Assembly (NCBI GenBank): GCA_041661005.1 | Contig: JBAZVG010000001.1 | Span: 671,515 to 735,514, forward strand | DNA length: 64,000 nt | Source: Minisyncoccota bacterium | GTDB lineage: Bacteria; Patescibacteriota; Minisyncoccia; Phycocordibacterales; UBA9973 | Reading direction: 5' to 3' | Part shown: positions 1 through 64,000 of the stretch, one piece after another | Position numbering within the stretch: the stretch's first letter is position 1 | How the letters are laid out: each line of letters begins with the position of its first letter | The notes under the pieces: model-generated | Told to the model about the DNA's origin: nothing | Databases searched by the model: none | Seen by the model: only the letters and a program-made list of their open reading frames with translations | Position numbers and translations under genes: made by a program

Positions 1-2492
1 ACGCACGCCAATTTTTGAATCAAATGCCCAAACCAGATGTAGATGAAATTACTGGTCTTTCTCCAGCGATTTCGATTGATCAAAAATCTCGTTCGAACAA
101 TCCGCGTTCGACAGTGGCTACAATTACTGAAATTTATGATTACCTTCGAGTTATGTATGCGCGCATCGGACATCCGCATTGTCCAAAATGTGGAGAAGAA
201 ATTAAAAAACTTTCGAACGAAGAAATTTTAAATTTTGTTTTAGAAAAGATAGATGTTTTGAGTAAAAATTCAAAGAACAACAAAAAAATTATGGGAGTGG
301 AGTGGAATGAGATGCAAATTAATATTTTCTCCCCAATAGTGCGTGGACGGAAAGGGGAATATTATCAATTACTTTATGATTTGCTTGGAAAAGGTTTTTC
401 TGAAATTCGTCTCGATGGGGTGATGAAGAAGCTCCGTGAACAAATAACTCTTTCAAAAAATAAAGCTCACAAAATTGATATTTTAGTCGATAATTTTGCC
501 ATACACGAGTTTAAAGATAATAAAGAAAATAGTCGAATGCGTCTTTCTGAAGCGATTGAACGTGCGTTGATTGAATCTGATGGTCTTGTGACGATTTCTT
601 TTGGTAATCCGGAGCAGAAACATACTTTTTCGAATGGTCTGGCCGGGGGAGGGACCCGGGGAACCGAGGACCTGAGTAAAAAGAATGTTTCTACGGAGGA
701 GGAATTTATTATGTCCGCGAAATTTGCTTGCAAAAATGATGGTTTCTCTTTCCCTGAAGTTGAACCTCGATTATTCTCCTTCAATTCTCCGTATGGCGCA
801 TGTTCGGCCTGCAACGGTCTCGGCTCAAAATATTTTATGGGATCGGAACCTTGTGATGTTTGTCATGGTGCGCGACTTCGTCCTGAAGCCTTGAATGTTT
901 TTTTAACTGCTTCAAAAAAGAAAGTTAATATTTTAGATCTCTCTTCTTTGTCAATTGCTGATGCGCATGATTTTTTTAAAAATTTAAAACTTTCAGAACA
1001 GGAAAAAGAAATATCTGTGCCAGTGGTGCGTGAAATTGAAGCTCGACTTCAATTTATGTTAGATGTTGGCCTCGATTATCTACAGCTTTCTCGCAAGGCC
1101 AACACGCTTTCAGGCGGTGAAGCTCAACGCATTCGACTTGCTTCTCAGCTTGGTTCGCGTCTTGTTGGTGCGCTTTATGTTTTAGATGAACCTACAATCG
1201 GTCTGCATCAACGCGACAACGATCGGCTGATAACAACATTGCAAAATTTGCGGGATTTGGGCAATACTATTTTGATTGTAGAACACGATGAAGACACTAT
1301 TTACGCCTCGGATTATATTGTAGATATTGGACCAAAAGCTGGGGTGCATGGTGGAGAAGTCATTGTGTCTGGATATCTAGAAGAGTTATTAACTGCCAAC
1401 CTCGTAGGAAAAAATACTAAGTCTAGGACCCTTGGCTACCTAAGAGGTGAATTAAAAATAGAAGTTCCCAAGAAGCGACGCGATTCAAAAGGACAGTTGC
1501 GTATCGCCGGAGGAAAAATTTTCAACATAAATAATTTAAATGTTGAAGTTCCCCTCGGTGTGATGACTTCTATTACTGGAGTGTCTGGTTCCGGAAAAAG
1601 TTCTTTTATGTATGAGATTCTTTATAAAAATCTTCAGGCTCGATATGAACGCAAATATCGTTCAGCGCAGGTGTTTAATTGTTCTTCATTTTCGGGTACT
1701 GAATATCTCTCTCGCGTAATTTTGATCGACCAGTCTCCAATCGGCAGAACTCCACGTTCAAATTTGGCGACTTACACAGGTGCGTTTACCCACATTCGAG
1801 ATCTTTTTGCCACGACGGAAGAAGCACGATTGCGTGGCTGGAAAGCAAACCGGTTTTCTTTTAATGTGAAAGGTGGTCGCTGTGAAGCTTGCGAGGGAAA
1901 CGGTGAATTGGCTGTCGAGATGCATTTTTTGCCAACAGTTTATGTGACTTGCGATGTCTGTAATGGAAAACGTTTCGACAAAGAAACTTTAACGGTAAAA
2001 TACAAAAAGAAAAATATTTATGAAGTTCTGCACATGACTGTCGAAAATGGACTTGTCTTTTTTAAAGATATTCCAGCTATTTCTGATAGATTGCAAACTC
2101 TCCTCGATGTGGGGCTTGGCTACCTAGAGCTTGGCCAGAGCGCGACAACGCTCTCTGGAGGAGAGGCGCAACGGGTAAAGATATCTAGCGAGCTTTACCG
2201 TCCACACACAGAAAAAACAATCTATCTTTTAGACGAGCCGACGGTCGGACTTCATTATGACGATGTACAGAAACTTCTAGAAGTTTTAAATAAACTTGTG
2301 GTAAAAGGCAACACCGTTGTTCTCATAGAGCACAACCTTGATATTATAAAAAGCTCGGATTACATTATAGACATAGGTCCCGAAGGGGGAGTAAATGGAG
2401 GTAATTTGGTGGCCAAAGGCACCCCAGAAGAAGTGGCCAATAATTTAAAGAGTTATACGGGAAAGTATTTAAAGAAAGCTCTACGCAAATGA
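1..2492 (+). CDS. uvrA: Excinuclease ABC subunit A (UvrA), 5'-truncated by window edge
   Basis: The frame is open to position 1, so the true start lies upstream and the TTG at 15 is an ORF-caller artefact. Two ABC ATPase domains are present (Walker A 'GVSGSGKSS', signature 'LSGGEAQR' twice) with the UvrA zinc-finger cysteines. Collinear with the UvrA 'GLSPAISIDQKS...' region. Confidence 0.95.
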   Translation, partial: ARQFLNQMPKPDVDEITGLSPAISIDQKSRSNNPRSTVATITEIYDYLRVMYARIGHPHCPKCGEEIKKLSNEEILNFVLEKIDVLSKNSKNNKKIMGVEWNEMQINIFSPIVRGRKGEYYQLLYDLLGKGFSEIRLDGVMKKLREQITLSKNKAHKIDILVDNFAIHEFKDNKENSRMRLSEAIERALIESDGLVTISFGNPEQKHTFSNGLAGGGTRGTEDLSKKNVSTEEEFIMSAKFACKNDGFSFPEVEPRLFSFNSPYGACSACNGLGSKYFMGSEPCDVCHGARLRPEALNVFLTASKKKVNILDLSSLSIADAHDFFKNLKLSEQEKEISVPVVREIEARLQFMLDVGLDYLQLSRKANTLSGGEAQRIRLASQLGSRLVGALYVLDEPTIGLHQRDNDRLITTLQNLRDLGNTILIVEHDEDTIYASDYIVDIGPKAGVHGGEVIVSGYLEELLTANLVGKNTKSRTLGYLRGELKIEVPKKRRDSKGQLRIAGGKIFNINNLNVEVPLGVMTSITGVSGSGKSSFMYEILYKNLQARYERKYRSAQVFNCSSFSGTEYLSRVILIDQSPIGRTPRSNLATYTGAFTHIRDLFATTEEARLRGWKANRFSFNVKGGRCEACEGNGELAVEMHFLPTVYVTCDVCNGKRFDKETLTVKYKKKNIYEVLHMTVENGLVFFKDIPAISDRLQTLLDVGLGYLELGQSATTLSGGEAQRVKISSELYRPHTEKTIYLLDEPTVGLHYDDVQKLLEVLNKLVVKGNTVVLIEHNLDIIKSSDYIIDIGPEGGVNGGNLVAKGTPEEVANNLKSYTGKYLKKALRK
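636..678 (+). repeat. GC-rich in-frame insert in uvrA, homologous to the loop of the uvrA-uvrC intergenic hairpin (reverse orientation)
   Basis: 'ggtctggccgggggagggacccggggaaccgaggacctgag' aligns with the reverse complement of 2529-2570 ('ggtctggctggggcgcggggccccagagaaccgaggacctg'). It encodes 'GLAGGGTRGTEDL', which is absent from canonical UvrA at this point. Confidence 0.7.
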
Positions 2493-2499
2493 TAGTTTC

Positions 2500-2582
2500 G
2501 CCAGCAGAAGCATTTATTCAGGTCCTCGGTTCTCTGGGGCCCCGCGCCCCAGCCAGACCGTTCATAAATGCTTCTGCTGGCT
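2500..2582. repeat. Long hairpin element: 18-bp perfect inverted repeat (gccagcagaagcatttat / ataaatgcttctgctggc) around a 47-nt GC-rich core
   Basis: Perfect arms at 2500-2517 and 2565-2582. The core contains 'ggggcccc' and the family-1 motif. It lies between the uvrA stop (2492) and the likely uvrC start (2595); the ORF-caller ATG at 2568 sits inside the right arm. Confidence 0.8.
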
Positions 2583-2594
2583 TCACATAAATAT

Positions 2595-3968
2595 ATGAAA
2601 ATTGAATCTTTTAAAAAATCAAGATTGCCTGACAAACCAGGTGTTTATTTCTTTAAGAATAAGAAGAGTATTTTATATATCGGAAAGGCGACTTCCTTGC
2701 GGGATAGAGTAAAAAGTTATTTTGGCAAAGACCTGATTGAAACAAGGGGTCCAATACTTGTGGATATGGTTTTTAATGCGGCAAAAATTGACTGGCAAGT
2801 TACTGATAGTGTGCTTGAAGCCATAATCCTTGAAGCGAATCTAATAAAAAAATATCAGCCGAAATATAATACAAAAGAAAAATCTGACAAAAGTTTTAAT
2901 TATGTTTGCATTACAAGAGAACCTTTACCCAAGGTGGTTATCGTGCGGGGTAAAAACCTCGCCCCTTTCCATTTTTCGTCCCTGCGCCCTTCCCTTGAGT
3001 ACAAGGGCGGGACCCTCGGGAAGCTCAAAATAGAAAGGGGCTCGGTTTCATTTACTAGCATATTTGGTCCTTATACTAGCGGTTCTCAACTTCGTGAGGC
3101 GATGAAAATTATCCGCAGAATTTTCCCCTTTTTAGATGATAAAAGTAAAAATTATATGGAGTTTTATAGGCAGATAAATTTAGTGCCTGATTTGGATGAC
3201 CTGCCTCGACTAGGCAAGGCGGGTCGAAAAATGTATTTACAAAATATTAGAAATATAAAATTGTTTTTTGAGGGTAAAAAGAAAAAAGTTTTGCAAAATT
3301 TACAGAAAGAAATGAAAGAATATGCGCAAAAGCATGAATTCGAAAAAGCGGGTGAAGTGAAAAGACAAATTTTTGCTTTGCAACATATTAATGATATAGC
3401 TCTTTTAAGGAACGGAGAGCAGTATGTTCTCAAGGGAACCCTTGGTAGGAGTGGCGACGACGGACAGAGAAAATTTCCAGCAGGAAATTTTCGTGGTGAG
3501 TCTGAGAATATGCTGCTAGAAGTTTTTAAGATAGAAGCCTATGACATCGCCCACATGGGGGGCAAAAATATGGTGGGGGTGATGACTGTTGTTGAAGATG
3601 GGGAAGTAAACAAAAGCGAATACAAAAAATTCAAAATAAAAACTCAAATTAATGCGAATGACACAGGAGCGCTCAAAGAGGTTTTAGAGAGACGTTTGAG
3701 ACACACAGAATGGCCTTTTCCATCTTTAATCGTTGTCGATGGGGGAGTTGCCCAGTTAAATGTGGTAAAAACCGTCTTAAATAAAATAAGTGTAAATATT
3801 CCAGTGGTATCAGTGGTAAAGGATGAAAAACATAACCCAAAAAGTATCATGGGTAATGAAGAATTTATTTCTAAATATAAATCATCTATTTTACTTGCAA
3901 ACAATGAAGCGCACAGGTTTGCCATTGCTTACCATAAAAACATGCGCAATAAAAATTTCTTAAAATGA
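2595..3968 (+). CDS. uvrC: UvrC-like excinuclease subunit (GIY-YIG nuclease, short form lacking C-terminal HhH)
   Basis: N-terminus 'MKIESFKKSRLPDKPGVYFF...ILYIGKATSLRDRVKSYF' is a GIY-YIG motif. The start was refined to the ATG at 2595, outside the hairpin. It contains two GC-rich in-frame inserts (2941-3050 and 3439-3502). Confidence 0.85.
   Translation: MKIESFKKSRLPDKPGVYFFKNKKSILYIGKATSLRDRVKSYFGKDLIETRGPILVDMVFNAAKIDWQVTDSVLEAIILEANLIKKYQPKYNTKEKSDKSFNYVCITREPLPKVVIVRGKNLAPFHFSSLRPSLEYKGGTLGKLKIERGSVSFTSIFGPYTSGSQLREAMKIIRRIFPFLDDKSKNYMEFYRQINLVPDLDDLPRLGKAGRKMYLQNIRNIKLFFEGKKKKVLQNLQKEMKEYAQKHEFEKAGEVKRQIFALQHINDIALLRNGEQYVLKGTLGRSGDDGQRKFPAGNFRGESENMLLEVFKIEAYDIAHMGGKNMVGVMTVVEDGEVNKSEYKKFKIKTQINANDTGALKEVLERRLRHTEWPFPSLIVVDGGVAQLNVVKTVLNKISVNIPVVSVVKDEKHNPKSIMGNEEFISKYKSSILLANNEAHRFAIAYHKNMRNKNFLK
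3439..3502 (+). repeat. Family-2 64-nt element, in-frame within uvrC (copy 1)
   Basis: 62/64 nt identical to 47214-47277 in rnhA. It contains the hairpin 'gaaaattt-ccagcagg-aaattttc' and encodes 'LGRSGDDGQRKFPAGNFRGES'. Confidence 0.9.
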
Positions 3969-4450
3969 AAAAAAATACAGAAAATATTTTAATATTGCAT
4001 GATATCAGAAGTGTAGAAAATGTCGGCGCGATGTTTCGGACGGCGGACGCGGCTGGGATAGATAAAATTTACTTGACTGGCTACACATCTGCGCCACTTG
4101 ATAGGTTTGGGAGGAAAAGAAAAGATTTAGCAAAGTCGGCTCTAGGTGCGGAAGAATTTGTGCCTTGGGAACAGAAAAAAAATGTTAAATCACTGCTTTT
4201 ACAATTAAAGAAAAATAAATTTCTAATTATCGGTATCGAGCAAGATGAAAAGTCAGTTGATTATAAAACCCTTCGACTTCGCTCAGGGCAAGGAAATGTA
4301 TTTATTGTGGGTAGTGAGGTAGGTGGCATACCAAAAAATATTCTTAAAAAATGTGACATAATTGCCGAGATTCCAATGAAAGGTAAAAAAGAGTCACTGA
4401 ATGTTTCTGTTGCGCTTGGAGTGGCGATTTTCAGAATTTGCAATTTGTAA
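3965..4450 (+). CDS. SpoU/TrmH-family RNA 2'-O-methyltransferase (SPOUT)
   Basis: 161 aa. 'ILHDIRSVENVGAMFRTADAAG' and the C-terminal 'NVSVALGVAIF' are typical SpoU motifs. The start overlaps the uvrC stop (ATGA). Confidence 0.8.
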   Translation: MKKNTENILILHDIRSVENVGAMFRTADAAGIDKIYLTGYTSAPLDRFGRKRKDLAKSALGAEEFVPWEQKKNVKSLLLQLKKNKFLIIGIEQDEKSVDYKTLRLRSGQGNVFIVGSEVGGIPKNILKKCDIIAEIPMKGKKESLNVSVALGVAIFRICNL

Positions 4451-4724
4451 CTGAATTCTAATAAATGACTTGCTTTTTAAAATAATTCATGCTAAATTAT
4501 AGAAGTTACCAAGCTGGTTGCATACGCGTCAGCCCATGATAATGAAGATGCGAATTTAAAGTAGCTACCTTTGTTTCATAGGTCACTTAATCTTTAGTTG
4601 GATTAGTGAGAGGTGCCAAGCATAAGCTGGTATTTCCGGTCGATCTATTTTGGGAAAATCAGATTTGTGAGGTGCGTATGAGCGCACTTTTTTGCGTTGA
4701 TTATTAAAATAATATAAAAATAAT

Positions 4725-5909
4725 ATGCAAACAACACAAATCAAAATAAAGAAATTAGCTTCATTTAGAAAGGTTTTTAGTTCTCCATCTGGAAAAAGTA
4801 AAAACATATTTATAGCAGTAGTTAATATTCAAGATATTCCTAAGGAACTTGAAAATTGGCTTGCCATAAATCCGAGAGAAGCAACAACTTCTTCTGGGGT
4901 CAGTAAAAAGATTCAGGCTTCCTTGGTTGAACAACCAGAAGCTTTTGTTTTTAAAAACAGGGGATTGACCGTAATAACTCAAGGAATAAATTTTGACGCT
5001 ACCTCAAATACAGCTTCACTTGAGATGAGAGATCCCAAAATTCACGGGTTATTAGATGGAGGCCATACCTTTAGAGTAATTCAAAATGAATTGACAAATA
5101 CTACAGATGGCAGAGAAGATCTTAAAAATGCTTATGTAAGAATCGAATTTCTTGAAGGCTTTGATGATCTAAACGAAGTTGTCGATATTGTGGATGCTAG
5201 AAATCGATCAGCTCAAGTTAAAGAACAGAGTCTAGAAGAATTAAGAAATCATTTTGAAGCTATAAAGGAAGTTCTTAAAGATCAACCTTACGCAAACAGG
5301 ATCGCTTACAAAGAAATTGAGTTATTAGAAGACGGATCAAAAAAAGATATAGATATTAAAGATATATTATCTTATCTAGTCTGTTTTGATGCAGAAGCGT
5401 TCTCTGATACGAAGCACCCTATTTCTGCGTATTCAGCAAAAGCAACAGCACTGCGACACTACACTGATAATCGTGATCGTTTGGCTAAATATACCCCTCT
5501 TTTGCCCAAGGTACTTAAGTTGGTAGATACAATAAAGCAAGATTTACCGAAAGCCTATAATTCTCAAGGAGGCAGATGGGGTGGTCTACAAGGAGTAATT
5601 ACTGAAAAGGAAAACAAGAAAAAAATTGAGTTACCTTTTATAAGTAGTGACTCAGAATATCAAACACCTTCAGGTTTTATTTACCCAATTCTTGCATCTT
5701 TTCGCTCCCTTGTGGATGTTTCAAAAAACAAGGTAAGCTGGAAAGCAGATCCCGTCGATTTGTTTTCAGAGGTAAAAAAGATGCTTGCTGAGGCTATTGG
5801 TGAACAAGCGATAGAATTTAGGAATCCTAATAAATTAGGTAAAGATAGTGCTACATGGAGATTATGTTATGCTCTGGTTGCTCTTGAGGTTGCTAAAAGA
5901 GGATATTAA
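4725..5909 (+). CDS. Hypothetical protein with ParB/Srx-superfamily-like motif (DGxH; DGQHR/DUF262-like), possible defence-associated solitary gene
   Basis: 'KIHGLLDGGHTFRVI' resembles the DGQHR/DGQQR motif of DndB/GmrSD N-terminal domains. The gene is AT-rich and monocistronic, preceded by a 274-nt non-coding region and followed by a strong terminator. Confidence 0.55.
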   Translation: MQTTQIKIKKLASFRKVFSSPSGKSKNIFIAVVNIQDIPKELENWLAINPREATTSSGVSKKIQASLVEQPEAFVFKNRGLTVITQGINFDATSNTASLEMRDPKIHGLLDGGHTFRVIQNELTNTTDGREDLKNAYVRIEFLEGFDDLNEVVDIVDARNRSAQVKEQSLEELRNHFEAIKEVLKDQPYANRIAYKEIELLEDGSKKDIDIKDILSYLVCFDAEAFSDTKHPISAYSAKATALRHYTDNRDRLAKYTPLLPKVLKLVDTIKQDLPKAYNSQGGRWGGLQGVITEKENKKKIELPFISSDSEYQTPSGFIYPILASFRSLVDVSKNKVSWKADPVDLFSEVKKMLAEAIGEQAIEFRNPNKLGKDSATWRLCYALVALEVAKRGY

Positions 5910-5934
5910 AATTTTTCTTTATGCTACAGTCAAC

Positions 5935-5962
5935 AAAAAAGCCATCATTGATGGCTTTTTTG
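5935..5962. terminator. Rho-independent terminator (bidirectional) between convergent genes
   Basis: 'aaaaaagccatcattgatggctttttt': 8-bp stem gccatca/tgatggc flanked by A-run and T-run. Confidence 0.75.
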
Positions 5963-5972
5963 TTCTGTTGTT

Positions 5973-6935
5973 TTATTTCTGACAGTTTGGACAAAAGATA
6001 GTTGTACGAGTTTGAATGATCGTCTTTTCTAATGGTTTGCCACAGTTGGTGCACATTTTTCCAGCCTTTCCATATACTTTATGTTCTCTCGCATAATTGC
6101 CACGAGTCTCATCGAGCAGGCGATATGTGGCTACCGAAGAACCACCCAATTTTATTGCTCTTTTCATGATGCGGATTATTGCTTTATGTAATTTTTTTGC
6201 TTCTGTATTAGAGATAGAAGATGAACTTCGGTCTGGTCGGATTCTTGATTCAAACAGGCTTTCGTCTGCATAAATATTTCCTAAGCCTGTAACTATTTTC
6301 TGATCCATCAATACTGCTTTTATTTTACCTTTTTTGTTTTTCAGCGCGTCAAAAAAATATTTAGATGTAAACTTTTTTGATAGTGGTTCTAATCCATAAT
6401 TGCCGAAATGATTTTCCATCTCAAAGTCTTTAATGCTCGGATAATACAATAAGTAGCCAAACATACGAGTATCATTGTAATAAAGTGTTCCATGATTTAG
6501 TTTAAATGTTATATGAGTATGTTTATTTGGAAGTTGTTTTTCAGAAAGTTCTATCGGGTGCCCGCCTGCAACAGCTATGCTGTAAGCATTGCGGGCAGGC
6601 CCGCCAATTATTTTTTCTTCAGTTTTGCTCCGCCTTGCCGTAGCTTTGTGCGAAGGCAGGTATACGAATTGCCCAGACATTTTTAAATGTGCCAGAATAA
6701 TTTTCCCGTGGCTTAATTTAAAAATCAGATTTTTTGCCCGACGTTCGACACTAATAAATTTTTCTCCGGCAACCCCTTGGATAAATTTATTTTTCTGTTT
6801 TAAAGAAGCTATGCGCAGAGTTCCCTTGCCGGAAACGAGTTTTGGTTTTTTTATTTCTACTCGGCGAATTTTCTGACTTACAATAGTGCGGCTCAGTCCT
6901 TGACGTAGATTTTCCACTTCTGGTAATTCCGGCAT
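5973..6935 (-). CDS. mutM: Formamidopyrimidine-DNA glycosylase (Fpg/MutM) with ~25-aa in-frame insertion
   Basis: 'MPELPEVE' N-terminus and C-terminal zinc finger 'CTNCGKPL...CPNCQ'. The insertion 'ATARRSKTEEKIIGGPARNAYSIAVAGGHPIELSEKQ' precedes the conserved 'KHTHITF' and coincides with GC-rich DNA at 6555-6672. Confidence 0.9.
   Translation of the reverse strand: MPELPEVENLRQGLSRTIVSQKIRRVEIKKPKLVSGKGTLRIASLKQKNKFIQGVAGEKFISVERRAKNLIFKLSHGKIILAHLKMSGQFVYLPSHKATARRSKTEEKIIGGPARNAYSIAVAGGHPIELSEKQLPNKHTHITFKLNHGTLYYNDTRMFGYLLYYPSIKDFEMENHFGNYGLEPLSKKFTSKYFFDALKNKKGKIKAVLMDQKIVTGLGNIYADESLFESRIRPDRSSSSISNTEAKKLHKAIIRIMKRAIKLGGSSVATYRLLDETRGNYAREHKVYGKAGKMCTNCGKPLEKTIIQTRTTIFCPNCQK
6561..6599. 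repeat. Family-3 GC-rich palindromic element inside mutM CDS
   Basis: 'cccgcctgcaacagctatgctgtaagcattgcgggcagg' against copA 19317-19356 'ccccgcctgcatcagctgtgctgaaagcactgcgggcagg'. Nested hairpins cctgc/gcagg and acagc/gctgt. Confidence 0.85.
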
Positions 6936-6944
6936 ATTTGAGTT

Positions 6945-7547
6945 TTACTTATTTCCCAAAATTTTAAGAGCTTCGCGGATTTTTTTATTTGTATCCAAAT
7001 CAGAAGAAACTTTTTTCAATGCGTCACGAGCTTCATTTTGAGAATATCCTAAAGATTTGAGCGCTTCTAAAACATCCAATTCTCCCTGCAAGTAACTGCC
7101 ACCCTTCTCGTCCTTTGTCTCTTTTGCCATTTTATCTCGCAGTTCGATTACTATCTTTTCTGCCGTTTTTTTGCCAATGCCGGATATTTTTGTCAGATAC
7201 GATGTGTCGCCTGTACCTATGGCTTTACGCAGTGTTTCAACTGAAGTAATTCCCAAGATAGCGAGCGCCGATTTTGGTCCGATGCCGGATACGCCCAGAA
7301 GCATTTCGAAGAATTCTAATTCTTTGTATTCCAGAAATCCGTATAGATCTAGCGCGTCTTCTCGCACATGGGTGTGAATCCAAAATGAGACAAGATCACT
7401 TGTTTCATTTTGCCCCGAGCTTTTGCGGGGAGCAAGCTTAGACAATGTATCCGGAGACACGCTAATTTTGTACCCAATCCCAGAAGTTTCAACAATTAAG
7501 AATTTCTCTGTTTTTAATATTATTTTTCCTTTTAAACTGCCGATCAT
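6945..7547 (-). CDS. ruvA: Holliday junction DNA helicase RuvA
   Basis: 200 aa with OB-fold N-terminus 'MIGSLKGKI...', tandem HhH motifs and a C-terminal RuvB-binding domain. Confidence 0.9.
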   Translation of the reverse strand: MIGSLKGKIILKTEKFLIVETSGIGYKISVSPDTLSKLAPRKSSGQNETSDLVSFWIHTHVREDALDLYGFLEYKELEFFEMLLGVSGIGPKSALAILGITSVETLRKAIGTGDTSYLTKISGIGKKTAEKIVIELRDKMAKETKDEKGGSYLQGELDVLEALKSLGYSQNEARDALKKVSSDLDTNKKIREALKILGNK

Positions 7548-7600
7548 AGATTAATCATAGCATATTTGTGTTTTTTCACGTTTTTTGCTATATTATATAT

Positions 7601-7855
7601 ATGCCAATAACACAGTCAGCTAAAAAAGCAATCAGAGGTTCCTTGCGTAAAAAGGCTTTTAATGACAGCCGTAAGCGCGCGATGAAGGAGATAATCAAGA
7701 AAATCGAGAAAATTGCTAAGACAGACAAGAAAGAGGCGCTTAAAATGCTATCTTCGGCTTTTGCTATCATAGACAAAGCAGCTCAAAAGAACGTTATCAA
7801 GAAAAACAATGCTGCTCGCAAGAAGGCTCGTTTATCAAGATTAACCAAAAGCTAG
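7601..7855 (+). CDS. rpsT: 30S ribosomal protein S20
   Basis: 'MPITQSAKKAIRGSLRKKAFNDSRKRAMKE...'. The start was refined to the ATG at 7601, with a -10-like 'tattatat' upstream. Confidence 0.9.
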   Translation: MPITQSAKKAIRGSLRKKAFNDSRKRAMKEIIKKIEKIAKTDKKEALKMLSSAFAIIDKAAQKNVIKKNNAARKKARLSRLTKS

Positions 7856-7870
7856 ACATTTTATTTTTTA

Positions 7871-7934
7871 GGGTACAGATTTTTTGAAGCTTAAAAAATC
7901 CTGAAGTTCTCGGCTCGCCAGCCTCGAAACCCCC
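7871..7934 (+). repeat. Intergenic repeat family, copy A (two-hairpin element)
   Basis: 'gggtacagattttttgaagcttaaaaaatcctgaagttctcggctcgccagcctcgaaacccc' is about 95% identical to 45211-45276 and matches the reverse complement of 49226-49289. Confidence 0.9.
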
Positions 7935-7964
7935 TAAAAAACAAAATCTCCAGCTTTTTAAAAC

Positions 7965-8228
7965 ATGAACCATCTATTAGAATTCTATGGAACGGAATGC
8001 CCACATTGTGTAACAATGCATGGGTTAGTGGAAAAATTAGAAAAAGAAGAAGGAATAAAAGTTGAAAGCTTGGAAGTCTGGCACAACAAGGAAAATGAAA
8101 AGCGTCTTTTGGAATTAGATAAAGATTTGTGTGGCGGTGTTCCTTTTTTATATAACTTAAAATCAAAAAAGTGGATATGCGGGGAAGCGAGCTATGAAGA
8201 GCTAAAGAATTGGGCTCAAGATAAATAA
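7965..8228 (+). CDS. Glutaredoxin/thioredoxin-fold protein (CPHC active site)
   Basis: 87 aa with 'YGTECPHCV' CxxC motif. Confidence 0.6.
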   Translation: MNHLLEFYGTECPHCVTMHGLVEKLEKEEGIKVESLEVWHNKENEKRLLELDKDLCGGVPFLYNLKSKKWICGEASYEELKNWAQDK

Positions 8229-8242
8229 AAATAGACAAAATA

Positions 8243-8269
8243 AAAAACCACCCGTGAGGGTGGTTTTTT
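8243..8269. terminator. Rho-independent terminator
   Basis: 'aaaaaaccacccgtgagggtggtttttt', placed between the convergent glutaredoxin-like gene and csp. Confidence 0.8.
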
Positions 8270-8305
8270 ATTGGAAGAATTCCCGCCGTGCTGGCCGGGA
8301 CAAGC

Positions 8306-8503
8306 TTATGCGCGTTGTACGTTCACAGCATTCAATCCTTTTGGTGATTCCTCTGTTTCAAAAGAAACAGCATCACCTTCTTTGAGCTCATCAAAAGTTA
8401 CGCCAACTAGAGAATTGCTGTGAAAGAATAAATCCTTCGCAAGTCCTTCTCCAGTAATGAAGCCGAAACCTTTATCAGTGAGTCTTTTTATTGTACCAGT
8501 CAT
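8306..8503 (-). CDS. cspA: Cold-shock protein (CspA family)
   Basis: 65 aa, 'GTIKRLTDKGFGFITGE...FFH' RNP motifs. A long non-coding leader lies upstream. Confidence 0.9.
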   Translation of the reverse strand: MTGTIKRLTDKGFGFITGEGLAKDLFFHSNSLVGVTFDELKEGDAVSFETEESPKGLNAVNVQRA

Positions 8504-8694
8504 TGATTTTTAGTTAAATTATTAAAACAAAAGTGTTCTACGAAATCGACTCTTTTCTTTATCCATTCGGGTCGGGAAACTCTCCAGACCCTCAAGATCT
8601 ACGACCTACTTTGTCTATAGAGCATAGCATAATAGCACCCACTTTGTCAAGTCAGATTATATCTGTCGCTATTTTGTTTAAAATAGGCTAATCT

Positions 8695-10197
8695 ATGAGA
8701 ATGTCTAAAGAAACGAACGATAATCAAAAAACCCAAGAAACTATAGTTAGATTCGACAATGTCTCCTTTGAATGGGGAGTCAATAAGCCTATTTTAGATG
8801 GGGTAAGTTTTACCATTAGGCGCGGTATGAAATTCACTTTGATGGGTCAAAATGGGGCTGGTAAAAGTACTATTTTTGGTTTAATTTCCGGGATTTATGT
8901 TCCTGAGTCTGGGATTATAAATGTTGTCAAAGGAGTCAGTATTGCAACTTCACGTCAAGTGATTCCCAAAGAGGAAACGAGTTTAACTGTGCGGGAATTT
9001 TTTCAGAAATGTTTCAAGGAGAAAGTGTATGATATAGATCCCAAAATTGATGAAGTTTTAGAAGTAGTGAATTTGAAAGGACATGAAAAAGTACACGATA
9101 GGATAATCAAAACTTTTTCCGGTGGACAACAAGCCCGACTGTTGCTAGCCTCTGCTCTTATTCAAAATCCGGATTTGCTTTTATTGGATGAGCCCACGAA
9201 TAATTTAGATAAAGCTGGGATTGTTCACTTGACGAATTTTTTGATTGATTACAAGAAAACAGTTTTGGTTATTTCTCACGACGCAGAATTTCTCAATGCC
9301 TTTACGCAAGGCGTGCTTTATTTAGACGTTTATACAAAAAAGATTGAGCAATATGTTGGTAATTATTTTAATGTGGTTAAAGATATTACCGCCAGAGTTG
9401 AAAAAGAGAATATGAAAAATGCCCAACTGCAAAAAGAAATCCAAGCCAAGAAAGATCAAGCGAATGTGTTTGCTTATAAAGGCGGAAGGCTACGATTAGT
9501 CGCAAAACGCATGCGTGAGAAAGCCGAAGAACTCGAAGAGGAGATAGTGGAAGTGCGAAAAGAAGACAGGTCTATCAGACCTTTTATTATTCCGAGCCAG
9601 CCTGACCTGATAGGGGAGATTTTAAATATTTCTTCTTTTACCACTATGAAAAATGGAAAAATTGTAAAACACAAAGCCAAAATATCTTTGAATAAAAATG
9701 TTCACTTATTGTTGCAAGGTCCAAATGGCATAGGGAAGACGACATTGTTGGAAAGATTGGCCAGTGGTCATGCTGATGGCGAAAAAGTAAAAGAGGGAAT
9801 ACGCATCGGATATTATAGGCAAGATTTTTCTACACTTAATTTTGAAGATACAGTCTATCAATCTCTCGCAAGCGCGATGCTTGCGGGCGGAGAAAAGTTG
9901 GACGAAGAGCGCATGCGTTCTGTGGCTGCTGGATTTTTAATTACTGGAGAATTTATCCGCACAAAGATAGGTGACCTCTCCGAAGGACAGAAAGGGTTGG
10001 TGGCTTTTACGAGGTTGGTTCTCCAAAAGCCCGGGCTTCTTATTCTCGATGAGCCAACCAATCACATAAATTTTCGCCATTTGCCCGTCATCGCTAAAGC
10101 TCTCGATGAATACAAAGGCGCCATGATCCTCGTTTCCCACGTGCCAGAGTTTGTTAAACAGATTCGGATTGATGAAGTACTTGATTTAGAAAAATAG
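8695..10197 (+). CDS. ABC-F family ATPase (tandem ABC domains, no TM domain)
   Basis: Two Walker A motifs ('GQNGAGKST', 'GPNGIGKTT'), two signature motifs 'FSGGQQAR' and 'LSEGQKG', and an inter-domain linker. Confidence 0.85.
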   Translation: MRMSKETNDNQKTQETIVRFDNVSFEWGVNKPILDGVSFTIRRGMKFTLMGQNGAGKSTIFGLISGIYVPESGIINVVKGVSIATSRQVIPKEETSLTVREFFQKCFKEKVYDIDPKIDEVLEVVNLKGHEKVHDRIIKTFSGGQQARLLLASALIQNPDLLLLDEPTNNLDKAGIVHLTNFLIDYKKTVLVISHDAEFLNAFTQGVLYLDVYTKKIEQYVGNYFNVVKDITARVEKENMKNAQLQKEIQAKKDQANVFAYKGGRLRLVAKRMREKAEELEEEIVEVRKEDRSIRPFIIPSQPDLIGEILNISSFTTMKNGKIVKHKAKISLNKNVHLLLQGPNGIGKTTLLERLASGHADGEKVKEGIRIGYYRQDFSTLNFEDTVYQSLASAMLAGGEKLDEERMRSVAAGFLITGEFIRTKIGDLSEGQKGLVAFTRLVLQKPGLLILDEPTNHINFRHLPVIAKALDEYKGAMILVSHVPEFVKQIRIDEVLDLEK

Positions 10198-10813
10198 CTA
10201 ATTCTTCGCCTTTTATTTCTCGCAGAGCATTTGGCATGAGTTTCCCCAATTTTATATTCATGATTCTTTCACGTTTCAAGTCGGCGACTTCTTGGAAGAG
10301 GTTGGAACACATGCGTCTGATTTGATGTTTCTTGCCTTCGGTCAATATTACTCTGAAAGTAAAATCATTTATTATTTTTACTTTGCATTTCTTGGTCAAA
10401 TATCCCTCGATGTTTACACCAGCTTCCATCTTTTGTTTAAAATTAGAACGGAGTTTATTTAAAGTTTTGACCAGATATTCTTTTTCATGAATATATTTTG
10501 GATTTAAAAGCTGATCAGTGATTCGTCCGTCGTTGGTGAGAATTAATAGCCCATGAGATGCCTTGTCCAGCCTCCCGAGTGGAAAAAGATCTTCTCTGGG
10601 AGAATCTGTCTCGATTCCGATTGGCTTATTGTAAGCGTAGTATAGATATTTTTTTTCTTCTACTCCTCGCACTTCCACTTTATCATTTTCATTTATTTTA
10701 CTGCCCAATACTGCCAATTTGCCATTGATAAAAACTTTTTTTTCTTTCACCAATTCATCTGCGCCTCTCCGAGTGGCGATTTTTTTGAGAGCAAGATATT
10801 TGTTTATTCTCAT
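10154..10813 (-). CDS. Pseudouridine synthase, RsuA/RluB family (S4 domain + catalytic)
   Basis: 'MRINKYLA...GRLDKASHGLLILTNDG'. The start was refined to the internal ATG at 10813 so the gene no longer overlaps the upstream surface-protein gene. The 3' end overlaps the ABC-F gene by 44 nt, convergently. Confidence 0.8.
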   Translation of the reverse strand: MRINKYLALKKIATRRGADELVKEKKVFINGKLAVLGSKINENDKVEVRGVEEKKYLYYAYNKPIGIETDSPREDLFPLGRLDKASHGLLILTNDGRITDQLLNPKYIHEKEYLVKTLNKLRSNFKQKMEAGVNIEGYLTKKCKVKIINDFTFRVILTEGKKHQIRRMCSNLFQEVADLKRERIMNIKLGKLMPNALREIKGEELAIFLNQVLHQSESV

Positions 10814-10832
10814 TGGATATGAGTTCAAGATT

Positions 10833-12905
10833 TTATTCTTTAGTGATGGTCGTAGTTTTTTTACCCAAAGGATGGTCAATAGTAGTGATGGTTTGTTTTC
10901 GGAAGGAAGATTGGTCGAAGCTGAAAAGAAGGTATTTAGCTATTAGCATCAAAAGAAGTATAAGGATAGCAAGGAGGATCCATCCGAACATATTGGTTGG
11001 CAGAAAGCCCGTGCCGAAAACACTCGCCCCGAGAGATGTGCTGTTGTTGTCTTCGTCGACTGATGTTTGTTCATCTAAAATTTGCGCAGAAACGTTGGTG
11101 TTTACTGATTGAGGTGAGCCGGATGGATTGATGTAACTCAAAGTGGCAGGAAAATTCAAATTTATTCCAGTTGTAGTATTGTCTTGCACTCGAGTTCGGA
11201 CTGTGACTGTGTCTTGGCCGTTTGCTCGCAATGTACCCAAATTGAAGATCAAGGTATTGCCTGATATAATAGGATTATTTGGACTGGAGAACATATAGTC
11301 CACTTCATGGGGGAGATCTATTCTCAAAGTTAAGCTGGTGATTGATGCTGTGCCGATGTTTTGATAGTTTACAGTGTAATTTATTTCATCTCCCGGATGC
11401 GGTCTAGTATTATCAATCGCGGATGCGATTGATTGGTTGTGGTTGATAGAAGAATTGATCAAGACGAGAGAGGTCGGGGCGGGTCTTGGGGTTGTGGTTG
11501 TAGTAGTTACTTGTCCGCGAACGCCTACTGTTACTGAATCAGTAGAGGATCCGAAATTATTACTGCAAGTTATCGTGTAGGTTTTTGTTCCTGTCAATAA
11601 CCCTGTAAAGAAATAACCTGGGCCGATGTTTCTAGTTCCTGCCCATCCGAGAGATCCACCACTCGCAACACAAAAGGTAGCATTAGTGGTGTTCCATCTA
11701 ATGGTGGTAGCCGTATTGAAAGGCAAACTTACTTGGTCTGCGTAAATTACCACTGTCGGTTGATCGTTGACCACAATGGAACCGGAACCGGTTTTTGTTC
11801 TGAAAGTAAAGATGTTTCCATAAACTGTATCTTGTGAATTCCTTGCCACTGCTCTAAAGTAGTAAGTAGTATTTGCGTAAAGTCCGGAGATACTTTTATT
11901 ATAGTTGGTTGTTCCAGAACCACGGGAACTCTCAGAAGTTGAAAATTCAAAGTTGGTATTCGTGCCGTATTCAAACCAAGAGCGGACAGAAGAGCCGTTT
12001 CCATCTACTTGTCCGTTCAGTGTAGCGTTAGAAATGCCTATGCTAGTTGCATTTCTGGTTGTTACTTCAGGTTCATCATTATTATTGTCGTTATCAACAC
12101 GAATAGTCACAGAATCATTGGCCGAATCATTGCCGTTATAACAAGTGATACGGAATGTTTTGTTTGAGGTTAATGATCCTGTGTGAAAACTTCCAGAAGT
12201 GTTTATGTCTTCATCATCCCAGTCATTGGTGCCACCACTTGGTATACAATAGTCCGCATTATCTGAATCCCAACGGATTCGTGTTTCGTCATCAAAATCA
12301 ATACTAGTATCATCTGCGGTGATATTGACATTGACGTTAAGATTATGAACTTGGCATGATGTATTTGTATATGATTGTGTAGATGGACCGTAACAATAAG
12401 CTCCGCCATTTGATGGACTTGGGTTTGTACAAGTACGAGTTTGAATACCTGAATATCCACACTGAGTATTTTGCGCACTCCAATTACTCCATCCTCCATT
12501 TATTGGATCTGGAACTGATGGAATCGGATCGCATGATGCAGTTGTGAAACTTTTTATATTCGAACGGCTCGGAGCTGGATATGTTCCAAAATAATTTGTA
12601 ACCCTGAGGTGGTAATAATAAGTGGTATCGGAGTAGAGATTATAGATGGATTTTTTAATGGGAAAGACTCCCGCTGTAGGCAAGTAAAGTGTCGAGGTCC
12701 CTGTGCCTTGGCCAGTTAATACGTCATCATAGCTTGTGCTATATCTGTATTGGGCATAAGCCGGACCGAGACCCAAGGTGATTACATCAGTGAGAGTGGC
12801 GCTGTCGCAAGACTCTGCGGATGCAGGTGTTGCAGACAAGAAAGATCCAAAGAGTATGAAAACTCCCAGCATCAGTCCTATAGAAAATTGTATTTTTTTA
12901 TTCAT
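10833..12905 (-). CDS. Large cell-surface protein: signal peptide, thrombospondin type-1-like repeat, DUF11-like repeat domain, C-terminal TM anchor
   Basis: N-terminal 'MNKKIQFSIGLMLGVFILFGSFLSATPASA'. 'WSNWSAQNTQCGYSGIQTRTCTNPSPSNGGAYCYGPSTQSYTNTSC' matches the TSP1 consensus (WSxWSxCSxTCG..R.R.C). C-terminal hydrophobic 'GWILLAILILLLMLIAKYLLF'. Confidence 0.7.
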   Translation of the reverse strand: MNKKIQFSIGLMLGVFILFGSFLSATPASAESCDSATLTDVITLGLGPAYAQYRYSTSYDDVLTGQGTGTSTLYLPTAGVFPIKKSIYNLYSDTTYYYHLRVTNYFGTYPAPSRSNIKSFTTASCDPIPSVPDPINGGWSNWSAQNTQCGYSGIQTRTCTNPSPSNGGAYCYGPSTQSYTNTSCQVHNLNVNVNITADDTSIDFDDETRIRWDSDNADYCIPSGGTNDWDDEDINTSGSFHTGSLTSNKTFRITCYNGNDSANDSVTIRVDNDNNNDEPEVTTRNATSIGISNATLNGQVDGNGSSVRSWFEYGTNTNFEFSTSESSRGSGTTNYNKSISGLYANTTYYFRAVARNSQDTVYGNIFTFRTKTGSGSIVVNDQPTVVIYADQVSLPFNTATTIRWNTTNATFCVASGGSLGWAGTRNIGPGYFFTGLLTGTKTYTITCSNNFGSSTDSVTVGVRGQVTTTTTTPRPAPTSLVLINSSINHNQSIASAIDNTRPHPGDEINYTVNYQNIGTASITSLTLRIDLPHEVDYMFSSPNNPIISGNTLIFNLGTLRANGQDTVTVRTRVQDNTTTGINLNFPATLSYINPSGSPQSVNTNVSAQILDEQTSVDEDNNSTSLGASVFGTGFLPTNMFGWILLAILILLLMLIAKYLLFSFDQSSFRKQTITTIDHPLGKKTTTITKE

Positions 12906-13038
12906 ATTTAGATGGTTTGTCCTTACGGAGATGGTTGATTATTAAAGACGAAAAAACAGACTCTTATACCTATAGAGTATGGTATCATATTCTATATAAA
13001 ATGTCAATAGCTCCCCGAGGCGCGTAAAGTTGTCGTTT

Positions 13039-13422
13039 TTAACTAAAATTGATTAGAAAATTATACATACCCATGCCACAGACTCCTTGCAACGGCTCTC
13101 CTGCTTTTGGTATTCCGAGGTCGATTTCCGTTTTTCCAGTTTGGGGTAGAATTTTTTGATAACCAATGGATTTGATCACTAAAGAAGATGAACAATCATA
13201 TGCTCCGCTTGTTTCCATAATCAATTTTGTCGGAATTCCTGCTTTCGCGCTGGATACTTTTGGAGAATATCCGCCTCTTGCATTGATCGTAATATATTGA
13301 ATGCCGTTTTTGATTTCTACATTTTGCACAGATTGAAAATCTGGATTTGGTTTTCCAAAAAAGACGATGCCCATGGCCACCAAGAGTCCTAGAATTATGA
13401 TAATTGAAACTGTTTTGTTCAT
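13039..13422 (-). CDS. Secreted cupredoxin_1-like domain protein (metal site residues non-canonical)
   Basis: Signal peptide 'MNKTVSIIIILGLLVAMG'. 'ITINARGGYSPKV...AKAGIPTKL...CGMGMY' follows the cupredoxin_1 pattern. Last gene of the copper operon. Confidence 0.5.
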   Translation of the reverse strand: MNKTVSIIIILGLLVAMGIVFFGKPNPDFQSVQNVEIKNGIQYITINARGGYSPKVSSAKAGIPTKLIMETSGAYDCSSSLVIKSIGYQKILPQTGKTEIDLGIPKAGEPLQGVCGMGMYNFLINFS

Positions 13423-13429
13423 ATGGTAA

Positions 13430-14512
13430 TTATATACTAAATAATGGATCAATAATGCCGAGTCCCGCAAGTCCGGCTAGGAGCGCGAATAATCCAAGTC
13501 CTATTACGACTACTCCTGATGATTTGAAAAATAGGGGAGCATGCTTTGAATGTGCAAAAGAAGCGGATCCGAATGAAAGCAATGCGAGTACTGGGAGAGT
13601 TCCGAGCGCGAATGCAAACATAATTAAAAATCCTGAATTGAATGATCCACTGGAAAGCGCTGCTACTTGCATTGATTGTGTGAATCCGCATGGCAAGAAA
13701 AATGTTCCGAATCCGATGATGAGTGGAGTAAGGGTTTTATGTTCAATTCTTCTGAAAAAATTGAAAATGCCTGAAGGCAGAGCAATTTTATTTTTAGCAA
13801 ACACTCCAACCAAATTCAAACCAAGGATCAGCATGACAATAGATGCAATGATTCCAAGAATTGCGCTAAACATAAAGTTTATACCTATGGCACTACCGAT
13901 TAATCCAAGAACTCCACCCAGCACAGCGAAACTCACTAATCTCCCTGTGTGAAAAAGAAAAAAAGTTTTATTGTCGCTTACATTATCTTGTGACACTTTT
14001 GCTGAGAGTGACAATACCAACCCTCCCACGATTGCAAGACATGAAGAAACCGATGCGATGAGTCCGATGATGAAGCTTGTTACTGGAGTTGTTTGTCCCC
14101 CAATTCCAATATTGAGGATGCCTGATTTCTGTAAAAGGAAAAATAGGATAAGAAAAATTAATCCTATCGGTATTGCTTTCCAGATAGCATCATTATCTTT
14201 GTTTTCTGGAATTTTTTTCCCTGTGGTGAGTTTATCGAATCCATCAACAGAAATAATATAACCACTTGATCTTACTTTTTCTGTAAATATTTGAGCTAAT
14301 TCTTCTATATTTTTTTCACTTTCTGTCTCTATTTCAACAATTTCTTTTGCTAAATCAACTCGAACTTTTCGAACGAGATTCTGCTCTTCTTGTGGTGAGC
14401 CTGCTTGCAGTGAGCTTGTCGAACCTGTCGAATCCATCAAGATATCTTCAATCAAGATTTTACATGATGCGCAATGTGTGCCTGTGACGTGAAATGTGTA
14501 TTTTTTTGACAT
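13430..14512 (-). CDS. HMA-domain (GTHCASC) polytopic membrane protein, probable metal handling/transport
   Basis: N-terminal heavy-metal-associated motif 'VTGTHCASCKILIE', followed by about 7 TM helices with Cys motifs ('SSCLAIVGG', 'LPCGF'). Confidence 0.6.
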   Translation of the reverse strand: MSKKYTFHVTGTHCASCKILIEDILMDSTGSTSSLQAGSPQEEQNLVRKVRVDLAKEIVEIETESEKNIEELAQIFTEKVRSSGYIISVDGFDKLTTGKKIPENKDNDAIWKAIPIGLIFLILFFLLQKSGILNIGIGGQTTPVTSFIIGLIASVSSCLAIVGGLVLSLSAKVSQDNVSDNKTFFLFHTGRLVSFAVLGGVLGLIGSAIGINFMFSAILGIIASIVMLILGLNLVGVFAKNKIALPSGIFNFFRRIEHKTLTPLIIGFGTFFLPCGFTQSMQVAALSSGSFNSGFLIMFAFALGTLPVLALLSFGSASFAHSKHAPLFFKSSGVVVIGLGLFALLAGLAGLGIIDPLFSI

Positions 14513-14537
14513 TGGACACGTATTCTACCATGAAGAA

Positions 14538-15476
14538 TCATGCCCCACAACTCGTTCCACTTTTTTGTTCTTGCGGTTTTATTTGAGACATCACTTTTTG
14601 AATACCAGTGGCAGAAGAATATTCAGCTCCTAGAATTTTCTTTGGATCAACGGTATTCCAATCAGCACCCTCTGATGTTATGAAAGTTTTAATTGTCGCG
14701 TATTGATCTGGGAACCAAAGAGTATTTACCTGTAGAGCAACTTTATACATATCCACTTCCGACACTCCCTGTGAGGCCATAAGTTCTAATAATCCAAGCA
14801 TTGCCATACCGTGATTGCAGTCAGGGAAATAGGTAGAATTATCACAACATGGTCGATAAATATTTTTAGCAACTCGTTCGACTAATGCTTGCTGTTTTGG
14901 TGTTAGTGTTATGAATTTATGCATACTGTAGTGAGACATTGCTTTGCCATCTGCCAAATTCCAACCTCCTGTAGATGCAAAATTCCCGGCACCGCCATAC
15001 TTAGGGTCCATCATCGGACCGTTTTCAAGGATTGCATTCTTGTTTCCTAATCCAAGTGCCCAAAGCATATTTAAGATTACTCCAGAATTTTCAGAATTAA
15101 TTACAAGGTTTTCGTTGTCGGCATATTCAAGTAATTTTTTATTCGATTCGGAGAGTCCGCCTCGGCTGTTATACAGATTTTCAAACTTTACTTTATCAAT
15201 TACTCCTGCTTCGGTCATTTGCATCCCTAAGCTTCCCCATTTTACGGGAAGTTCTATTCCATTTTGCAAAATTTCTTTTTGCTGTTCAGCGCTCAGTTTT
15301 GCAGGATGTGAATTTCCTATTTCTCCTTGATTCTTTAATCGTGTTGTGTAAACAAAAGCCCCAACAATTAATGCTACTACGATAATAATGCTCGTTACTG
15401 GAGGTAGATTGTTTTCCTTTTTCACCTGCCCGACTGAATCGTCCAGGTGGGTTTCAACTTCTTTTTCATTTTTCAT
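14538..15476 (-). CDS. Membrane-anchored hypothetical protein with Cys-rich motif (CCDNSTYFPDCNHG)
   Basis: One N-terminal TM segment. No confident family assignment. Confidence 0.5.
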   Translation of the reverse strand: MKNEKEVETHLDDSVGQVKKENNLPPVTSIIIVVALIVGAFVYTTRLKNQGEIGNSHPAKLSAEQQKEILQNGIELPVKWGSLGMQMTEAGVIDKVKFENLYNSRGGLSESNKKLLEYADNENLVINSENSGVILNMLWALGLGNKNAILENGPMMDPKYGGAGNFASTGGWNLADGKAMSHYSMHKFITLTPKQQALVERVAKNIYRPCCDNSTYFPDCNHGMAMLGLLELMASQGVSEVDMYKVALQVNTLWFPDQYATIKTFITSEGADWNTVDPKKILGAEYSSATGIQKVMSQIKPQEQKSGTSCGA

Positions 15477-15485
15477 GTTTTTAAT

Positions 15486-16265
15486 TTAGATGAATAAGAT
15501 TAAGATGCCAATTACAATCATTGCAATTCCCGCCCAAAGTTTCAACCCTCCTATATTGTCGCGTTTCCATATTTGTACTTTATCAACCAATAATTTATTT
15601 GCCGAGATGAATAATACAGCAACTAACGGAATAATCAGAATGAGATTATAGAGAAGAAGATAATTAAATCCACTCACATAAGTCATTTGATCTTTCAAGA
15701 GCCCGATGACCATAAGATATGGTCCGCCCATGCATGGGAATTGGCAAATTCCTACCAGAATGCCGAGGCCGAATACAGCCGGGAAGGATGCTTTATCCAT
15801 CAGTTTAGCCATTGCGCCTTTTGCCATGGTGGGTATTTTGAGTTTTATCGGGAATGCTGGGAAAAAACGATTAAGAAGATTAAGCACACCGAAGGTGATG
15901 AGAATCGTTGCACCTAATTTCCCCATAAAATGAGGAGTGTTGAAGATGTGCAATACTTTCAGTATGCCGAGGCCGATAAGGAAATATGCAGAGAATATTC
16001 CAGCGATGTAGGTTCCACCTAATTGAAGAATTTTCCTTCGATTTAATTGCATTCCAAAAAAGAATGCAATAGTTATGAGAAGAATCGAGAATGAACAAGG
16101 ATGCACGCTGTCTAGTATTGCCGATACTAATATGAGTGGCAACAACCACGTTCCTTGTTTGCTTATATTCCAGATAATTTCTGAAGTAGCTGGACTATTT
16201 TTTAATATAACTATTCCGACTATGATGGCAAGTACGACACTGATTGTGATAATAATTTTTTTCAT
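15486..16265 (-). CDS. CcdA/DsbD-like transmembrane thiol-disulfide electron transporter
   Basis: Polytopic, with conserved Cys in TM segments ('VHPCSF', 'CQFPCMGGPY'). Confidence 0.6.
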   Translation of the reverse strand: MKKIIITISVVLAIIVGIVILKNSPATSEIIWNISKQGTWLLPLILVSAILDSVHPCSFSILLITIAFFFGMQLNRRKILQLGGTYIAGIFSAYFLIGLGILKVLHIFNTPHFMGKLGATILITFGVLNLLNRFFPAFPIKLKIPTMAKGAMAKLMDKASFPAVFGLGILVGICQFPCMGGPYLMVIGLLKDQMTYVSGFNYLLLYNLILIIPLVAVLFISANKLLVDKVQIWKRDNIGGLKLWAGIAMIVIGILILFI

Positions 16266-16269
16266 AATT

Positions 16270-16788
16270 TTATGGGGTTACATTTGCCTTTATCTCGAAT
16301 TGAAGCTTGTTACCTTCTGTATCTTCGAGATAAACAAATCTATTAATCATCCCGACTCCAGCTGGACCATGCGCATTGGGATCATAGACAACCTCAACAT
16401 CCGCAGACTCTCCCGCCTTTATTGTTTTGTTTAGTTTTGGAATAACTCCCATTCCCGGCATGCCGAAGGGCCCTTTTTTTCTTCCATCGGATTCTATAAA
16501 GTAAGCTTTTGTACACATACAAGAAGTAGTTAAGCTCGGAATTAAGACATCTGTGTTAGTTTCGTTGGTAACTTTGAATGTTTTACTTACATCTCCATTT
16601 TTCATGGAGATTGTGCCAAAATCATAGAATGTTTCAGTCGCTTTTAACGCCAATACAGCCGAAGCTTGACCAGATTCAACGCTTATTTTTTTATTTTCAT
16701 TTTTGCCGGGTTTTCCAAATAAGAAAAGTCCGATAAAAAGAACAACAATGACAGCAATAAATACAATAATTTTATTTTTTTCTTTCAT
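16270..16788 (-). CDS. DUF1573-like membrane-anchored protein
   Basis: TM anchor plus a 'TSCMCT' motif reminiscent of DUF1573. The start was refined to the internal ATG (MKEKNKIIVF...). Confidence 0.45.
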   Translation of the reverse strand: MKEKNKIIVFIAVIVVLFIGLFLFGKPGKNENKKISVESGQASAVLALKATETFYDFGTISMKNGDVSKTFKVTNETNTDVLIPSLTTSCMCTKAYFIESDGRKKGPFGMPGMGVIPKLNKTIKAGESADVEVVYDPNAHGPAGVGMINRFVYLEDTEGNKLQFEIKANVTP

Positions 16789-16867
16789 TTTTTTTCTAGA
16801 GATTAAATAGTAAAAATCCCTTATTAGGGATCTCAAAGACATAGGCAAAAACTTTACGACAAAGTAA

Positions 16868-17275
16868 TCAGCTATGCCTCACATACGAAAGAGAGGGGCT
16901 ATTTATAAAAAGAGACAACCATTTAATAATTTTATTATCGTAAGTACTTAAATTTTTGTTATATAGGTAATATTTCCACCTGTAAAAATACTTGGTTTGT
17001 TTTAAAAGCTTTTGTTTGTTGTAAAAATACAAAATTATTCCCAGTATTAAGAGCGAGGAAAATATTAAAGTTGGGAAAATTGCATTTGAGAACTGACGCC
17101 AGTTATTTATATGTGCAAAACTATTTTCACACAATGAAAAACCACCTTGTGCATAAGGACAATTAGGCATAGGCATTTCGGTGACATGATTTAACTGAAA
17201 CAATCCAAATACACCGATGCTTAGATAGGCGAGGAAGATGAAGCCTATAAATAATCTTGTGTGCTTTAAGTTCAT
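16868..17275 (-). CDS. Small 2-TM membrane protein with Met/Cys/His-rich loop ([22 protein letters not shown]), translationally coupled to copA
   Basis: The start overlaps the copA stop (ATGA at 17272-17275). The loop motif is suggestive of Cu(I) binding. Confidence 0.45.
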
Positions 17276-19578
17276 AATTTTTTACTTTTAATTCTTAATG
17301 AATTCGACACTACGGATACTGAAGACATAGCCATCGCGAATCCAGCAAAGACGGGGGAGAGGAGCCAGCCAAAGATCGGATAAAACAGTCCGGCTGCCAG
17401 TGGGATACCTACTATATTGTAAATGAATGCCCAGAAAAGATTTTGCTTTATTCCTCGCATGGTTATTTTTGAAAGCCTGATTGCTTTAACAAGCTTGGAG
17501 ATGTCTCCTCCAAGCAGGGTAATGCCAGCTGATTCTATTGCCACGTCTGTGCCAGTGCCCATGGCGATGCCCACATCAGCTTGCGCTAGCGCTGGGGCGT
17601 CGTTGACGCCATCGCCAGCCATCGCCACAATGTGCCCCTCTTTTTGCAGCTTTTCTATCTCTGATAATTTATCTGCGGGTAATACGTGCGCTATGACATC
17701 ATCAATGCCGACGAGCGACGCCATGTATTTTGCGGCCTTTTCGTCGTCTCCGGTAAGCATGATTACTTTGATGCCGAGCTTGTGGAGATCTTTCACGGCC
17801 TGCATTGACTCAGTTTTTATTTCATCTGCCACCATCACAAATCCCAAAACTTTTTCTGCTGTAGCAAGAATCACAGGAGTTTTTCCCTGCATTGTGTATT
17901 GTTCTAGTTTTGAATTATCGAAATCTAATTTCAGATCTTGTATCAGTTTTGCATTTCCAACAAAATATTCAACACTACCGACTGAGCCTTTTATCCCCCT
18001 GCCTTGCAAATTTTCAAAATTTTGCACCTCTAAAAGTTTTATATTTTTTCCTGCCCCGTAGGAAGTACTCTTTCCTTCGGGGTCTTGTGCATAACTCACA
18101 ACAGCGTGAGCGATAGGATGTTCAGATTTTTTTTCAAGTGATGCAAGGATTGACAAGAATTCTACATCTTTTAAAATTGAAAAATTTTTTATATCAACCA
18201 GTGTTGGTTTCCCGATAGTTATTGTTCCAGTTTTATCGACGATGACAGTGTCAACTTTGTGAAGTTTTTCTAATGTTGCGGCGTCTTTTATCAAGATTCC
18301 TTCTTTGGCGCCTTTCCCAACTCCAACAATAATGGCAGTGGGGGTGGCGAGTCCGAGCGCGCATGGACAAGCAATAACCAAGATACCGACAAAAGAAATT
18401 AGACCGAAAGAAAGCGCTTGTGAGAAACCGAGATATTGTGTGCCGATGAGGAGCCATGTGCCAAGAGTGACAAAAGAAATTATAAGCACAATAGGCACGA
18501 AGATGCTTGAAATCTTATCAGCTAGGGCTTGAATCGGTGCCTTACTTCCCTGTGCTTCTTCAACCATTTTTATAATATGCGCAAGCAATGTCTCTTTCCC
18601 GACTTTTGTCGCCTTGAATGTGAATGATCCAGTCGTGTTTATCGTCGCAGCTATTACGTCGTCTCCGACTTTTTTTTGAGCGGGCATCGGTTCGCCAGTC
18701 ACCATAGATTCGTCTATGAAAGAAGTTCCTTCTGTGATTATTCCATCAACTGGAATCTTGGTTCCAGGTTTTACAATTATCAGATCGCCATGCACAACTT
18801 GTTCGACAGGTATCTCAATTTCTTTACCACTGCGAATTACCAAAGCGGTTTTTGCTTGCAGATTTAAAAGTTTCTCAATAGCATCACCCGTTTTTATTTT
18901 TGATCGAGCTTCCAAATATTTTCCCAGCGCGATAAATGTAATGACGATGATAGTCACATCATAATAAGTGCTGTTTGTATTTATAAAAGGTTTGAGTATA
19001 TCCTCAAATGCCGAGACTGCAAAGCTGTATAGATATGCTGTCAGTGTGCCTATGCCGATGAGGGTATCCATATTTGCTTTTCCATGACGCAGAAAGCGAT
19101 AAAAACCCAAAAGATATGGTTTGCCGACAACAAAAAGTATGTATGTGGCGAATAGGGGAAGGAGGTGATGGAAAAATTCTTCAATCGTGAAACCCATCTC
19201 TGGAACTATGTTGTAGCCGGATAAAATTTCCCAACCCATTACGAATATGCTGATTACAGCTAGTGGAATAGCCGAAATTACTTTTGTTCGCATAGCTTTA
19301 ATCTCTGCCAGTTTTTCCCCGCCTGCATCAGCTGTGCTGAAAGCACTGCGGGCAGGTTTTTTAGATTGGTCAATGACGAGAGAATAACCCAATGGCTCTA
19401 TTTTTTGAGATAATTTTTCTGGGTTTGTTTTTGTTTCGTCGAAATTAATTTTTACAGACTCATTGCCATAATTTGCTTCCGCCATGTTAACCCCGTCGAT
19501 TTTTTTGAAAGTTCTCTCAATAATGCCTGCGCAAGAAGCACAATGCATGCCTTTTATTTTATATGTTTCTTTTTTCAT
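17272..19578 (-). CDS. copA: Copper-translocating P1B-type ATPase
   Basis: N-terminal HMA 'GMHCASCAG', 'CPC' in '[11 protein letters not shown]', 'DKTGTIT', '[10 protein letters not shown]'. Confidence 0.95.
19317..19356. repeat. Family-3 GC-rich palindromic element inside copA CDS
   Basis: See 6561-6599. It encodes '[15 protein letters not shown]' in the linker after the HMA domain. Confidence 0.85.
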
Positions 19579-19602
19579 TTTATTTATGGTGAGCTTATCG
19601 AA

Positions 19603-19866
19603 CTATTTACGCTTGAGCTGATAAACTTTTAAAATTTCCTTGGTTGCCTTGTTTATTTGACCGTTCTTTATTTGATCCACCAAACAATGCCCCAGATGAC
19701 CTTCCATCAGAGCGTCTTCTACATTTGAAAGACCCTGCTTGATGGCAGATGTTTGAGTAATGACATCTATGCAATAGATATCTTCAGCTATCATTTTTTG
19801 CAGTCCACGCACTTGACCCTCAAGAATTTTTAATCTTCGAATCAACTTTTCTTTATTTGTATGCAT
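19603..19866 (-). CDS. csoR: CsoR/RcnR-family metal-sensing transcriptional repressor
   Basis: 'RLKILEGQVRGLQKMIAEDIYCIDVITQ...HLGHC' with the conserved Cys/His/Cys ligands. Confidence 0.85.
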   Translation of the reverse strand: MHTNKEKLIRRLKILEGQVRGLQKMIAEDIYCIDVITQTSAIKQGLSNVEDALMEGHLGHCLVDQIKNGQINKATKEILKVYQLKRK

Positions 19867-19877
19867 AGCTAAAGTAT

Positions 19878-19895
19878 ATACCCCCTAGGGGGTAT
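19878..19895. promoter_or_regulatory. 18-bp perfect palindrome ATACCCCCTAGGGGGTAT, putative CsoR operator
   Basis: It lies 12 nt upstream of the csoR start codon. GC-rich dyads of the form TACCC...GGGTA are characteristic of CsoR operators. Confidence 0.6.
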
Positions 19896-19986
19896 TGTCA
19901 ATGTGTATAACTTGTAATGACGGTGGTGTAAAAATGCTTGCTTGATATAAAAATAAATAGTGATAGTGTAATCAAAGAGGCGTAAC

Positions 19987-20532
19987 GTGTGTTATGTTCT
20001 TTGGAAACAACAGAAACCTGAAACTACCAAATTCATGAAAAAGACGATAGACAGATTACACAAGCAACTGGATGCTCACCAAGAGCAAGTTGCGGCGATT
20101 GTGTCAATGCAAGAGGTTCTTGCGGAATTCTCACGAAGTGGGAAATTACCCTCTGGTACCTCCTTTGAGGTCCATATTCAATGCTATAAGCCTGACCAGC
20201 GTTCGATCAGGACGTCGGCGGCTTCGGTGTGCCAGGCTTACGACGAAGCCGTTGCTCTGTGGAAAGAACACAATGCTAAACTCGGTGGTTGTGGCCGAGC
20301 AGAGCTTTTTGTCTGCACAGAAGCCTTGCTAGTTGCGGTATCCTGGGTGGACGCTGTACAAATTGCCAACAGTGAAAACACTGGCATGGTATTTTCTTCA
20401 ATACATTTTGGCGTTGACGACCGTTTGGTTGACGAGGTCTCCAAAACCGTCTGGAGGATAGGCGAGGAGTTGCCAGGCTGGCATGCAAACAAGTTTACCA
20501 AACACAAAACGGCAGAAGTTGTCACTGCTTGA
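19987..20532 (+). CDS. Hypothetical protein in a compositionally atypical (GC-rich, about 50%) segment
   Basis: By eye the GC content is much higher than the flanks. Both strands are densely covered by overlapping ORFs (20072-20332 +, 20238-20525 -, 20276-20488 -), as expected for high-GC DNA. A likely start is the ATG at 20035 (MKKTIDRL...). Confidence 0.45.
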   Translation: MCYVLWKQQKPETTKFMKKTIDRLHKQLDAHQEQVAAIVSMQEVLAEFSRSGKLPSGTSFEVHIQCYKPDQRSIRTSAASVCQAYDEAVALWKEHNAKLGGCGRAELFVCTEALLVAVSWVDAVQIANSENTGMVFSSIHFGVDDRLVDEVSKTVWRIGEELPGWHANKFTKHKTAEVVTA

Positions 20533-20634
20533 TGGGTTTACTTCAAAGGAATCGTCGCGACTTCCTCTTTCCATAATGGAAAAAAAATTGTCGCGTATCG
20601 TGTGGCCCGGATAATCAATATTATCTGGGCTTTA

Positions 20635-21192
20635 CTATTTATATTGCGGAGCTTCTTCTTTTGCATTAGCTGAATGATTGAACATGCGGGCGAAGGCGTA
20701 AAGGACGCTCGAAAGACGATTAAGATAGGCTAGGGTGTCTTTACCTATTTTTATTTTTCCCTCGTCTGTGACTCCGACGACTCGTCTTTCAGCTCTGCGA
20801 GCTATGGTGCGAGCAATGTCGGATAGGGTAGCGAGCTCGGTGCCTCCGGAGACGAAAAAAGTTTTAATTGGCGGGAGAGTTTTTTCTATGCTATCAATAA
20901 TTTCTTCTAGCCATTTCACTTTTTCTTCGGCAATAGTTTTGGGAGCGCCGGCAAGCTCGGCTTGAATTATAAAAAGATCTTGCTGGATGCGGTCAACTGT
21001 TTCAGAAACAGTAATTTTATTATCAGGCAAGTTAAAAGCAATTTTTTCAGCTTTTACTTTTATTAGCCCAAGAAAAGAATTTATCTCATCGAGTGAACCC
21101 AATGCTTCAGCGATGCTGGAGCTTTTAGATATTCTCTGATCACAACCAAAAGTTTTAGTTGTTCCCGTATCTCCTTTTCTGGTGTATAACAT
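20635..21192 (-). CDS. pduO: ATP:cob(I)alamin adenosyltransferase, PduO type
   Basis: 'MLYTRKGDTGTT...' PduO/MMAB N-terminus, 185 aa. Confidence 0.8.
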   Translation of the reverse strand: MLYTRKGDTGTTKTFGCDQRISKSSSIAEALGSLDEINSFLGLIKVKAEKIAFNLPDNKITVSETVDRIQQDLFIIQAELAGAPKTIAEEKVKWLEEIIDSIEKTLPPIKTFFVSGGTELATLSDIARTIARRAERRVVGVTDEGKIKIGKDTLAYLNRLSSVLYAFARMFNHSANAKEEAPQYK

Positions 21193-21365
21193 AATTTTAG
21201 TGGATTGAAACTATTTTTTGAAACTTGTTGCAGGTGTAGTTTTAGATAGACATTGCACAGGCTGACGAGCCGAGCATAGCAAATTTTCAGCAGAAAATTA
21301 TGTCGTGTCTAGATAAAACTATACCAAGAAAGAGTTTCAAAAGAAAATAGTTTCAATAATAAATT

Positions 21366-23672
21366 TTAGACTTCGCAAACTCCTGATACACAGGCAAATT
21401 CCTTTGCGCCAGTAGTGTTGTCCGCGGCTTCGTATTGAGAAAGTTTAGAGAAATCAATTTTGCCGATAGATTTGGCACGCTTCTCGTATTCTTCTTTGGT
21501 GATTGCTTCGTAGGGGGCAAGTTGATAGACATGTTCGGATCTTGGAAGGAAGGAAAGTCCACCAATCCAATCCCAGTTTTCATAAACGAAGTTTCCGACA
21601 GCTAGCCATTCGTTTGGGCCGACATAGATGGTGGCGGAAGGGTTGTGTTCCACAAAATGTTCCTTGAGTCTCTTCCATTCTTTCATCAAATCCAGCGCAG
21701 AAACTTCATCTTTAAAGATTGCCCCCTTTGGCGCTTTGACTGGGAACTCCAATACAAAGGTTGTGGCTGTCGCTTCGGATTGGCCAACTTCCGGCAAACA
21801 AGGCACTCCTTGATCTCGAGCCATTTGCAAAAGTGTGTCAGTGTGAGAGATGCGCACTCGACGGATGAAGTATGGAGCATACCAAGGGTGCATTCCTGAA
21901 CCGACGCCCAAAAGCTGTCCAGAGTTACCGTGGGGCTTTACGCAAGTGATGGCTGTAGAAGCATTTATTCCGAAACGTTTCGCGTATTTTTTATTTGTTT
22001 CTATGGAATCTGCTTTTAAAGTGTCCAATACTTTGTCGTCTCGGACTATTGGATTGTCATAATAGCCAGTGAGTGAGACGCCCAATAATCTTTCAGCTTC
22101 GCAGTTTTCTTTCCATTTCTTTGAAAGATAGCCAAAATTGGTCAAAGTGGATTGGTAAGTTCCCAGGAGTGTTGCCAATTCCATTTTTCTTTTCAAAGTT
22201 TCTACCGTATCTTTTGGACGGATAACAATACTGGTCAAGTTACAAAATTGTTTTGATCGCAAATAAATTTCTCCACAAGGATTCAGTCCGATCTGTCTTT
22301 CATCTTTGATGGCTGCCCACCTACGAGCTGGTAGCTGTTTTTCGAGTCCTCCGCGATTAAAGATTCCACGTTCGCCGGATTTTGATTTCACCAGAGCCGT
22401 CCATTCATCCAAAAATTCTTCAGCTCCTGGCTTTACATTATAAACTGCTGAATTGTTTGCCATACTCCTTTGGCCTTCGGTCAGATAAAATTGACCTTTC
22501 TTTGCATCACGCATATCCATGTCTTCGAGTTCAGAGAGGGATATGAGCGCGCTACGTCTGACTCCGCCAGCCACCACAATCATTCCTATTTGGCAAATGA
22601 TGTCGTGCATGTCCAAGTTCGAAAGGCGTCTGCCTTGTTTAGCTAAAATTTTTCGTCTTGCGAATTCCATTAAATCCATGAGTGGTTGTGGTCCGGATGC
22701 TCGTCCGCCAGCGGTTTCTAATCTCGATCCAGCCGGTCTGACAAATGAATAATCAAATTTTACATCTCTGCCATCAAACCACGCTTCAAGACCCATCACA
22801 AAAGCGTCTGCCCAGCCTTCTTTGCTGTCATTTACGATATGCGCGGTTGGCTTTTCTGCAGTTTGTTTTTTGATCTGTGGAAATTTTTGAACATTTTCCC
22901 ATTCAACAGCGAAACCAAGTCCTGCGCCACACATCGAGACATACATGATTTCTCCCAAGTCTTGCGGGCAAGTCGGAGCGATGTAAGAGCAGTTGTATGC
23001 CCAAACATTTGAGTTTCTACAAGCCTTACCGGCTGACCAGAGAAGTCGCATCGAAGGGCAAATGTCTTGATTTAAAATGGCTTCTCGAACCTCGCTATAT
23101 TCCTTGGCTGAGAGCTTGTCTCCCAAATTCTCTTTCATGTAGGCCATGTAACGGTCAATCGTCTCTACCCAAGTTTCACGACGGCCTAATTCTGGAACCC
23201 AGCGAGAGTAAAATTGATAGAAAATATATTCTGAGTAAGGGCTGGAAAAATATTTACTGGATTCTTCGACGGCTGTGCGGACCGCTTCGGACACTGGCCC
23301 GAAAGCGGCTCTGAGTTCTGAACGTCTGTTGCGATACAGGATATATTTTTTTGCTGTTTCGGTAAAACTTTGTTTCATTAATTCTTTTTCAACCAAGTCT
23401 TGGACTATCTCCACCGTCGGCAAGAATTTTGCTCCTTTGTTTTTGCTGACTAGGTCATCTCGAAGCCCGAGGAGGGTTTTAAAAACACGATTGGCTACCG
23501 CATGAGATTCCAATTCTCCTCCTTCTCCGGCAACTTCAAAAGCTTTGAAGATGGCTCGAGCGACTCTGTCTAGGTCGAACGGAACAACTTCACCAGTCCT
23601 TCTTCGGATCGATTTTATTTTTGCTCGGTCGCTTTTTAAAATTTTTTCACTTGCTGTTGTTTTTGTTTTCAT
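21366..23672 (-). CDS. nrdJ: Ribonucleotide reductase, adenosylcobalamin-dependent class II (NrdJ-like) with N-terminal ATP-cone
   Basis: ATP-cone 'RRTGEVVPFDLDRVARAI', a large RNR catalytic barrel and a C-terminal Cys pair 'CVSGVCEV'. It is co-located with pduO. Assignment to class II is inference. Confidence 0.75.
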   Translation of the reverse strand: MKTKTTASEKILKSDRAKIKSIRRRTGEVVPFDLDRVARAIFKAFEVAGEGGELESHAVANRVFKTLLGLRDDLVSKNKGAKFLPTVEIVQDLVEKELMKQSFTETAKKYILYRNRRSELRAAFGPVSEAVRTAVEESSKYFSSPYSEYIFYQFYSRWVPELGRRETWVETIDRYMAYMKENLGDKLSAKEYSEVREAILNQDICPSMRLLWSAGKACRNSNVWAYNCSYIAPTCPQDLGEIMYVSMCGAGLGFAVEWENVQKFPQIKKQTAEKPTAHIVNDSKEGWADAFVMGLEAWFDGRDVKFDYSFVRPAGSRLETAGGRASGPQPLMDLMEFARRKILAKQGRRLSNLDMHDIICQIGMIVVAGGVRRSALISLSELEDMDMRDAKKGQFYLTEGQRSMANNSAVYNVKPGAEEFLDEWTALVKSKSGERGIFNRGGLEKQLPARRWAAIKDERQIGLNPCGEIYLRSKQFCNLTSIVIRPKDTVETLKRKMELATLLGTYQSTLTNFGYLSKKWKENCEAERLLGVSLTGYYDNPIVRDDKVLDTLKADSIETNKKYAKRFGINASTAITCVKPHGNSGQLLGVGSGMHPWYAPYFIRRVRISHTDTLLQMARDQGVPCLPEVGQSEATATTFVLEFPVKAPKGAIFKDEVSALDLMKEWKRLKEHFVEHNPSATIYVGPNEWLAVGNFVYENWDWIGGLSFLPRSEHVYQLAPYEAITKEEYEKRAKSIGKIDFSKLSQYEAADNTTGAKEFACVSGVCEV

Positions 23673-23675
23673 GGT

Positions 23676-24230
23676 TTATGTTGTTTTAGGATTTAAGACG
23701 TTGATAAAGGGTATGGATTTTTTTTCTTTTTTCCGAATTAAGTAATTATAGATAGCGGGGGAGAGGATGAAAGCGAAGGCAATGTTACTTATCAGGTGTA
23801 GAGCCGTAAATGGGATTTGTCCGATTAACGACCCCCAAAACGATTGATGGAAGAATATCGGACCGACGGTGAACCCGGTCAGGCTGTCGAATAACAATGT
23901 TCCCCATATCGCAAAACGGACATAATCAGCCGTAGTGCCCTTGCTTTTTTTAAAATAACTTGTCGCCCATAGGCCGAGTATCCCAAAGGTTCCAGCGGTA
24001 AAAAAAGTCTGCATTCCGAGCGTGCCAGTCAGTGTGTCATAGAGCAAAATACTCAAGACCGCAAAAGAAAATCCTACAAAGGCTCCGTAAGCCTTGCTCA
24101 TGGGCATCATAGTCGTAAGAATCGGTTCTACATTTGGCGCGCGAAATGGAATAAGCCTTACTAGAAGGCACAAAATGAGAGCCAAAGAAAACTTAAAATA
24201 ATTTTTTTCGCCTGCGTTCATCAGAGCCAT
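23676..24230 (-). CDS. Small polytopic membrane protein, candidate B12/vitamin uptake S-component (ECF-type)
   Basis: 184 aa with 5-6 TM helices, immediately upstream of nrdJ in the same orientation. The function is inferred from context only. Confidence 0.4.
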   Translation of the reverse strand: MALMNAGEKNYFKFSLALILCLLVRLIPFRAPNVEPILTTMMPMSKAYGAFVGFSFAVLSILLYDTLTGTLGMQTFFTAGTFGILGLWATSYFKKSKGTTADYVRFAIWGTLLFDSLTGFTVGPIFFHQSFWGSLIGQIPFTALHLISNIAFAFILSPAIYNYLIRKKEKKSIPFINVLNPKTT

Positions 24231-24478
24231 TATACATGAAAATAGTCCCTTGATGTAAAGTGGATAACCGTATTTTTAGCATTAAAACACAGAATTTTTT
24301 TTTATAAAACACCTCGAGTGGAATCGGGTTTAAAAATGTAGTAAATCAGGTGTATTGGTGCGTTTATTCTACCAAATCAGAATCTATTTCTAAGATAAAA
24401 TATGGACTTGGTTTTGCGAAACTATTTTGCGGGAAGAATGCGGGGCGGGCGTTTGGGCTCTCTAAATTAATGTAGATT

Positions 24479-25483
24479 TTAATTTAGTTTGAAACTCGTA
24501 ACCATTTGGTTTAAGGTAGGATTTTTGTCTAAGTTAAGACCATTAGAAGAACCAGGAGCATATCCTACTTTTGTAATAAGTTTGTAAGCAATTCCATTTC
24601 GTATTGCACAATATTCAGTAGCACTAGCGGGACTATTCATTCCGCTCATCTCTTTACTCATACTAAATGTTAGAAAATTAATACCATTAATATTTGTATT
24701 AGTTCTGTCCGCACCACTAGCGGTATCACTACAATTAGGGGGTGACGATAAAACGCCATTATTCCAAGCTTGAGTTACTACTTGTACTATTACTGTACCT
24801 TGAGAAGTTGTAAAAAATATACTTCGTCCACCGCTTATGTCCACATCACTTATTTGAGTACCCGTAGGATGCTGAATTGAAAAACCATATTTAGTATTTG
24901 TATAAGTTTTCAAATTTGAAGTATTGGCTTGAGCAGTAATAGTGAATTGAACTGCATTACTTTTGCCAGCCATCTGTATAGTAGCTGTTTCAGGTAAAAA
25001 TAATGTTCCTTTTACTATTTGACCAGAGGCAATTGCCGAAGAATCAACCACATAAACTAATCCACTTTTTAGGCTAGGATAGTCACTTGGTTTGAATGTA
25101 ATGGTCTTTCCATCAACCGAAGGAAGACCAACCAACAAAGCAGAAGAAGAAAATACTACTGTATTTGTAGTTGAAAATCCTGTTCCCTTAATGGTAACTG
25201 TTTGGTTTGAACTGGCAGGATTTGGGCTTATAGATATTATTGATAGTGGTAAGACTGAATTATTTGTTTGTGTATTAATTGGTGGAGTAACATTATTATT
25301 CGTATTAGATGTTGTCGGCGGAGTATAATTCTGATCAGCTTGCGGGAAATAATTTGAATTATCACTTACCTCATTTTTCGGAGCTGAACTTTTTCCCACG
25401 AAGTACGCACCTCCGCCGACTGCTAAAACTCCAAGTACTACTATTAAAATTAAAACTGGCGCAAAACCTTTATTGTATTTCAT
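24479..25483 (-). CDS. Membrane-anchored extracellular protein (N-terminal TM, Thr/Asn-rich linker, Ig-like domain)
   Basis: 'MKYNKGFAPVLILIVVLGVLAVGGGAYFV' anchor, then a low-complexity 'TPPTTSNTNNNVTPPINTQTNN' stretch. Confidence 0.55.
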   Translation of the reverse strand: MKYNKGFAPVLILIVVLGVLAVGGGAYFVGKSSAPKNEVSDNSNYFPQADQNYTPPTTSNTNNNVTPPINTQTNNSVLPLSIISISPNPASSNQTVTIKGTGFSTTNTVVFSSSALLVGLPSVDGKTITFKPSDYPSLKSGLVYVVDSSAIASGQIVKGTLFLPETATIQMAGKSNAVQFTITAQANTSNLKTYTNTKYGFSIQHPTGTQISDVDISGGRSIFFTTSQGTVIVQVVTQAWNNGVLSSPPNCSDTASGADRTNTNINGINFLTFSMSKEMSGMNSPASATEYCAIRNGIAYKLITKVGYAPGSSNGLNLDKNPTLNQMVTSFKLN

Positions 25484-25627
25484 AATGATTTAATTCTAAC
25501 ATAATTACTAGCTAGCAAAAAGCTCCTAGCCAAGCGTGGCAACCGTACGGTTACCCATACCGATTTCCCGAAATGTCGTGACCAACATTCTCTAAATTTC
25601 TTTCAAAGCCGTTGAGTTCTGTTTTTG

Positions 25628-25699
25628 TGCCCTCGGTAGGAATCGAACCTACATTTCAACTTCCGCAAAGTTGCGTCCTATCCATTGGACGACGGGGGC
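25628..25699 (-). tRNA. tRNA, anticodon GCG by manual fold (tRNA-Arg)
   Basis: Minus-strand sequence GCCCCCG-TC-GTCC-AATGGATA-GGAC-G-CAACT-TTGCGGA-AGTTG-AAAT-GTAGG-TTCGATT-CCTAC-CGAGGGC-A. D, anticodon and T stems pair perfectly; the acceptor stem has one C-A mismatch. T-loop TTCGATT. CCA is not encoded. Confidence 0.75.
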
Positions 25700-25754
25700 A
25701 TTAAATCTAGACTAGCAGTTTTTTAGAAAAAACAAAAGCAAGATCAAAGATAGT

Positions 25755-26210
25755 TTAAAAACCCAAAGATTCCATTATTTTTGAAGATGGATGTTCCTTC
25801 ATTTCTTCTTCGGAAACATTTTTGAAAAGCATGATGGAACGTATATCTTCTGCCTTGTCATCATCTATGGGCATTGAGATAGCCGGCATAAATACTCTCT
25901 CTGATCTTATAAAGAGCGTAGGTTTTACTCCTGTTTGCACCCAAAAAGATTTTATATTTTCGTAAAGATAAAGGTGGTTTCTGATTTTCAACCCCTGATT
26001 GTTTAATTCATAAGAAATTAGGTCTGGTTTTTTAATTGCGAAGAACCCCAGCAGTAGTCCGCTTATAAAAAGGAGAGTTGCAAAAAAATAATTGCCGTAA
26101 ATAATCGAAGCGACAGAGCTGGTCACGACTATGACGCCGAGCGCCCAAAACCAATCAGCGCTCCGTTCTTTTTCTTCATATTCCAAGGCAGACCATTCTA
26201 GCTTGTCCAT
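25755..26210 (-). CDS. Hypothetical membrane protein
   Basis: 151 aa with two predicted TM helices and no recognisable domain. Confidence 0.45.
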   Translation of the reverse strand: MDKLEWSALEYEEKERSADWFWALGVIVVTSSVASIIYGNYFFATLLFISGLLLGFFAIKKPDLISYELNNQGLKIRNHLYLYENIKSFWVQTGVKPTLFIRSERVFMPAISMPIDDDKAEDIRSIMLFKNVSEEEMKEHPSSKIMESLGF

Positions 26211-26276
26211 GAGTTAATTATAACAACAAACGAGGAGTATAAACAAGTTTATTTGTTTGATATCCGAATGCTGTTG

Positions 26277-26891
26277 TTATATAGCAGTCTTATTTGCTTG
26301 AATAGCGGACGCTTTGGATTTAGTGACTATCTCATCAACGATTCCGTATTTTTTTGCTTCTTCGGCGTCCATAAAAAAATCTCGCTCCACATCTTTTTCT
26401 ACCTGAGCTAAAGATTTTCCAGTATTTTTTGCTAAAAGTTTGTTTAAATTATCCCTTGTTTTCAAAATATGTTTTGCCGTAATTGCGATGTCTGTGGCTT
26501 GACCCTCTACTCCGCCGAGTGGCTGATGAATCATAACTTCAGCATTTGGCAGGATGTAGCGTTTGCCTTTTTTTCCAGACGACAAGATAATCGCTCCACC
26601 GCTCGCGGCAAGACCGACACAAAAAGTAGAAACATCTGGACGTACATGGTTGATAGTGTCTACTATTGCCATAGTGGAGGTGACTGATCCGCCGGGAGAA
26701 TTTACATAGAGAGAAATATCCTTTTTTGCGTCTTCAGACTCTAGAAAAAGAAGTTGAGCGATTATGATATTAGCCGTATGATCGTCAATCGGTCCGCCTA
26801 AAAAGATAATACGCTCGCGTAAAAGCCGTGAGTATATATCATAAGCTCTTTCGCCAAATTGAGATTTCTCTATGACTGTTGGTATAAGCAT
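26277..26891 (-). CDS. clpP: ATP-dependent Clp protease proteolytic subunit
   Basis: '...[24 protein letters not shown]...[11 protein letters not shown]...MIHQPLGG' with the catalytic Ser/His context. Confidence 0.9.
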
Positions 26892-26931
26892 ATTTATAAT
26901 ATTATCAATAAAAAGTTAAAATATCAATTTT

Positions 26932-28053
26932 TTATTGACTCTCTAAAAATTGAAATATTTTTTCGTTGGTTAAAACATTTTCTGCGTGTATTTTGGCACG
27001 TTCCGGATCCGCATCCTTATAGTGTTCTAAGATAACCGCAACTTCTTTGGCTACAAGATCTTGATCAGCTACTATTTTTTCAACTTTAGCAATTTCATTT
27101 AAAACAAGAGCTAGTTTGGCTTTTTTTTCTCCATCATTTTTGAATTCTTTTCTCAAATCTTCTTTGGTTTTATTCAAGTGTTTCAGATAATCTTCAAACT
27201 TGAGCCCCATCTGGGTGATGTCGGATTCCATTCTATATAAAATTTTATCCAATTCAACCTCAATTAAAATCTCTGGCACATCAAAAGTGCTGTCTTCAAT
27301 TATTTTTTCAATTATTTTCAGCCTTGTTTTTTCTTTTTGTTGATTTCCTTTTTCTAATTTTAGATTTTCTTTCAGTTTTACCTTAAAATCAGCCACATCC
27401 TTAAACGGTCCGAGGGCTTGCACAAAATCGTCGTTGAATTCCGGTAATTTCCCGATGCTCTGATCTTCGTCAGAGGTCGGGATCCCGACTCCATCGGACG
27501 TCGGGACTTTTTCGTGTTTATGTTCTTCGCCCTCCTTGTGCACATGATGTTCGACTTCTGTGATGTGCTTTTTAGGCGCCCGGGATTTTCTGATGTCCAT
27601 TATGGTGGCCTCCAAATCTTGCTCAGTTACATCTATATTTTTTTCAGCGTCAGTGAGATTCCCGATAACTTTTTTAGCGATGTCTTTATAAGAGGGGAGT
27701 TTAATTTCCGGCAATACAGCGGTTTTTATCTTGAATCCTAGTGGATTTTTTCTGGCCAGTTTTGTAATAGAAATTTCCGGTCGACTTATGGCGTCGATTT
27801 TATTTTCTTCGAGGATTTTAGGATAATGTTCGCCAAGCGCCAATTCTGCCATTTCTTCTAGGATGCGAATTTCAGGGATATTAGAGAGCAAAACATTTTC
27901 GGGTATTTTTCCATTTCTAAATCCGTCTAATTTCAAGTTTTCACCGAGTCTCTTCAGCGCTTTTGAAAAATAACTTTCAAATACTTCTGTTTCCAGTTCT
28001 CCCTCAATTTCTACTTCGCTTTTTGGTAATTTTTTTATATTTATTTTTAGCAT
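26932..28053 (-). CDS. tig: Trigger factor lacking the FKBP PPIase domain; His/Glu-rich linker instead
   Basis: N-terminal ribosome-binding signature 'GFRNGKIP'. At 373 aa it is shorter than the canonical ~430 aa. The central region is 'HITEVEHHVHKEGEEHKHEK...' with no FKBP motifs. Confidence 0.8.
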   Translation of the reverse strand: MLKINIKKLPKSEVEIEGELETEVFESYFSKALKRLGENLKLDGFRNGKIPENVLLSNIPEIRILEEMAELALGEHYPKILEENKIDAISRPEISITKLARKNPLGFKIKTAVLPEIKLPSYKDIAKKVIGNLTDAEKNIDVTEQDLEATIMDIRKSRAPKKHITEVEHHVHKEGEEHKHEKVPTSDGVGIPTSDEDQSIGKLPEFNDDFVQALGPFKDVADFKVKLKENLKLEKGNQQKEKTRLKIIEKIIEDSTFDVPEILIEVELDKILYRMESDITQMGLKFEDYLKHLNKTKEDLRKEFKNDGEKKAKLALVLNEIAKVEKIVADQDLVAKEVAVILEHYKDADPERAKIHAENVLTNEKIFQFLESQ

Positions 28054-28086
28054 ACAGCTATACTATCTTTGTCGAGGCCTTTTGTC

Positions 28087-28123
28087 AAAAAGACCCATCG
28101 CTTGCATGCAATGGGTCTTTTTT
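28087..28123. terminator. Hairpin terminator flanked by A- and T-runs (bidirectional)
   Basis: 'aaaaagacccatcgcttgcatgcaatgggtctttttt'. Confidence 0.65.
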
Positions 28124-28141
28124 CTTCCGTTTTTAGTTTTC

Positions 28142-28378
28142 TTATTGGACGCTATTTATAGCATTAGCTCCCACATCAATGTCTGCTACATCAACCTCTT
28201 GTCCCAAGGTGTCCAGTTCAGTTGAATCTGTTGTTGATACAGATTCTGTCTGACCATTGATGGTATTGGTTGCAGGACTTTTATTTGATTGCCACAAATA
28301 TATTCCGCCTATAATGAGGATTATAATGATAACGATTAATCCAACAAGAGCTCCGTTTGATTTTTTTTCTGGGTCCAT
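28142..28378 (-). CDS. Small membrane-anchored hypothetical protein
   Basis: 78 aa with one TM helix, 'ALVGLIVIIIILIIGGIYLW'. Confidence 0.4.
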   Translation of the reverse strand: MDPEKKSNGALVGLIVIIIILIIGGIYLWQSNKSPATNTINGQTESVSTTDSTELDTLGQEVDVADIDVGANAINSVQ

Positions 28379-28449
28379 GTTTTTTTTAAGTTAATTGATA
28401 ATTTTAACCTCTAGATTAATAAATTTTTTGTGATAGGTTTTTTGGTCTA

Positions 28450-29343
28450 CTAGTCGTTGTCACTTTCTTCTGTTTCTCCGGCGCTAGCTTTGTCTGCTTC
28501 CATTTTTATCTTTGTTGCGTCCTTCAAAGCTTTTATCGAATCTTTTAACGCTTGATGCGCTTCTCTCACCGAGGTTTGGATTTCCTGGGTTAATGTTCTT
28601 AGCTTTGTCTTATTTTCCTTGGTAAGTTCATTGGTCGAAACGACTAGCAATGTATTAGCTTCTAGTATTTTTTCTTTCGCGATGTTTAGCTTTGTTTCGG
28701 CTATCGTTATGAAGCTTTTTGCTGTCGTGGCATCTACCCCTTTCAACTCAAGGGCTGTTATTCTGGCAACGATTTTATCTTTCAGGCTAGTTATTCTTGC
28801 TACCACTCCATCAAATCTTTCTAGCGCTTTCTCTCTGCCTTCTACTCGGACTTCTTTTATCTTTGCTTTTGCCTCATCCTTTTCACTCTTGATACTTTCT
28901 CTCAAAGCTTCCATTTTCACTTTGGCTTCTTCTCTCTTTATTTCCAGTTCTTTCTTCAGCGCCTCTCTTTTAATCTCGAATTCTCTTTTTATTTCCTCTC
29001 TTTTTATTTTTGCGTCTTTATCTATATCATCATTTTTACCATCATTGTCATTATCAAATGGTTTTAGATCTTTTAGATCAGAGATGCCATCGTCATCATC
29101 ATCTTGGTCCACAGAGTTAATAATTCCATCGTCGTCGTTATCTTGGTCTTTTGAATCATCACTTCTATCGTCATTTTTATCTTCGTCTTCATTATTGTCA
29201 TCTAATGATTCAACTTTTGCGCTATCGTCGTCTGAATCTCTTCCGCCATTTTCTGCACGAACAACTTTGGCGTTTAGAAAAACCATTAACGCTAGAACAA
29301 TAAACAATGCCAAATATTTTTTCATAAATGTTTTTTTCGCCAA
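28450..29343 (-). CDS. Secreted acidic (Asp-rich) coiled-coil protein
   Basis: Signal peptide, then a 'DSDDDSAKVESLDDNNEDEDKNDD...' region, then 'IKREEIKREFEIKREALKKELEIKREEAK' heptad-like repeats. The antisense Ser-rich ORF (28619-29380 +) is a low-complexity mirror. Confidence 0.55.
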   Translation of the reverse strand: MAKKTFMKKYLALFIVLALMVFLNAKVVRAENGGRDSDDDSAKVESLDDNNEDEDKNDDRSDDSKDQDNDDDGIINSVDQDDDDDGISDLKDLKPFDNDNDGKNDDIDKDAKIKREEIKREFEIKREALKKELEIKREEAKVKMEALRESIKSEKDEAKAKIKEVRVEGREKALERFDGVVARITSLKDKIVARITALELKGVDATTAKSFITIAETKLNIAKEKILEANTLLVVSTNELTKENKTKLRTLTQEIQTSVREAHQALKDSIKALKDATKIKMEADKASAGETEESDND

Positions 29344-29381
29344 CTGGCAATCTATTAAATTAATAATTCAACCTCAGTAGA

Positions 29382-31415
29382 TTATACCAGAAAAGCCACG
29401 ATAAGCAAAGCAACAATGTTCAAGATTTTGATCATTGGGTTTATAGCAGGACCGGCAGTGTCTTTATATGGGTCGCCGACAGTATCTCCAGTAACTGCAG
29501 CTTTGTGCGCATCGCTTCCTTTACCGCCATGGTTGCCTTGTTCAATGTGTTTCTTGGCGTTGTCCCATGCGCCTCCGCCAGATGTCATGGAAATTGCCAC
29601 GAAGAGTCCAGTGACAATAGAGCCTACAAGAAGCCCTCCTAAAACTACCAGACCATTTTCTTTGCCAAAGATTACAATCACTAAAATTGGCGCGACGACT
29701 GGTATGAGCGCTGGCAGGATCATTTGTTTTATGGCTGCTCCCGTGATAATCGATACAGCTTTTGCGTAATCCGGTTTAGCTTTGCCTTCCATGATTCCTT
29801 TTATTTCTCTAAACTGTCTTCTGATCTCTTCAACCACTTTGCCGGCAGTTTTTCCTACAGCCTCCATACAAAGCGCGCCAAAATAATATGGCAATAGTCC
29901 CCCAATAAAAAGACCGACAATAACGTATGGATTGCTCAAATCAAAAGTTATGCTTTTGCCTGCTTTTACTATTTCTTCGGTATAGGAAGCAAAAAGAACA
30001 AGGGCGGCCAAGCCTGCAGAACCGATGGCGTAGCCTTTGGTGACAGCTTTCGTGGTATTTCCCACGGCATCCAATGGATCAGTGACGTCTCGAACCTCTT
30101 TTGGAAGTTCTGCCATTTCTGCGATACCTCCTGCATTATCCGTGATGGGGCCGTATGCATCTATTGCCACGATAATTCCCGTCATTGAAAGCATGGACAT
30201 GGCGGCAACCGCGATTCCGTAAAGTCCGCCGTAGTTGTAGCTAACCAATATTCCCAAAACTATTGTGATCAATGGCCATGCGGTGGATTTCATTGAGATG
30301 GCTAAACCTTGGATGACATTTGTGCCATGACCAGAAACTGATGCTAGGGCTATGGATCTGACGGGGGAGTATTTTGTAGAGGTAAAGTATTCTGTGATAA
30401 GCACGAGGGCTCCGGTGACAAAAAGACCAACCAAAGAACAGATGAATAGAGCTGATATGGAATATTTCCCATTTCCAGACATCAGTAATTCAGTAACAGG
30501 GTAGAAAAGAGCAGCAGCGATCAACCCAGAAGCAATCAAACCTTTATATAGCGCGCCCATTATATTTACCCCGTCCTTGGCGGGGTTTTGAGATTTACCC
30601 AAACGCACAAACCAGGTGCCGACGATTGACGCGAATATTGCCATTCCGCCAATTACTAGCGGATAAATAATTGCATTTTCGAATTTAACAAAGAGAAGCG
30701 AGCCAAGCAACATTGTAGCTACTGAGGTGACAGCGTAAGTTTCAAAAAGATCGGCAGCCATACCAGCGCAGTCTCCGACATTGTCTCCGACATTGTCCGC
30801 AATAACCCCAGGATTCCTAGGATCATCCTCCGGAATGCCTGCTTCGAGTTTACCAACAAGGTCAGCTCCGACATCAGCTGCTTTGGTAAATATTCCTCCA
30901 CCTAATCTCGCAAAAACAGAGATAAGTGAAGCGCCAAAACCAAGCCCTACGAGAGCCGTGACATCTTTTGTAATAGCATAAAATAAGGTTACTCCGAGCA
31001 GGGCAAGTCCAACCACTAAAAGTCCAGTGACTGTTCCGCCTTTGAACGCCAGAGAAAGGGCGCTATTGATTCCACTTCTTGCGGCTTCAGTTGTTCTGAC
31101 ATTTGCTCTGACTGACACATTCATACCAATGTAACCCGCAAGAGCAGAAAAAATTGCTCCGACTAAAAATCCGAAAGCCATAGTCCAGCCAAGTTTTGGA
31201 ATAAAACCAATGACAAAGAAAAGTAATGTGGCAATGACGCCAATAGTTTTATACTGTTTATTCAAATAAGCTTGAGCTCCTTCTTGGATAGCTTTTGCAA
31301 TCTCTTGCATGCGAGCATTTCCTGGGCTCTTTTTTAAAATCGATTTTGCTAAAAATAGACCATAAACGATAGCAACCACTGCACTCACAATCGCAAACAA
31401 TAAAAATTGATTCAT
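29382..31415 (-). CDS. hppA: Membrane-bound proton/sodium-translocating pyrophosphatase (V-PPase)
   Basis: 677 aa, about 16 TM helices, with conserved 'GGG(I/L)[14 protein letters not shown]' and '[12 protein letters not shown]' motifs. Confidence 0.9.
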
Positions 31416-31484
31416 GTTTTTTCTTGTTTCCTATACTCCATCTCGCTGGTTAGCGAGAAATGGGTAAGTTATTTAATAATAATT

Positions 31485-32693
31485 TTATTCTTCTTTAACT
31501 TTTACACTATCTTCATCTGTCACTGTAACTTCTTTTCCATTGCCTTTAATGTCTATTCTCCATCCAGTTAGTTTAGCCGCTAGGCGCACATTTTGTCCAC
31601 CCTTACCGATGGCAAGAGAAAGTTGGTCGTCAGCCACTTCTACGGTGGCCTTATGATCTTTCTCGTCTATTTCGATAGAAATAACTTTTGCTGGAGAAAT
31701 GGAATTGGAAACAAAAATCTTCGGATCTTCTGACCATGGAATGATGTCTATTTTTTCTCCACCCAACTCCTGTGTGATAGTGTTTACTCGCGTGCCTTTT
31801 TGTCCGACGCACGAGCCGACGGCGTCAATGTGTTCATCGTTTGAATGCACCGCTATTTTAGAGCGAGCGCCCGGTTCTCTGGCGATGGATTTTATTTCAA
31901 CAATCCCGTTTTGAATTTCTGGCGCTTCCATGGCAAAAAGTTTTTCTATGAATTTTGGATGCGCGCGAGATAGGCGCAGGTTTATGCCCCTTGGTGTGTC
32001 TTCCACGCTGTAGAGGTAAGCGCGCACACGTTGCCCCCTTTCCCAGAATTCTCCTGGTATTTGTTCTTCCATGGGTAATATGCCGGTAGCGCGATTGAAA
32101 TCAATATAGACATTTCCTCTCTCTACTTTTTGCACTATGCCTCCGATAATTTCTCCTTCTTTTGTGCCATATTCATCAATGATAGATGTGCGTTCAGCTT
32201 CGCGTATTTTTTGGATTATTACTTGCTTGGCGGTTTGAGCGGCGATACGTCCGTAATCTTCTTTTGATTCCAGTGGAAAAATAATCTCATCATTTAACTC
32301 TACCCCTTTTTTTATTTTTTTTGCATCTTCCAAGAGCATGTGGTGTTCTGCATTAAAATGAGCTCGCTCATCTCCTGCGTCTTTGAGAGAATATTCCCTA
32401 AACGCTTCTGCTGAAGCGTCGGGCGATCCGGCTTTGCCGGATTTAGCCTCCTCTCTCTTGTCTCCATCTATGATGGCGATGCTTTCGTCTACCACAATCT
32501 TTACTTGAAAAAAGTCTGTCTTTCCAGTTTCCAGGTCAAACTTGGCGCGGATGATTTGTCCTTTTTTGCCATAATCTTTCTTGTACGCAGCAGCCATAGC
32601 TTGCTCGATAGCGTCCAATATTTTTTCTTTTGGAATTTTTCTCTCTTCTTCCAATTGTTCCAATGCCGACTTGAATGTTTTTAGATCTAACAT
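31485..32693 (-). CDS. nusA: Transcription termination/antitermination factor NusA
   Basis: N-terminal domain, S1 and two KH domains ('[25 protein letters not shown]', '[20 protein letters not shown]'). Confidence 0.9.
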
Positions 32694-32859
32694 ATAGTTA
32701 TTTTATTTAATTTTATTAAAAAAAGCCCTGTTTTGACAGGACTCATACGCATCAAGAATACCACAATCTTTTTTTTAACGCAAATGCTTTAGTTATCCAC
32801 ATTGTAAATTTTAATTATTTACCGACTAATAATTTCAGTGTTATAATACAGAATACTAT

Positions 32860-33810
32860 ATGAGTTTCAATAATATAAACCACAGAAAACTATTTCTAAT
32901 TATCACTTTTTCCCTTCTTTCTTTCTTAGCGATAAATTCGCAAGTTCGATCTGCTCCGTCACCAACACCCATCTCTGGCTGGGCTTGGTCTTCGAATATT
33001 GGTTGGATCAGCTTTAGTTCCAGCAATGATCATGATGCGAATACTGCTGGAACTCAACAATCAGCATTTAGTTATGGTGTTAATAAAAATTCGAGCGGTG
33101 ATCTTACAGGATATGCCTGGTCGTCAAACATCGGTTGGATACAATTCGGTGGGCTTGCCGGCTGGCCAACGGGAGGTGGCACCACAGGGTCAAATGCAAA
33201 AATTGTCGGTAATTCTCTTGTCGGCTGGGCCAAGGCGCTTTCTGCCGACGGTAATGGTTGGGATGGTTGGATTTCTTTGGATGGAACAAATTATGATATC
33301 ACTTTGACCACTGCCGCTGGCGCTTTTTGTCCATCGGTAGATTGTACGGGATATGATTTTGCGTGGGGTTCGGATGTTGTGGGTTGGGTTGGTTTTGATG
33401 GTGTTATTGATTCCAATGCGCCTGCGCCCAGTGTCAGTCTTTCGGCAAGTGATACTAACATAACTTCAGGTCAACCTTCCACTCTTACGTGGGTTGCAAT
33501 TAATTCCACATCATGTGACGCTACTTTTACATCAAGCAATTCAGTATCAGGCTCTCAGTCAGTCAGTCCTACAACAGAGACTACATACAGTATTTCCTGT
33601 ATTGGAATAAATGGTAGTACTGTAACAGACAGTGTTACCATATATATCGATGTTGTGCCCAGTGGTTGGGTTGTGGTTTGGGGAGCTTGTGTTGACGGAA
33701 CCAAAACAGGAACTGCCACTTGCCCTGAAGGAGTTACTTGTACCCCTTCCACTCCTCCTGATCCTATAACTCTACCGTGTGTTAAAAAACCTATTTTTAT
33801 TGAACATTAG
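32860..33810 (+). CDS. Secreted repeat protein with 'GWAWSSNIGWISF' motifs; C-terminal 'KKPIFIEH'
   Basis: Signal peptide 'LFLIITFSLLSFLAINSQVRSA'. Repeats 'ISGWAWSSNIGWISF' and 'LTGYAWSSNIGWIQFGG'. Confidence 0.6.
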   Translation: MSFNNINHRKLFLIITFSLLSFLAINSQVRSAPSPTPISGWAWSSNIGWISFSSSNDHDANTAGTQQSAFSYGVNKNSSGDLTGYAWSSNIGWIQFGGLAGWPTGGGTTGSNAKIVGNSLVGWAKALSADGNGWDGWISLDGTNYDITLTTAAGAFCPSVDCTGYDFAWGSDVVGWVGFDGVIDSNAPAPSVSLSASDTNITSGQPSTLTWVAINSTSCDATFTSSNSVSGSQSVSPTTETTYSISCIGINGSTVTDSVTIYIDVVPSGWVVVWGACVDGTKTGTATCPEGVTCTPSTPPDPITLPCVKKPIFIEH

Positions 33811-33837
33811 TAGATTAAAAAAAATTTCTAAAAATAT

Positions 33838-36471
33838 ATGAAAAAAATTATTTTGGTTGCGTTTGTTTTGTGGTTGGGTATTTCAGCGACAAGCGCTGAG
33901 GCAGGAACAAGTTCGGTGGTTGCTACTGTAAATATCTATAATGCAAGAATTGAATCTCAGAACGAAAATACTTTTAATATTTCTTTCGATCTTTCAAACC
34001 GTGAAGGTGTTCAGTCTGGAATCAAATATTCAACCGTTCTCACAAAACTTCCGAGTAACGAGATTGTTGATGAGCAGGTATATGACGAGACACTCTCATT
34101 AAGTGAAAACGAAACTGTTTCTAAAAATATTACATATACTCCCTCTACATCTTTATCTTCGGGTGTTTATACGCTTTGGATTCAAAGTAAAAACGATCGA
34201 GGTTTCTCATTTGCAATGGCCGATCTTGGGAATGTCACATTGACTTCGTCAAAATCACCGAAAGTTGAAATTCTGTCGGATACTTGTTACTTGACCATAG
34301 ACAACAAAAAACCTGTTGAAAAATATTCCCTTATTCAAGGGTTGAGTATTAATTATGCGGATGTTCTCGTTGCCACATGCAAGGTTTCCAGCACCTTTCC
34401 TGCAACGACTCATTATGTCCCAACATTTGAAACTTATTTCAGATCAACCTTTGGCGATAAAGCAAACCAGACGAGTGATCCGACTAACCTTCTTGCAATA
34501 CCAAAAGGAGTCTCTTCAATCTCCGTAGTTATTCCAAAAGCAACACAACCTCAATCCTATGAGACTAAATTTTATTTAACCGATTCTAACGGTTTGAATA
34601 AATCTAACGCGGTCAACATCAATTACGTTCTCAAAGGAATTAGTGGAACTATACAGAATGCTGTTTTTGACAAGGATGCATACATAAAGGGGGATACCGC
34701 GCGTTTGCAAATTTTTGCTACTTTTCCCGAAGGGAATCAAAAACTAGATGTTGTGATAACAGATCAGAAAGGCGATGAGTGCGGTTCATTTACGAAACAA
34801 GATCTAAAAAACGATGAACCAGTTGTTGATGTTTCTGTTGAAATAGAAAAGGATTGTGAAAATCCAATTGCGCAAGTAACTCTTTCCGGCATATTGGATG
34901 GAAACTCAGGTTTTCAAACTCTTGATTCAAGAGAATTTCAGACGTCATTGGATTCTGAGTCCGCGACTGTGGCCAAACCTGGAGTGATTATTTTAATTGT
35001 TGCTGGAATTCTGTTGATACTCGCGGTTTTATTTTTCTCGTATAGAAATAAAAGAATAATCAAGATCTCTGTTTTGTTTTTATTTTTTATTGGGATATCG
35101 ATTTTTGGAGATGTTAGGGAAGCCAAAGCTGACACAGTGACATATACTCCTGATCCGGATGTGGGTACTTTCATATTTACACTCAGCACAAATAAATCCA
35201 TATATGATGTAGGAGAAAGGGTCAGAGTTACTGGATCGGTGACTTTTTTGTTGGCGCCGAGTCGATCTTCATTTGAAGGTATAGCTGTCTCTCCATATAT
35301 AACGGCGACAATTGACAATGTGCCACCTGCCAGAAAATTTTGGCAAGATCCCTACGATATACATTTCATAAGAACGTTTGGTTCAGCATCTTTGACATTT
35401 AATAGAGCTTTATCAATTGGGAATCATCATGCTGTCTCTAATAATTTTGGCAGTGTTTTTTTTGACTCTTCACTATCGTATGGAACTATCTCTGTGCCTT
35501 TTGAAGTGAGCGCGCTTGTTCCTCCCGTTGTCACTATTCAAGCAACTCCAGCCACTGTGGAACTTCCCGCAAATGATTCTACATTACTAGAATGGTCTGC
35601 GACGAATGATCCGACAGAATGTACTGCGTCTGGTGATTGGAGTGGAGATAAAGATGTTTCAGGTTCACAGACTATTTCTGGTCTTACGGTTGGAGAATAT
35701 ACATATACTTTGGTTTGTTCAAATGCAAGCGGGTCAAGTGCTCCGAGTAGCGCGAATGTGACGGTAATAAATCCTTTACTAGACGATATGTCTGGTGTCT
35801 TGCTTGCTAATCCAGTTCACTGCGATGTTCTCGAAGGGCAAAGAAGTTGCTACACAGATCTTGCTTGGAATGTAACTAATCCTGAAATTGTGGGTGGATC
35901 TACCGTGACTAGTAATACTGATAACGATGGAAATGTTTCACATAATTTTAGTATTATTCCGCCTGTAAGCTCGGGCACCACAGACTCTGGGACAAAATCA
36001 AATGTCGCTGTTTCGCACACGGGCAGAACATTTTTCCTATACAATAACGGTCACGAATTTCCCCCAATTACGGTAACTGCAAGTTGTGCTCCGGGGGCTG
36101 ATTGGAATGCTGGTACTAAAACCTGCAAGGTTGGTGGCAATGGCAATGGTAACGGTAACTGTACCGACGGTATAAGAAATGGGGACGAGACAGGTGTTGA
36201 TATTGGTGGCCGTTGTGGTGGTGGTATTGGTAACGGTAACTGTACCGACGGTATAAGAAATGGGGACGAGACAGGTGTTGATATTGGTGGCCGTTGTGGT
36301 GGTGGTATTGATGCCAGGGGTGTCTGTTCTGATGATCATTCTCTTCCTTGTTCTTCTGGTAGGCCTAGTGAAATTTTAAGTAGTCCGAGTCTTTGGACGT
36401 GGACTTGTTCAGGGACAGACACATCTGAATTGTGCACAGAACCTAAAAGTCCTATCTTTATAGAAGATTAA
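33838..36471 (+). CDS. Large (877 aa) surface protein with signal peptide, internal TM pair, Ig-like regions, perfect 81-bp tandem duplication and C-terminal 'KSPIFIED'
   Basis: Signal peptide 'MKKIILVAFVLWLGISATSAEA'. Internal hydrophobic pair 'VIILIVAGILLILAVLFF...ISVLFLFFIGISIFG'. Two copies of the repeat 'GNGNCTDGIRNGDETGVDIGGRCGGGI'. Confidence 0.65.
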   Translation: MKKIILVAFVLWLGISATSAEAGTSSVVATVNIYNARIESQNENTFNISFDLSNREGVQSGIKYSTVLTKLPSNEIVDEQVYDETLSLSENETVSKNITYTPSTSLSSGVYTLWIQSKNDRGFSFAMADLGNVTLTSSKSPKVEILSDTCYLTIDNKKPVEKYSLIQGLSINYADVLVATCKVSSTFPATTHYVPTFETYFRSTFGDKANQTSDPTNLLAIPKGVSSISVVIPKATQPQSYETKFYLTDSNGLNKSNAVNINYVLKGISGTIQNAVFDKDAYIKGDTARLQIFATFPEGNQKLDVVITDQKGDECGSFTKQDLKNDEPVVDVSVEIEKDCENPIAQVTLSGILDGNSGFQTLDSREFQTSLDSESATVAKPGVIILIVAGILLILAVLFFSYRNKRIIKISVLFLFFIGISIFGDVREAKADTVTYTPDPDVGTFIFTLSTNKSIYDVGERVRVTGSVTFLLAPSRSSFEGIAVSPYITATIDNVPPARKFWQDPYDIHFIRTFGSASLTFNRALSIGNHHAVSNNFGSVFFDSSLSYGTISVPFEVSALVPPVVTIQATPATVELPANDSTLLEWSATNDPTECTASGDWSGDKDVSGSQTISGLTVGEYTYTLVCSNASGSSAPSSANVTVINPLLDDMSGVLLANPVHCDVLEGQRSCYTDLAWNVTNPEIVGGSTVTSNTDNDGNVSHNFSIIPPVSSGTTDSGTKSNVAVSHTGRTFFLYNNGHEFPPITVTASCAPGADWNAGTKTCKVGGNGNGNGNCTDGIRNGDETGVDIGGRCGGGIGNGNCTDGIRNGDETGVDIGGRCGGGIDARGVCSDDHSLPCSSGRPSEILSSPSLWTWTCSGTDTSELCTEPKSPIFIED
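36148..36309 (+). repeat. Perfect tandem duplication, 2 x 81 bp, in-frame within surface-protein gene
   Basis: Units 36148-36228 and 36229-36309 are identical base for base. Confidence 0.9.
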
Positions 36472-36487
36472 TAAATCAGAAAGCAAC

Positions 36488-36526
36488 AAAAAATCCTCGT
36501 TGATATTTATATTTCGAGGATTTTTT
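36488..36526 (+). terminator. Rho-independent terminator
   Basis: 'aaaaaatcctcgttgatatttatatttcgaggatttttt': 11-bp stem plus T-run. Confidence 0.8.
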
Positions 36527-36542
36527 GTTATACTGTGTACGT

Positions 36543-38303
36543 ATGCAAATCAATGAAGAGCAGTTTAAGAAAGTTATTTTAGAGGGAGGACTTGTTTCTA
36601 AAACAGATTTTAATTCTGCATTAAAGATAGCCGAAGCTAAAAAACAAAAGATTGGGAATGTTCTCCTTTCAGAAGGAAAAATAACTGAAACTGATCTAAA
36701 ACGAACAGAGGCTTTTGTCTTGGGAATACCTTTTGTCAGCTTAGTTGATCAAAAGATAGATTTCTCCGTTCTCTCGTTGATTCCTGAACCGATCGCGCGT
36801 AACGACAATATTGTTGCGTATAAAAAAAGTGAGAATGGGCTGGAAGTCGCGATGCTTGACGTGGACGATCTGCCGGTAATTGATTTTATTAAAAAGCGTT
36901 CTGGGCTCAAGATTATGCCTCGCTTGACCGACACAATTTCCATCAAAGCTGTGCTTGTGCAGTATAGGAAAAGTTTAAAAGCGGAATTTCAGAATATCAT
37001 ACAAAAAGAATCTACGACGCTCGGGGATGTGCAAGATGGGGAAGGCGAGAAATCCAGCGAAAAATCTGAATCAGAACTGAAAGAACTTGCTGAGGATTTA
37101 CCAGTTGTGAAAATTGTTGATTCTTTGATTTTTCACGCAATTCTGCAAAATGCGTCCGATATCCATATTGAACCGGGTGAACGCGAACTTACGGTGCGTT
37201 ATAGGATAGATGGCATATTGCATGATGCCATGGTCTTGGACAAGGCTGCCGGCGCTGGCATCACTGCCCGCGTCAAAGTGTTGGCAAATTTAAAGCTGGA
37301 TGAAAAAAGACTGCCTCAAGACGGAAGGTTTAAAAAAGAACAAGATGGAGAAAAAATTTCTTTTCGAGTTTCCACCTTGCCTACTTTTTTTGGAGAAAAA
37401 ACTGTTATGAGAATTTTGAAAGAAAATGCGCACGGATTTTCTTTGGAGACACTCGGTTTTCATGGAGAGGGGTTGGAGAGGATACACAATTCATTGTCTC
37501 AAAAAACAGGCATGGTTCTCGCTACTGGACCCACAGGTTCAGGAAAAACAACAACACTTTATACAATGCTTGATATTTTAAATAAGCCCGAAGTAAATAT
37601 TTCTACAGTCGAAGATCCTATAGAATATCAAATGCCAAGAGTCAACCAAACGCAGGTAAAGCCTGAAATAGGTTTGACTTTTGCCAATGGACTTCGTTCA
37701 CTCCTCCGCCAAGATCCGGATATAATAATGGTGGGCGAGATCAGAGATGGAGAAACGGCAGGGCTTGCAGTCAATGCTTCGCTTACTGGTCACTTGGTCC
37801 TCTCGACCATTCATACCAATAGCGCATCAGGCGCGATACCCAGGTTGATAGACATGGGTGTCGAACCCTTTTTGATTACGGCGACAGTTAAAACAATCAT
37901 CGCGCAAAGATTGGTGCGCAGACTTACACCGAACAAAGAAAAATATTTTTTATCATCTGTCGAAATAAAAAATTTGGCTAAAGTTGTTGACCTAGACCGA
38001 GTGCTGGGTTTTCTAAAAACCGAAAATATTATAGGCGCAAAAGATACTTGGGATAAAATTCCTTTTTATAAAGCGGTCAAGAGTAGTGAATTTGAAGATG
38101 GTTATGCAAATCGCATGGGTATGCATGAAGTGTTAAAAGTTACGCCCACCATAAAAGAGATGATCCTTGCCGGGAAATCTCAAGATGACATAGAAATACA
38201 GGCGAAGAAAGAAGGAATGATGACAATGATTGAAGATGGAGTGTTTCAAGCAGTCTTGGGTGTGACTACCTTGGAGGAAGTGTTTCGTGTTGTTTCGGAA
38301 TAG
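36543..38303 (+). CDS. pilB: Type IV pilus assembly ATPase PilB / GspE family
   Basis: T2SSE N-domain, Walker A 'GPTGSGKTT' and Asp/His boxes. The ATG at 36543 was chosen because the GTG at 36525 lies inside the upstream terminator. Confidence 0.9.
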   Translation: MQINEEQFKKVILEGGLVSKTDFNSALKIAEAKKQKIGNVLLSEGKITETDLKRTEAFVLGIPFVSLVDQKIDFSVLSLIPEPIARNDNIVAYKKSENGLEVAMLDVDDLPVIDFIKKRSGLKIMPRLTDTISIKAVLVQYRKSLKAEFQNIIQKESTTLGDVQDGEGEKSSEKSESELKELAEDLPVVKIVDSLIFHAILQNASDIHIEPGERELTVRYRIDGILHDAMVLDKAAGAGITARVKVLANLKLDEKRLPQDGRFKKEQDGEKISFRVSTLPTFFGEKTVMRILKENAHGFSLETLGFHGEGLERIHNSLSQKTGMVLATGPTGSGKTTTLYTMLDILNKPEVNISTVEDPIEYQMPRVNQTQVKPEIGLTFANGLRSLLRQDPDIIMVGEIRDGETAGLAVNASLTGHLVLSTIHTNSASGAIPRLIDMGVEPFLITATVKTIIAQRLVRRLTPNKEKYFLSSVEIKNLAKVVDLDRVLGFLKTENIIGAKDTWDKIPFYKAVKSSEFEDGYANRMGMHEVLKVTPTIKEMILAGKSQDDIEIQAKKEGMMTMIEDGVFQAVLGVTTLEEVFRVVSE

Positions 38304-38314
38304 AAGATATATTT

Positions 38315-39532
38315 ATGCTTTTCTCATACAAGGCAAAATCAAAAGAAGGCGAGGTGACAGAGGGCGTGTTGGAAGCCTCAGACCGTCTAGCGCTCGCTCA
38401 TGACTTGCGTGGTCGGGGGTTTATTCCCATATCAATAACGAAGAAAGGTGGAAGTTTTACTGACAAGCTGCCTTTTATTACTGGCATATTTTCTAAGGTT
38501 TCAAATTCTGAGCAAATTGTTTTAGCAAAAAATTTAAGCGGAATGCTGAAGGCAGGATTGTCGCTTTTCAGGGCGTTGTCGGTTTTAAAGAAGCAGACAA
38601 AAAATCCCAAACTTAGCAAGATTTTAATATCCATTTCTGACGACATAAACTCCGGCGGGACGTTATCTTCTGGGCTTTCAAAATTTCCAAATATTTTTTC
38701 AAAACTCTTTATATCGATGACACGCGCCGGAGAAGAGTCTGGCAACTTAGTCAGCGCTCTCTCTGATGTCGGATTGAATCTAGAGAAATCCAACTCTCTG
38801 ACCAAAAGGATACACGGAGCGCTGATTTATCCGGGAATAATTTTATGTGCGATGGTTGTGATCGGTGTCTTAATGTTTGCCTTTGTAGTGCCGACGCTTG
38901 CTGGCACATTCAAAGAGCTTGGCGTTGCTTTACCTCTCTCAACTCGTAGCCTTATTTTTTTTGGTAATTTTTTCTCGAATCATTTGATCCTGACTTTTGC
39001 GATTATAATCGGCGTAGCTCTCGGTTTGAGTTTTCTTTTTCGCGCAAAATTTGTGGCAAAATATATTGATTATATTGTTGTGAGGATTCCAATCATTGGA
39101 AATTTAGCAAAAGAATTAAACACCGCTCGCACTGCTCGCACTATGTCTTCACTCTTGTTGGCAGGAGTTTCCATAACCCGCGCGGTGGAAATTACTGAAG
39201 ACGTCGTGCAGAATTTTTATTACAAAAAAGTTTTAGAAGAAACAAAAATCGCGATAGAAAAAGGAATTCCGTTTTCTAAAATTTTTGAAGCAAATAGTAA
39301 TCTTTATCCCATAATGATGTCGGAAATGATCCAAGTTGGAGAAGAAACTGGGAAACTGTCGGATATGTTGCTTGAAATTGCTTTGTTTTATGAAAAGGAA
39401 ATTGAAAATAAAACTAAAAATCTATCTACAATCATAGAGCCGTTTTTGATGATCGTTATTGGAGCGGGAGTCGGATTTTTTGCCATTTCCATGATATCGC
39501 CACTTTATTCGATTTTGGGCAGTATAAATTAA
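38315..39532 (+). CDS. pilC: Type IV pilus inner-membrane platform protein PilC / GspF family
   Basis: Two T2SSF repeats, about 400 aa and 3-4 TM segments. Confidence 0.9.
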   Translation: MLFSYKAKSKEGEVTEGVLEASDRLALAHDLRGRGFIPISITKKGGSFTDKLPFITGIFSKVSNSEQIVLAKNLSGMLKAGLSLFRALSVLKKQTKNPKLSKILISISDDINSGGTLSSGLSKFPNIFSKLFISMTRAGEESGNLVSALSDVGLNLEKSNSLTKRIHGALIYPGIILCAMVVIGVLMFAFVVPTLAGTFKELGVALPLSTRSLIFFGNFFSNHLILTFAIIIGVALGLSFLFRAKFVAKYIDYIVVRIPIIGNLAKELNTARTARTMSSLLLAGVSITRAVEITEDVVQNFYYKKVLEETKIAIEKGIPFSKIFEANSNLYPIMMSEMIQVGEETGKLSDMLLEIALFYEKEIENKTKNLSTIIEPFLMIVIGAGVGFFAISMISPLYSILGSIN

Positions 39533-39560
39533 TCAGCCAGATAGAGCCTAAAGCCCTATC

Positions 39561-41012
39561 TCATTTTACTTCTTGCCAAGAAAGGATGACGTATTGCTCA
39601 GAAGTTAGCGGAAAGTTTGGTGGGGGGGCATAAAGCAAGTTTGCATCGTAAGTTATATCTCGTATGGTGTAACCCGTGCCATTTGTATATGCGAATCCAT
39701 ATCGAGCATATGATGCTATCATGCCGTAGAGAGAAATGACATCGCGGTTTCTGTAAACACAACTTCCTCCACCAAAGTAAGGTCTTCCCACCCTGTCGTT
39801 TTGAGCAATCAAGGCAGCATCTATTTCTAAATCAGTGTCACTAATCATTCCGACTGTGACGGCGCCTTGTCCAATGAGTCCGATGGTATCTGTGCCGTCA
39901 AAATAGGTGTATCTAATGTCATTATTTATAATTATATTTTTATTAACAATCGGATTTATCAAATCAGCTGCCACAATAGTCAAACGAGCTCCATCTATTT
40001 GTCCATCCACAACGATGTTGTCTTCCAGAAAAATTGTTCCATTAACGGGAAAATTATAATTACCCTGCAGGGTTTGCGCGCCAATAGTCCAACTTAAAGT
40101 GTTCGGAGCTTGCGTAGAGCAATTTCCCAAGCCTGCCCAGTTATTTATTTTATATAGATCAAAAGTATCATTGGTTTTTAAAACTATATGATAGCCCACA
40201 AACCCAGCTCCAGCCACATCTCGGTAAAACCCATTTGCTATTGCGCTTGCTTTTAGGACAGCAAGATCAGCTGTGAAGCCGGAGAAGTTTATGGTTGGTT
40301 GGCTTATTAGGCGTCCGACTTCAAAAACGTCTAGCCGAGAAGGCAACACAGTAGGTGGCGATGGATCATCGGCCCCAAGACAAGTATGAACACCCCAAGA
40401 GTCGTCGGTGCAAGCATCACTGTCTGTGTCTGTATAAGTTGTCGTTCCACTGGTTACGATATTATGCGCCAGACCGTCAAAACGAATTCCACCATTGATA
40501 TGTACTGGTCCGAAAATTTCTGTGCCTGCGCCAAAACGCATGGCATTATTTCCCGCCACTGAGTATTTTGCGATTGAAGGTTTAGCCACGAAGGTTTCTA
40601 TTTTCCGCAAAAACGATGAATCAGATGATGAGGAGCCGGTGGATTTTATTTTTACTTTAGTTGAGCCTGAGAATGGGGGAGTTATGTCAAGAGAAAATTG
40701 TCCGATGGTGTCGCCATTTTTATCTTGAAGCGGATGAACATACGGTCCCGCGATTCCTGTGCCGTCTTGATAATCAGTGGGTGCGTGTGCCAAGTGCCAG
40801 CGATAATAATCTATCCCAGCTTCAGCTGATTGAAAGGCCTGTTCTCGATTGAAAGCTACTCGGCCGGCTTTGATAGATGCAGCTGCCCAAGCTGAAAGAG
40901 CGCTAATAATCATTACGACCACCACAGCAAATACCATTGTTTGCACGATAATCATGCCACCTTGTCTATTTAATTTGCCTATTTTATTCTGTCCCATTTT
41001 TTTCTTTATCAT
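39561..41012 (-). CDS. Large pilus-associated protein with non-canonical prepilin-like N-terminus (PilX-like)
   Basis: 'NRQGGMIIVQTMVFAVVVVMII' is a hydrophobic segment after Gly with Gln at +5. Confidence 0.5.
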   Translation of the reverse strand: MIKKKMGQNKIGKLNRQGGMIIVQTMVFAVVVVMIISALSAWAAASIKAGRVAFNREQAFQSAEAGIDYYRWHLAHAPTDYQDGTGIAGPYVHPLQDKNGDTIGQFSLDITPPFSGSTKVKIKSTGSSSSDSSFLRKIETFVAKPSIAKYSVAGNNAMRFGAGTEIFGPVHINGGIRFDGLAHNIVTSGTTTYTDTDSDACTDDSWGVHTCLGADDPSPPTVLPSRLDVFEVGRLISQPTINFSGFTADLAVLKASAIANGFYRDVAGAGFVGYHIVLKTNDTFDLYKINNWAGLGNCSTQAPNTLSWTIGAQTLQGNYNFPVNGTIFLEDNIVVDGQIDGARLTIVAADLINPIVNKNIIINNDIRYTYFDGTDTIGLIGQGAVTVGMISDTDLEIDAALIAQNDRVGRPYFGGGSCVYRNRDVISLYGMIASYARYGFAYTNGTGYTIRDITYDANLLYAPPPNFPLTSEQYVILSWQEVK

Positions 41013-41626
41013 AAATTATCCTTCAAATTTCTTAAAGAAACTTGAGTGCTTAATGTCATTGGAGTGGGTGGACGATTCGGATCTTGATCCATCGTAATAA
41101 TAATTTTTATTAGACGAATCGCAGGTATATCTACAGGAAAGGTTAGTGGTGCTGTGGTTCCATCGTAGTTTTTATCATAATAGTCAAAAATTGAAGCGCT
41201 GGTTATATTATTTGCAAGGGTTGAAATATTTTCATTAAGAGCGTTATAGGTTAAAGGGCTACCTGTGGGCTTGATCACCCCTTTTTGTAATGTTGTGCCT
41301 GTCAAAAAATACCTAACTTTTTCTTTTAATCCATCATTGTCTATATCAGAGTAGAAGGTGAAAGACGAGGCTGTGGCTGCGCTTATAATATATGCTCCAG
41401 TGTCGGCAGTGGAAGCCGTGCGTATTTCAGAGACCATTGTTTTTAATAATTGTCTTCCAACGTCGGAGTTATTAAATCCGGATGAAATAAAAGTGTTGTA
41501 GATCCAGACATTTCTTGAAAAAAGAGTGAGTACCCCGATTATTACAGCAAAAATTGCTACGCTAACAAGAATTTCAATTAAGGTAAACCCACGCATTGAT
41601 TTTTTATTTTTAGTGTTGTTTGTCAT
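41009..41626 (-). CDS. Type IV pilin-like protein (prepilin-type N-terminal cleavage/methylation domain)
   Basis: 'MRGFTLIEILVSVAIFAVIIG' is a canonical G|FTLIE motif. Confidence 0.8.
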   Translation of the reverse strand: MTNNTKNKKSMRGFTLIEILVSVAIFAVIIGVLTLFSRNVWIYNTFISSGFNNSDVGRQLLKTMVSEIRTASTADTGAYIISAATASSFTFYSDIDNDGLKEKVRYFLTGTTLQKGVIKPTGSPLTYNALNENISTLANNITSASIFDYYDKNYDGTTAPLTFPVDIPAIRLIKIIITMDQDPNRPPTPMTLSTQVSLRNLKDNL

Positions 41627-41627
41627 T

Positions 41628-42953
41628 TTATGGCATAAGAATTATATTTTGATTTTGCCAGGGAATAGATACATCAATAGAAGTCACAGAATCTTGATAT
41701 CCTGCTTTGGAAACCGTGAGTGTGTATGTATCACTAGGAAGACCATTCCAAAATACCTGACCTGGGGTCGGGCATAATGCGACGGAATTTGTAGTTTTAG
41801 TTTCATCAAATCCACCACTTTCTAAACGAACGCTCGCTCCATCTATCGCGACATCGGAAGAATCTTTAACAGAGACTAGGAGAGCTCTATTTACATGTGG
41901 CACGGCAACCAATTGCAATGTTCTGCTCTCGTTTGGATTTATTGCAAAAGATGGGAGAGGAGTTGTGCCGGCCAAGTCATAGGAGGCGGAGGTAAGTAAA
42001 GCAGAATAAGTATCCCATCCCACATTTGCGATTTGATGACTACCCACCGAATTGGTAGTAAAATTTTGTGTCGGGTATTTTAAAATTCCAGGGCCGATCT
42101 CCTTGGTGCCTGTAAGAGAAAAGCCAATATTGGGGAGTGTTGCGCAAGAGGAATTCACTGTCCCGACTGTTAACAAACTCAACCTATCTATTGAAAGACT
42201 AGTTTGGGTGACTTGTTGTTGGGCAACATTGGCGTCAGGATTAGCCGGAGTTGGTCCAGCTAATCCTCCCGGCGGATAGGTCTGATCTTCCGTGTAACCA
42301 GCTTTTGTGGCTGAGATATTATAAGCATTTGCTCCAGTTGGCGCGTCTATTATTTTTACCCATCCAGTGTTGTCAGTCGTTTCATCAATAATGGTATCTG
42401 GGTTTGTTTGTGTGTTTACTATGTGAACCGATGCGTTTGGAATAGAGATACCGTTTGCATCAAAAACTCGGATAAAAAGCGCGCCATTAACAGAAGCAGT
42501 TTCGAGCGCGTGCGGGGCGACGAGAGTGGTGAATTTAAGCGGAGAGAATATTTTGCAATTTGAACATACTATATTTAAATCTGCCAATTTATAATCTGCT
42601 GGCGATATGTCGTTCGGGGTTTCTCCAATCATACCGTCAAAAGGATCGTCCGCACTTCTGATTGTTGTCTCTAAGGTAAAAGAATATCCATCTCGCAGTA
42701 TTATTTCTGTTCTTTGGATTTTTCCTACCGGAAGTCCCGCAACTATACCTACATCGTCATAAGGCAGATTGCGTATAATTTCAAATCTTTCATTGGCTAG
42801 AGCGGTGGCTGCCAATTTTGCTCGCGAAGCTGTCACAGCTTCCATTAATACTCCAAAAGCCTTGTATGCAGACAAGGCTAGGACAAGAAAAATCGCGCTA
42901 CCGACTAGTGTTTCAATTAAGGTGAATCCTTTAGAATGAGTATGTAAATTCAT
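41628..42953 (-). CDS. Large (441 aa) pseudopilin-like protein
   Basis: 'SKGFTLIETLVGSAIFLVLAL' prepilin motif followed by a large beta-rich domain. Confidence 0.7.
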   Translation of the reverse strand: MNLHTHSKGFTLIETLVGSAIFLVLALSAYKAFGVLMEAVTASRAKLAATALANERFEIIRNLPYDDVGIVAGLPVGKIQRTEIILRDGYSFTLETTIRSADDPFDGMIGETPNDISPADYKLADLNIVCSNCKIFSPLKFTTLVAPHALETASVNGALFIRVFDANGISIPNASVHIVNTQTNPDTIIDETTDNTGWVKIIDAPTGANAYNISATKAGYTEDQTYPPGGLAGPTPANPDANVAQQQVTQTSLSIDRLSLLTVGTVNSSCATLPNIGFSLTGTKEIGPGILKYPTQNFTTNSVGSHQIANVGWDTYSALLTSASYDLAGTTPLPSFAINPNESRTLQLVAVPHVNRALLVSVKDSSDVAIDGASVRLESGGFDETKTTNSVALCPTPGQVFWNGLPSDTYTLTVSKAGYQDSVTSIDVSIPWQNQNIILMP

Positions 42954-42990
42954 TATATATATTTTAACGCATTATGGTATAATTTGCTAT

Positions 42991-43755
42991 ATGTTAAAGA
43001 AAGTAATCATAGGCAACTGGAAAATGAATCCGCTTTCTTTGAAAGAAGCGGAGAAATTGTTTACTGACGTAGCAGAGGGAATGTCTCAAATTAAAAAGAC
43101 AGAAATAGTTGTTTGTCCGCCGTTTTTGTATTTAGAGAAATTAAAAAAAATTTCCAAAAAGATAACTTTGGGCGCTCAAGATGCTTCTTTTGGAGACACA
43201 GGTCCATTTACTGGGGAGGTTTCAGGTGAAATGCTTTATGACATAGGTGTGAGATATACGATATTGGGACATTCAGAAAGGCGCGCTATGGGAGAAGATA
43301 ACAGCAATATAAATAAAAAGATAAAAGCGTCGCTTTCGGCAGGACTCCGTCCGATATTATGTGTGGGAGAAGAAGCTAGGGATGCTAGTCACAGTTATTT
43401 CAATTTGGTCAAAACACAACTGGAAGAATGTCTTGTTGGAATTTCCAAAAACTCAATTTCAAAAATGATTATCGCTTACGAACCAGTTTGGGCGATTTCT
43501 AGCACCGTCAACCGCCATGATGCCACCTCCAGTGATTGTCGAGAAATGTACATTTTCATTCGCAAGATTCTCTTTGATAGATTTGGTCCTGATGCGGAAA
43601 GCATGAGAGTTATTTATGGTGGTTCGGTGAATGAAAAAGATGCCGAAGATTTTCTAAAAAATGGTGGCGTAGATGGATTGTTGTCTGGTCGCGCCAGCTT
43701 GAACGCCAAAAAATTTACAGATATTATAAAAATATGCGAAGCATTGAAGAATTAA
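42991..43755 (+). CDS. tpiA: Triosephosphate isomerase
   Basis: 'IIGNWKMN...', 'YEPVWAIS' and 'GGSV' motifs. An extended -10 'tggtataat' sits upstream at about 42968. Confidence 0.9.
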   Translation: MLKKVIIGNWKMNPLSLKEAEKLFTDVAEGMSQIKKTEIVVCPPFLYLEKLKKISKKITLGAQDASFGDTGPFTGEVSGEMLYDIGVRYTILGHSERRAMGEDNSNINKKIKASLSAGLRPILCVGEEARDASHSYFNLVKTQLEECLVGISKNSISKMIIAYEPVWAISSTVNRHDATSSDCREMYIFIRKILFDRFGPDAESMRVIYGGSVNEKDAEDFLKNGGVDGLLSGRASLNAKKFTDIIKICEALKN

Positions 43756-44849
43756 AAGATATAAAAGGGAAAGTGGTATTTTTACGAGCTGATCTCAATC
43801 TGCCTGTTGTAAACGGAAAGGCTCAAGACGATTTTCGTATAAAAAAAGTTCTGCCCACTATTCTTTTTTTACAAAAGAAAGGAGCTAAAATTATTTTAGC
43901 TAGTCATCTGAGTAAGGGTGAGGGGGGTATGGCACCAGTAAGAGAGGCACTCCGTAAATTTATCAAAGTTAAATTCGTGCCAGAAATTTTAGGAGACAAA
44001 ATAAAGACTGCAATATCGGAAATGAAGGAAGGAGAAGTAATCCTATTGGAGAATTTAAGAAATGATCCAAGGGAAAAAGAAAACAACGAAATTTTTGCAA
44101 CAGAACTTTCCAAACTCGCAGAAATTTATGTCAATGAATCTTTCCCAGTCGATCATAGGGAAGATGCATCAATTGTTCTATTACCCAAACTCCTGCCGGC
44201 GTATGCAGGACTACAGCTCCAAGAAGAAATAAAAAATCTGTCCGGCGCATTTCAGAATCCGGAACGCCCTTTTCTGTTTATCCTAGGCGGCGCGAAGTTT
44301 TCTACTAAATTGCCTTTGATTGAAAAGTATTTGGAGCTCGCTGATAATGTATTTATCGGTGGAGCGCTTTCCAACGATGTTCTAAAGGCTCGAGGGTATG
44401 AAGTGGGGCAATCTTTGGTGGATGATTCGGGTTACGATTTAACTAAACTTCTAGAAAACAAAAAGTTGATAGTGCCGGAAGATATAGTAATTCAAGTGGG
44501 TGATAGATTGGTGAATAAAAAAGTAAGCGAAGTAAAAAGTGACGAAATCATTTTAGATATTGGCGATGAAACGATAAAAAAATTAGAGCCCTATATTAAA
44601 AACGCCAAATTAATTCTCTGGAATGGCCCACTCGGTAAGTATGAAGTTGGCGGAGAAAAAGGAACCAAAAAAATATTAAAGCTAGTATCGGATTCAGGAG
44701 CCAAAAGCATTATCGGTGGGGGAGACACGGTAGCGCTCATATCTGCCATGCAAATAGAAAAAGATTTTTCTTTCATTTCTACCGGTGGCGGAGCCACGCT
44801 CGAATTTCTCGTGAGTGGCACTTTGCCCGGCATCAAAGCGCTTGGATAA
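43734..44849 (+). CDS. pgk: Phosphoglycerate kinase
   Basis: 'KGKVVFLRADLNLP' N-terminus and 'GGGDT' near the C-terminus. Overlaps tpiA by 22 nt. Confidence 0.9.
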   Translation: MRSIEELKDIKGKVVFLRADLNLPVVNGKAQDDFRIKKVLPTILFLQKKGAKIILASHLSKGEGGMAPVREALRKFIKVKFVPEILGDKIKTAISEMKEGEVILLENLRNDPREKENNEIFATELSKLAEIYVNESFPVDHREDASIVLLPKLLPAYAGLQLQEEIKNLSGAFQNPERPFLFILGGAKFSTKLPLIEKYLELADNVFIGGALSNDVLKARGYEVGQSLVDDSGYDLTKLLENKKLIVPEDIVIQVGDRLVNKKVSEVKSDEIILDIGDETIKKLEPYIKNAKLILWNGPLGKYEVGGEKGTKKILKLVSDSGAKSIIGGGDTVALISAMQIEKDFSFISTGGGATLEFLVSGTLPGIKALG

Positions 44850-45186
44850 TTTTTTTTGCGTTCTCACTTAGATTTTTTTCATCACCCGAAACTTCTGGCC
44901 ATACCCAAATGTGCGCGTGAGATATTTCCTCACCATAAACTTGAGAACGTATAATATCTGCATTAAATGCTTTTTTTTGAGCCAATGCTATTTTTTTAGC
45001 GATTTCAAAATATTCTCCAATATTTGGCACATCCCAAACCCATCGGTAATGCCTTTTTGGTATTATCTGGGTATGGCCCGGACTCATCGGCTTTATATCT
45101 AAAAAAGCCAGGAAATTTTCATCCTCGTAGACTATGTTAGCAGGTATTTCTTTTTTTACTATTTTACAAAAAATGCAATTTTCCAT
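44833..45186 (-). CDS. HIT-family (histidine triad) hydrolase
   Basis: 'MENCIFCKIV...' with histidine triad 'HAHIWVWP'. The start was refined to the ATG at 45186; the longer ORF-caller N-terminus reads through repeat copy B. Confidence 0.8.
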   Translation of the reverse strand: MENCIFCKIVKKEIPANIVYEDENFLAFLDIKPMSPGHTQIIPKRHYRWVWDVPNIGEYFEIAKKIALAQKKAFNADIIRSQVYGEEISHAHIWVWPEVSGDEKNLSENAKKIIQAL

Positions 45187-45210
45187 GGAAAGTTTTTTAA
45201 ATATAATTTT

Positions 45211-45276
45211 TTCCGGTACGGATTTTTTGAAGCTTAAAAAATCCTGAAATTCTCGGCTCGCCAGCCTCGAAACCCC
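45211..45276 (+). repeat. Intergenic repeat family, copy B
   Basis: 'ccggtacggattttttgaagcttaaaaaatcctgaaattctcggctcgccagcctcgaaacccc'. Confidence 0.9.
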
Positions 45277-45389
45277 TTCAAAAATCATATTTCAAAAAAC
45301 TTTATCTATTATATGCTAAAACAATTTCTAATGGAAATTGTTCGCACGAACATTCGCAGGGCGAATGTTTTAGTGCTAAAATTCCATTT

Positions 45390-47090
45390 ATGCAAAAGTA
45401 TGGTGAATTACTGCGGACACTTTTAGAAAAAAGGGGAATTATTGATGAGGCGCAAGCCGATATTTTTTTAAATCCAGATTACAAGCGAGATCTACACGAT
45501 CCTTTTCTGATGCGGGATATGGAAAAAGCTTGTGTTCGTTTATTTGAAGCCATAGAAAACAAACAAAAAATAGTTATTTACGCAGATTATGATTGTGATG
45601 GTATTCCAGGTGCGGTGATTTTAAATGACCTTTTTATTCTTTTAGGATATAAAAATTACGAGGTTTATATACCACAAAGAAATTCTGAGGGATATGGTCT
45701 TAACCTAGAAGCAATAAAAAAAATTGCTAAATCTGGAACCAAACTTTTAATAACCATTGATCTTGGCATCACAGCGGTGGCGGAAGTAGCGCAACTCACG
45801 GTCGATGGCATTGATGTAATAATTACTGATCACCACCTGCCTCGCGTTGACGCGAGTCAAGGCGGGTTTACCTCTTTAATTTTACCTCGCGCTTATGCAA
45901 TTTTAAATCCAAAAGTGGATGACCCACGCCAAGGCGGGGCAAGTTATCCAGAGAAAATGTTGTGCGGAGCGGGGGTTGTCTTCAAATTTGCTCAAGGTTT
46001 TCTAAAAAAATATGGCGAGTATTTCAAAGTTCGAGAGGGCGCTGAAAAATGGATGCTTGACATGGCAGGTCTCGCCACACTTTCAGACATGGTTCCACTA
46101 ACGGGAGAAAATAGAGCTATTGCGTGTTTCGGAATGAAAGTATTGAGAAAAACTCCACGTCCGGGTTTACAGAAACTTCTTGCGAAAATGAATATAGACC
46201 AACGACATCTTTCAGAAGACGATGTGGGTTTTATGGTGACACCACGGTTGAATGCCGCATCTCGAATGGACAATCCGATGCGGGCGTTTGAACTTCTTGC
46301 CACAGAAGACGAGAAAGAGGGGGGCATGCTAGCTGATCATTTGTCAAAAATAAATGATGAACGAAAGACTATTGTCACAGGAATCATGCGTGATGTAAAT
46401 AAAAAGCTTGAAGCGTATGAACACAAAGAAGTGATAGTCATAGGCAATCCTAAATGGCGCATAGGTGTTTTGGGTCTTGTCGCGGGTAAAATTTCTGATC
46501 AGTATCAAAAACCAGTTTTTGTCTGGGGAAAAGATGAAAATGATTGCATCAAAGGTTCTTGTCGTAGCGATGGTTCAGTGTCAGTAGTAGAACTCATGAC
46601 TGCAACTCGTGAATCTTTCATAGATTTTGGTGGGCATGAGCTTGCTGGGGGATTTACGATTCACAATGAGAAGATTCATTTTCTTGAAGAGATATTGTCG
46701 GCGACCTTTAATAAAGTAAAAAAAATTAAAAAAGAAAATGAAGTAGCTTATGATACTACATCTAGTTTGGGTGTAGTTAATATGAAAAATTGGCGTGAAA
46801 TAGAAAAACTTGCGCCCTTTGGATTTGGCAACCCCAAACCAGTTTTTCTCTTTGAATGTGTCAAAATAGACAAAATAAAAAAATTTGGTAAAAATGGTTC
46901 CGGTGAGCATCTGGAAATTATTTTTTCCGACCGGACAGGTAAAGCCAAGGCAATTTCTTTTTTCTCTGGTGTCGATTCTTTTCAAAAGGCTTTAGTCGAA
47001 GGGCTCTCTGTAAACTTACTTGCTACTTTCGACTTGTCTAGATTTAGAGGTAAAGAAGAGTTAAGATTAAGAATTGAGGATATAATTTAA
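45390..47090 (+). CDS. recJ: Single-stranded-DNA-specific exonuclease RecJ
   Basis: DHH motifs ('VIYADYDCDGI', 'ITDHH'), DHHA1 and a C-terminal OB domain. Small GC-rich palindromic inserts lie near the 'ITDHH' motif. Confidence 0.9.
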   Translation: MQKYGELLRTLLEKRGIIDEAQADIFLNPDYKRDLHDPFLMRDMEKACVRLFEAIENKQKIVIYADYDCDGIPGAVILNDLFILLGYKNYEVYIPQRNSEGYGLNLEAIKKIAKSGTKLLITIDLGITAVAEVAQLTVDGIDVIITDHHLPRVDASQGGFTSLILPRAYAILNPKVDDPRQGGASYPEKMLCGAGVVFKFAQGFLKKYGEYFKVREGAEKWMLDMAGLATLSDMVPLTGENRAIACFGMKVLRKTPRPGLQKLLAKMNIDQRHLSEDDVGFMVTPRLNAASRMDNPMRAFELLATEDEKEGGMLADHLSKINDERKTIVTGIMRDVNKKLEAYEHKEVIVIGNPKWRIGVLGLVAGKISDQYQKPVFVWGKDENDCIKGSCRSDGSVSVVELMTATRESFIDFGGHELAGGFTIHNEKIHFLEEILSATFNKVKKIKKENEVAYDTTSSLGVVNMKNWREIEKLAPFGFGNPKPVFLFECVKIDKIKKFGKNGSGEHLEIIFSDRTGKAKAISFFSGVDSFQKALVEGLSVNLLATFDLSRFRGKEELRLRIEDII

Positions 47091-47098
47091 GAATATAT

Positions 47099-47716
47099 AT
47101 GAAACAAAATAAAATAGTTATTTATACAGATGGGGCGGCAAAGGGGAATCCAGGAAGGGCAGGTTGGGGCGCGGTTTTTATAATTTACGGAGGTCAGAAT
47201 ACTCACGAGCGAGCCCTTGGTAGGAGTGGCGACGACGGACAGAGAAAATTTTCAGCAGAAAATTTTCGTGGTGAGTCCGTGGGTATTCTGACCGAAGTAA
47301 TTGAAATTGGCGGAGGAGTAGAACATGCGACAAATAATCAGATGGAATTAACTGCTCCGATAGAGGCGCTGAAATATTTTAAGCAAATAATAAATACACA
47401 GGCAACGCCTGTGTATGATATCGAAATTATTTCTGATTCTAAGTATGTGATCTTGGGAATTACGGAGTGGATTTTTAATTGGCAGAAAAATAATTGGCGC
47501 AATGCTGCCAAAAAGCCAGTTGTAAATCGTGAACTCTGGGAGGAACTTTATGAACTTACCCAAGAATTGAAACCCAAATGGACATATGTCAAAGGACACA
47601 ATGAGGATAAATACAACGACCGTGCGGATCTTATAGCTACAAGTTTTGCGGAAGGCGAGCCGGTGGAGCTTAATCCCGGTAGTAGAGCAAAGCTCACTAC
47701 GGGACAAGGAAAATAA
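47099..47716 (+). CDS. rnhA: Ribonuclease HI with ~25-aa in-frame repeat-encoded insertion
   Basis: 'IYTDGAAKGNPGRAGWG...TNNQMEL...' catalytic motifs. The insertion 'LGRSGDDGQRKFSAENFRGESVGIL' sits between beta strands relative to E. coli RNase HI. Confidence 0.85.
   Translation: MKQNKIVIYTDGAAKGNPGRAGWGAVFIIYGGQNTHERALGRSGDDGQRKFSAENFRGESVGILTEVIEIGGGVEHATNNQMELTAPIEALKYFKQIINTQATPVYDIEIISDSKYVILGITEWIFNWQKNNWRNAAKKPVVNRELWEELYELTQELKPKWTYVKGHNEDKYNDRADLIATSFAEGEPVELNPGSRAKLTTGQGK
47214..47277 (+). repeat. Family-2 64-nt element, in-frame within rnhA (copy 2)
   Basis: 62/64 identical to 3439-3502, in the same orientation and the same codon phase. Confidence 0.9.
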
Positions 47717-47734
47717 AATACTTTTTATTATTCT

Positions 47735-49216
47735 ATGCGAGATAGAATTTTTTATGCAATATGTTTTGGTTTTATTTTTGGAGTATTTTTACGCTCTTTT
47801 TTCTTCATAAATTTTTATTTCGTACTGTTTCTTGCTTTCTTGGCAAGTGTCTTAATTATCTACTTTAGTTTAGTAAAGTTTGAATGGGGAATAATCGCCG
47901 GAATTTTTCTGTTAGTGTTTTCACTTGGAATTTTTAGATTTCAGGTGGTTGATGTTTTAGCACCTAATATTTTTGAGTCTCAAGTTGATAAAAAAATTTC
48001 TTTATCGGGAATTGTTGTAGATGAGCCGGATATTAGGGAAAATAATCAAAAATTAACTATTGAAACGAAATCGGACGCTCTGAAAACGAAAATTTTAGTT
48101 ACTGTGAATTTTGGTCAGGATTTTAAATATGGAGATGAGATAAAATTTTCTGGAAAATTAGAGAAACCGGAGAATTTTACGACTGATCAGGGTAAAAACT
48201 TTGACTACATAAATTATTTGCGAAAAGATGGCATTCATTACGTAATGAATTACGTAACTGCTGAAATTATTTTACGAGGGAATGGTAATTTTATCAAAAA
48301 TACCCTGTTTTCTATTAAAGAAAAGTTTTTAGAAAAAATGAATTTGGCGATACATGGTTCCGAATCGCTCTTGATGGGTGGGCTTATTTTAGGGGAGAAG
48401 GCTTCTTTTAGCCAAGAATTAAGAAAGAATTTTATTGATACAGGCACGATACACATAGTGGCTCTCTCTGGCTACAACATTACTATAATTGCCGAATGGA
48501 TTATGAAGTTATTTGCTTTTTTACCTAAAAATCTTGGCATAGGGGTGGGTATTTTCGCAATTTTACTTTTTATATTAATGACTGGCGGAAGTTCTACAGC
48601 AATACGAGCAGGGATAATGGCTACACTTGCGCTTATTGCCCGCGCGACAGGTAGGAATTACGATGTCGCGCGGGCGCTCCTTCTCGCTGGTGTGGGAATG
48701 ATTTTATTAAATCCATTTGTATTGGCGTATGATGTTTCTTTTCAGCTTTCTTTTATCGCCACAGTTGCTGTTATTTTCTTGGCGCCGAAGATTGAGAAAT
48801 ATTTTTTATGGGTGCCGGATATTTTTAAATTGCGGGACATTGTATCCGTTACTTGCGCCGCGTATATCTTCGTTTTACCATTCATCCTCTACAAAATGGG
48901 AAATTTATCTCTGGTTGCCTTACCGGCGAATGTTTTAATTTTACCTTTTATTTCTTTTACCATGGCGCTCGGTTTTCTGACTGGCTTTGTTGGACTTATT
49001 TCACACATGCTGGCAGTGCCGTTTGGGTTTATTTCATATTTATTCTTGCATTATGAACTTGGTGTGATTGATTTTTTCTCTAGTCTTCCATTTGCTTCTT
49101 TTTCTATTCCAAATTTTCCTCTCATTTTGACAATCTTAATTTATATCTATTTTATTTATAGACTTTTTGGCAGAAACATAAAAAGTTTTTTTATTGAATT
49201 TAAAAATCAAGAGTAA
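47735..49216 (+). CDS. comEC: ComEC/Rec2 competence (DNA internalisation) membrane domain, encoded separately from its MBL domain
   Basis: 493 aa, polytopic, with a competence-domain pattern. No metallo-beta-lactamase domain is present within this ORF. Confidence 0.7.
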   Translation: MRDRIFYAICFGFIFGVFLRSFFFINFYFVLFLAFLASVLIIYFSLVKFEWGIIAGIFLLVFSLGIFRFQVVDVLAPNIFESQVDKKISLSGIVVDEPDIRENNQKLTIETKSDALKTKILVTVNFGQDFKYGDEIKFSGKLEKPENFTTDQGKNFDYINYLRKDGIHYVMNYVTAEIILRGNGNFIKNTLFSIKEKFLEKMNLAIHGSESLLMGGLILGEKASFSQELRKNFIDTGTIHIVALSGYNITIIAEWIMKLFAFLPKNLGIGVGIFAILLFILMTGGSSTAIRAGIMATLALIARATGRNYDVARALLLAGVGMILLNPFVLAYDVSFQLSFIATVAVIFLAPKIEKYFLWVPDIFKLRDIVSVTCAAYIFVLPFILYKMGNLSLVALPANVLILPFISFTMALGFLTGFVGLISHMLAVPFGFISYLFLHYELGVIDFFSSLPFASFSIPNFPLILTILIYIYFIYRLFGRNIKSFFIEFKNQE

Positions 49217-49225
49217 TGTTTTTAA

Positions 49226-49289
49226 GGGGTTTTGAGCGCGACGGCGCGAAAATTTCAGGATTTTTTAAGCTTCAAAAAATCCGTACCGG
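49226..49289 (-). repeat. Intergenic repeat family, copy C (inverted orientation)
   Basis: 'ggggttttgagcgcgacggcgcgaaaatttcaggattttttaagcttcaaaaaatccgtaccgg' is the reverse complement of copies A/B. The GC hairpin ggct-cgcc-agcc is replaced by cgcg-acgg-cgcg, a compensatory change. Confidence 0.85.
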
Positions 49290-49310
49290 CAAAAATATTA
49301 CTCTTGATTT

Positions 49311-49910
49311 TTATTTTGCTTCAATAAAATTCTTTTCAATTACCTCCCAATTTAAGTTTTCAAAAAATGCCTCTACATATTTTTTCTTTTCTGAAGTAGG
49401 GTAGTCGTAAACGAAAGCATGTTCCCACATATCCAGCGCAAGAATTATCTTACAAGTGGCAAGTTGTCCCAAATGCTGTTCGTCTACCCATGCATTTAAA
49501 AGACGTTTGGTTTGAGGATCATAGTAGAGCATAGCCCAGCCTATGCCACGGGTAAGAGCTGTAGATTTAAAACGATTAAGCCACACGTCAAAAGAATTCC
49601 ATTCGGCAACGATAGCTTGTTTTAATTTACTATCATCCGCGAGAGTGTGAGCTCCACCAGAAAGAGATTCAAAATAAATCTCATGATTTCGCATGCCATT
49701 GTATTCAAATCCGAATCTGCGCTGGATTTCGCTTACGACGTAGGGCGCAAAAGCATCCTCTTTCGCATAACCCTCGTATTCAGGAATTTTTTCCAGAATA
49801 AGATTCGTATTTTTCACATAACCCGCATAGAGCTTTAGATGCTCTTCAATGTTTTTAGCTGATATTCCTTTCAATGTTCCGATATTAAATTTTATTTCTT
49901 CAAATTTCAT
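49311..49910 (-). CDS. sodA: Superoxide dismutase, Fe/Mn family
   Basis: '...HHxxHH...' motifs and the C-terminal 'DMWEHAFVYDY' motif. Confidence 0.9.
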   Translation of the reverse strand: MKFEEIKFNIGTLKGISAKNIEEHLKLYAGYVKNTNLILEKIPEYEGYAKEDAFAPYVVSEIQRRFGFEYNGMRNHEIYFESLSGGAHTLADDSKLKQAIVAEWNSFDVWLNRFKSTALTRGIGWAMLYYDPQTKRLLNAWVDEQHLGQLATCKIILALDMWEHAFVYDYPTSEKKKYVEAFFENLNWEVIEKNFIEAK

Positions 49911-49928
49911 ATGTGCTAGTATTGTATC

Positions 49929-50822
49929 ATGTTTGAACAGAGGAAAACATATGCCAAGAGATATGGTTTGTTTATCTTCACCTTTTTTCTTTTAATTGCC
50001 ACTATCTTTCTTTTTTACCAAGATTTTAAAAATTCTCACAAAGGTCTGACATTTGCGATGCTGGATGTCGGTCAAGGTGATGCGCTTTTTATCGAGTCGC
50101 CGACTGGCGCACAGATACTGGTGGATGGAGGACCGCCGAGGAAAATACTAAGTCAGCTTTCGAGAGTTATGTCCCCGTTTGATACGCATCTAGATGCGAT
50201 TTTAATTACTAATCCAGACCAAGATCATATCGGAGGATTTTTGGATGTCTTGAAAGTTTATAAAGTAGATAAAGTTTTTGAGCCTGGGACAATCAATGAT
50301 TCCAAAATTTATCAAAATCTTGAGGCCGATATATACGATAAGATAAAAAATAAAAAAATTCAGAAAATTTTAGCAAAAAAGGGTATGCGGTTAGATATTG
50401 GTGGCGGAGCGATGATTGATATTTTATTTCCCGATAGAGATGTTTCATTTTGGAATACTAACGATGGATCAGTCGTGGCGAGGCTCTCTTATGGCAAGAC
50501 GTCTATCATGTTAACAGGGGATGCTACCTCTGAAACAGAAAAAATAATTCTAAAAGAAAATTCCAAAGCAAGGTTTCAGAGCGATATTTTAAAAGTAGGG
50601 CATCATGGTTCGCGGACTTCGACTAGTGCCTCATTCGTGCAAGCTGTAGCTCCGGCTTATGCTCTCATATCAGATGGTAAAGATAATAAATATGGTCATC
50701 CGCATCAAGACACATTGGCAACTTTGACTAAATTTGGCGTCAAGGTTTTCAGAACCGACTTACTTGGAACTATAATAATGAAATCTGATGGAGAAAATGA
50801 AGTTTTTAGTTTTCAGAGATAG
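49929..50822 (+). CDS. Metallo-beta-lactamase domain protein (ComEC C-terminal-like), N-terminal TM anchor
   Basis: 'MLDVGQGDALFIE' and the 'ITNPDQDHIGG' HxHxDH-type motif, as in the ComEC MBL domain. Confidence 0.7.
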   Translation: MFEQRKTYAKRYGLFIFTFFLLIATIFLFYQDFKNSHKGLTFAMLDVGQGDALFIESPTGAQILVDGGPPRKILSQLSRVMSPFDTHLDAILITNPDQDHIGGFLDVLKVYKVDKVFEPGTINDSKIYQNLEADIYDKIKNKKIQKILAKKGMRLDIGGGAMIDILFPDRDVSFWNTNDGSVVARLSYGKTSIMLTGDATSETEKIILKENSKARFQSDILKVGHHGSRTSTSASFVQAVAPAYALISDGKDNKYGHPHQDTLATLTKFGVKVFRTDLLGTIIMKSDGENEVFSFQR

Positions 50823-50859
50823 TTGTTTTAAACAAGAAAAGATGTGATATTATGTAGGT

Positions 50860-51726
50860 ATGAATTTAGAAAGCACTTCTCCAAATATCAACAAAACAGA
50901 AAAAGTAAGAAATAAAATCAAGGCTGAATTGAAGGGTTTTGGTGTTCCTGAAATTCCAGAAATCGTGGATCACCTTGTTGTTCTTGAAGAAAATTCTCGA
51001 TTTAATGATGATTCTAGAATGATTCTTGAAGGTATAGGAAATGTTCTAGATTTGATAGATTCATTCAAGCTTACAACAATACAAAGGAAGAGACTTTTTC
51101 TGGCTACTTATTTAGGTGATATTGGTAAGACTTCTTCCTCTAAAGATACTGAATGTCAACTGGCGGTAGCAAGATTGTTTTCAAAAGAAAATCTAGATTC
51201 CAATCAGAAAGTTACTAGAGTCCTTCAACTTTATTTTCCAGCCGAAGAAGTGGATCCTGTGATTTTAAATTTATTTAAAGTTGGAATAGGTCCTGATACC
51301 TTGATGCCAGAGTTTTGGAGAAAGCATGCATTTTGGACACAAGAAATACTCGATAGGCATCAGGATGTTTTCGATAAATCTACCAGGACAATAGCCGCAA
51401 GTCACCACATAAATAGTGGTATTGACCCCTACAAAATTAGAGTTGAGGGTAAAGTAAAAGGTACATGGGAATGGGAAGTTTCAAATGAAGAAAAATTTTC
51501 CATTCTTCTATTTATGGCTATGGATAAATATCAGGCTTTTATTGTAAGGAGTAAAAAAAGTCACAAGGAAGCAATTAAACTTTTAAAAGATGAGTTGAAA
51601 CCATTTGATGGTGATGATCTTAAAGATATGATTGTTAGGGCTATTGAACAGTTAGGTGGTACCGATAGTGTGTTTCCTGAAGGTTTAAAGGATTTAAAAG
51701 CAAAAAAAGATGGTATTATTAAATAA
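50860..51726 (+). CDS. Hypothetical protein with degenerate HD-like motif (LGDIGK instead of LHDIGK)
   Basis: 'ATYLGDIGKT' and 'AASHHINSG'. Low-confidence family assignment. Confidence 0.4.
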   Translation: MNLESTSPNINKTEKVRNKIKAELKGFGVPEIPEIVDHLVVLEENSRFNDDSRMILEGIGNVLDLIDSFKLTTIQRKRLFLATYLGDIGKTSSSKDTECQLAVARLFSKENLDSNQKVTRVLQLYFPAEEVDPVILNLFKVGIGPDTLMPEFWRKHAFWTQEILDRHQDVFDKSTRTIAASHHINSGIDPYKIRVEGKVKGTWEWEVSNEEKFSILLFMAMDKYQAFIVRSKKSHKEAIKLLKDELKPFDGDDLKDMIVRAIEQLGGTDSVFPEGLKDLKAKKDGIIK

Positions 51727-51741
51727 TAAACTTATAAAGAA

Positions 51742-52986
51742 ATGCGAGACAAACTAGTAGAAAAATTTATAAAAGGGGAGGAGAAAAGACAAAGAGAGGG
51801 ATTGGAGCTTATTCCATCCGAGAATTACGTTTCTGAAGATGTTTTAAAAGCGAACGGCTCGGTTTTTACCAACAAATATTCTGAAGGTTATCCGGGACGC
51901 AGGTATTATGGAGGGCAGGAGTTTACTGACCAGGTGGAGCGTCTGGCTATTGAACGCGCGTGTAAATTGTTTAAATGCAAATTCGCCAATGTGCAACCGC
52001 ATTCAGGGGCTCCGGCAAACTTGGCTGTATACGCAGCGCTTCTCGAGCCAGGAGACACAGTCATGGGTATGGATCTCTCACATGGAGGGCACCTCACTCA
52101 TGGACATCCGATGACTCTCCCTGCCAAGATTTACAAATTCGTGACTTATAAAATGAAAGATCCAGAAACGGGAGAAATCGACTATGAAGACATGAGGAGA
52201 GTGGCTATTGCCAATAAGCCCAAGCTGATCATTGCCGGATTTTCTGCTTACCCACGCACATTGGACTATAAAAAATTTGTGGAAATCGCTCATGAGGTGG
52301 GAGCTATTACTATGGCAGACATGGCGCACATTGCCGGACTCATTGCGGCTGGAGTCCTTCGCAATCCGTTCGATGATGGTTTTGACATTATCACTTCCAC
52401 GACACACAAGACCCTCCGTGGCCCAAGAGGAGGTATAATTCTCACACGAGAAAATGAAGAAATAGCAAAGAAAATTGATAAAGCAATTTTCCCGGGAATT
52501 CAAGGTGGTCCGCATATGCATATTGTCGCTGCAAAAGCTGTTGCTTTTGGAGAAGCGATGACGCCAAAGTATAAAAAATACGCCGTACAGATTTTGAAAA
52601 ATTCCAAAGCCATGGCAGAAATTTTTCGTAAAAATAAAATCAGGATGATCGGTGGTGGCACTGACAATCATTTGATTCTGGCTGACGTTTTTGGTTCTTT
52701 GGGTGTGACAGGCAAGGAAGCTCAGACAGTGCTAGACGAGGTGGGCATAACGCTCAACATGAATGCAATTGCGGGGGATACTAGAAAGCCACTTGACCCG
52801 TCAGGCATCAGATTTGGCACACCGGCGATAACGACACGAGGTTTCAAAGAGAAAGAATGCAAGCATGTTGCTGAACTCATGATTGAGGTATTGAAAAATA
52901 AAGATGATAAAAAATTAAAAGAAAAAGTACACAAAGAAATCAAAGCGCTTGCCAAAAAATTTCCGATACCAAAAAAGTTTGTATAA
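51742..52986 (+). CDS. glyA: Serine hydroxymethyltransferase
   Basis: 'ELIPSENYVS', 'TTHKTLRGPRGG' (PLP-Lys). Confidence 0.95.
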   Translation: MRDKLVEKFIKGEEKRQREGLELIPSENYVSEDVLKANGSVFTNKYSEGYPGRRYYGGQEFTDQVERLAIERACKLFKCKFANVQPHSGAPANLAVYAALLEPGDTVMGMDLSHGGHLTHGHPMTLPAKIYKFVTYKMKDPETGEIDYEDMRRVAIANKPKLIIAGFSAYPRTLDYKKFVEIAHEVGAITMADMAHIAGLIAAGVLRNPFDDGFDIITSTTHKTLRGPRGGIILTRENEEIAKKIDKAIFPGIQGGPHMHIVAAKAVAFGEAMTPKYKKYAVQILKNSKAMAEIFRKNKIRMIGGGTDNHLILADVFGSLGVTGKEAQTVLDEVGITLNMNAIAGDTRKPLDPSGIRFGTPAITTRGFKEKECKHVAELMIEVLKNKDDKKLKEKVHKEIKALAKKFPIPKKFV

Positions 52987-53007
52987 AAATTAATTAAACA
53001 AATAAAA

Positions 53008-53751
53008 TTGATGCTAAAAGGTAAAAATATTTTAATAACGGGTTCATCGTCAGGTATCGGCGCCGCGACAGCTAGGTTGGCAAAGAAATACGGCGCGAAT
53101 GTTATTCTGCACGGAAAGGAAAAATCTTCCAAACTCGACGCGCTGAAGAAAGAGCTCAACGCGGAAGAAATTATCTGCGATATCCGAGATAAAAAGGAGG
53201 TTTTGCGCGAAGTCAATAAATTGCTTGATAAGAAAATACATATAAATTGTTTGGCAAACGTTGCCGGGATCGTAAAAAATCGCGGACCGTTTCTGGAAGC
53301 AACAGATGAAGAGTGGCTTTCTACGTATGAGATAAATGTTTTGGGTATTGTGCACATGTGTCAAGCGGTCATACCAAACATGCAATCCCAAAAATACGGG
53401 CGTATAGTGAACGTCAGCTCAGTCAGGGCGTATCCGCAGGGGACTCTCTCCACTCGCGCGTCTTATTCTTGTTCCAAGGCCGCGGTTCTAAATTTGACGG
53501 TTGCCCTCGCAAAAGAATATGCCAAAGATGGCATCAGCGTGAATTCAATTTCTCCCGGCGGAGTGAATACTGAGATTGTGAAGGAATGGGATGCGGATAC
53601 TTTGAAAAGAAATTCCGATGTTCTACTCGGACGCATAGCAGAACCAAATGAAATTGCCGAGGCGATTTGTTTTTTCCTGAGTGATAGGGCGAGTTATGCC
53701 ACTGGACAAGATTTTGTCTTTGACGGTGGCTATTTAGTTTCGGGAAAATAA
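53008..53751 (+). CDS. Short-chain dehydrogenase/reductase (SDR) family oxidoreductase
   Basis: 'ILITGSSSGIGAA' Rossmann motif, 'NAG', catalytic 'YSCSKAAV'. Confidence 0.85.
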   Translation: MMLKGKNILITGSSSGIGAATARLAKKYGANVILHGKEKSSKLDALKKELNAEEIICDIRDKKEVLREVNKLLDKKIHINCLANVAGIVKNRGPFLEATDEEWLSTYEINVLGIVHMCQAVIPNMQSQKYGRIVNVSSVRAYPQGTLSTRASYSCSKAAVLNLTVALAKEYAKDGISVNSISPGGVNTEIVKEWDADTLKRNSDVLLGRIAEPNEIAEAICFFLSDRASYATGQDFVFDGGYLVSGK

Positions 53752-53780
53752 AGTTGGTTACTTTAGTTAACTAAAGTGGA

Positions 53781-54203
53781 TTGAAATTAATTATGAAAAT
53801 ATATTTTGCTGGGTCAATACGAGGAGGCAGAGAGAATAAAGAAATTTATTCTGAAATTATTGATACGCTTAAAAAATACGGGGAGGTTTTGACTGAACAT
53901 ATCGGTGACCAATCCTTGACTCATCTTGGGGAGGTAAATGTTCCAGATGGACACGTTTATAAGCGTGATATGGATTGGTTGAAAAGCTCTGATGTGCTAG
54001 TGGCTGATGTGAGCACACCTAGTCTGGGTGTAGGATACGAAATCGCTTCGGCTGAAATTTTAGGTAAGAAGATATTGTGTCTATATAGACAGGGGAGTGA
54101 AAAAAAACTTTCGGGAATGATAAACGGTAACAAAAATTTAACGATTAGAACTTACAATACGGTAAAAGATTTACCAGAAATTTTCAAGAATTTTTTTGTA
54201 TGA
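53781..54203 (+). CDS. Nucleoside 2-deoxyribosyltransferase / DNPH1-like protein
   Basis: 'KIYFAGSIRGG...' and 'VLVADVSTPSLGVGYEIASA' follow the NDT/Rcl family pattern. The gene overlaps the tmk start (ATGA). Confidence 0.55.
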   Translation: MKLIMKIYFAGSIRGGRENKEIYSEIIDTLKKYGEVLTEHIGDQSLTHLGEVNVPDGHVYKRDMDWLKSSDVLVADVSTPSLGVGYEIASAEILGKKILCLYRQGSEKKLSGMINGNKNLTIRTYNTVKDLPEIFKNFFV

Positions 54204-54892
54204 ACAGGAAAGGAAAATTAATCGTAATAGACGGCACGGACGGGAGCGGGAAGACTACTCAGGCGAATCTGCTCATGAAGCATCTAAAAAAAGATGGGTA
54301 TAAAGTGAAATTTATCCATTTTCCACGCTACGAAGATAATTTTTTTGGGAAGTTTATTGCGCACTGTCTTTCTGAACAATATTACAACTGGGTCAATATT
54401 CACCCAAAGATTGCCTCTATTGTCTATGCGGCCGATAGATGGGAATCAAAAGAAAAAATACAAAATTGGATACAGCAAGGATATATTGTGGTTATGGATC
54501 GATATATTTCTTCAAATCAGATACATCAAGGCGGTAAAATTTCAAATATCAAAAAGCGTGAAGCGTTCTTGATGTGGCTAGCGGAAATGGAGTATAAAGT
54601 TTTCAAAATTCCGGCACCGGATCTGACAGTTTATTTATCTTTGCCCGTAGAAATGGTTTTAAAATTAATAAAAGTACGTGACTACAAAGGCGCTCGCGCA
54701 TATTTGGGTAGCAAGAAAGATGTTCACGAGAAGGATAAGAACTTTTTGAAAAATTCTATCAAGAGTGCACTTTGGCTCGCGAAGACGCAGAAAAATTGGA
54801 TGAAGATTGAATGTATGGAAAATGGAAAACTTTTAAGTTTTCCTGCTATTCACGACGAAATTTATAAAAAAATAAAAAAAATTATTAAATAG
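54200..54892 (+). CDS. tmk: Thymidylate kinase
   Basis: 'LIVIDGTDGSGKTTQ' P-loop and 'DRY' motif. Confidence 0.9.
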   Translation: MNRKGKLIVIDGTDGSGKTTQANLLMKHLKKDGYKVKFIHFPRYEDNFFGKFIAHCLSEQYYNWVNIHPKIASIVYAADRWESKEKIQNWIQQGYIVVMDRYISSNQIHQGGKISNIKKREAFLMWLAEMEYKVFKIPAPDLTVYLSLPVEMVLKLIKVRDYKGARAYLGSKKDVHEKDKNFLKNSIKSALWLAKTQKNWMKIECMENGKLLSFPAIHDEIYKKIKKIIK

Positions 54893-54944
54893 TTTATGCA
54901 CAGTTAGGCTTAAAGTAAACTTTCCGTGTGGTATAATATTTGTC

Positions 54945-56699
54945 ATGATTACTCCAGAACTTGTTTCCTTCCTTAAGCTTTCCAAAGAAAAAGGAGTTCC
55001 ATTTGAAACAACTAAGAACAATTTGCTTGGCGCTGGCTGGAATGAATCGGATATCAACCAAGCTCTCGCTACTATAGATGTTCCCGCTTCTGTTGCTCCC
55101 ATCTCTCCAATTTCAAATACTTCTCCTGTTGTTGCAGGAAATATTTCCAATTCTGGTTCTCTGCATTCAGGAATTATCGTAACCACCCATAAGAAGAATA
55201 AGTTTTTTCTGTCTCTAGTTATTTTTATTTTAGTGCTCTTATTGGGAGCGGGCGTTGTTTATTCCTACATACAGAAACTTGGTCCATTTGCAAAATTTGC
55301 AAATTTATATAGTGAAACCAACCTCTTGTCTGGCTTGCTAGACAAATCTTCACAAATTCGCACTTCTTCTTATGCCGTCTCAGCTTCTCTTGCCGTAGGG
55401 CCACGAGATTCTGATGCTCGACCTTTTACTCTCGCGCCTATTGCCATCTCTCCAGAGTCACCCAAGCCACTTTTTGCGACTTTGGGTGAGCAAGCTAAAT
55501 ATCTTCCAGAAGAATTCGGAGTCGATCTTACTTTCAGCGCAAAAACTGATTGGGAAACTGTTGATCTAGCTGATTGGGCTGTCAATTTAGATGCCAATGG
55601 AGATTTTGGGGATCTTGTTTATAAAGTGAATGTCGATGCTTTAAAGAAAGGCGAGGATTTTTATATAAAAATAAACAACATTCCCAGCATTCTCTTAAGC
55701 AGTTTTTCTAATCTTAAAGGTGAATGGATAAAAATAAGTCCAAAGAAAAAAGACGACAAATCTACTGGTAGCTATCAAAGCTATGATCCGTTTTCTTCTA
55801 TAACTGATTCATTTACAAGGAGCGAGAGTTCTTATAAAGAAAATCGAGCGAAATTTATGGAGTTACTTAAAAAAGCGGCTCAATTTGCCGATGAAGAAAA
55901 ATTAATTGGGTTTAAAAATAAACCAAAAAAAGAAACCATCAATGAGCGAGAGTTATATCGCTATGATTTAAAAATAAACCGAGACTCCATCGTTCCTTTT
56001 TATCAAAAATTAAGAACTGAAGCTGAACAGGTTCAAGAAGTTGGGGAAATTTTTGATGATAGTGGTTTGTTAGCATATCTCCAGACTAAAGAATTCAATG
56101 ATGTTTTTGACTACTATCAAGCTAACACCTTTCTCTCTATTTGGGTGGATGATAAAGGATTTCCAGCAATTATAAAATACACATTCCGTTTGGTTCCTCC
56201 GGACAGCGCCGAACAATTGAAAGACAAACAAGCTAATTTAGAATTCTCATTGAGTTTTTCAGATATAAACAAACCAGTAAATATTGAAATTCCAGTTGGA
56301 GCAAAAAACATAGAAGACATGCCGGCCTTCAAGACAGCCAGAAATAAAGGGACAAATGCCTCAATTAAAGCAAATTTATCAAATATGCGATCAGTGGCGG
56401 AAATTTATTATGATAAAAACAATTCTTATGGAGCTACAGTAAATAATAATTGCAATTCTGCTTCGAACACTTTATTTAGTGATAAAATTATGGCTGACAT
56501 TATAATAAACGTAAAAAAATCTATGGAAGAAGGCGGGGTAGAGCCTGTATCAGTTAGTTGTTACAGTAACAGAACCGCATGGGCGATCTCAGCTAAACTT
56601 ATAGATACTGAACAAGATAGTGGTTATTGGTGCGTGGATAGTAAAGGTTCTTACAAACTTGTCACAAAACCAATTTCTTCCGCTGTTTGTCCAAAATAA
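54945..56699 (+). CDS. Membrane-anchored hypothetical protein with type IV pilin-like C-terminal globular domain
   Basis: TM segment at about residue 95. The C-terminal 'ARNKGTNASIKANLSNMRSVAEIYYDKNNSY...C...C' resembles a pilin headgroup with a terminal disulfide pair. Confidence 0.45.
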   Translation: MITPELVSFLKLSKEKGVPFETTKNNLLGAGWNESDINQALATIDVPASVAPISPISNTSPVVAGNISNSGSLHSGIIVTTHKKNKFFLSLVIFILVLLLGAGVVYSYIQKLGPFAKFANLYSETNLLSGLLDKSSQIRTSSYAVSASLAVGPRDSDARPFTLAPIAISPESPKPLFATLGEQAKYLPEEFGVDLTFSAKTDWETVDLADWAVNLDANGDFGDLVYKVNVDALKKGEDFYIKINNIPSILLSSFSNLKGEWIKISPKKKDDKSTGSYQSYDPFSSITDSFTRSESSYKENRAKFMELLKKAAQFADEEKLIGFKNKPKKETINERELYRYDLKINRDSIVPFYQKLRTEAEQVQEVGEIFDDSGLLAYLQTKEFNDVFDYYQANTFLSIWVDDKGFPAIIKYTFRLVPPDSAEQLKDKQANLEFSLSFSDINKPVNIEIPVGAKNIEDMPAFKTARNKGTNASIKANLSNMRSVAEIYYDKNNSYGATVNNNCNSASNTLFSDKIMADIIINVKKSMEEGGVEPVSVSCYSNRTAWAISAKLIDTEQDSGYWCVDSKGSYKLVTKPISSAVCPK

Positions 56700-56724
56700 A
56701 AAATAATTTTCTTATTTATTAATT

Positions 56725-56756
56725 TAGCATTAACAAACGGTCGTACACTATTGCTG
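56725..56756. repeat. 32-nt direct repeat (copy 1) flanking PaaX-like gene
   Basis: 'tagcattaacaaacggtcgtacactattgctg'. Copy 2 at 57333-57364 differs at one position. Each copy is itself a hairpin (agcatta / taatgct). Confidence 0.9.
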
Positions 56757-56758
56757 TT

Positions 56759-57322
56759 TTAACGTAAATCAAATTTCTTCATTAAGTGTAGTTGATTATC
56801 TATCTTTTCAGCTAAAATAAAACGTACATGTTTTCTGGCGTCATAGAATTCTAAAATAAATTCAATTTCTTTGTTGCAAGGGTAGGGGAATACAAATACT
56901 GATTTCTGGAGTTCAATCAAGCCTATTTCTTTAAAATGCAAACGAAGAGAATCGCGCATTTTTCTTAATTTTTCTGGGATATCAAACATTACGACCCTCC
57001 ATTTTTTATCCCAATGAGCTAACTTCTTAATCTCTAAGTTGTCAATATTAAATCGCAGAGCTTTTTGTTTTCCATTCTCACTTAAAACCAGAGTAGTTGT
57101 GCCATCCTTGTGATGTTCTTCACTTACTAAATGCGAAGTGTATAAAGAATTGATTGCTCTTCGCAGGGCTTGACGATTCTCCCTTTCCCATTCTTTGGGT
57201 ATTTGTTTTAAAATCCACCAATGTTTTTTAGGTGATCTAGTTAAGCTCAGTGCAATACCTGCCAATAGAAGTAAAAGCACTTTCTTTTTTAGATTTCCCA
57301 TTCGCGGTGTATCGTGCTTCAT
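56759..57322 (-). CDS. PaaX_C-like domain protein with N-terminal TM segment
   Basis: 'HWDKKWRVVMFDIPEKLRKMRDSLRLHFKEIGLIELQKSVFVFP' matches the PaaX C-terminal pattern (W..W.lv.f.iPe..R..R..Lr..L...Gf..lq.svw..P). Confidence 0.55.
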   Translation of the reverse strand: MKHDTPRMGNLKKKVLLLLLAGIALSLTRSPKKHWWILKQIPKEWERENRQALRRAINSLYTSHLVSEEHHKDGTTTLVLSENGKQKALRFNIDNLEIKKLAHWDKKWRVVMFDIPEKLRKMRDSLRLHFKEIGLIELQKSVFVFPYPCNKEIEFILEFYDARKHVRFILAEKIDNQLHLMKKFDLR

Positions 57323-57332
57323 CTATGCATTA

Positions 57333-57364
57333 TAGCATTAACAAACGGTCGTACACTAATGCTG
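57333..57364. repeat. 32-nt direct repeat (copy 2) flanking PaaX-like gene
   Basis: 'tagcattaacaaacggtcgtacactaatgctg'. Confidence 0.9.
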
Positions 57365-57417
57365 AGGTGTATAAATTTGTTTTTCAGACGGAAAGATATA
57401 TAATAAATAACAATAAA

Positions 57418-57918
57418 ATGAGAATTCCAATTGTAAATGAACAAGACGAGATTATAAAAATTATTGATTCAACTGATAGACAGAAATCTGATATTTGTCG
57501 GGTTTCTGCTCTTTGGGTTACAGATAGGGACGGTAATGTATTACTTGCACAACGATCTTTTAGTAAAAAATTCAGTCCTGGACTTTGGGGTCCAGCAGTT
57601 GCAGGGACACTAGAAGAAGGAGAAACTTATGAATCAAATATTTTGAAAGAAGCTCAGGAAGAAATTAATCTTGTTGGCATAAAGCCAAATAAAGAAAACA
57701 AAACACGCATGTCCACTACTCATGAATATTTTTGTCAGTGGTTTAGCGTGGTGGTTGATGGTGGATATCCTTTTGTAAAACAGGATTCCGAAGTAGAAAA
57801 AGTTAAATGGTTTACAAAGGAGGAATTGCTGAAATTGTTTGCTGATAAACCAGAAATATTTGTACAGAGTTTCAAATATTTAGTAAATTATTTTATAAAA
57901 CATGCAAATCAAAGTTAA
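57418..57918 (+). CDS. NUDIX hydrolase
   Basis: Nudix box 'GTLEEGETYESNILKEAQEEINL'. The start was refined to the ATG at 57418; the upstream part of the ORF-caller frame reads through repeat copy 2. Confidence 0.75.
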   Translation: MRIPIVNEQDEIIKIIDSTDRQKSDICRVSALWVTDRDGNVLLAQRSFSKKFSPGLWGPAVAGTLEEGETYESNILKEAQEEINLVGIKPNKENKTRMSTTHEYFCQWFSVVVDGGYPFVKQDSEVEKVKWFTKEELLKLFADKPEIFVQSFKYLVNYFIKHANQS

Positions 57919-58324
57919 AAAACTTAAAGAGGGAGCGAAGTTGCCGAAGTATCATCATCCGGGAGATGTGGGGATGGATCTGTATTCGATGGAGACGGTG
58001 ACGGTAAAGCCGGGCGAGCATTATCGTTTTTGGCATGGTTTTGCGCTGGAATTTCCCGAAGGGTATGGGGCTATTATTATGGATAAAGGGAGTATTTCCA
58101 AAGCTGGCTTTGTCCACATGGGCGGGGTGTATGATCCAGGATACAGAGGTGAATACAACACACTTTTAGTAAATTTGTCTGATAAAGCGTATACTTTCGA
58201 GGAAGGTGATAAAGTTTCTCAGCTTGTGATCGTGCCTGTCGTTATCGCAAAGTTAAAAGAGGTTGATAAGTTGAATGAATCTGCGCGTGGTGAAGGAAGG
58301 TTTGGAAGCACAGGTAAAAAATAG
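57902..58324 (+). CDS. dut: dUTP diphosphatase
   Basis: 'GDVGMDLYS' and 'GVYDPGYRGE' motifs. Confidence 0.9.
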   Translation: MQIKVKKLKEGAKLPKYHHPGDVGMDLYSMETVTVKPGEHYRFWHGFALEFPEGYGAIIMDKGSISKAGFVHMGGVYDPGYRGEYNTLLVNLSDKAYTFEEGDKVSQLVIVPVVIAKLKEVDKLNESARGEGRFGSTGKK

Positions 58325-58325
58325 T

Positions 58326-58417
58326 GCGAAGTTTTTGTAAAATTTCTTGAAACTGCGCCCTCGAGGTCATAAGGACAGGGAACCCACACGTTTCTTAAAA
58401 TTTTGCAAAAACTTCGC
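58326..58417. repeat. Long hairpin element: ~28-bp AT-rich inverted repeat around a 36-nt GC-rich core, between dut and argS
   Basis: Left arm 'gcgaagtttttgtaaaatttcttgaaac'; right arm reverse complement 'gcgaagtttttgcaaaattttaagaaac'. The core 'tgcgccctcgaggtcataaggacagggaacccacac' contains the palindrome cctcgagg. Confidence 0.8.
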
Positions 58418-58425
58418 TTGATTAT

Positions 58426-60168
58426 ATGCAGAACAAGATAATAAATTTAATAAAAGACGCACTAAAAAATCTCGATATAGAGGTTAGTGATATTGCGCTG
58501 GAACATCCGGCAGATTTGAAAATGGGGGATTATTCTACAAATGTAGCCATGGCTATCGCCAAAAATGTTAAAAGCAGTCCGAAAGAGTTGGCGGAGAAGA
58601 TAGTTGTTGAGATAGCGAGATTGAATTTAGACAAGAATATAGAAAAAGTGGAAGTGGCCGGAGCGGGTTTCATAAATTTTCATCTATCGCGTAAATTTTT
58701 TGCTAAAAGCGTTGAAGAGATTGTAAACGAGGGGAACGACGTTGGTAAAAATAAAACTCTATCCGGTAAAAAAATAATGATCGAATATACCGACCCGAAC
58801 CCTTTCAAGCCTTTTCACATCGGGCACTTGATGACGAATGCTATAGGTGAATCGGTGGCGAGAATTTTAGAACATTCTGGAGCGGAAATTTCTCGCGCCA
58901 ATTATCAGGGCGACGTGGGGCTTCATGTGGCGAAGGCTATTTGGGGTCTTCAAAAAGATAAAAAACTACAAGACCAGAGTTATTCTAATGTTATACAAGC
59001 GACAAATATTGGCCTTGCGTATGCCGAAGGTAGCCAGGCTTATGAAGATGATCCGAAGGCCAAGTCTGAAATAGATGAAATAAATAAGAAAATTTACAAC
59101 AAGGATGATAAAAAAATAAACGAGATTTATGATTGGGGTTTTAAGGTAACAATGGAGGCTTTCGAAGATTTATATAAAATACTTGGCACCGAATTTAATT
59201 TTTCTTTCTTGGAAAGCCAGATGGCGGAAATTGGGGAGAGAATAGTGAAAGACAATCTTGATAAATTTATAGATTCCCCAAAAAGTAAAATGATTTTTGA
59301 AAAATCTGATGATGCTATCGTTTTCAAAGCTGAAAAGCATGATCCGAAACTTCACACCCGAGTTTTTATCACTAGAGAAGGTTTGCCCACTTATGAGACA
59401 AAGGAATTGGGGCTGACCGAAGAAAAATTTAAGACAGATCCGGATATGGACTTATCTATTGTCATTACCGCGAACGAACAAGCAGAGTATATGAAAGTCG
59501 TCGGGAAAGCCATTTCCCTGATCCACCCAGAACACGAGAAAAAAATGTTCCACATCACCCACGGCATGATGAGGTTTGCAGAAGGGAAAATGGGTTCGAG
59601 AAAAGGCAATGTGATTACCGGAGAGTCGCTCATTCGCGAGACGATAGAACTCATAAAAGAAAAAATGCGCGAGCGTGATTGGGATGAAGAAGAAAAAAGT
59701 AAAATTGCAGAGATGGTGGGTGTGGCATCCATAAAATATTCGATTCTTCGCTCGACTTCTGGCAGTGATATCGTTTTTAACAGAGAAGAATCAATCTCGA
59801 CCGAAGGGGATTCTGGTCCATATCTGCAATATTCCTATGCTCGCGCCAATTCTGTCTTAGAAAAAGCAAAGCTCGAAGATATCTTGCCAGACCCGCATGC
59901 ATATCCTCCTGAGATTTTTGAAGTGGAAAAATTATTATATAAATTCCCAGAAGTTGTCCTGCGTTCTTCTTCCGAATATGAACCACATTACATTGCAAAC
60001 TATTTGATCGAAGTCGCCCGCGCCTTCAATAGTTTTTATGGCAACAATTTGATTGTAGACAAAGCTGACAAAACTTCATCTTACAAAGTCGCTCTGACCT
60101 ACGCCTTCACCTTTGTCATGAAAAAAGGTTTGCATCTGCTTGGAATTAAGGCACCGGGGAAGATGTAA
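58426..60168 (+). CDS. argS: Arginine--tRNA ligase
   Basis: Class I 'HIGH' motif ('FHIGHLMTNAIGES') plus DALR anticodon-binding domain, 580 aa. Confidence 0.95.
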   Translation: MQNKIINLIKDALKNLDIEVSDIALEHPADLKMGDYSTNVAMAIAKNVKSSPKELAEKIVVEIARLNLDKNIEKVEVAGAGFINFHLSRKFFAKSVEEIVNEGNDVGKNKTLSGKKIMIEYTDPNPFKPFHIGHLMTNAIGESVARILEHSGAEISRANYQGDVGLHVAKAIWGLQKDKKLQDQSYSNVIQATNIGLAYAEGSQAYEDDPKAKSEIDEINKKIYNKDDKKINEIYDWGFKVTMEAFEDLYKILGTEFNFSFLESQMAEIGERIVKDNLDKFIDSPKSKMIFEKSDDAIVFKAEKHDPKLHTRVFITREGLPTYETKELGLTEEKFKTDPDMDLSIVITANEQAEYMKVVGKAISLIHPEHEKKMFHITHGMMRFAEGKMGSRKGNVITGESLIRETIELIKEKMRERDWDEEEKSKIAEMVGVASIKYSILRSTSGSDIVFNREESISTEGDSGPYLQYSYARANSVLEKAKLEDILPDPHAYPPEIFEVEKLLYKFPEVVLRSSSEYEPHYIANYLIEVARAFNSFYGNNLIVDKADKTSSYKVALTYAFTFVMKKGLHLLGIKAPGKM

Positions 60169-60193
60169 TTACGTAATAGATTACGTAACAATT
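60165..60193. promoter_or_regulatory. Tandem 'attacgtaa' palindromic motifs immediately after argS stop
   Basis: 'gtaattacgtaatagattacgtaacaatt'. The same 9-mer is the core of the 30-bp palindrome at 62479-62508. Confidence 0.5.
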
Positions 60194-60312
60194 ATTAAAA
60201 AATTTGGCAGAAAAAGAGGCGGGATTACAGCCAGACTGGAAAAATTAGGGTTAATATAACATAATTAAGTTGAACTTTAAATTTCCACCAGAAGTGCTAT
60301 AGTTCAAGGGTT

Positions 60313-61671
60313 ATGTCTGTAGATGACTTCAAAAACGTTGAAGAGGATAGACTAAAAGGTTTTTTGAAATATCCCTTAGAGACCAAAAATGTAGACTATA
60401 AATCTGGAGAAGCAATCTCCAGTAAAAACCCTTTTTCCTATAAGCTAATAAAACACATACTTGGATTCGCCAATACAGGTGGGGGCTATATAGTTATAGG
60501 TTATCAAGAGGATGGAAATAAAATACCTCAACCTCAAGACATATCAAAAGAGGTGTTAGCCTCTTATGATCCAAGCTCACTAGCTCAGATGGCGGAAAGT
60601 TTTACATCTGGAGAAAAAGTAAATTTGGAAATTCATAAAGTGTTAAATAGTGAGAACCAAAAAATATATCCAATAATAAAAGTTTCTGGTTTTAGCGAAA
60701 AACCATTTTTTTGTAAAAAAGAGTATAGAGATCCAGTAAGTAAAGATACTATTCTAAAAACCAACGCTTTGTATGTGAGGGTTTCTTCATCTAGAACTAT
60801 AGAGCTTGCAAGCCCAGAAGATTGGAACGATCTCATAGATCAATGTGTAGGCAAAAGGCAAGAAGCTTTCCTTTTTCGTTTCAAAGACTTAATGAAAGAA
60901 GTAGGTTTTATGGATTTAAAAAAAATAACAAAAAAAAATGAAGACCTCGAAGATAATGTAGAAAACTCAAACCAAAATAAAGTTAAAAAAGAATTGGTTC
61001 AAAAAAAGATGGAGTTTGCGGGTCTGGAAGTTTTCCACGAATTACCAAATAATTCTAAAAAATGGAATAGAAAAGAACTGATCGATTCCGCAGAAAAATC
61101 CCAACAGCCGAACACAGGATGGCCTATTGGTGTTATGTTAAGACATAATAAAGAAGGAATGCCAAAACCTACTGAAAATGGCATAGAGTTAAAATTAGCC
61201 GATGGTTCTAATAAAACATATGACTACTGGAGCTTAAATGAAACCGGAACTTTCTATTTTTTTCGAAATTTTCAAGAAGATGAAATAAATGATTCGGAAA
61301 AGAAACGGAAACTATTTTTTGATACTAGGATTTGGAGAGTAATAGAAGCTATTAAACACGCAGTAAGTTTATATAAAGCTTTAGGTGTTAGTCCTACAGA
61401 AAAAATATTACTAAAAATAAAACACGCCGGTATCAATAATAGAGAATTAACTGCTGGTAATCCAATGAGGATGATGTGGCATCATATAAGTGGAGATTTA
61501 AAAGAAGTTTCTTGGGAAAAAGCAGTTTCTTTTGATGATTTATTAGTTAATGGTGAAGAATTTACCAAAGAGATTGTTAGGGAACTTTTTCTTATGTTTG
61601 AATATTGGGTTCCTGAGGATAGTGTTTTGGACGGTGTTATAGAAGAGTATAATAAATCTAAGGTTAGATAA
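60313..61671 (+). CDS. AlbA_2 (Schlafen-like, 'divergent AAA') domain protein
   Basis: 'KLIKHILGFANTGGGYIVIGYQEDGNKIP' matches the AlbA_2 core (...AfaNt.GG.l.iGv.ddg...). Confidence 0.6.
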   Translation: MSVDDFKNVEEDRLKGFLKYPLETKNVDYKSGEAISSKNPFSYKLIKHILGFANTGGGYIVIGYQEDGNKIPQPQDISKEVLASYDPSSLAQMAESFTSGEKVNLEIHKVLNSENQKIYPIIKVSGFSEKPFFCKKEYRDPVSKDTILKTNALYVRVSSSRTIELASPEDWNDLIDQCVGKRQEAFLFRFKDLMKEVGFMDLKKITKKNEDLEDNVENSNQNKVKKELVQKKMEFAGLEVFHELPNNSKKWNRKELIDSAEKSQQPNTGWPIGVMLRHNKEGMPKPTENGIELKLADGSNKTYDYWSLNETGTFYFFRNFQEDEINDSEKKRKLFFDTRIWRVIEAIKHAVSLYKALGVSPTEKILLKIKHAGINNRELTAGNPMRMMWHHISGDLKEVSWEKAVSFDDLLVNGEEFTKEIVRELFLMFEYWVPEDSVLDGVIEEYNKSKVR

Positions 61672-61673
61672 AA

Positions 61674-62387
61674 ATGAAAAACAATATAATAAAATTTAAA
61701 AAATGGTTTATCTATCTTGGTTATTTCTTAGTTTTAATTATCTCTTTTGTTGCGGCATCATTATTGCCAACAAGTGAAATTTTAAAAGGTATTGTAATGA
61801 CCCCAGGTATTGGGGCTTTGTGTCTTTTTTTGAACCAATTATGGCGAGATGAAAAAGCCCATGAACGTGCTCTCGAATTACAGAATAAGCAACAAGATTT
61901 TGCTTTAGGAACAGCATCACACATGGCTGATGTAGCATACAATAAACATGTGGAATTCTGTGAAGATTATATGAAGCGGGTACAAGAAGGGTTCCAAGAA
62001 TTGCTAAGAGATGGTCCTTCAGTAAATGCAATAAAAATTGGACGTGAACTAGTAGGAATAAGAAAGAAGCATTCTTGCTGGCTTACAAAAGAAATCGAAA
62101 AAAGTCTGGAGCCTTTTGAGCATGCATTAATTAAGATAGGCGCTAAGGAAAATTTTCTTCAAAATGCAAAGTTGGATGTAGGAGAAATGAGAACAAAAGT
62201 AGTGAATGAGATTTTTGATTCCTTTGGGTTAATATTAGGGGATAGGAAATCTCTCAATGAAGAAGAAGCTGGAATTGCCATAGATGAGGTTATCGAAAAA
62301 ATAAGAAAAATACTTGGTATCAATATCTTGACCGAATTAAGGCTCAAGGCCTCTGAATTAGCTCTCAAAAGAGTAGAAGGTATATAG
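61674..62387 (+). CDS. Hypothetical membrane-anchored protein (1-2 N-terminal TM helices), partner of the AlbA_2 gene
   Basis: Its start is 3 nt after the previous stop. TM region 'WFIYLGYFLVLIISFVAASLL'. No recognisable domain. Confidence 0.5.
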   Translation: MKNNIIKFKKWFIYLGYFLVLIISFVAASLLPTSEILKGIVMTPGIGALCLFLNQLWRDEKAHERALELQNKQQDFALGTASHMADVAYNKHVEFCEDYMKRVQEGFQELLRDGPSVNAIKIGRELVGIRKKHSCWLTKEIEKSLEPFEHALIKIGAKENFLQNAKLDVGEMRTKVVNEIFDSFGLILGDRKSLNEEEAGIAIDEVIEKIRKILGINILTELRLKASELALKRVEGI

Positions 62388-62478
62388 TTTAGACTTGTTA
62401 TGGTAGCTGTTTAAACAGCCCTAACCTATTTCCAGAAAGCTAGGATTTAGAACAGTCCTTAACTTATGCTAAAATAAG

Positions 62479-62508
62479 TATGTAATCAATTACGTAATTA
62501 ATTACATA
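62479..62508. promoter_or_regulatory. 30-bp near-perfect palindrome tatgtaatcaattacgtaattaattacata upstream of AbrB-like gene
   Basis: The dyad is centred on tacgta and ends 3 nt before the start codon at 62512. Confidence 0.55.
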
Positions 62509-62511
62509 CAT

Positions 62512-62697
62512 ATGGGAGTACAAAAACTTATAAATCAAAATGTGCGGAAGATAACAAAACTGGGAGGGAAGTCTTTGGCGGTCACATTGCCGAGGGAGCT
62601 CGTGGTAGAGCTCGGATGGAAGGAAAAGCAAAAAGTGGTGGTAAAGAAAAAAGGTAGTAAATTAATTATTAGCGATTGGAAACCGAAGGGAAGATAA
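62512..62697 (+). CDS. AbrB/MazE/SpoVT-type small DNA-binding protein (antitoxin-like, solo)
   Basis: 61 aa. 'RKITKLGGKSLAVTLPRELVVELGWKEKQKVVV' has a looped-hinge-helix pattern. Confidence 0.55.
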   Translation: MGVQKLINQNVRKITKLGGKSLAVTLPRELVVELGWKEKQKVVVKKKGSKLIISDWKPKGR

Positions 62698-62748
62698 CGG
62701 ATTTTAACCTGTCCCGTACCGAGCTTGTCTCTGGTTCGGGATTAAAGA

Positions 62749-63321
62749 TTGGAAGAAATGAAATCAAACATTTTTATTTTTCACGGAACAGAAGGTCATC
62801 CAAATGAAAATTGGTTTCCTTGGCTAAAGGAAAAACTTGAAGCAAAAGGTAACAAAGTTTTTGTGCCACAATTTCCTTCACCGCCAGTGGTGCCAGCGAA
62901 AATTTCAGAATGGTTTGAAGTGCTAAAAGAATACGAACAATATATTAACGAAGATACTATTTTAATCGGGCATAGTTTGGGTGGTGTTTTTACTTTAAGA
63001 GTTTTGGAACAATTGAAACATCCAATAAAAGGTGCTTTTTTGACTGGAACACCGATAGGAGTAAGACCAAATTTAAATTATGACAGAGTTAATGGTTTTA
63101 GTGGTTTTAATTTTGATTGGGGAAAGATAAAAAAGAATGCAAAGCATTTTGATGTATTTCAATCTGACAACGATCCTTATGTGGGACTAGACAATGGGAA
63201 AGAACTGGCAAAAAATCTTGAAGTCGAACTCACATTTATTCCAAACGCAGGACATTTTAATAAAAGAGCAGGATATTTAAGTTTCCCTGATTTATTAGCA
63301 AAAGTTGAAGGAATTTTATGA
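62749..63321 (+). CDS. Alpha/beta hydrolase of the RBBP9/YdeN serine-hydrolase family
   Basis: 'IFIFHG', the 'IGHSLGG' nucleophile elbow and C-terminal 'DPYV' and 'GHF' motifs. Confidence 0.7.
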   Translation: MEEMKSNIFIFHGTEGHPNENWFPWLKEKLEAKGNKVFVPQFPSPPVVPAKISEWFEVLKEYEQYINEDTILIGHSLGGVFTLRVLEQLKHPIKGAFLTGTPIGVRPNLNYDRVNGFSGFNFDWGKIKKNAKHFDVFQSDNDPYVGLDNGKELAKNLEVELTFIPNAGHFNKRAGYLSFPDLLAKVEGIL

Positions 63322-64000
63322 AGTCAAAACTATTTAAATTTCTTAAGTTATTATTAAAAATAATCACACTTCTTATCGTAGTATATTTTATATTCTCTAT
63401 CATTGTACGACCGTCCTTGAATCGACAATGGAATAAGGATCAAGAAGTTTTGGCGCGAGCGACTTTTAATGAGAATATTATTTCCATTAAAAATATTCGA
63501 AATATAAACTATCGATCAACTACAGATTATGATGTTCGATATTACGATAAAGTTTTTGATTTAAATAAATTAAATTCAGTTTGGTATATGGTTGAGCCCT
63601 TTACGGGGCATGGGGCTGGGGCAGCGCATACTTTAGTTTCTTTTGGATTTGAAAATGGAGACTATGTTTCCATATCTGTCGAAATACGAAAAGAAAAAGG
63701 GGAATCTTTTGGAGCAATAAAAGGACTTTTGAGGCAGTACGAACTAGTCTATGTTATTGCTGACGAAAGAGATGTCATAAAACTAAGATCAAATTATCGA
63801 AAAGATGAAGTTTTCTTGTACCCAGTTGTGACTACAAAAGAAAATATGCAAAAGCTTTTCATATCTATGCTTAATAGAGCAAACAAGCTTGCAACTGAAC
63901 CAGAATTTTACAATACTCTGACAAGCACATGTACTACAAATATTGTTTCTCATGTAAATGAAATAGTTCCAAACAGAATTCCTTTTAGTTTTAAAGTTTT
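63318..64000 (+). CDS. DUF4105-like membrane-anchored protein, 3'-truncated by window edge
   Basis: Open frame from the ATG at 63318 (ATGA overlap with the previous stop) with no stop before the window end. N-terminal TM segment and 'TSTCTTN' motif. It is not in the ORF track because no stop lies inside the window. Confidence 0.45.
   Translation, partial: MKSKLFKFLKLLLKIITLLIVVYFIFSIIVRPSLNRQWNKDQEVLARATFNENIISIKNIRNINYRSTTDYDVRYYDKVFDLNKLNSVWYMVEPFTGHGAGAAHTLVSFGFENGDYVSISVEIRKEKGESFGAIKGLLRQYELVYVIADERDVIKLRSNYRKDEVFLYPVVTTKENMQKLFISMLNRANKLATEPEFYNTLTSTCTTNIVSHVNEIVPNRIPFSFKV

Follow-up and report, generated by a model that had tools for sequence, protein, structure and literature searches.

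Two hairpins at the uvrA-uvrC locus

The window, that is, the whole 64,000-nucleotide stretch of Minisyncoccota DNA analysed here, begins with uvrA, carried by an uninterrupted open reading frame (ORF) at 3-2492 and followed by uvrC. Two related hairpins lie at this locus, one inside uvrA (copy A) and one in the uvrA-uvrC spacer (copy B), the top strand of the latter being the minus strand of the window (Table 1). A first-pass annotation had reported that uvrA 636-678 matches the reverse complement of 2529-2570, and the match was borne out by local alignment, 14-mer shuffles and covariance-model scores. The best local alignment, about 51 nt long and of about 80% identity, pairs 631-681 (+) with the reverse complement of approximately 2512-2563 and includes a length difference of 2 nt between the two copies in its middle; in it, 636-674 (+) corresponds to the reverse complement of 2519-2559. 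Exact blocks common to both copies are GGTCTGGC (8 nt) and GAACCGAGGACCTG (14 nt), and the 14-mer occurs twice in the 64 kb (661-674 on the plus strand and 2519-2532 on the minus strand) against an expectation of 0.10, with two or more matches in none of 100 dinucleotide shuffles of the window. The inner stem has changed in a compensatory manner between the copies (CCGGG/CCCGG in copy A vs CTGGGGC/GCCCCAG in copy B), and the next-best window match to the covariance model of the family reached 21.6 bits, as against the scores of copies A and B in Table 1. Both segments thus lie where they had been placed, but the repeat unit is larger than proposed, each copy being a complete hairpin of about 80 nt with its own arms. 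A direct duplication of copy A, arms included, as the source of copy B is not supported, because the arms of the two are no more similar than those of copy B and unrelated family members; what they have in common is a loose purine-rich consensus.

Table 1. Positions of the two hairpin copies and their parts in the 64-kb window (parts of copy B in element orientation)
Feature	Position	Strand	Sequence or product	Basis or remark
Copy A, complete hairpin in uvrA	614-694	+		Hairpin scan, folds, covariance-model match 604-705 (75.1 bits), 28-30-aa gap in UvrA relatives
Copy A, inserted block of 84 nt (28 codons)	~615-698	+	Encodes roughly QKHTFSNGLAGGGTRGTEDLSKKNVST	
Copy A, 5' arm	614-630	+	GCAGAAACATACTTTTT	Pairs with 678-694, one mismatch
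Copy A, 5' junction	631-635	+	CGAAT	Family consensus nGAAT
Copy A, GC-rich core/tip of 37 nt	636-672	+	GGTCTGGC-CGGGG-GAGGGA-CCCGG-GGAACCGAGGACC	Translated as GLAGGGTRGTED
Copy A, 3' junction	673-677	+	TGAGT	Family consensus TGAn
Copy A, 3' arm	678-694	+	AAAAAGAATGTTTCTAC	Hairpin scan
Copy B, complete hairpin in uvrA-uvrC spacer	2500-2581	-		Covariance-model match 2489-2591 (-), 90.6 bits
Copy B, 5' arm	2564-2581	-	GCCAGCAGAAGCATTTAT	Perfect 18-bp inverted repeat with 2500-2517
Copy B, junctions	2560-2563; 2518-2520	-	GAAC; TGA	Flank the core
Copy B, core of 39 nt	2521-2559	-	GGTCTGGC-TGGGGC-GCGGG-GCCCCA-GAGAACCGAGGACC	Alignment, fold
Copy B, 3' arm	2500-2517	-	ATAAATGCTTCTGCTGGC	Inverted repeat with 2564-2581

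Copy B folds with an energy of -52 to -54 kcal/mol (z-scores -8.7 and -9.3), and no such spacer hairpin is present between uvrA and uvrC in the closest relatives (L118 and L120). It would represent an insertion specific to this lineage, placed after the uvrA stop codon and before the uvrC start codon, and would probably give the operon mRNA a very stable stem. The terminator scan returned no site at 2500-2581, and a role as intrinsic terminator was rejected: the stem is followed by TTCACATAAATA and not by a U tract.

Copy A is in frame with uvrA and encodes GLAGGGTRGTEDL, by which UvrA gains a 28-residue loop rich in Gly, Arg, Thr and Glu on a surface turn of four residues. The corresponding site, residues 257-262 in the solved UvrA structure 9gxw, is a four-residue turn; no insert is present there in 54 of 76 relatives, and only the nearest ones (81-85% identity) have one. 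The earlier statement that canonical UvrA has no such segment is therefore well founded, the solved structures having only four residues there, and the alignment of orthologues confirms that this peptide is not conserved in UvrA. The insert peptide includes FSNGLAGGGTRGTEDLSKK, and its antisense-frame equivalents read ...VLGSPGP.... The motif CGGAG stands on both sides of copy A (610-614 and 694-698), where it overlaps the palindrome TCCG...CGGA; no convincing target-site duplication was seen, these repeats being confounded with the palindrome and 104 folded copies having no consistent flanking repeat.

A hairpin family of Patescibacteria

For the genome-wide census, each species was represented by one genome and scanned with an exact pattern. 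At least 117 stretches matched the pattern, about 106 of them in Patescibacteria (Nomurabacteria/Paceibacterota), so that the further copies on which the repeat interpretation had been made to depend do exist. Among the matches listed, the family is essentially confined to Patescibacteria and dispersed in many of their genomes; the 11 listed high-GC matches outside the CPR have no arms and thus provide a built-in control for the census. A scan of viral contigs yielded a tRNA gene and one GC-rich chance match, and nothing else. No family in Rfam 15 matches the element: within the window only a tRNA reaches the gathering score, and in E-value scans copies A and B matched nothing but miRNA hairpins, as noise well under the threshold. 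No description of such elements in the CPR was found in a full-text literature search.

The element is an imperfect hairpin of 78-130 nt. Its structured, GC-rich tip of 34-48 nt is conserved and runs from GGTCTGGC through a variable stem-loop to rGAACCGAGGACC, flanked by short junctions (nGAAT and TGAn) and a T-run with a matching A-run. The arms of 15-30 bp differ from locus to locus and remain complementary. Across 108 aligned copies, T occupies position -1 in 92 cases and A occupies position -2 in 98, and beyond -11 no arm column has a base at 50% or more except one A-rich column (51%); conservation across copies is confined to the tip, the junction and the T-run. Pairing is nevertheless maintained in the variable arms, with 82.7% of arm cells paired, double changes in all 14 arm pairs and a covariation score of 0.58 vs 0.13-0.25 in slid controls, a value reached by none of 500 shuffles. 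On one strand G.T pairs outnumber A.C pairs by 89 to 40, pointing to a folded form specific to one strand. In both orientations the ends of the tip do not vary, even in copies found via protein similarity, whose arms visibly differ and where UvrA itself is only 81-85% identical. Such constraint on the tip exceeds what is expected of plain junk, and calls for either a function or the concerted evolution of copies. Several tip families occur with the same junctions and T-run/A-run architecture.

Of the 111 copies listed, 71 (about 64%) lie inside ORFs of 150-1200 aa and 40 outside long ORFs. The genic copies comprise 20 in sense and 51 in antisense orientation, use all six frames and are hosted by PolA, PheT, LigA, TsaD, CCA/polyA polymerase, UvrB, class-V aminotransferase, amidase, UvrA and UvrD/PcrA. 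Every one of the 71 holds the frame of its host and is free of stop codons. With a core of 39 nt in sense frame 0, the junction TGA would fall in frame, and the sole copy of this kind (L003) has CGA instead. Being in frame and stop-free, the genic copies are presumably translated, as far as can be judged from intact ORFs only. The suggestion that one sequence family is tolerated both as a coding insert and as the core of a non-coding hairpin therefore holds for the family, with the correction that the uvrA copy is no bare core and brings its own arms.

Orthologous sites display the tip in different states. At the UvrA site the tip is in sense orientation in the window, L118 and L124/L125 and in antisense orientation in L066 and L120, on homologous arms; the same UvrA-site arms carry other tips in L123 and L155-L157 and, less certainly, in L153. 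L120, L124 and L125 come from the Hainich and Rifle groundwater series. The eight largest other host clusters likewise have both orientations at one and the same site or close to it, and the alignments of PolA, LigA and the CCA-adding enzyme have opposite-orientation tips in identical columns; in the last, the homology of the arms under the flipped tips was checked directly (L067 vs L115). The initial picture of a core seated in the loop of a hairpin is thus apt, since orthologous sites keep their arms while the tip flips or changes. Copies persist long at orthologous sites, and empty sites are also known, as in UvrD, where one site (site b) is unoccupied in L037 and L107. One arm in L033 continues into the conserved host coding sequence EKFSNLTDIAIL, which we read as sequence evidence for occasional arm extension. 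Copying of the arms from the host flank at insertion was rejected as a general rule, because both UvrA arms are missing in the 54 empty-site relatives and the closest relatives lack the whole spacer hairpin.

Competing explanations and the behaviour of the element

That the two segments resemble each other by chance, or that copy A is a lineage-specific UvrA domain merely similar to spacer sequence, might be suggested by the presence of just two copies in the 64-kb window. It has a practically negligible probability given the shuffle controls, the more than 100 copies in other genomes and other genes, the absence of the segment from most UvrA relatives and the different peptides produced by two orientations of the same nucleotides. 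The genic copies could also remain untranslated, removed as mini-introns or bypassed by the ribosome like the 'byp' elements of yeast mitochondria; they are GC-rich hairpins in an AT-rich genome, superficially like mitochondrial GC clusters and byps, and their RNA fold is very stable. Excision or bypass would impose no constraint on frame or stop codons, whereas all 71 genic copies, in essential genes, respect both, every insert at the UvrA site is a multiple of three nucleotides long (+25, +26, +29, +30, +38 aa, etc.), and the junction TGA has become CGA exactly where it falls in frame; we hold this explanation to be very improbable. Origin from or mimicry of a tRNA was also considered. The 5' end of the bottom strand, GGTCCTCGGTTC, equals the variable-loop/T-stem/T-loop start of tRNA-Lys(UUU) genes of the same genomes; the match extends neither to the opposite strand of the T-stem nor to the acceptor end. 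ARAGORN found no tRNA at copy A or B; the 12 nt identical to the T-arm of tRNA-Lys and a phage tRNA-Pro matching the pattern are probably due to chance, only about five of the matching nucleotides being free to vary. Readings of the tip as a K-turn, an SRP-like structure, attC or a hammerhead were likewise discarded, as none fits the strand arrangement and Rfam returned nothing.

A selected cis-acting RNA, serving as a protein-binding module, RNase site or stabiliser with a host protein reading the tip, would accord with the unchanged tip ends across species and orientations, the conserved one-sided bulges (rGAA, GA), the tandem G.A motifs in variant tips and junctions, the strong arm covariation and the excess of G.T pairs on one strand. 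It is quite doubtful, however, because at the same orthologous sites the asymmetric tip can face either way relative to transcription, antisense genic copies are 2.5 times as common as sense copies, and in the antisense copies the favoured G.T pairs become C.A mismatches in the mRNA (58 vs 23); moreover, Rfam gave no match even at permissive thresholds, and presence varies between close relatives. The pairing asymmetry of the top strand is independent of the direction of transcription, and this, with the recurrent flipping and swapping of tips in place and the several tip families on common junctions and T-run/A-run architecture, would suit an active mobilisation in which the tip is the ssDNA recognition site of an HUH/Y1 transposase (REP/RAYT, IS200/IS605) or of a recombinase/invertase. 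Hairpin sites of HUH enzymes likewise combine a conserved tip with variable arms. We regard such an enzyme as unlikely: the element has no GTAG/CGTC tag as in REPs, no target-site duplication or cleavage motif could be defined, and intergenic copies are unbiased with respect to local strand composition (21 vs 19). A replication-strand bias was rejected on this same intergenic count, local GC skew following gene orientation. A broader possibility, in our view rather unlikely, is that the conserved GC-rich tip is the real mobile or functional unit, a strand-specific ssDNA module homing into the tips of resident hairpins and inverted or exchanged either by an ssDNA enzyme or by template switching between elements at the T-run/A-run junctions. 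If so, it would constitute a phylum-wide 'hairpin-tip cassette' system, an undescribed kind of mobile DNA that continually rewrites surface loops of essential CPR proteins.

The explanation we favour, and consider reasonably probable, is that copies A and B both represent a selfish insertion element, small, palindromic and non-autonomous, that is native to Patescibacteria (Paceibacteria/Nomurabacteria) and comparable to the Rickettsia palindromic elements (RPEs). The hairpin would form in single-stranded nucleic acid of the top strand, and template switching across it during replication would copy one arm from the other, so that multi-base compensatory changes and arm extension would result. 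The same switching could invert or exchange the tip, and the palindrome would then be kept up independently of any cellular function. Template switching thus probably both keeps the arms paired and inverts the tip. Template switching is documented to leave compensatory changes of several bases, extended stems and inverted loops (PMC8794818), and all three are seen in the element. The documented hairpins, however, are single-locus events, whereas here a conserved tip family recurs across more than 100 loci in many species, for which template switching within single hairpins would be insufficient alone.

Known repeat elements and implications

RPEs are palindromic repeats of about 100-150 bp, which form several families and occur both in spacers and, unusually often, in frame within unrelated housekeeping ORFs (PMC10969869). 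The present element is likewise a short palindromic repeat of a reduced, AT-rich genome with several families and an in-frame peptide tolerated by the protein fold, and it has in common with them the multi-copy hairpin, the frame-keeping insertion into ORFs, the absence from orthologues and the placement in a surface loop. It differs in belonging to another phylum, is set beside the RPEs by description, with homology not expected, and is somewhat smaller (about 80-100 nt). Each RPE family encodes a conserved peptide, whereas here the conserved part is the GC-rich tip of 34-48 nt, for which all six frames are used, and each locus has arms of its own. Inversion and replacement of the tip in place are documented in this element and, to our knowledge, not reported for RPEs. 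By analogy, Patescibacteria would appear to possess a palindromic hairpin repeat, translated within genes, that resembles the RPEs.

[quoted passage not shown] What defines a MITE family, however, is the combination of terminal inverted repeats conserved among copies, a target-site duplication and a parent IS; in the element the termini are the least conserved part, and no clear target-site duplication was found. REPs are extragenic sequences of 20-40 nt with a GTAG or CGTC tag (PMC3733652). With REPs and BIMEs the element has in common the GC-rich imperfect palindrome, the putative single-stranded hairpin, the multiple copies and the occurrence between operon genes; unlike the REPs so described, its unit is 78-130 nt long and predominantly intragenic (64%), has no such tag and forms a long hairpin with a structured tip. 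In the mitochondria of Nematomorpha, inverted repeats are reported to lie in coding sequences, with both arms translated (PMC6649704); those described there are unrelated perfect repeats, whereas in the present case a tip family recurs at many loci. The element also departs from a further mitochondrial case in that it preserves the frame and contains no stop codon. That case is the GC clusters and byps of yeast mitochondria, GC-rich hairpins that invade an AT-rich genome, the byps breaking the frame and being bypassed by the ribosome.

Patescibacteria have some of the smallest genomes of free-living type and are assumed to be streamlined. Core proteins of replication, repair and translation (PolA, LigA, UvrABCD, aminoacyl-tRNA synthetases, TsaD) would nonetheless carry translated selfish hairpins, suggesting that streamlined genomes are not free of selfish DNA; this window has about one hairpin element per 5 kb. 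The element may account for a class of unexplained 'insertions' in CPR proteins, which is relevant to annotation, structure prediction and phylogenomics, the last of which calls for masking the inserts in alignments. The orthologous flipped and swapped hairpins form a natural data set on which template switching in coding palindromes could be tested. The RPE phenomenon, of which Rickettsia has hitherto been the standout example, would thereby be extended to an unrelated lineage with reduced genomes.

Two copies of one hairpin element

The first-pass annotation had matched a segment of uvrA to the reverse complement of a segment in the uvrA-uvrC spacer and had placed the latter in a hairpin, and both observations held. 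Positions 636-674 (+) align over ~51 nt with the reverse complement of 2519-2559 (~80% identity), the two differing in length by 2 nt, and the copy inside uvrA (copy A) and that in the spacer (copy B) have the exact blocks GGTCTGGC and GAACCGAGGACCTG in common. A shared 14-mer occurs twice in the AT-rich window (38.8% GC) against 0.10 expected, and two or more matches appeared in 0 of 100 shuffles. Perfect 18-bp inverted repeats enclose copy B, and copy A has arms as well; the repeat unit is therefore a complete hairpin that spans ~80 nt and runs arm, T-run, nGAAT, GC-rich tip, TGAn, A-run and arm. The tips follow an identical fold plan, in which the outer stem GGUCU/GGACC is followed by GG/CC and the 3' strand alone bulges, at rGAA and GA; the inner stem differs in sequence yet pairs (CCGGG/CCCGG in copy A, CUGGGGC/GCCCCAG in copy B). 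The arm similarity of the two copies is not above the family background.

About eleven such hairpin elements could be found in the window, including sister families D1 and D2. The D2 loci gave weak covariance-model matches (7839-7965, 45183-45307 and 49194-49319) via the arm/T-run/A-run architecture alone; D2 arms differ from locus to locus and come with a T-run and an A-run. Both D1 copies are in frame (..LGRSGDDGQRKF..NFRGES..), and the tip of the second-family hairpin in uvrC recurs on other arms in a UvrD-like helicase (L068; L-numbers denote loci from other genomes or metagenomes). Another two long hairpins, whose loops are richer in GC, apparently occur once each in the window and may belong to other tip families, and a short GC-rich motif found in two ORFs may be another small insert family.

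Genes, hairpin elements and related motifs, in window coordinates unless a locus is named
Feature	Position	Context	Sequence
uvrA	3-2492	window starts inside gene	
uvrC	ATG at 2596	next gene after uvrA	
Copy A	614-694 (+)	uvrA	arms 614-630 GCAGAAACATACTTTTT, 678-694 AAAAAGAATGTTTCTAC
Copy B	2500-2581 (-)	uvrA-uvrC spacer	arms 2500-2517, 2564-2581
Second family	2954-3048 (+)	uvrC, in frame	arms AAACCTCGCCCCTTTC / GAAAGGGGCTCGGTTT, tip TCGTCCCTGCGCCCTTCCCTTGAGTACAAGGGCGGGACCCTCGGGAAGCTC
D1 (third family)	3418-3517; 47192-47293	uvrC; 212-aa ORF 47078-47713	79% identical over 130 nt
Part of D1 tip	21237-21321		CAGCAGAAAATT
D2	7855-7950; 45193-45298; 49201-49313 (inverted); L066 5790-5890	intergenic	tip GGTACAGATTTTTTGAAGCTTAAAAAATCCTGAAGTTCTCGGCTCGCCAGCCTCGAAACCCC
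Further long hairpin	9552-9645	ORF 8692-10194	
Further long hairpin	58326-58417	intergenic	20-bp arms
Short motif	3196-3230; 45830-45870	uvrC; ORF 45231-47087	CCTGCCTCG...CAAGGCGGG

Distribution and host genes

One genome per species (GTDB, 596 Gb) was scanned for GGTCTGGC-N10-28-GAACCGAGGACC, and the repeat census proposed in the first-pass annotation did uncover further copies: at least 117 stretches matched. Among the matches listed, ~106 belong to Nomurabacteria, Paceibacterota or Patescibacteria (CPR) MAGs, some labelled Saccharibacteria, and 11 to high-GC genomes outside Patescibacteria; we estimate that ~20 such matches would arise by chance (20 specified bases in 596 Gb). Separation of the two groups is clean: a long inverted repeat flanks every listed CPR match and none of the non-CPR ones (arm score 7 or less). 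Several assemblies hold at least four copies each, and the tip has two variants, one with CYGGGG-loop-CCCCRG, seen where genomic GC is low, and one with CCGAG-[stem]-CGAGG, seen where it is higher.

Copies were counted as genic when inside a stop-free frame of 150-1200 aa that extended for at least 30 aa to both sides of the copy. This applied to 71 of the 111 CPR matches listed (with the tip as reference, 20 are sense and 51 antisense, and all six frames are used) and, with the other 40 outside such frames, bears out the proposed tolerance of the family in both coding and non-coding DNA. Depending on frame and orientation, the tip nucleotides are read as NGLAGVGDPENRGPEK, EWSGRGRDPENRGPEK, SGPRFSGSLPQPDHSK, QVLGSPGPYPGQTI or RSSVLWGPAPQPDH. 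Hosts identified by Pfam are PolA, PheT, LigA, TsaD, CCA/polyA polymerase, UvrB, class-V aminotransferase and amidase; UvrA and a UvrD/PcrA-type helicase are further ones. With a 39-nt tip read in sense frame 0, the TGA of the junction would fall in frame; the sole such copy, L003, has CGA there, which argues for selection at the translation level. The UvrD/PcrA-like helicase of L032 also has an intein-like insert of ~370 aa (C...HN|C) after VVGDTDQ, absent from four orthologues.

Protein searches placed the window in Patescibacteria/Paceibacteria, and a first alignment already gave homologues of 76-83% identity without the uvrA segment. Eighty UvrA loci were then fetched from metagenomes by protein similarity and the spacing of two conserved anchors was measured. 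The short form (52-56 aa between anchors, ...LVTIKIGEEEFIMSAKF) was present in 54 of 76 sequences, and a long form with 25 to 38 aa more was confined to the nearest relatives (81-85% identity). In the window, the extra block measures exactly 84 nt (28 codons) and maps to a four-residue turn between residues 257 and 262 of the solved structure 9gxw, so that the peptide indeed has no counterpart in canonical UvrA. The window's uvrA also lacks the ~115-residue insertion domain of canonical UvrA (on 9gxw, query residues 177/178 map to chain residues 305/421). Further small GC-rich hairpins are inserted in UvrA relatives, some at the same turn (L130/L144, L170/L178/L189, L175, L171 and L163) and some at two further loops (L066, aa ~170-200 and ~400-415). 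Insertion has recurred at the turn and at these two loops, involving several unrelated elements.

In L118 and L120, uvrC starts 1-10 nt past the uvrA stop codon, where the window has its 82-nt hairpin, and L066 carries a D2 hairpin with unrelated arms in the same place. The spacer would therefore be a recurrent landing site, and copy B a lineage-specific insertion. Copy B is not terminator-like.

Tip replacement and arm covariation

The behaviour at orthologous sites is the most informative result. L066, a Nomurabacteria MAG whose UvrA is 82% identical to the window's, has the hairpin in the same turn, on homologous arms (NPEQKHTFSN...LSKKNVSTEEEF vs DPTRKSAFSQ...FKKATSASEF), and there tip and junctions are inverted (GAAT...TGA to TCA...ATTC). 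Across the clade, the UvrA-site arms GCAGAArnATrCTTTTT / AAAAAGnATnnTTCTGC bear several different tips: the tip in sense (window, L118, L124/L125), in antisense (L066, L120) or with a further stem-loop nested in it (L119), a 25-nt tip that differs from it but keeps the junctions (L123, L155-L157) and other tips (L165 and, less certainly, L153). These copies, fetched by protein similarity and not by DNA pattern, have identical tip ends within visibly different arms. The eight largest host clusters besides UvrA each contain both orientations, at similar positions. When aligned, these fall in identical columns in PolA, LigA and CCA-adding enzyme; in PheT, aminotransferase, TsaD, UvrB and UvrD site a, the columns overlap or nearly coincide. 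The arms of L067 (sense) and L115 (antisense) are clearly homologous. One arm of L033 extends into conserved helicase coding sequence (EKFSNLTDIAIL, common to L068) and the other is its inverted copy, suggesting that an arm can lengthen when sequence is copied across the hairpin.

In an alignment of 108 copies (A2), arm columns past position -11 are nearly unconserved; 82.7% of arm cells are paired, with AU, UA, GC and CG all used at each of 14 arm pairs. The covariation score of 0.58 (0.13-0.25 for slid partners) was reached by 0 of 500 shuffles. The arms are non-random, with a purine-rich top strand and GCAGA, CAGAA and CAGAG enriched 4-6 fold. In tip orientation, G.T/T.G mismatches outnumber A.C/C.A (89 vs 40), where equality is expected by chance for complementary arms. 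The excess persists in antisense genic copies (58 vs 23), whose mRNA is the other strand, which indicates that the folding strand is probably the element's top strand and not mRNA as such.

Nature and maintenance of the element

No Rfam family matches either copy, ARAGORN called no tRNA at copy A or copy B, and matches in a viral-contig scan were limited to a phage tRNA-Pro and, by chance, one GC-rich sequence. The tRNA-Pro (L198 8711-8787, an IMG/VR contig) fits the entire 20-nt search pattern. The bottom-strand tip start GGTCCTCGGTTC is identical to the variable-loop/T-stem/T-loop start of tRNA-Lys(UUU) in the same genomes (L042, L050, L061, L082, L123, L132 and L143), and this 12-nt identity to the T-arm is probably due to chance.

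Once inserted, the element is probably maintained through template switching across the hairpin during replication. The published hallmarks of template switching, namely multi-base compensatory change, extension of the stem and inversion of the loop (PMC8794818), are all present in the CPR hairpin family. Colonisation of new sites, the strong conservation of the tip and the favouring of the top strand may involve an ssDNA enzyme dedicated to the element, or the tip may have a function. A literature search found no paper describing such elements in CPR; in-frame palindromic elements as a kind are already known. The reading of the first-pass annotation is supported and extended: the element is a dispersed, phylum-restricted hairpin repeat that enters spacers and essential genes, keeps frame and persists at orthologous sites, while its arms co-vary and its tip flips or is replaced in place. 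It is probably selfish DNA of the same kind as the Rickettsia palindromic elements (RPE; PMC10969869).

What the first reader, a model, noticed from the sequence alone, without database searches (positions are those of the whole stretch)
3439..3502. Near-identical 64-nt GC-rich palindromic element inserted in-frame in two unrelated housekeeping genes (uvrC and rnhA)
3439-3502 (uvrC) and 47214-47277 (rnhA) are 62/64 nt identical, although the host genes are otherwise unrelated and lie 44 kb apart. Both copies sit in the same orientation and the same codon phase. Each adds about 21-25 aa ('LGRSGDDGQRKF(P/S)A(G/E)NFRGES') to a protein whose orthologues lack that segment; the E. coli RNase HI comparison is the reference. 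The element carries the hairpin gaaaattt-N8-aaattttc and is much more GC-rich than the flanking coding sequence. This behaves like a mobile or recombinationally spread, translation-tolerated mini-insertion, analogous to Rickettsia palindromic elements, which is unusual outside Rickettsiales.
Basis: seen in the sequence. Interest (0 to 1): 0.8.

Follow-up and report, generated by a model that had tools for sequence, protein, structure and literature searches.

The report
In-frame palindromic repeat in CPR genes
The two look-alike segments are copies of a roughly 102-base hairpin-forming repeat found only in ultra-small Patescibacteria (CPR) genomes in these searches, between genes and, read through in frame, inside many housekeeping genes, much like the "selfish DNA" palindromic elements of Rickettsia.

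Summary
Positions 3439-3502 and 47214-47277 match at 62 of 64 bases, and the two differences are a compensatory base-pair swap. The unit is larger than reported: a 102-nt (34-codon) stem-closed hairpin at 3417-3518 in uvrC and 47192-47293 in rnhA.

Public scans gave 134 distinct copies, all of those from named genomes in Patescibacteria MAGs (Nomurabacteria/Paceibacterota). About half are intergenic, mostly abutting a stop codon. The rest lie inside about 20 sites in housekeeping genes.

All 55 sense-oriented genic copies use one hydrophilic frame (LGRSGDDGQRKFSAENFRGES). Nine are antisense in other open frames. No copy was seen to break a gene.

None of the 120 closest RNase HI orthologues has the insert. 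Fifteen of the 120 closest UvrC orthologues have it at the same site. That site is a hot spot that other orthologues fill with different insert families or leave empty.

The element folds as a three-way junction with strong covariation support and no Rfam match. Five related elements lie elsewhere in the window.

Best reading: a mobile, translation-tolerated palindromic repeat that works like a Rickettsia palindromic element. I found no description of it in this phylum. The mobilising mechanism is unknown.

The parts
3417..3518 (+). Copy 1 of the 102-nt element, 34 codons in frame in uvrC (EQYVLKGTLGRSGDDGQRKFPAGNFRGESENMLL)
   Evidence: Covariance model R1 scores 111.6 bits, E=3e-27. RNA fold -43.3 kcal/mol, z=-4.96. 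ORF context.
3417..3440 (+). Copy 1, P1 5' arm (pairs with 3495-3518)
   Evidence: Alignment A4 columns 3-26 paired with 81-104. 23 of 24 pairs show changes on both sides across 54 copies.
3441..3468 (+). Copy 1, conserved G-rich core: J1/2 CUUGGUA, P2 mini-hairpin G-GA-GU-GGCG-AC-GA-C, J2/3 GGACAGA
   Evidence: Near-invariant in 134 copies. The P2 pair Y38-R43 is U-A or C-G in 132 of 134 and G-U in 2, at positions the search pattern left free.
3469..3492 (+). Copy 1, P3: 10-bp AU-rich hairpin with AGCA loop.
   Evidence: 99% of cells paired and 5 pairs with changes on both sides. The two differences between the window copies are one compensatory pair here.
3495..3518 (+). Copy 1, P1 3' arm
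47192..47293 (+). Copy 2 of the 102-nt element, 34 codons in frame in rnhA (GQNTHERALGRSGDDGQRKFSAENFRGESVGILT). Parts: P1 47192-47215 with 47270-47293, core 47216-47243, P3 47244-47267.
   Evidence: R1 scores 115.3 bits, E=3e-28. Fold -50.1 kcal/mol, z=-6.52. The insert is absent from E. coli RNase HI and from the 120 closest orthologues.
2568..3968 (+). Host gene uvrC. The deposited protein P0134 is 457 aa and 100% identical.
47099..47716 (+). Host gene rnhA (RNase HI, PF00075 relatives)
21226..21344 (+). Related three-way-junction element with a different core (GGCU-GACG-AGCC) and the same P3 hairpin. Intergenic, antisense to both neighbouring genes.
   Evidence: R1 scores 41.7 bits, E=1.4e-8. 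Fold z=-8.19. ORFs.
49204..49322 (+). Related element of the D2 repeat family, between convergent genes
   Evidence: R1 scores 33.8 bits. Repeat family D2/D20.
7837..7956 (-). Related element of the D2 repeat family, starting just past the rpsT stop codon
   Evidence: R1 scores 31.8 bits. Fold z=-6.04. Repeat D2.
45180..45299 (-). Related element of the D2 repeat family, upstream of recJ
   Evidence: R1 scores 25.6 bits. Repeat D2 at 87% identity.
58320..58435 (+). Related element with CUUGAAA...GGACAGGGAA junctions, intergenic
   Evidence: R1 scores 24.9 bits, E=4e-4.

Best explanation
This is a non-autonomous, repeated palindromic DNA element of about 102 nt, confined in these searches to Patescibacteria (CPR, class Paceibacteria/Nomurabacteria). 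It is functionally equivalent to Rickettsia palindromic elements.

Shown:
- It is multi-copy within genomes and widespread between them.
- It is present or absent at orthologous sites.
- It occurs in both orientations.
- It sits either at gene ends or inside genes.
- One strand folds into a long hairpin whose tip is a three-way junction: a P1 stem that varies in sequence but stays paired, a conserved G/A-rich P2 module, and an AU-rich P3 hairpin with an AGCA loop.

Inferred:
- It spreads by copying into new sites through a single-stranded intermediate that needs this fold. The enzyme is unknown.
- Selection then keeps only harmless insertions: those past stop codons, and those inside genes that are a multiple of three, free of stops and placed in surface loops or interdomain linkers.
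- Inside genes it is transcribed and translated as part of the host protein. The strongly favoured frame is the most hydrophilic one (LGRSGDDGQRKFSAENFRGES), which forms a disordered excursion.
- Permissive sites such as the UvrC linker and the RNase HI beta2-beta3 turn become hot spots. There, different element families replace one another, cores are lost leaving stem remnants, and cores may flip by recombination between the inverted arms.
For: Copies and range:
- 28 loci in GTDB genomes, all Patescibacteria MAGs, with 8 in MAG ELA362.
Together these give 134 distinct copies.

Mobility:
- rnhA insert in 0 of 120 orthologues.
- uvrD site a is filled in L059, L131, L119, L146, L132 and L016, and empty in L032, L125, L009 and L052.
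- CORE1 is scattered over a UvrC tree built without the insert. Sister sequences carry other families or none.
- A second element is nested in the P3 loop of the L006 copy.
- Near-identical full-length intergenic copies occur within one MAG (L005, L025, L013).

Translation-tolerated:
- 55 of 55 sense genic copies are in one phase. Nine antisense copies are in the two other open antisense frames. None is in a frame with stops.
- The consensus is exactly 102 nt. The favoured frame has GRAVY -1.10, against -0.23 to -0.51 for the other three open frames.
- Hosts include uvrB, uvrC, uvrD, recG, polA, rnhA, fmt, rsmA, dus, tsaD, cca, tgt, metK and PGM.
- Intergenic copies never split a gene.
- In the AlphaFold model of RNase HI, the insert (residues about 32-62) lies between beta2 and beta3, with pLDDT below 50 for most of residues 38-58.

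Structure:
- 86% of cells paired against 64.5% in shuffles. Covariation score 0.557 against 0.175 (0 of 500 shuffles reach it). Slid controls score 0.17 or less.
- The + strand always folds better than the - strand.
- G.T to A.C mismatches in the arms are 261 to 164.
- In orthologous copies the core is 83-96% identical and the flanking gene 64-77%. The arms diverge like the flanks but stay paired.

No Rfam family matches.
Against: - No transposase, terminal inverted repeat consensus or target-site duplication was identified, so mobility is inferred from distribution and not from mechanism.
- The core is better conserved than the host genes around it, and the arms keep pairing through compensatory changes even in orthologous copies. 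Purely selfish, decaying DNA would not be expected to do this. It points to ongoing homogenisation or to selection on the fold.
- Recurrence of many families at exactly the same sites could mean targeting rather than mere tolerance.
- Translation of the insert is inferred from reading-frame statistics. No transcript or peptide data were available.
- The UvrC tree is a poorly resolved neighbour-joining tree.
- Copies were ascertained with exact patterns, so conservation of core positions 33-56 is partly built in by the search.
Confidence: 0.75

Rival explanations
1. It is a functional structured RNA or single-stranded DNA module, not merely selfish DNA. On this reading the three-way junction with tandem G.A motifs is a binding site for a dedicated protein. 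It would act as a terminator or stabiliser at gene ends, or as a regulatory or processing site within mRNAs, and is kept by the host for that reason.
For: - Strong covariation, plus conservation of junction nucleotides that the search pattern did not constrain (CUUGG, GU, AGCA loop).
- The core is more conserved than the flanking coding sequence in orthologous copies, and the arms are maintained by compensatory changes.
- Intergenic copies sit right at stop codons.
- Several sequence-distinct families share the same architecture.
Against: - The favoured strand is the sense strand in most genic copies but the antisense strand of the adjacent gene in most intergenic copies. The G.T over A.C excess appears in all three classes. 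No single host-transcript role fits all copies.
- Presence is patchy among close orthologues.
- A long stable hairpin inside essential open reading frames is hard to rationalise as beneficial.
Confidence: 0.15
2. It is removed before or during decoding, as a mini-intron, a translational bypass ('byp'-like) element or an intein-like segment. On this reading the host proteins do not contain the peptide.
For: - It is a GC-rich hairpin insert in AT-rich genes, which superficially resembles mitochondrial byp elements and small introns.
- It has strong RNA structure on the sense strand.
Against: - Removal would free the element from frame constraints. Yet 55 of 55 sense copies share one open phase, the length is 102 nt, and no genic copy uses a frame with stops.
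- Antisense genic copies are also kept open.
- No group I or II intron, ribozyme or other Rfam family matches.
- 34 aa is far too short for an intein.
Confidence: 0.04
3. It is an ancestral or convergently acquired protein segment, a lineage-specific loop with a protein-level role. On this reading the nucleotide similarity simply follows from the shared peptide.
For: - The same peptide occurs at the same UvrC site in 15 orthologues, and at the same Fmt site in 11 loci.
Against: - About half of all copies are intergenic, and some genic copies are antisense and encode unrelated peptides.
- Nucleotide conservation, including synonymous positions, exceeds that of the host gene.
- The insert is absent from all 120 closest RNase HI orthologues.
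- It is predicted disordered.
- At least 17 unrelated host protein families carry it.
Confidence: 0.03

Closest known systems
Rickettsia palindromic elements (RPE; Ogata et al. 2000, listed in PMC3184786 as ~105-146 bp)
   Same: - Size of about 100 nt, and it forms a stable hairpin.
- Dispersed multi-copy repeat in a reduced genome.
- Found both between genes and inserted in frame inside housekeeping genes.
- The encoded peptide is hydrophilic and placed where the fold tolerates it.
- No associated transposase is known.
   Different: - Different phylum, and no sequence relationship was shown (not tested).
- It has a strongly conserved, non-palindromic three-way-junction core with covariation support.
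- Many sequence-distinct families compete for the same hot-spot sites.
- Sense and antisense copies occur at the same site.
MITE-like and intergenic palindromic repeats that fuse with ORFs (enterobacterial ERIC/RU-1, RU-2, RU-3; pneumococcal BOX/RUP/SPRITE; Neisseria Correia elements) as reviewed in PMC3184786 and PMC2759123
   Same: - Small non-autonomous palindromic repeats.
- Frequent at the 3' ends of genes, where they look like terminators.
- Occasionally fused in frame with, or inserted into, protein genes.
   Different: - No conserved terminal inverted repeat plus target-site duplication, and no parent insertion sequence was found.
- The fraction inside essential genes, about half of the recovered copies, is far higher.
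- The outer arms vary freely in sequence while the centre is conserved, which is the reverse of a typical MITE.
REP/REPIN elements mobilised by RAYT (Y1/HUH) transposases, and IS200/IS605 hairpin ends
   Same: - Function depends on a hairpin in one DNA strand.
- No terminal inverted repeats or target duplications.
- A strand-specific signature: excess of G.T over A.C mismatches.
- A GTAGGAG-like motif is present in many copies.
   Different: - REPs are about 20-40 nt and extragenic.
- The GTAG motif is not conserved here (many copies have GGGAGGAG).
- No Y1 transposase was seen in 1.05 Mb of flanking loci. This is a weak test that used query sequences recalled from memory.
GC-rich palindromic clusters and translational-bypass 'byp' elements of yeast mitochondria (recalled from memory, not checked here)
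   Same: - GC-rich hairpin elements invade AT-rich protein-coding genes of a reduced genome.
   Different: - Byp elements interrupt the frame and are skipped by the ribosome. These elements keep the frame open and appear to be translated.

Membership tests
Rickettsia palindromic elements (RPE) | Dispersed repeat of roughly 100-150 bp with a predicted stable hairpin | tested here: met
   102 nt; 134 distinct copies; folds z=-5 to -6.5
Rickettsia palindromic elements (RPE) | In-frame insertion into pre-existing ORFs at sites compatible with the protein fold | tested here: met
   55 of 55 sense copies are open in one phase. The RNase HI insert is at the beta2-beta3 turn with low pLDDT. The UvrC insert is in the interdomain linker.
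Rickettsia palindromic elements (RPE) | Sequence homology to the RPE-1 to RPE-8 consensus, and occurrence in Rickettsia | not tested
   No RPE consensus sequence was available in the tools. All hits in the named genome collection are Patescibacteria, so membership by descent is unlikely. The resemblance is in how it works.
MITE | Conserved terminal inverted repeats shared by all copies | tested here: not met
   The arms are complementary within each copy, but their sequence differs between copies. The centre is the conserved part.
MITE | Direct target-site duplication | tested here: inconclusive
   No direct duplication is visible at filled versus empty uvrD, rnhA and uvrC sites. Instead, complementarity extends into the flanks, and both window copies are flanked by ACGGA...GAAGT. 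The orthologues are too diverged to fix exact junctions.
MITE | A related autonomous insertion sequence with matching ends | tested here: inconclusive
   None was seen in 1.05 Mb of loci. Whole genomes were not searched.
REP/REPIN-RAYT | Short (20-40 nt) extragenic palindrome with a conserved 5' GTAG, and a linked RAYT gene | tested here: not met
   The element is 102 nt. Half of the copies are intragenic. GTAG is replaced by GGAG in many copies. There was no Y1 transposase hit.
Self-splicing introns, ribozymes and any Rfam family | A match to a curated covariance model | tested here: not met
   The only hit at gathering threshold in the window is a tRNA. Nothing overlaps the element at E<=1 in three element-bearing loci.
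Translational bypass (byp / T4 gene 60 type) | The element interrupts the reading frame or carries stops and must be skipped | tested here: not met
   All genic copies keep an open frame, and the length is a multiple of 3.

The most novel reading that the evidence does not exclude
The element and its sister families in the same genome could form a previously undescribed superfamily of structured three-way-junction elements. On this reading they are propagated by an unknown single-strand-specific machinery that targets hairpins or specific hot spots in housekeeping genes. That would explain four things: different families recur at exactly the same sites, cores are swapped within persistent stems, one element is nested in another's loop, and the fold is maintained by compensatory change over long divergence. 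This would be a new kind of mobile element, or a host-maintained nucleic-acid module, and not simply decaying selfish DNA.
Probability: 0.25. Interest if true: 0.85.

Novelty: new variant of a known kind. Interest (0 to 1): 0.65.

Why it matters
- CPR bacteria have some of the smallest and most streamlined genomes known. Even so, essential repair, replication and RNA-modification genes (uvrB, uvrC, uvrD, recG, polA, rnhA, fmt, rsmA, tsaD, metK and others) are repeatedly invaded by small structured repeats that are read through as protein.
- It explains many lineage-specific "inserts" in CPR proteins.
- It warns annotators and structural modellers that these segments are not functional domains.
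- It identifies repeats that may break or mis-join metagenome assemblies. One possible mis-join was seen.
- It provides a well-defined structured motif, with a covariance model, whose mobilising enzyme is still unknown.

Tried and rejected
- Rfam at gathering threshold on the window, and at E<=1 on three loci. Nothing matched the element.
- Peptide search of the 5.8-billion-protein library with concatenated frames. The second returned only 13 proteins because of the word index. It was useful only for showing sequence variants and DUF4430 and UvrD hosts.
- Hammerhead, hairpin, HDV-like, K-turn and integron attC readings of the core were considered by eye and dropped. The defining motifs (CUGANGA/GAAA; RYYYAAC/GTTRRRY; a 3-nt bulge next to the G.A pairs) are absent.
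- DGR template/variable repeat was rejected. The differences are not adenine-specific, and copies lie in dozens of unrelated genes.
- Split-gene check. Intergenic copies flanked closely on both sides turned out to lie between different genes (dnaB/recR, rpsI/grpE, lepA and others), not inside one gene.
- tblastn with IS200 and IS608 TnpA sequences recalled from memory, against all loci. No credible hit.
- Scan of viral contigs with the degenerate core pattern. No matches.
- Two literature searches pairing CPR/Patescibacteria terms with palindromic, in-frame, MITE or RPE terms found no description of these elements; a third, general search for in-frame palindromic repeats also turned up nothing on this phylum.
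- My first structure string for pair counting was out of register and gave meaningless numbers. The corrected run is.
Full report
**1. Observation**

The two segments are real. Positions 3439-3502 and 47214-47277 align without gaps at 62 of 64 identical positions. A 38-nt piece of the core occurs exactly twice in the window and in none of 100 shuffles.

Both lie on the + strand inside long ORFs. One is uvrC (2568-3968, identical to the deposited protein P0134 of a Candidatus Paceibacterota MAG). The other is rnhA (47099-47716). Both are in the same codon phase.

The 64-mer is 51.6% G+C, and its first 31 nt are 64.5%. The flanking coding sequence is 32-38% and the window average is 38.8%.

The only two differences between the copies are the two sides of one base pair in the inner hairpin, C-G versus U-A.

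**2. True extent**

Each core is enclosed by a long outer stem. The stem sequence differs between the two copies but remains complementary.

The stem-closed unit is 102 nt, which is 34 codons: 3417-3518 in uvrC and 47192-47293 in rnhA. Removing the 34 codons from rnhA restores a beta2-beta3 hairpin of the same length as in E. coli RNase HI and in the closest orthologues.

Both copies are also flanked by ACGGA on the 5' side and GAAGT on the 3' side. I could not tell whether this is part of the element or a target preference.

**3. Distribution**

- An exact 20-mer from the core found 28 loci among GTDB species representatives. All are Patescibacteria MAGs (Nomurabacteria, Paceibacterota, and some labelled Saccharibacteria). 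One MAG has 8 copies.
It found none in viral contigs.
- After removing duplicates there are 134 distinct copies.
- 65 of the 134 pass strict criteria for lying inside a long ORF; the other 69 are mostly intergenic. The intergenic copies nearly always abut the stop codon of a neighbouring gene. More often than not the element's better-folding strand is antisense to that gene.
- Closely flanked intergenic copies lie between different genes and do not split one.

**4. Genic copies**

Host genes were identified by clustering, tblastn and Pfam. They are:
- uvrC (two sites), uvrB, and uvrD/pcrA (two sites);
- recG, polA and rnhA;
- fmt, rsmA/ksgA, dus, tsaD, the CCA-adding enzyme and tgt;
- metK, a phosphoglucomutase-family enzyme, DUF4430 proteins and a lamin-tail-domain protein.

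All 55 sense-oriented copies in credible genes use the same phase and encode (T)LGRS(G/D)(D/G)DGQRKFSAENFRGE(S). Nine are antisense: seven in one open frame and two in the other. None uses a frame that contains stops.

The single sense copy in another phase (L114) lies in an ORF with no Pfam match and is probably intergenic.

The 102-nt consensus is open in four of the six frames. The favoured frame is by far the most hydrophilic, with GRAVY -1.10 and 11 charged residues.

This pattern is what selection on a translated insert would produce. An element removed from the mRNA or skipped by the ribosome would not produce it.

**5.

*RNase HI.* None of the 120 closest homologues (153-182 aa, against 205 aa here) has the insert. 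The alignment places it in a turn of variable length. There, another orthologue (P0019) carries a different insert.

*UvrC.* Fifteen of the 120 closest homologues carry the element at the same position, between the UVR motif and the endonuclease domain (the RIEAYD motif). Twenty-two have a short linker. The remaining sequences that could be scored carry other, unrelated insert families at that very site.

On a neighbour-joining tree built without the segment, the carriers are scattered. They often sit next to sequences with another family or none (the tree is poorly resolved).

*uvrD site a.* It is filled in six loci and empty in four. L019 keeps a short hairpin remnant with the core deleted.

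*Other sites.* uvrD site b, rsmA, tsaD and dus each hold sense copies in some genomes and antisense copies in others.

So the insert is not simply ancestral. These are permissive or targeted hot spots with turnover.

**6. Structure**

On 54 diverse copies I tested a three-helix model:
- P1: 24 pairs, the outer stem.
- P2: the mini-hairpin G-GA-GY-GNCG-RC-GA-C, with tandem G.A positions.
- P3: a 10-bp AU-rich hairpin with an AGCA loop.

Results:
- 86% of cells are paired, against 64.5% in shuffles.
- 29 of 37 pairs show changes on both sides.
- The covariation score is 0.557 against 0.175 (0 of 500 shuffles reach it). Slid controls score 0.17 or less.

The P2 pair at positions the search pattern left free is U-A or C-G in 132 of 134 copies and G-U in the other two. 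This could reflect few independent events.

The + strand always folds better than the - strand. G.T mismatches outnumber A.C mismatches in the arms by 261 to 164. This holds in sense-genic, antisense-genic and intergenic copies alike. That argues the relevant single strand is not simply the host mRNA.

In sets of orthologous copies (fmt, uvrC, metK) the core is 83-96% identical and the flanking gene 64-77%. The arms diverge like the flanks yet stay paired.

No Rfam family matches.

**7. A superfamily in the window**

A covariance model built from the family recovers the two copies at 115 and 112 bits. It also finds five other intergenic elements:
- 21226-21344 on the + strand (41.7 bits);
- 49204-49322 on the + strand (33.8 bits);
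- 7837-7956 on the - strand (31.8 bits);
- 45180-45299 on the - strand (25.6 bits);
- 58320-58435 on the + strand (24.9 bits).

Their cores have different sequences but the same architecture: a long stem, a small GC hairpin with a GNCG loop flanked by GA, and an AU-rich hairpin. E-values from this model are rough.

Other GC-rich palindromic inserts occur in uvrA, at a second site in uvrC, and in fpg.

**8. Protein context**

An AlphaFold model of the 205-aa RNase HI (55-sequence alignment, mean pLDDT 74.8) has a confident RNase H core. The insert (residues about 32-62) lies between strands 19-31 and 63-77, with pLDDT below 50 for most of residues 38-58.

From what is known of UvrC, the UvrC site is the linker before the C-terminal endonuclease domain. 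The polA site lies between the 5'-3' exonuclease and polymerase domains.

**9. Interpretation**

The best-supported account is a non-autonomous palindromic repeat that spreads within and between Patescibacteria genomes. It persists only where it is harmless. It is translated in frame as a disordered hydrophilic loop. This is functionally the same phenomenon as the Rickettsia palindromic elements. It is also related in kind to other small repeats that fuse with ORFs (PMC3184786; PMC2759123).

Membership of the RPE family by descent was not tested and is unlikely.

It differs from a typical MITE. The centre is conserved and the ends are not. I found no direct target duplication and no parent insertion sequence.

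The mobilising mechanism is unknown. Three features fit a single-stranded intermediate of the kind used by HUH/Y1 systems:
- dependence on a hairpin;
- the strand-specific mismatch bias;
- the absence of terminal repeats.

That is inference only.

Three observations go beyond simple decay of selfish DNA and keep a more novel reading open:
- the high conservation of the core;
- the compensatory maintenance of the arms;
- the recurrence of many families at identical sites.

**10. Novelty**

Two searches of the paper library combined CPR, Patescibacteria or Parcubacteria with palindromic-element, in-frame, MITE, RPE or REP terms, and a third searched general in-frame palindromic-repeat terms. None found a description of such elements in this phylum. 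The library does not cover most subscription journals, so this is not proof.

I rate it a new variant of a known kind.

Noticed in passing
window 2927-3052 (+), inside uvrC: uvrC carries a second GC-rich hairpin insert (FHFSSLRPSLEYKGGTLGKLKIERGS) from a different family. The same family fills the UvrC linker hot spot in orthologue P0179 (NFSSLRPSPDYRGGTLGKLKIARSS). In L010/P0196 this second site instead holds a copy of the element studied here.
   Followed up: partly
UvrC orthologues P0134-P0253, linker between NDxALxK and FR-IEAYD: One linker position is occupied by at least eight unrelated insert families (PFFGR 16, FSRSS 10, LRPS-WDPRG 8, LRTA 6, VGILQG 5, PYPASP 2, CORE1b 2, others 30), or by none (22). 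The PYPASP family also occurs in the RNase HI beta2-beta3 turn of P0019.
   Followed up: partly
window 2492-2596 (+), between uvrA and uvrC: A very strong 18-bp-stem palindrome with a GC-rich centre (-51.9 kcal/mol, z=-8.97). It overlaps the first codons of the mechanically listed uvrC ORF. The deposited protein starts 9 codons later.
   Followed up: partly
window about 6548-6600 (in fpg, - strand gene) and about 19305-19355: Two copies of another palindromic motif, CCCGCCTGCAnCAGCTnTGCTGnAAGCAnTGCGGGCAGG. One lies inside the fpg coding sequence.
   Followed up: no
window 600-706 (+), inside uvrA: A GC-rich hairpin insert (…NGLAGGGTRGTEDLSKK…) in uvrA. The fold is only weakly better than shuffles (z=-1.56). 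It is possibly a decayed element.
   Followed up: no
L006 1700-1860 (- strand): A different small element is nested in the loop of the AU-rich hairpin of a copy of this element. It has its own GC-rich core and its own TTTTTCAGCAGAAAAA hairpin.
   Followed up: partly
L135 about 50-1700: A single ORF runs from UvrD (to about residue 470) straight into RsmA (from about residue 131), joined exactly at the element. uvrD and rsmA are neighbours and both can carry the element. This is either a real deletion between two copies or an assembly collapse at the repeat.
   Followed up: no
L019 about 6480-6560 (uvrD site a): The site keeps the outer stem and the first bases of the core (GCAATCTTGCGCTATGGAAGCCTTTGGGAGCAAGATTGC) but lacks the rest. 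It looks like an internal deletion footprint of the element.
   Followed up: partly
window 36134-36295: Two tandem copies of an 81-nt unit at 94% identity, apparently coding (Gly/Asn/Cys-rich).
   Followed up: no

What the first reader, a model, noticed from the sequence alone, without database searches (positions are those of the whole stretch)
6561..6599. Second family of in-frame GC-rich palindromic inserts shared by mutM and copA
'cccgcctgcaacagctatgctgtaagcattgcgggcagg' in mutM and 'ccccgcctgcatcagctgtgctgaaagcactgcgggcagg' at 19317-19356 in copA are about 90% identical, with nested stems (cctgc/gcagg, acagc/gctgt). Both are read in frame on the minus strand, giving 'PARNAYSIAVAGG' and '[13 protein letters not shown]'. 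The mutM copy lies inside an insertion of about 25 aa relative to canonical Fpg, just before the conserved KHxH region.
Basis: seen in the sequence. Interest (0 to 1): 0.7.

Follow-up and report, generated by a model that had tools for sequence, protein, structure and literature searches.

The report
Tiny translated hairpin element in CPR genes
The two look-alike 39-base stretches in the DNA-repair gene fpg (mutM) and the copper-pump gene copA are copies of a GC-rich hairpin element that is scattered through the genomes of ultra-small Patescibacteria, is mostly read through as 13 extra amino acids, and has not turned up in the literature searched.

Summary
Window 6561-6599 (fpg/mutM) and 19318-19356 (copA) are 35/39 identical and read in frame on the minus strand.

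They belong to a sharply bounded 39-nt family, consensus CCTGCCCGCAATGCTTTCAGCATAGCTGATGCAGGCGGG.

- **No insertion signature:** the flanks are unrelated, with no target-site duplication and no target motif.
- **Translated:** about two thirds of copies lie in ORFs, and 70 of 86 use one sense frame (PARNAFSIADAGG-type peptide). Copies in other frames carry exactly the variants that remove the stop codons.
- **Hairpin under selection:** compensatory changes support the stem, for example 17:29 as T:A, A:T, C:G and G:C.
- **Gain and loss:** none of 119 close CopA orthologues has the insert. In Fpg it is scattered over the tree, always at GGNGGN|CAY, and 37-39/39 identical while neighbouring third codon positions are 42-55% identical.

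Best reading: a non-autonomous, translatable mobile hairpin, functionally like Rickettsia palindromic elements but far smaller and found across the phylum.

The mobilising enzyme is unknown. The only recurrent gene partner is a small GIY-YIG nuclease gene at tRNA loci. RAYT-like genes have other palindromes of their own.

The parts
6561..6599 (-). 39-nt hairpin element, A17:T29 (Y/V) subtype, inside fpg. On the coding strand it reads CCTGCCCGCAATGCTTACAGCATAGCTGTTGCAGGCGGG, giving PARNAYSIAVAGG (Fpg residues 112-124).
   Evidence: The same site is filled in L001, L002, L122, L124 and L143 with 37-39/39 identity, and is empty in about 70 other orthologues.
19318..19356 (-). 39-nt hairpin element, G11:C23 / T17:A29 subtype, inside copA in the linker between the HMA domain and the membrane domain. 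It encodes [13 protein letters not shown].
   Evidence: It is absent from all 119 closest CopA orthologues, which read ...SKK|EKLAE....
5973..6935 (-). Host gene fpg/mutM (320 aa; the baseline orthologue length is 299 aa).
17272..19578 (-). Host gene copA-like heavy-metal P-type ATPase (768 aa).
6629..6660 (-). Related but distinct hairpin insert in fpg ('site A', LPSHKATARRS). It shares the termini CCTGCC...GGCGG and is read in frame +1 of the element.
   Evidence: It is patchy among Fpg orthologues and more diverged between them than the 39-nt element.
3200..3223 (+). Short member of the same terminus superfamily (CCTGCCTCGACTAGGCAAGGCGGG) inside the uvrC-like ORF 2568-3968.
45836..45866 (+). 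Member of the same terminus superfamily (CCTGCCTCGCGTTGACGCGAGTCAAGGCGGG) inside the recJ-like ORF 45390-47090, just after the DHH motif.

Best explanation
Both sites are copies of a non-autonomous mobile DNA element. It is a 39-bp GC-rich imperfect palindrome with fixed termini (5' CCTGCCCGC ... GCAGGCGGG 3') and is dispersed through Patescibacteria (CPR) genomes.

It lands at essentially arbitrary sequences without duplicating the target. It is exactly 13 codons long. Its commonest form is stop-free in only one sense frame, which encodes a peptide that starts with Pro, ends with Gly-Gly and is rich in Ala, Ser and Gly. Insertions in that frame into loops, linkers or termini are therefore tolerated and translated, and selection removes the rest.

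**Shown:**
- the family exists and has sharp boundaries;
- there is no target-site duplication and no target motif;
- filled and empty sites coexist among orthologues;
- frame usage follows stop-codon avoidance;
- the hairpin shows base-pair covariation.

**Inferred:**
- the element moves as a folded hairpin recognised through its conserved termini by an enzyme acting in trans;
- the leading candidate is a small stand-alone GIY-YIG (UPF0213-like) nuclease. Its genes sit directly upstream of tRNA genes and almost always have a hairpin of this superfamily immediately upstream.

The chemistry of insertion is not known.
For: Position 1, which lay outside the search pattern, is C in 124/124 unique copies. 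Position 39, also outside it, is G in 122/124. Every flank position carries at most 0.28 bit of information.

**No insertion signature.** There is no target-site duplication for k = 1-6 beyond shuffled controls. Flanks show no excess complementarity.

**Translation.** Of 86 copies with a spanning ORF of at least 100 aa, 70 are in sense frame 0. The 3 copies in frame +1 all carry CAC in place of CAT, which removes the TAG. The 2 copies in frame +2 carry GTT in place of GAT, which removes the TGA. A stricter classification gives 63 sense and 6 antisense. Insertion positions are spread along the host proteins.

**Hairpin.** Across 41 distinct sequences, 96.9% of cells form standard pairs, against 28-49% when the partners are slid. 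Five pairs show double changes, and 0 of 500 shuffles reach the observed values. Pair 17:29 occurs as UA 16, AU 7, CG 5 and GC 1. Variants found only by their termini carry fully compensated inner stems: L069 has GCGAC/GTCGT, L110 has CTAGC/GCTAG and L205 has ACGGC/GCCGT.

**Gain.** The copA insert is unique among 120 close orthologues.

**Superfamily.** Elements of 36, 33 and 30 nt, and other lengths down to 24 nt, share the termini but have different hairpin cores.

**GIY-YIG link.** In the element-selected tiles, 6 of 11 GIY-YIG ORFs have a copy 11-26 nt upstream.
- all 8 lie 3-60 nt upstream of an intact tRNA gene;
- 7 of 8 have a superfamily hairpin within about 60 nt upstream;
- 2 of those hairpins are the exact 39-nt family.

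Three of these loci share the FtsH-GIY-tRNA-Ile arrangement. Their hairpins differ in family, orientation and position, which implies repeated insertion next to the same gene.
Against: No enzyme has been tied to the element by anything stronger than adjacency. This GIY-YIG family is absent from the 64-kb window, and I could not check the rest of the genome.

GIY-YIG nucleases are known from homing and repair, not from transposition to arbitrary sites. The hairpin could instead be a target, a regulatory element or an mRNA-stabilising element of the GIY-YIG cassette.

A purely selfish element should leave decayed copies, and almost none are seen. Mismatches to the consensus run from 0 to 5, then there is a gap apart from a single copy at 9. 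Six Fpg copies at one site stay 37-39/39 identical, and all are one subtype, while adjacent third codon positions are 42-55% identical. That requires nucleotide-level purifying selection, fast turnover with re-insertion, or spread by recombination.

The sense bias of 63 to 6 is not explained by stop codons alone, because two antisense frames are also open.

Most copies were found with a pattern that fixed 27 bases, so conservation at those positions is partly ascertainment.
Confidence: 0.65

Rival explanations
1. The hairpin is, or has become, a host-useful cis element acting as DNA or RNA. It could be a binding site for a conserved CPR protein or an mRNA structure, kept intact by purifying selection at each site. 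On this reading mobility only explains its origin.
For: Orthologous Fpg copies are 37-39/39 identical while flanking third codon positions are 42-55% identical, and all are the same A17:T29 subtype. There is no tail of decayed copies. Loop and bulge bases are conserved as well as the stems. The sequence is identical across several CPR classes.
Against: Sites are arbitrary: unrelated genes, any position within the protein, and intergenic DNA. Most orthologues of both host genes do well without it. No positional logic relative to operons or gene ends was seen. There is no Rfam match. This reading does not exclude the best explanation.
Confidence: 0.25
2. It is a REP-type element mobilised by a RAYT, that is an IS200/IS605-type Y1 (HUH) transposase acting on single-stranded hairpins.
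For: It has REP-like size and an imperfect palindrome with a 4-nt unpaired 5' lead (CCTG) before the stem. There is no target-site duplication and the boundaries are seamless. Y1_Tnp (PF01797) genes occur in four of the sampled loci.
Against: Three of the four Y1 genes are flanked by their own palindromes, which differ from this element: TTAGCAAGAAC..GTTCTTGCTAA, GATCGAGG..CCTCGATC and CCTAGGGGACGGACCCCTAGG. None of the four is flanked by the 39-nt element. The element has no GTAG or CGTC tag, which defines the two large REP superfamilies according to the abstract of PMC3733652. There is no conserved 4-5 nt target next to the element, which IS200/IS605 chemistry requires. About two thirds of copies are intragenic.
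Confidence: 0.1
3. The 13-residue peptide is a functional protein module selected at the amino-acid level, and the DNA similarity follows from that.
For: There is strong preference for one sense frame. The peptide is recurrent, with a Pro start and a Gly-Gly end.
Against: Synonymous sites are as conserved as non-synonymous ones. The amino-acid pairs F/D, Y/V, S/G and C/A follow Watson-Crick pairing of positions 17 and 29, not protein logic. Copies also occur in other frames, on the antisense strand, in intergenic DNA and inside tRNA fragments. The host proteins are unrelated. The AlphaFold2 model has pLDDT below 50 across Fpg residues 97-139, which include the insert.
Confidence: 0.04
4. The insert is removed after transcription as a mini-intron, or it is an assembly artefact, so the proteins are not really altered.
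For: CPR genomes are known for intervening sequences in rRNA genes (from memory, not tested here). The element is a stable hairpin.
Against: Frame usage tracks stop-codon-free variants exactly, which only makes sense if the element is translated. The length is always a multiple of three in the main families. Copies were recovered from dozens of independent projects and assemblers. There is no ribozyme or Rfam match.
Confidence: 0.03

Closest known systems
Rickettsia palindromic elements (RPEs)
   Same: Both are palindromic repeats that insert in frame into unrelated protein-coding genes and are translated as extra peptide segments compatible with protein function (review PMC10969869). Both occur in small, AT-rich, reduced genomes.
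   Different: RPEs are about 100-150 bp, form about ten families, and are confined to Rickettsia and its relatives. This element is 39 bp (13 codons), has no detectable target-site duplication, and is nearly identical in sequence across several classes of a whole phylum. It also has a candidate GIY-YIG gene partner. No sequence relationship to RPEs was tested or is expected.
REP elements and their RAYT transposases (REPtrons)
   Same: Both are 20-40 bp GC-rich imperfect palindromes present in many copies, with no target-site duplication. Both are recognised as hairpins and are presumably mobilised in trans by a dedicated enzyme whose gene is itself flanked by the repeats.
   Different: REPs are extragenic and carry a GTAG or CGTC tag (PMC3733652). 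This element is mostly intragenic, is translated and lacks those tags. The RAYT-like genes sampled have other cognate palindromes.
Mobile GC-rich hairpin clusters of AT-rich organelle genomes (yeast mitochondrial GC clusters, Neurospora PstI palindromes flanking tRNA genes, fungal double-hairpin elements, sponge and placozoan hairpin repeats)
   Same: Both are short GC-rich palindromes dispersed in an AT-rich compact genome, sometimes inside coding sequence, often next to tRNA genes, with an unknown mobilisation mechanism. This comparison rests on my own knowledge; only abstracts of related papers appeared.
   Different: They belong to a different domain of life and are organelle-restricted. 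They are not systematically of 3n length or frame-biased, and no such cross-lineage sequence identity has been reported for them.
Free-standing GIY-YIG homing endonuclease cassettes / UPF0213 (YhbQ, BH0048) small GIY-YIG proteins
   Same: The linked ORF is a bare GIY-YIG domain of 78-93 aa (Pfam PF01541). Its best solved relative is UPF0213 protein BH0048, PDB 1zg2, E = 0.0015. There is a weak match to the group I intron endonuclease model. It sits at a fixed kind of target, a tRNA gene, flanked by a duplicated 5' part of that tRNA, as a site-specific mobile cassette would.
   Different: No intron is present. Nothing known about these proteins predicts scattering of a 39-bp hairpin to arbitrary sites. 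The link here is adjacency only.

Membership tests
Rickettsia palindromic elements | Palindromic repeat inserted in frame in protein-coding genes and translated | tested here: met
   70 of 86 ORF-borne copies are in one open sense frame, and stop-free variants are used in the other frames.
Rickettsia palindromic elements | Length of about 100-150 bp, with sequence membership in one of the RPE families of Rickettsia | tested here: not met
   The element is 39 bp with sharp ends. The hosts are Patescibacteria. Sequence comparison with RPE consensus sequences was not run.
REP / RAYT | 20-40 bp imperfect palindrome in many copies | tested here: met
REP / RAYT | Conserved GTAG or CGTC tetranucleotide at one end | tested here: not met
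   Neither strand of the consensus contains GTAG or CGTC, and the 5' lead is CCTG. The criterion comes from the abstract of PMC3733652.
REP / RAYT | Extragenic location | tested here: not met
   86 of 127 copies lie in ORFs of at least 100 aa.
REP / RAYT | Cognate Y1 transposase gene flanked by the repeats | tested here: not met
   Four Y1_Tnp genes were found. None is flanked by this element, and three (L082, L033, L035) are flanked by other palindromes of their own. Only about 0.94 Mb was sampled.
Classical MITE (DDE-transposase derived) | Terminal inverted repeats plus target-site duplication | tested here: not met
   The termini are imperfectly inverted (CCTGCCCGC versus CCCGCCTGC). No target-site duplication of 1-6 bp exceeds shuffled controls.
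IS200/IS605-derived hairpin elements (PATEs) | Insertion 3' of a fixed tetra- or pentanucleotide target | tested here: not met
   The five positions upstream carry at most 0.28 bit each.
CRISPR repeat | Regularly spaced array with unique spacers | tested here: not met
   Copies are solitary, or directly abutting as in L057, and are embedded in ORFs.
Known structured RNA (Rfam) | Match to a curated covariance model | tested here: not met
   Nothing overlapped an element copy at gathering score in 18 loci (only tRNA and 5S rRNA matches elsewhere in them). Nothing credible appeared at E up to 10 around the fpg copy.
GIY-YIG-associated mobile unit (proposed here, not an established family) | Hairpin immediately upstream of a small GIY-YIG ORF that abuts a tRNA gene | tested here: met
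   7 of 8 independently chosen GIY-YIG loci, and 6 of 11 in element-selected tiles. The two window copies themselves are solo copies with no such gene nearby.
GIY-YIG-associated mobile unit (proposed here, not an established family) | Nuclease binds or cuts the hairpin and mobilises it | not testable with these tools
   This needs biochemistry or genetics.

The most novel reading that the evidence does not exclude
The hairpins are the non-autonomous passengers, or the break-repair products, of an unrecognised GIY-YIG-nuclease-based mobile system that resides at tRNA genes. The nuclease recognises the conserved CC(T/C)GCC...GGCGGG hairpin and pastes 3n-length, stop-free hairpins into arbitrary sites. 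If so, it continuously adds 8-13-residue loops to proteins across the whole Patescibacteria phylum. That would be a new mode of DNA transposition and a phylum-wide source of protein indels.
Probability: 0.2. Interest if true: 0.9.

Novelty: new variant of a known kind. Interest (0 to 1): 0.78.

Why it matters
Patescibacteria have some of the smallest and most gene-dense bacterial genomes, yet they tolerate a repeat that survives by being translatable. If the reading holds, four things follow.

- **Protein length variation.** Many unexplained short indels and length differences between CPR orthologues, in DNA-repair enzymes and transporters among others, would have a single mechanical cause.
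- **Annotation and markers.** The element gives a sequence tag useful for annotation and for binning quality control. Several contigs carrying it sit in MAGs labelled Methylobacter, Chlorobiaceae, Bacteroidales or Gammaproteobacteria. It also gives a population-level marker of insertion and excision.
- **A testable enzyme.** The element poses a concrete mechanistic question: which enzyme moves a 39-bp hairpin without a target-site duplication? There is now a specific candidate, a 78-aa GIY-YIG protein next to tRNA genes.
- **An evolutionary puzzle.** The near-perfect conservation across classes, and between orthologous sites whose neighbouring synonymous positions are largely randomised, asks whether this is constraint from the mobilising machinery, rapid turnover or domestication.

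Tried and rejected
1. **RAYT/Y1 transposase as the partner.** A tblastn search with the L002 Y1_Tnp found four genes. None is flanked by the element, three are flanked by other palindromes of their own, and there is none in the window.
2. **Insertion into functional tRNAs.** The 'tRNA-like flanks' in L013, L019 and L046 are truncated 5' tRNA fragments beside intact tRNAs. ARAGORN finds no tRNA at the insertion site even after the element is removed in silico.
3. **Known RNA families.** Rfam gave nothing.
4. **Phage carriage.** A termini-only pattern in IMG/VR gave three hits, all in contigs with 57-68% GC and unrelated cores, which I read as chance.
5. **Target-site duplication, target motif and hairpin-shaped targets.** All were negative. 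Weak subtype-specific flank signals (GC/AT subtype followed by TC in 5 of 5; AC/TA subtype followed by GAA in 6 of 7) rest on too few copies to interpret.
6. **Replication-strand bias as the cause of orientation bias.** Intergenic copies show 20 versus 15 relative to local GC skew, so this is not supported. Skew over 8 kb is confounded by the coding strand.
7. **Truncated half-copies, as a retro-insertion signature.** None was found. One nested insertion (L077) and one partial tandem duplication in Fpg (L143) turned up instead.
8. **Literature.** Seven full-text searches, including the sequence and peptide strings, found no description of the element.
9. **Structure of the insert.** The AlphaFold2 model of Fpg was only moderate (mean pLDDT 68.8). 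The insert region scored below 50. This is compatible with a flexible loop but is not strong evidence.
Full report
**Observation**

The 39 bases at window 6561-6599 and those at 19318-19356 are 35/39 identical. A pattern with N at the four differing positions finds only these two sites in the window. It found nothing in 100 dinucleotide-preserving shuffles. A search allowing up to 11 mismatches finds no third copy in the window.

The window averages about 39% G+C, and the element is 64% G+C. Both copies lie in minus-strand ORFs:
- a formamidopyrimidine-DNA glycosylase at 5973-6935, with Fapy_DNA_glyco and H2TH domains;
- a heavy-metal P-type ATPase at 17272-19578, with HMA, E1-E2 and hydrolase domains.

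On the coding strand they read CCTGCCCGCAATGCTTACAGCATAGCTGTTGCAGGCGGG (PARNAYSIAVAGG) and CCTGCCCGCAGTGCTTTCAGCACAGCTGATGCAGGCGGG ([13 protein letters not shown]). Either strand folds into a bulged hairpin of -19 to -30 kcal/mol, z -2.2 to -3.5. The organism is a Nomurabacteria/Paceibacterota-type member of the Patescibacteria, and the contig is 813 kb.

**Are they insertions?**

Solved Fpg structures align on both sides of Fpg residues 91-136. Among the closest orthologues the commonest length is 299 aa. The window protein's 21 extra residues are two independent inserts: LPSHKATARRS-type at 'site A' and GPARNAYSIAVAG at 'site B'. Each is present or absent independently of the other.

I collected 83 Fpg loci with DNA (the window, L001, L002 and 80 metagenome loci); 76 of them could be read across the insertion region, and 68 distinct proteins went into the tree. 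Site B is filled in six: the window, L001, L002, L122, L124 and L143. It is always filled at the same bond, GGNGGN|CAY. The six are scattered over a neighbour-joining tree built from the remaining 299 columns. The window's sister, L128, has neither insert.

For CopA the picture is simpler. None of the 119 closest orthologues has the insert. They read ...NQSKK|EKLAE... where the window reads ...[23 protein letters not shown].... So copA shows a lineage-specific gain, and fpg shows a shared but patchy one.

**A phylum-wide family**

I scanned one genome per GTDB species with a pattern that fixes 27 of the 39 bases. The records are almost all Patescibacteria:
- Nomura-, Giovannoni-, Buchanan- and Moraniibacteria, and Minisyncoccia;
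- Saccharibacteria;
- Gottesman- and Collierbacteria;
- a complete Berkelbacteria genome;
- WS2.

A few contigs sit in MAGs labelled Methylobacter, Chlorobiaceae, Bacteroidales, Sedimentisphaerales, Woesearchaeota or Gammaproteobacteria. Several of these are short, and I suspect mis-binning or mislabelling but did not test it (one search gives their G+C).

The unit has sharp ends. Position 1, outside the pattern, is C in 124/124 unique copies. Position 39, also outside it, is G in 122/124. No flank position carries more than 0.28 bit. There is no target-site duplication and no excess of complementary flanks. Single assemblies hold at least 4-10 copies even in this truncated sample.

**The element is translated**

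Of 127 copies, 86 lie in an ORF of at least 100 aa, and 70 of those use sense frame 0. The consensus has TAG in frame +1 and TGA in frame +2.
- The three copies in frame +1 all carry CAC instead of CAT.
- The two copies in frame +2 carry GTT instead of GAT.
- The one copy in antisense frame 2 is the A17 variant that opens that frame.

This bookkeeping only makes sense if ribosomes read through the element, so RNA-level excision is unlikely.

A stricter call gives 63 sense against 6 antisense. Two antisense frames are stop-free, so the sense bias needs more than stop avoidance. Local GC skew does not explain it, since intergenic copies split 20 to 15. The sense peptide has Pro first and Gly-Gly last and is Ala/Ser/Gly-rich. 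I infer that it is simply the least disruptive reading.

Insertion points are spread along the host proteins. In an AlphaFold2 model of the window Fpg, residues 97-139 have pLDDT below 50. That is compatible with a floppy loop, but the model is only moderate overall.

**Selection acts on the nucleic acid, not the peptide**

On 41 distinct 39-mers, 96.9% of cells in the structure 5-9/35-39, 12-14/31-33, 17-21/25-29 form standard pairs. Slid controls give 28-49%. Five pairs have double changes, and no shuffle of 500 reaches the observed values. Pair 17:29 occurs as T:A, A:T, C:G and G:C, which is what produces the peptide pairs F/D, Y/V, S/G and C/A.

Copies found only through their termini, and so not biased by my pattern, have fully compensated inner stems:
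- GCGAC/GTCGT in L069;
- CTAGC/GCTAG in four copies in L110;
- ACGGC/GCCGT in L205.

Positions 11 and 23 also co-vary (A:T in 25 sequences, G:C in 9). This could be an alternative small hairpin or merely subfamily linkage. The caveat is that stem positions fixed by the search pattern cannot inform.

**A superfamily with common termini**

Searching for CCTGCC...GGCGGG alone reveals relatives with other cores and lengths:
- a 36-nt family (CCTGCCCGCAATGCTACGCATAGCGTTGCAGGCGGG, PARNATHSVAGG, again in frame 0);
- forms of 33, 30 and 24-32 nt.

Three of them are in the window: fpg site A (6629-6660), the uvrC-like gene (3200-3223) and the recJ-like gene (45836-45866). All three are read in frame +1 as 'LP...'. 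Conserved termini combined with free hairpin cores are what one expects if an enzyme recognises the ends and the fold.

**The conservation puzzle**

The six Fpg copies differ from the window copy at 0-2 of 39 bases. The next 240 coding bases are 66-74% identical, and only 42-55% at third positions. The host's own GG codons just upstream vary synonymously (GGC/GGT, GGG/GGC), whereas the element's GGCGGG does not.

All six are the A17:T29 subtype, which makes up about 15% of copies overall. Other copies in the same genomes are other subtypes. The Fpg copies therefore share ancestry or a subtype-specific site preference. They are then either kept intact by nucleotide-level selection or turned over quickly.

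Consistent with this, there is almost no tail of decayed copies in 1.2 Mb. Mismatches run 0-5, then a single copy at 9, which is the compensated variant. I cannot decide between constraint, rapid gain and loss, and short-patch recombination. In fpg the flanking GGNGGN/GGCGGG repeat around a hairpin would favour precise deletion.

**Who moves it?**

RAYT-like Y1 genes exist in four sampled loci. None is flanked by this element, and three are flanked by their own, different palindromes. The element lacks the GTAG/CGTC tag of the REP superfamilies and a fixed target. No copy was found in 2.9 million viral contigs apart from three chance hits in GC-rich DNA.

The one recurrent neighbour is a bare GIY-YIG ORF of 78-93 aa. 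It is PF01541, its best solved relative is UPF0213 protein BH0048, and it matches the group I intron endonuclease model weakly.

In the element-selected tiles, 6 of 11 such ORFs have a 39-nt copy 11-26 nt upstream. Four of these are antisense and two are sense relative to the ORF.

To remove selection bias I fetched eight homologues chosen only for long contigs.
- All eight lie 3-60 nt upstream of an intact tRNA gene.
- Seven have a GC-rich hairpin of the CC(T/C)GCC...GGCGGG kind within about 60 nt upstream.
- That hairpin usually splits a duplicated 5' part of the same tRNA at positions about 9, 13 or 19 of the D arm.
- Two of the seven are the exact 39-nt family, and one resembles the 36-nt family.

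Three lineages share the arrangement FtsH - GIY-YIG - tRNA-Ile. Their hairpins differ in family, orientation and position, and two sit inside the FtsH C-terminal codons. Hairpins have therefore landed next to this gene repeatedly. That is what a cis-preferring enzyme, or breaks made near its own recognition site, would produce.

It is still only adjacency. The hairpin could instead be the nuclease's target, or a stabiliser or insulator of the cassette. One nested case, a 36-nt hairpin inside the loop of a 39-nt copy in L077, shows that the elements insert into one another.

**Comparison with what is known**

Functionally the closest analogue is the Rickettsia palindromic element, which also inserts in frame, is translated and is tolerated (PMC10969869). 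RPEs are three to four times longer and confined to one genus group.

REPs match in size and in being hairpins but fail on tag, location and cognate transposase. Classical MITEs fail on the target-site duplication. GC-rich hairpin clusters of AT-rich mitochondrial genomes are a further analogue, a comparison I make from memory.

Seven full-text searches, including the nucleotide and peptide strings, found no description of this element. The searched library lacks most subscription journals.

**Verdict**

I file it as a new variant of a known kind, a translated selfish palindrome, with three unusual properties:
- its 13-codon size;
- phylum-wide near-identity without decayed copies;
- a specific, testable candidate partner gene.

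Noticed in passing
window 6629-6660 (minus strand, fpg site A): A second, independent in-frame hairpin insert (LPSHKATARRS). It has the same CCTGCC...GGCGG termini and is patchy among Fpg orthologues. Its copies are much more diverged (2-6 of 31 mismatches) than the 39-nt element, and it was found only in fpg among 1.2 Mb sampled.
   Followed up: partly
window 3200-3223 (+, uvrC-like ORF) and 45836-45866 (+, recJ-like ORF): Further short GC-rich hairpins with CCTGCCT...AAGGCGGG termini inside DNA-repair genes, read as 'LPR...' in frame +1.
   Followed up: partly
window 7858-7950, 45201-45293 and, inverted, 49219-49297: An intergenic repeat of about 93 nt present in three copies (81-87% identity). 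It has its own terminal inverted repeat (7847-7873 / 7932-7958) and looks like a separate MITE-like family (D3, I1, I2, I21).
   Followed up: no
window 3403-3532 and 47178-47307: Two copies of a 130-nt repeat at 79% identity. One is inside the uvrC-like ORF and one is just downstream of the recJ-like ORF (D1).
   Followed up: no
window 36134-36295: A tandem duplication of an 81-nt (27-codon) unit at 94% identity (D4).
   Followed up: no
Fpg orthologues P0002, P0015, P0082 (alignment A1, columns about 226-232): A third patchy 7-residue insert after KNKK (GRGKGGA / GHVRGRV / GHAKERA). It is absent from the window protein.
   Followed up: no
L082:3700-4700, L033:1650-2500, L035:4900-5650: RAYT-like Y1_Tnp genes, each flanked on both sides by its own perfect palindrome. 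The arrangement is REPtron-like in CPR genomes and unrelated to the 39-nt element.
   Followed up: partly
L033:3900-6821: An array of small toxin-antitoxin-like gene pairs. They are separated by a repeated unit of about 130 nt that combines the local RAYT-type palindrome with a 39-nt element copy. The layout resembles a cassette array.
   Followed up: no
L077:3899-3973: A nested insertion: a 36-nt hairpin of the same superfamily sits inside the apical loop of a 39-nt copy.
   Followed up: no
L205-L221 and L013, L046, L102, L071, L063: Small GIY-YIG ORFs sit directly upstream of an intact tRNA gene. In most loci (not L208, L209, L212/L213) they are preceded by a duplicated 5' fragment of a tRNA, usually that same one. 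This looks like an undescribed tRNA-targeting cassette in its own right.
   Followed up: partly
L012, L016, L041, L063, L064, L067, L094 and the 'uncultured Gammaproteobacteria/Pseudomonadales' TPA assemblies: Contigs carrying the element occur in MAGs labelled as non-CPR taxa. Many are short or have CPR-like G+C, so mis-binning or mislabelling is likely and the element may be useful as a contamination flag.
   Followed up: no

Follow-up and report, generated by a model that had tools for sequence, protein, structure and literature searches.

What are the three similar palindromic repeats that lie between genes in a 64,000-nt stretch of the genome of a Minisyncoccota bacterium (contig JBAZVG010000001.1; hereafter, the window), and why do they keep their ability to pair while changing in sequence? 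The initial annotation described them as a three-copy intergenic family with compensatory base changes, and inferred a structured element selected at the level of RNA or DNA structure. We confirmed the observation, and our results support the inference. The three copies align over about 66 nt, and the 25-mer GGATTTTTTGAAGCTTAAAAAATCC, when up to 3 mismatches are allowed, matches the window at 7877-7901(+), 45220-45244(+) and 49258-49282(-), whereas 100 shuffles gave 0 matches. A covariance model built from relatives scores the three copies at 95-96 bits (E about 1e-22), with the next-best hit in the window scoring 15 bits. As noted in the initial annotation, the GC hairpin of the third copy differs from the other two, and it does so by three fully compensated pairs (G-C/C-G, C-G/G-C and U-A/C-G). 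However, the family is not confined to three copies, each copy is only the tip of a much longer inverted repeat, the better-folding strand is the reverse complement of the one originally considered, and the element does not appear to be simply a terminator.

The gene contexts, confirmed with Pfam, are likewise as first described. Copy A follows rpsT (S20) and precedes a small thioredoxin-like ORF; copy B lies between HIT(-) and recJ(+); and copy C lies between the convergent comEC(+) and sodA(-). The whole hairpin of copy A, on the - strand, spans 7847-7958, with 27-nt stem arms at 7847-7873 and 7932-7958 that are 89% complementary; the left arm contains the rpsT stop codon (7853-7855) and the right arm ends 6 nt before the ATG of the thioredoxin-like gene (7965). 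Its 63-nt conserved core, or cap, occupies 7871-7933 (model hit 7867-7937(-), 96 bits) and includes helix P2 at 7877-7901 and helix P3 at 7907-7928. Copy B, also on the - strand, extends from about 45187 to 45305, with arms at about 45187-45213 and 45280-45305 around a cap at 45214-45276 (P2 45220-45244; P3 45250-45271; model hit 45210-45280(-), 94.7 bits). It abuts the HIT start codon (45184-45186, - strand), lies 2-4 nt from the conserved, apparently bidirectional -10 motif ATTATATGCTAAAA (45308-45321), and is read through only by an over-extended ORF call, the true HIT start being at 45186. Copy C, on the + strand, spans 49202-49312, with arms at 49202-49223 and 49291-49312 and weaker pairing out to 49180-49334; its left arm encodes the last codons and the stop of comEC (49214-49216), its right arm ends at the sodA stop (49311-49313, - strand), and its cap lies at 49226-49288 (P2 49258-49282; P3 49231-49252, the compensated variant cgcg/cgcg; model hit 49222-49292(+), 95.5 bits).

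Searches beyond the window showed that the cap occurs in at least 74 species-level metagenome-assembled genomes (MAGs) of the Paceibacteria (Candidate Phyla Radiation, CPR), including Nomura-, Yonath-, Vogel- and Yanofskybacteria, Minisyncoccia, and MAGs auto-labelled Saccharibacteria. Its sequence is essentially unchanged, although the flanking proteins have drifted to 65-85% identity. The unit as a whole is a 110-170-bp imperfect palindrome (110-120 bp in the window), in which a 20-30-bp stem of copy-specific sequence, P1, carries an invariant three-way junction. The conserved part is 63 nt in 114 of 124 copies and reads GG-UAC, followed by P2 (9 bp, AU-rich, with a 7-nt loop containing AAGCUU), UGAAR, P3 (3 bp, a 2x2 internal loop, 4 bp and a CGNC loop), AA and CCCC, the whole being closed by a conserved U5/A5 helix and an internal loop. 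A few copies carry extra GC hairpins inserted in the junction, in P2 or in P3. Using banded local alignment with a control, we found that the flanks of each copy pair with each other (a median of 23 Watson-Crick pairs, reaching about 28 nt out), whereas flanks of different copies do not (a median of 8).

All helices covary. On 108 distinct sequences, the structure we specified gives 91% paired cells, and all 7 P3 pairs show changes on both sides, with up to 4 pair types per position and 93% pairing; the covariation score is 0.278, against 0.105 in shuffles and at most 0.054 when the partners are slid. P2 was frozen by the search pattern in that set, but in 23 copies found by the model, ten of them in loci fetched through the RecJ protein and so unbiased, 4 of 9 P2 pairs show compensated changes with 100% pairing.

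Several signs indicate that the fold is specific to the strand opposite to the one used in the initial annotation (hereafter, the original strand), that is, - for copies A and B and + for copy C. On the original strand, the P2 closing pair is G-C in 97 copies, A·C in 20 (as in copy A), A-T in 6 and G·T in none, and the stem has 78 A·C against 35 G·U. The P3 internal loop, U·C/C·U on the original strand, becomes a tandem G·A/A·G in a 5'-CGAG/CGAG context on the other, where the loop next to the cap becomes GAA/GAA-like. Whole hairpins are 5-15 kcal/mol more stable on that other strand (for copy A, -46.6 kcal/mol on the - strand and -31.9 on the + strand). The A·C to G·U ratio is about 2:1 in every gene context and therefore follows the element, not the direction of host transcription; we infer that known deamination biases would predict the opposite asymmetry.

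With respect to location, copies follow a stop codon in about 90% of cases. Based on our ORF calls around 108 copies, 49 lie between tandem genes with the original strand in the mRNA sense, 17 between tandem genes in the opposite orientation, 31 between convergent genes and 11 between divergent genes. The hairpin base lies a median of 1-4 nt from the stop codon of the upstream gene, often with the stop inside the arm, and the next start lies a median of 13-16 nt beyond the hairpin (13 nt in tandem contexts). The upstream genes are ordinary housekeeping genes, often operon-final, and include those for EF-Tu, EF-G, FtsZ, L7/L12, L2, S9, S20, RNase Y, Map, sodA, recA and efp; 133 Pfam families were found in 108 proteins, with no transposase and no association with a particular neighbor. 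The strand with the optimized fold is usually antisense to neighboring tandem genes (49:17). It lies on the C-rich strand in 81 of 109 loci, although GC skew and gene strand are too correlated (r = 0.83) for replication and gene orientation to be separated as causes of this bias. Since the cap can be inverted on its stem (see below), the 3:1 bias, and the 7 of 7 at comEC/sodA, look selected, possibly owing to preferential deletion of the stronger hairpin on the lagging-strand template or to harm from the stronger fold in abundant mRNAs.

To determine whether the element has moved, we compared orthologous sites, designating loci from relatives by numbers with the prefix L. The rpsT-trx site of copy A is occupied in L064 and L072, whose flanking proteins are 75-84% identical to those of the window; the cap is unchanged, the stems differ, and each stem pairs. 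For the other two sites, we fetched 80 RecJ loci from metagenomes, in which only 10 strong cap hits occur in 695 kb, or about 1 copy per 70 kb in an unbiased sample, and both sites are mostly empty. Among 43 relatives with both comEC and sodA, 26 have the two genes overlapping or nearly touching, the common form being a 17-nt overlap that is also seen in L023, so that the 95-nt spacer of the window is derived. Six relatives carry this cap at that site, in the same orientation as the window, about 8 carry other hairpin families, 3 have larger insertions, and L196 keeps what looks like a single arm; in filled sites, the last codons and the stop of comEC are supplied by the stem. In L143 (5623-5865) and L193 (3580-3897), two different hairpin elements lie in tandem at this junction, one being an AAACTC...GAGTTT-type stem with another cap, followed by the main element.

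Among 56 relatives with HIT upstream of recJ, 32 are empty at the site of copy B and read CAT-N6-10-ATTATATGCTAAAAT. This motif, found in the window at 45308-45321, reads as an extended -10 (TGCTAAAAT) for recJ and, on the other strand, as TATAAT 6-10 nt from the HIT ATG, suggesting a bidirectional promoter and a nearly leaderless HIT mRNA in relatives without an insertion. Five relatives carry the cap under study at this site, and 9-10 carry a second cap family, cap2 (TCAGGTCCTCGGTTCYCYGGG..CCCRGCCAGACCRTTC), which also occurs in L054 (7398-7421) and in the window at 616-692(-) and 2500-2581(+), on its own variable stems and with compensated changes between copies. Notably, stems are shared across caps: AGAAAGTTTT..AAAAT occurs with this cap in L125, L159 and the window, and with cap2 in L154, L158, L178 and L149, whereas (G/A)CAGAATAAAATTTTT occurs with this cap in L140 and with cap2 in L162 and L132. 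Similarly, the stem motif AAACTCTTnCTYGGCA...GCCTGCGACGAGTTT occurs with this cap in L001, L068, L077, L090 and L098, and with a third cap in L118, L128 and L149. L155 has the same stem and the same rare P3 loop as copy B, but with the cap inverted, and L142, L129 and L166 keep one arm only. In addition, L021 and L049, from the same MAG, share stem plus cap between different flanks, indicating duplication of the whole unit, although only 5 of about 7,600 copy pairs share arms. Copies within one genome are slightly more alike than copies from different genomes (7.0 against 8.8 differences, p about 0.001), even though the same P3 types coexist in many genomes.

Collectively, these results show that whole hairpins have been gained, lost and copied to new sites at gene boundaries, that the cap has been inverted on its stem, and that different caps occur on homologous stems. 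We favor, with moderate confidence and in the absence of expression data, the interpretation that the element is, or was, a non-autonomous, hairpin-shaped mobile repeat of the Paceibacteria. Under this view, the cap would be recognized as a folded single strand (RNA or ssDNA) by a trans-acting factor, most likely the machinery that copies or moves it, whereas the long stem would make the insertion self-contained by folding back on itself in a transcript and bringing together the flanks, namely, a stop codon and the following start, or a promoter and the ATG. Copies between genes of an operon, or in a leader, would therefore be tolerated, with the host selecting for continued pairing of the stem, and at operon ends the same hairpin may serve as a 3'-end structure, either an attenuator or a barrier to exonucleases. 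The mobilizing activity is unknown, as no target-site duplication above control was detected and no transposase, HUH or RT gene was seen beside any copy. Furthermore, retention of copy A with an unchanged cap in three species fits a host-selected function as well as, or better than, a selfish element, and the transcript carrying the better fold is often not the mRNA.

The main rival, which remains possible but which we consider less likely, is a non-mobile cis-acting RNA module of the host, that is, a specialized terminator, 3'-end stabilizer or RNase processing site, with the cap binding a host protein and the stem evolving in place by compensatory change. The operon-final neighbors, the excess of convergent over divergent sites, the coexistence of P3 types in many genomes, and the re-paired stem at rpsT-trx all favor this view, as does the enrichment of T-runs after the stem: a run of at least 4 occurs in 39% and 32% of copies in the original and the other direction, respectively, against 16.5% background, and a run of at least 5 in 26% and 20%, against 7%. 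Nevertheless, most copies lack a U-tract, and transcription would have to read through to the close downstream starts in tandem contexts. Moreover, the site of copy B is a promoter-to-ATG spacer, the same sites are empty or hold unrelated caps in most relatives, whole units are duplicated at unrelated loci, and the fold is optimized on the strand usually not in the mRNA, whatever the gene orientation. It is even less probable that the hairpins are independently transcribed, trans-acting small RNAs, each with a promoter in the flank and the stem acting as terminator. Although the structured strand is often antisense to its neighbors, the asymmetry follows the element, and a consensus-like -10 sits 2-4 nt from the base of copy B on the structured strand, no conserved promoter lies at a fixed distance from the hairpins, no consistent -35/-10 was found inside the cap, and promoter-like hits are no more frequent than in shuffles. 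In addition, the flanks are coding sequence within a few nt on both sides, U-tracts are infrequent, and a trans-acting RNA would not need a different stem at every locus.

A classical MITE, mobilized by a transposase acting on terminal inverted repeats, is similarly unlikely. The element is short, non-coding, palindromic, multi-copy and polymorphic in insertion, and L143 has TACTGA on both sides of its two-element insertion; however, the termini are the least conserved part and the center the most, the best flanking direct repeat has a mean length of 3.39 nt against 3.26 in the control across 120 copies, and no partner IS was seen in the 8-12-kb genome pieces examined. Least likely of all is a double-stranded DNA site in which the near-palindromic P2 (GGATTTTTT-AAGCTT-AAAAAATCC) is bound by a dimeric nucleoid, partition or restriction-related protein and the rest is carried along passively. 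P2 is indeed nearly invariant, and in L064 it is a perfect palindrome, but it tolerates compensated changes at 4 of 9 pairs, the asymmetric extra base in its loop is conserved, P3 and P1 covary while their sequence changes, and the G·U/A·C and G·A/U·C asymmetries are meaningless for duplex DNA. Finally, a more speculative reading, which we put forward only tentatively, is that the caps are the recognized and transferable part of a new kind of mobile element, in which a folded, strand-specific cap, rather than the termini, directs copying into or between stems, either by an ssDNA (HUH-like) route or by an RNA route (RNase III-trimmed hairpin plus reverse transcription). Several cap families would then compete for the same stems and gene-boundary sites across the Paceibacteria, with the host keeping the stems paired so that the insertions stay invisible to expression.

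We found no description of the element in the literature searched, and no match in viral contigs and hence no sign of a phage vector. Against Rfam 15, the whole window gave only a tRNA, and a permissive scan of 7800-8000 gave only sub-threshold plant and animal miRNA-precursor hits (29 bits or less against gathering scores of 74 and above), as any AU-rich hairpin would. In lifestyle, the element is closest to ERIC, REP/BIME and Correia-type repeats. ERIC (IRU) elements are comparable in architecture, apparently being about 120-bp imperfect palindromes that fold into one long RNA hairpin, occur in either orientation in transcribed spacers and at 3' ends, are conserved across genera, and vary in presence between related genomes; they belong to a different phylum, and in the Paceibacteria element the center is invariant, the arms are free, caps are exchanged between stems, and no TA target duplication was detected. 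REP/BIME elements are also extragenic, structured, strand-specific hairpins at gene ends, without target duplication and with a proposed dual life as mobile repeats and mRNA 3'-end stabilizers or attenuators, but they are 20-40-nt single hairpins with a conserved 5' GTAG, present in hundreds of copies, whereas here a three-way junction without GTAG sits on a long stem, at roughly 10-40 copies per genome by extrapolation. Neisseria Correia elements and other bacterial MITEs are small palindromic repeats co-transcribed with genes, with long double-stranded RNA stems of the kind cut by RNase III, but MITE copies share terminal repeats and make fixed target duplications. As in bidirectional intrinsic terminators, many stems are flanked by an A-run on the 5' side and a T-run on the 3' side, yet the stems are long and AT-rich with a 63-nt structured tip, and ordinary terminators in the window, for example at 8239-8272 and 5932-5964, look quite different.

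Other candidate identities were not supported. The hammerhead-like CUGACGAG occurs in only one P3 type and is lost in the others, and the junction strands are GGU, YUUCA and GUA. A K-turn reading of the CGAG/CGAG motifs was rejected, because the loops are symmetric tandem G·A without the 3-nt bulge, and CGAG pairs in the outer stem occur in only 5 of 120 copies. The layout is the opposite of that of integron attC sites, which have core sites at the outer ends and a variable center, and the neighbors are housekeeping genes, not cassettes. DNA uptake sequences are 9-12-nt motifs at about 1 per kb, whereas the density here is 1 per 21-70 kb and the covarying core indicates selection on a folded single strand. 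TIGR-Tas arrays are tandem, while these copies are dispersed. Although one frame is open through the cap in all three copies of the window, the compensated P3 changes give unrelated residues, and a coding role was rejected. Almost nothing is known about the non-coding RNAs or repeats of the CPR bacteria, which are almost all uncultured and have tiny, tightly packed genomes. If selfish, the element represents a new architecture for a bacterial repeat, with a conserved cap and a free stem; if taken over by the host, it is a candidate universal 3'-end or spacer module of these organisms. In either case, ORF callers run through these hairpins, as with the HIT and uvrC N-termini (the latter overlapped by the cap2 copy at 2500-2581) and the comEC C-terminus in the window.

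The window also contains what appear to be sibling families, as well as other repeats. A 130-nt repeat (79% identical) at 3403-3532 and 47178-47307 lies in frame inside uvrC and inside RNase HI, giving the peptide LGRSGDDGQRKF[PS]A[GE]NFRGES and, in RNase HI, splitting the Pfam domain into two stretches. Each copy has its own outer inverted repeat, with compensated differences and G·U pairs on the coding strand, and looks like a hairpin element inserted in frame, as in the Rickettsia palindromic elements, also a palindromic repeat family in a reduced genome; the three copies under study, by contrast, are intergenic and have no sequence relation to the latter. An intergenic hairpin with 37-nt arms at 21216-21342, between what, judging from the translations, appear to be a PduO-type adenosyltransferase-like ORF and a class II RNR-like ORF, gives a weak covariance model hit of 15 bits. 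Its cap shares the P3-like hairpin AGGCUGACGAGCCGAG with the main element, has a different AU hairpin (AAAUUUUC-AGCA-GAAAAUU), and also occurs in L098, L027 and, at the comEC/sodA site, L191. Another long hairpin at 58326-58417 (28-nt arms, 86% complementary) has an unrelated, GC-richer 36-nt tip and is possibly a further cap family, and two more inverted repeats, at 2954-3048, inside the uvrC ORF, and at 63255-63359, have 51-53-nt centers (22- and 26-nt arms). Between copy B and recJ, a small palindrome with 28-nt arms (45330-45388) is bracketed by two copies of the GCTAAAA(T) promoter motif, is absent from the spacers of the relatives, and looks like another insertion that duplicated the -10 region. 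A different element is inserted just before the recJ ATG in L146, L147, L180, L123, L152, L171 and L197; it has inverted ends TCCCGTTAGA.../...TCTAACGGGA with ATGCA on both sides and, unlike the main element, displays conserved termini and an apparent 5-nt target duplication. Finally, a tandem 81-nt direct repeat (94% identical), GTGGCAATGGCAATGGTAACGG..., is present at 36134-36295.
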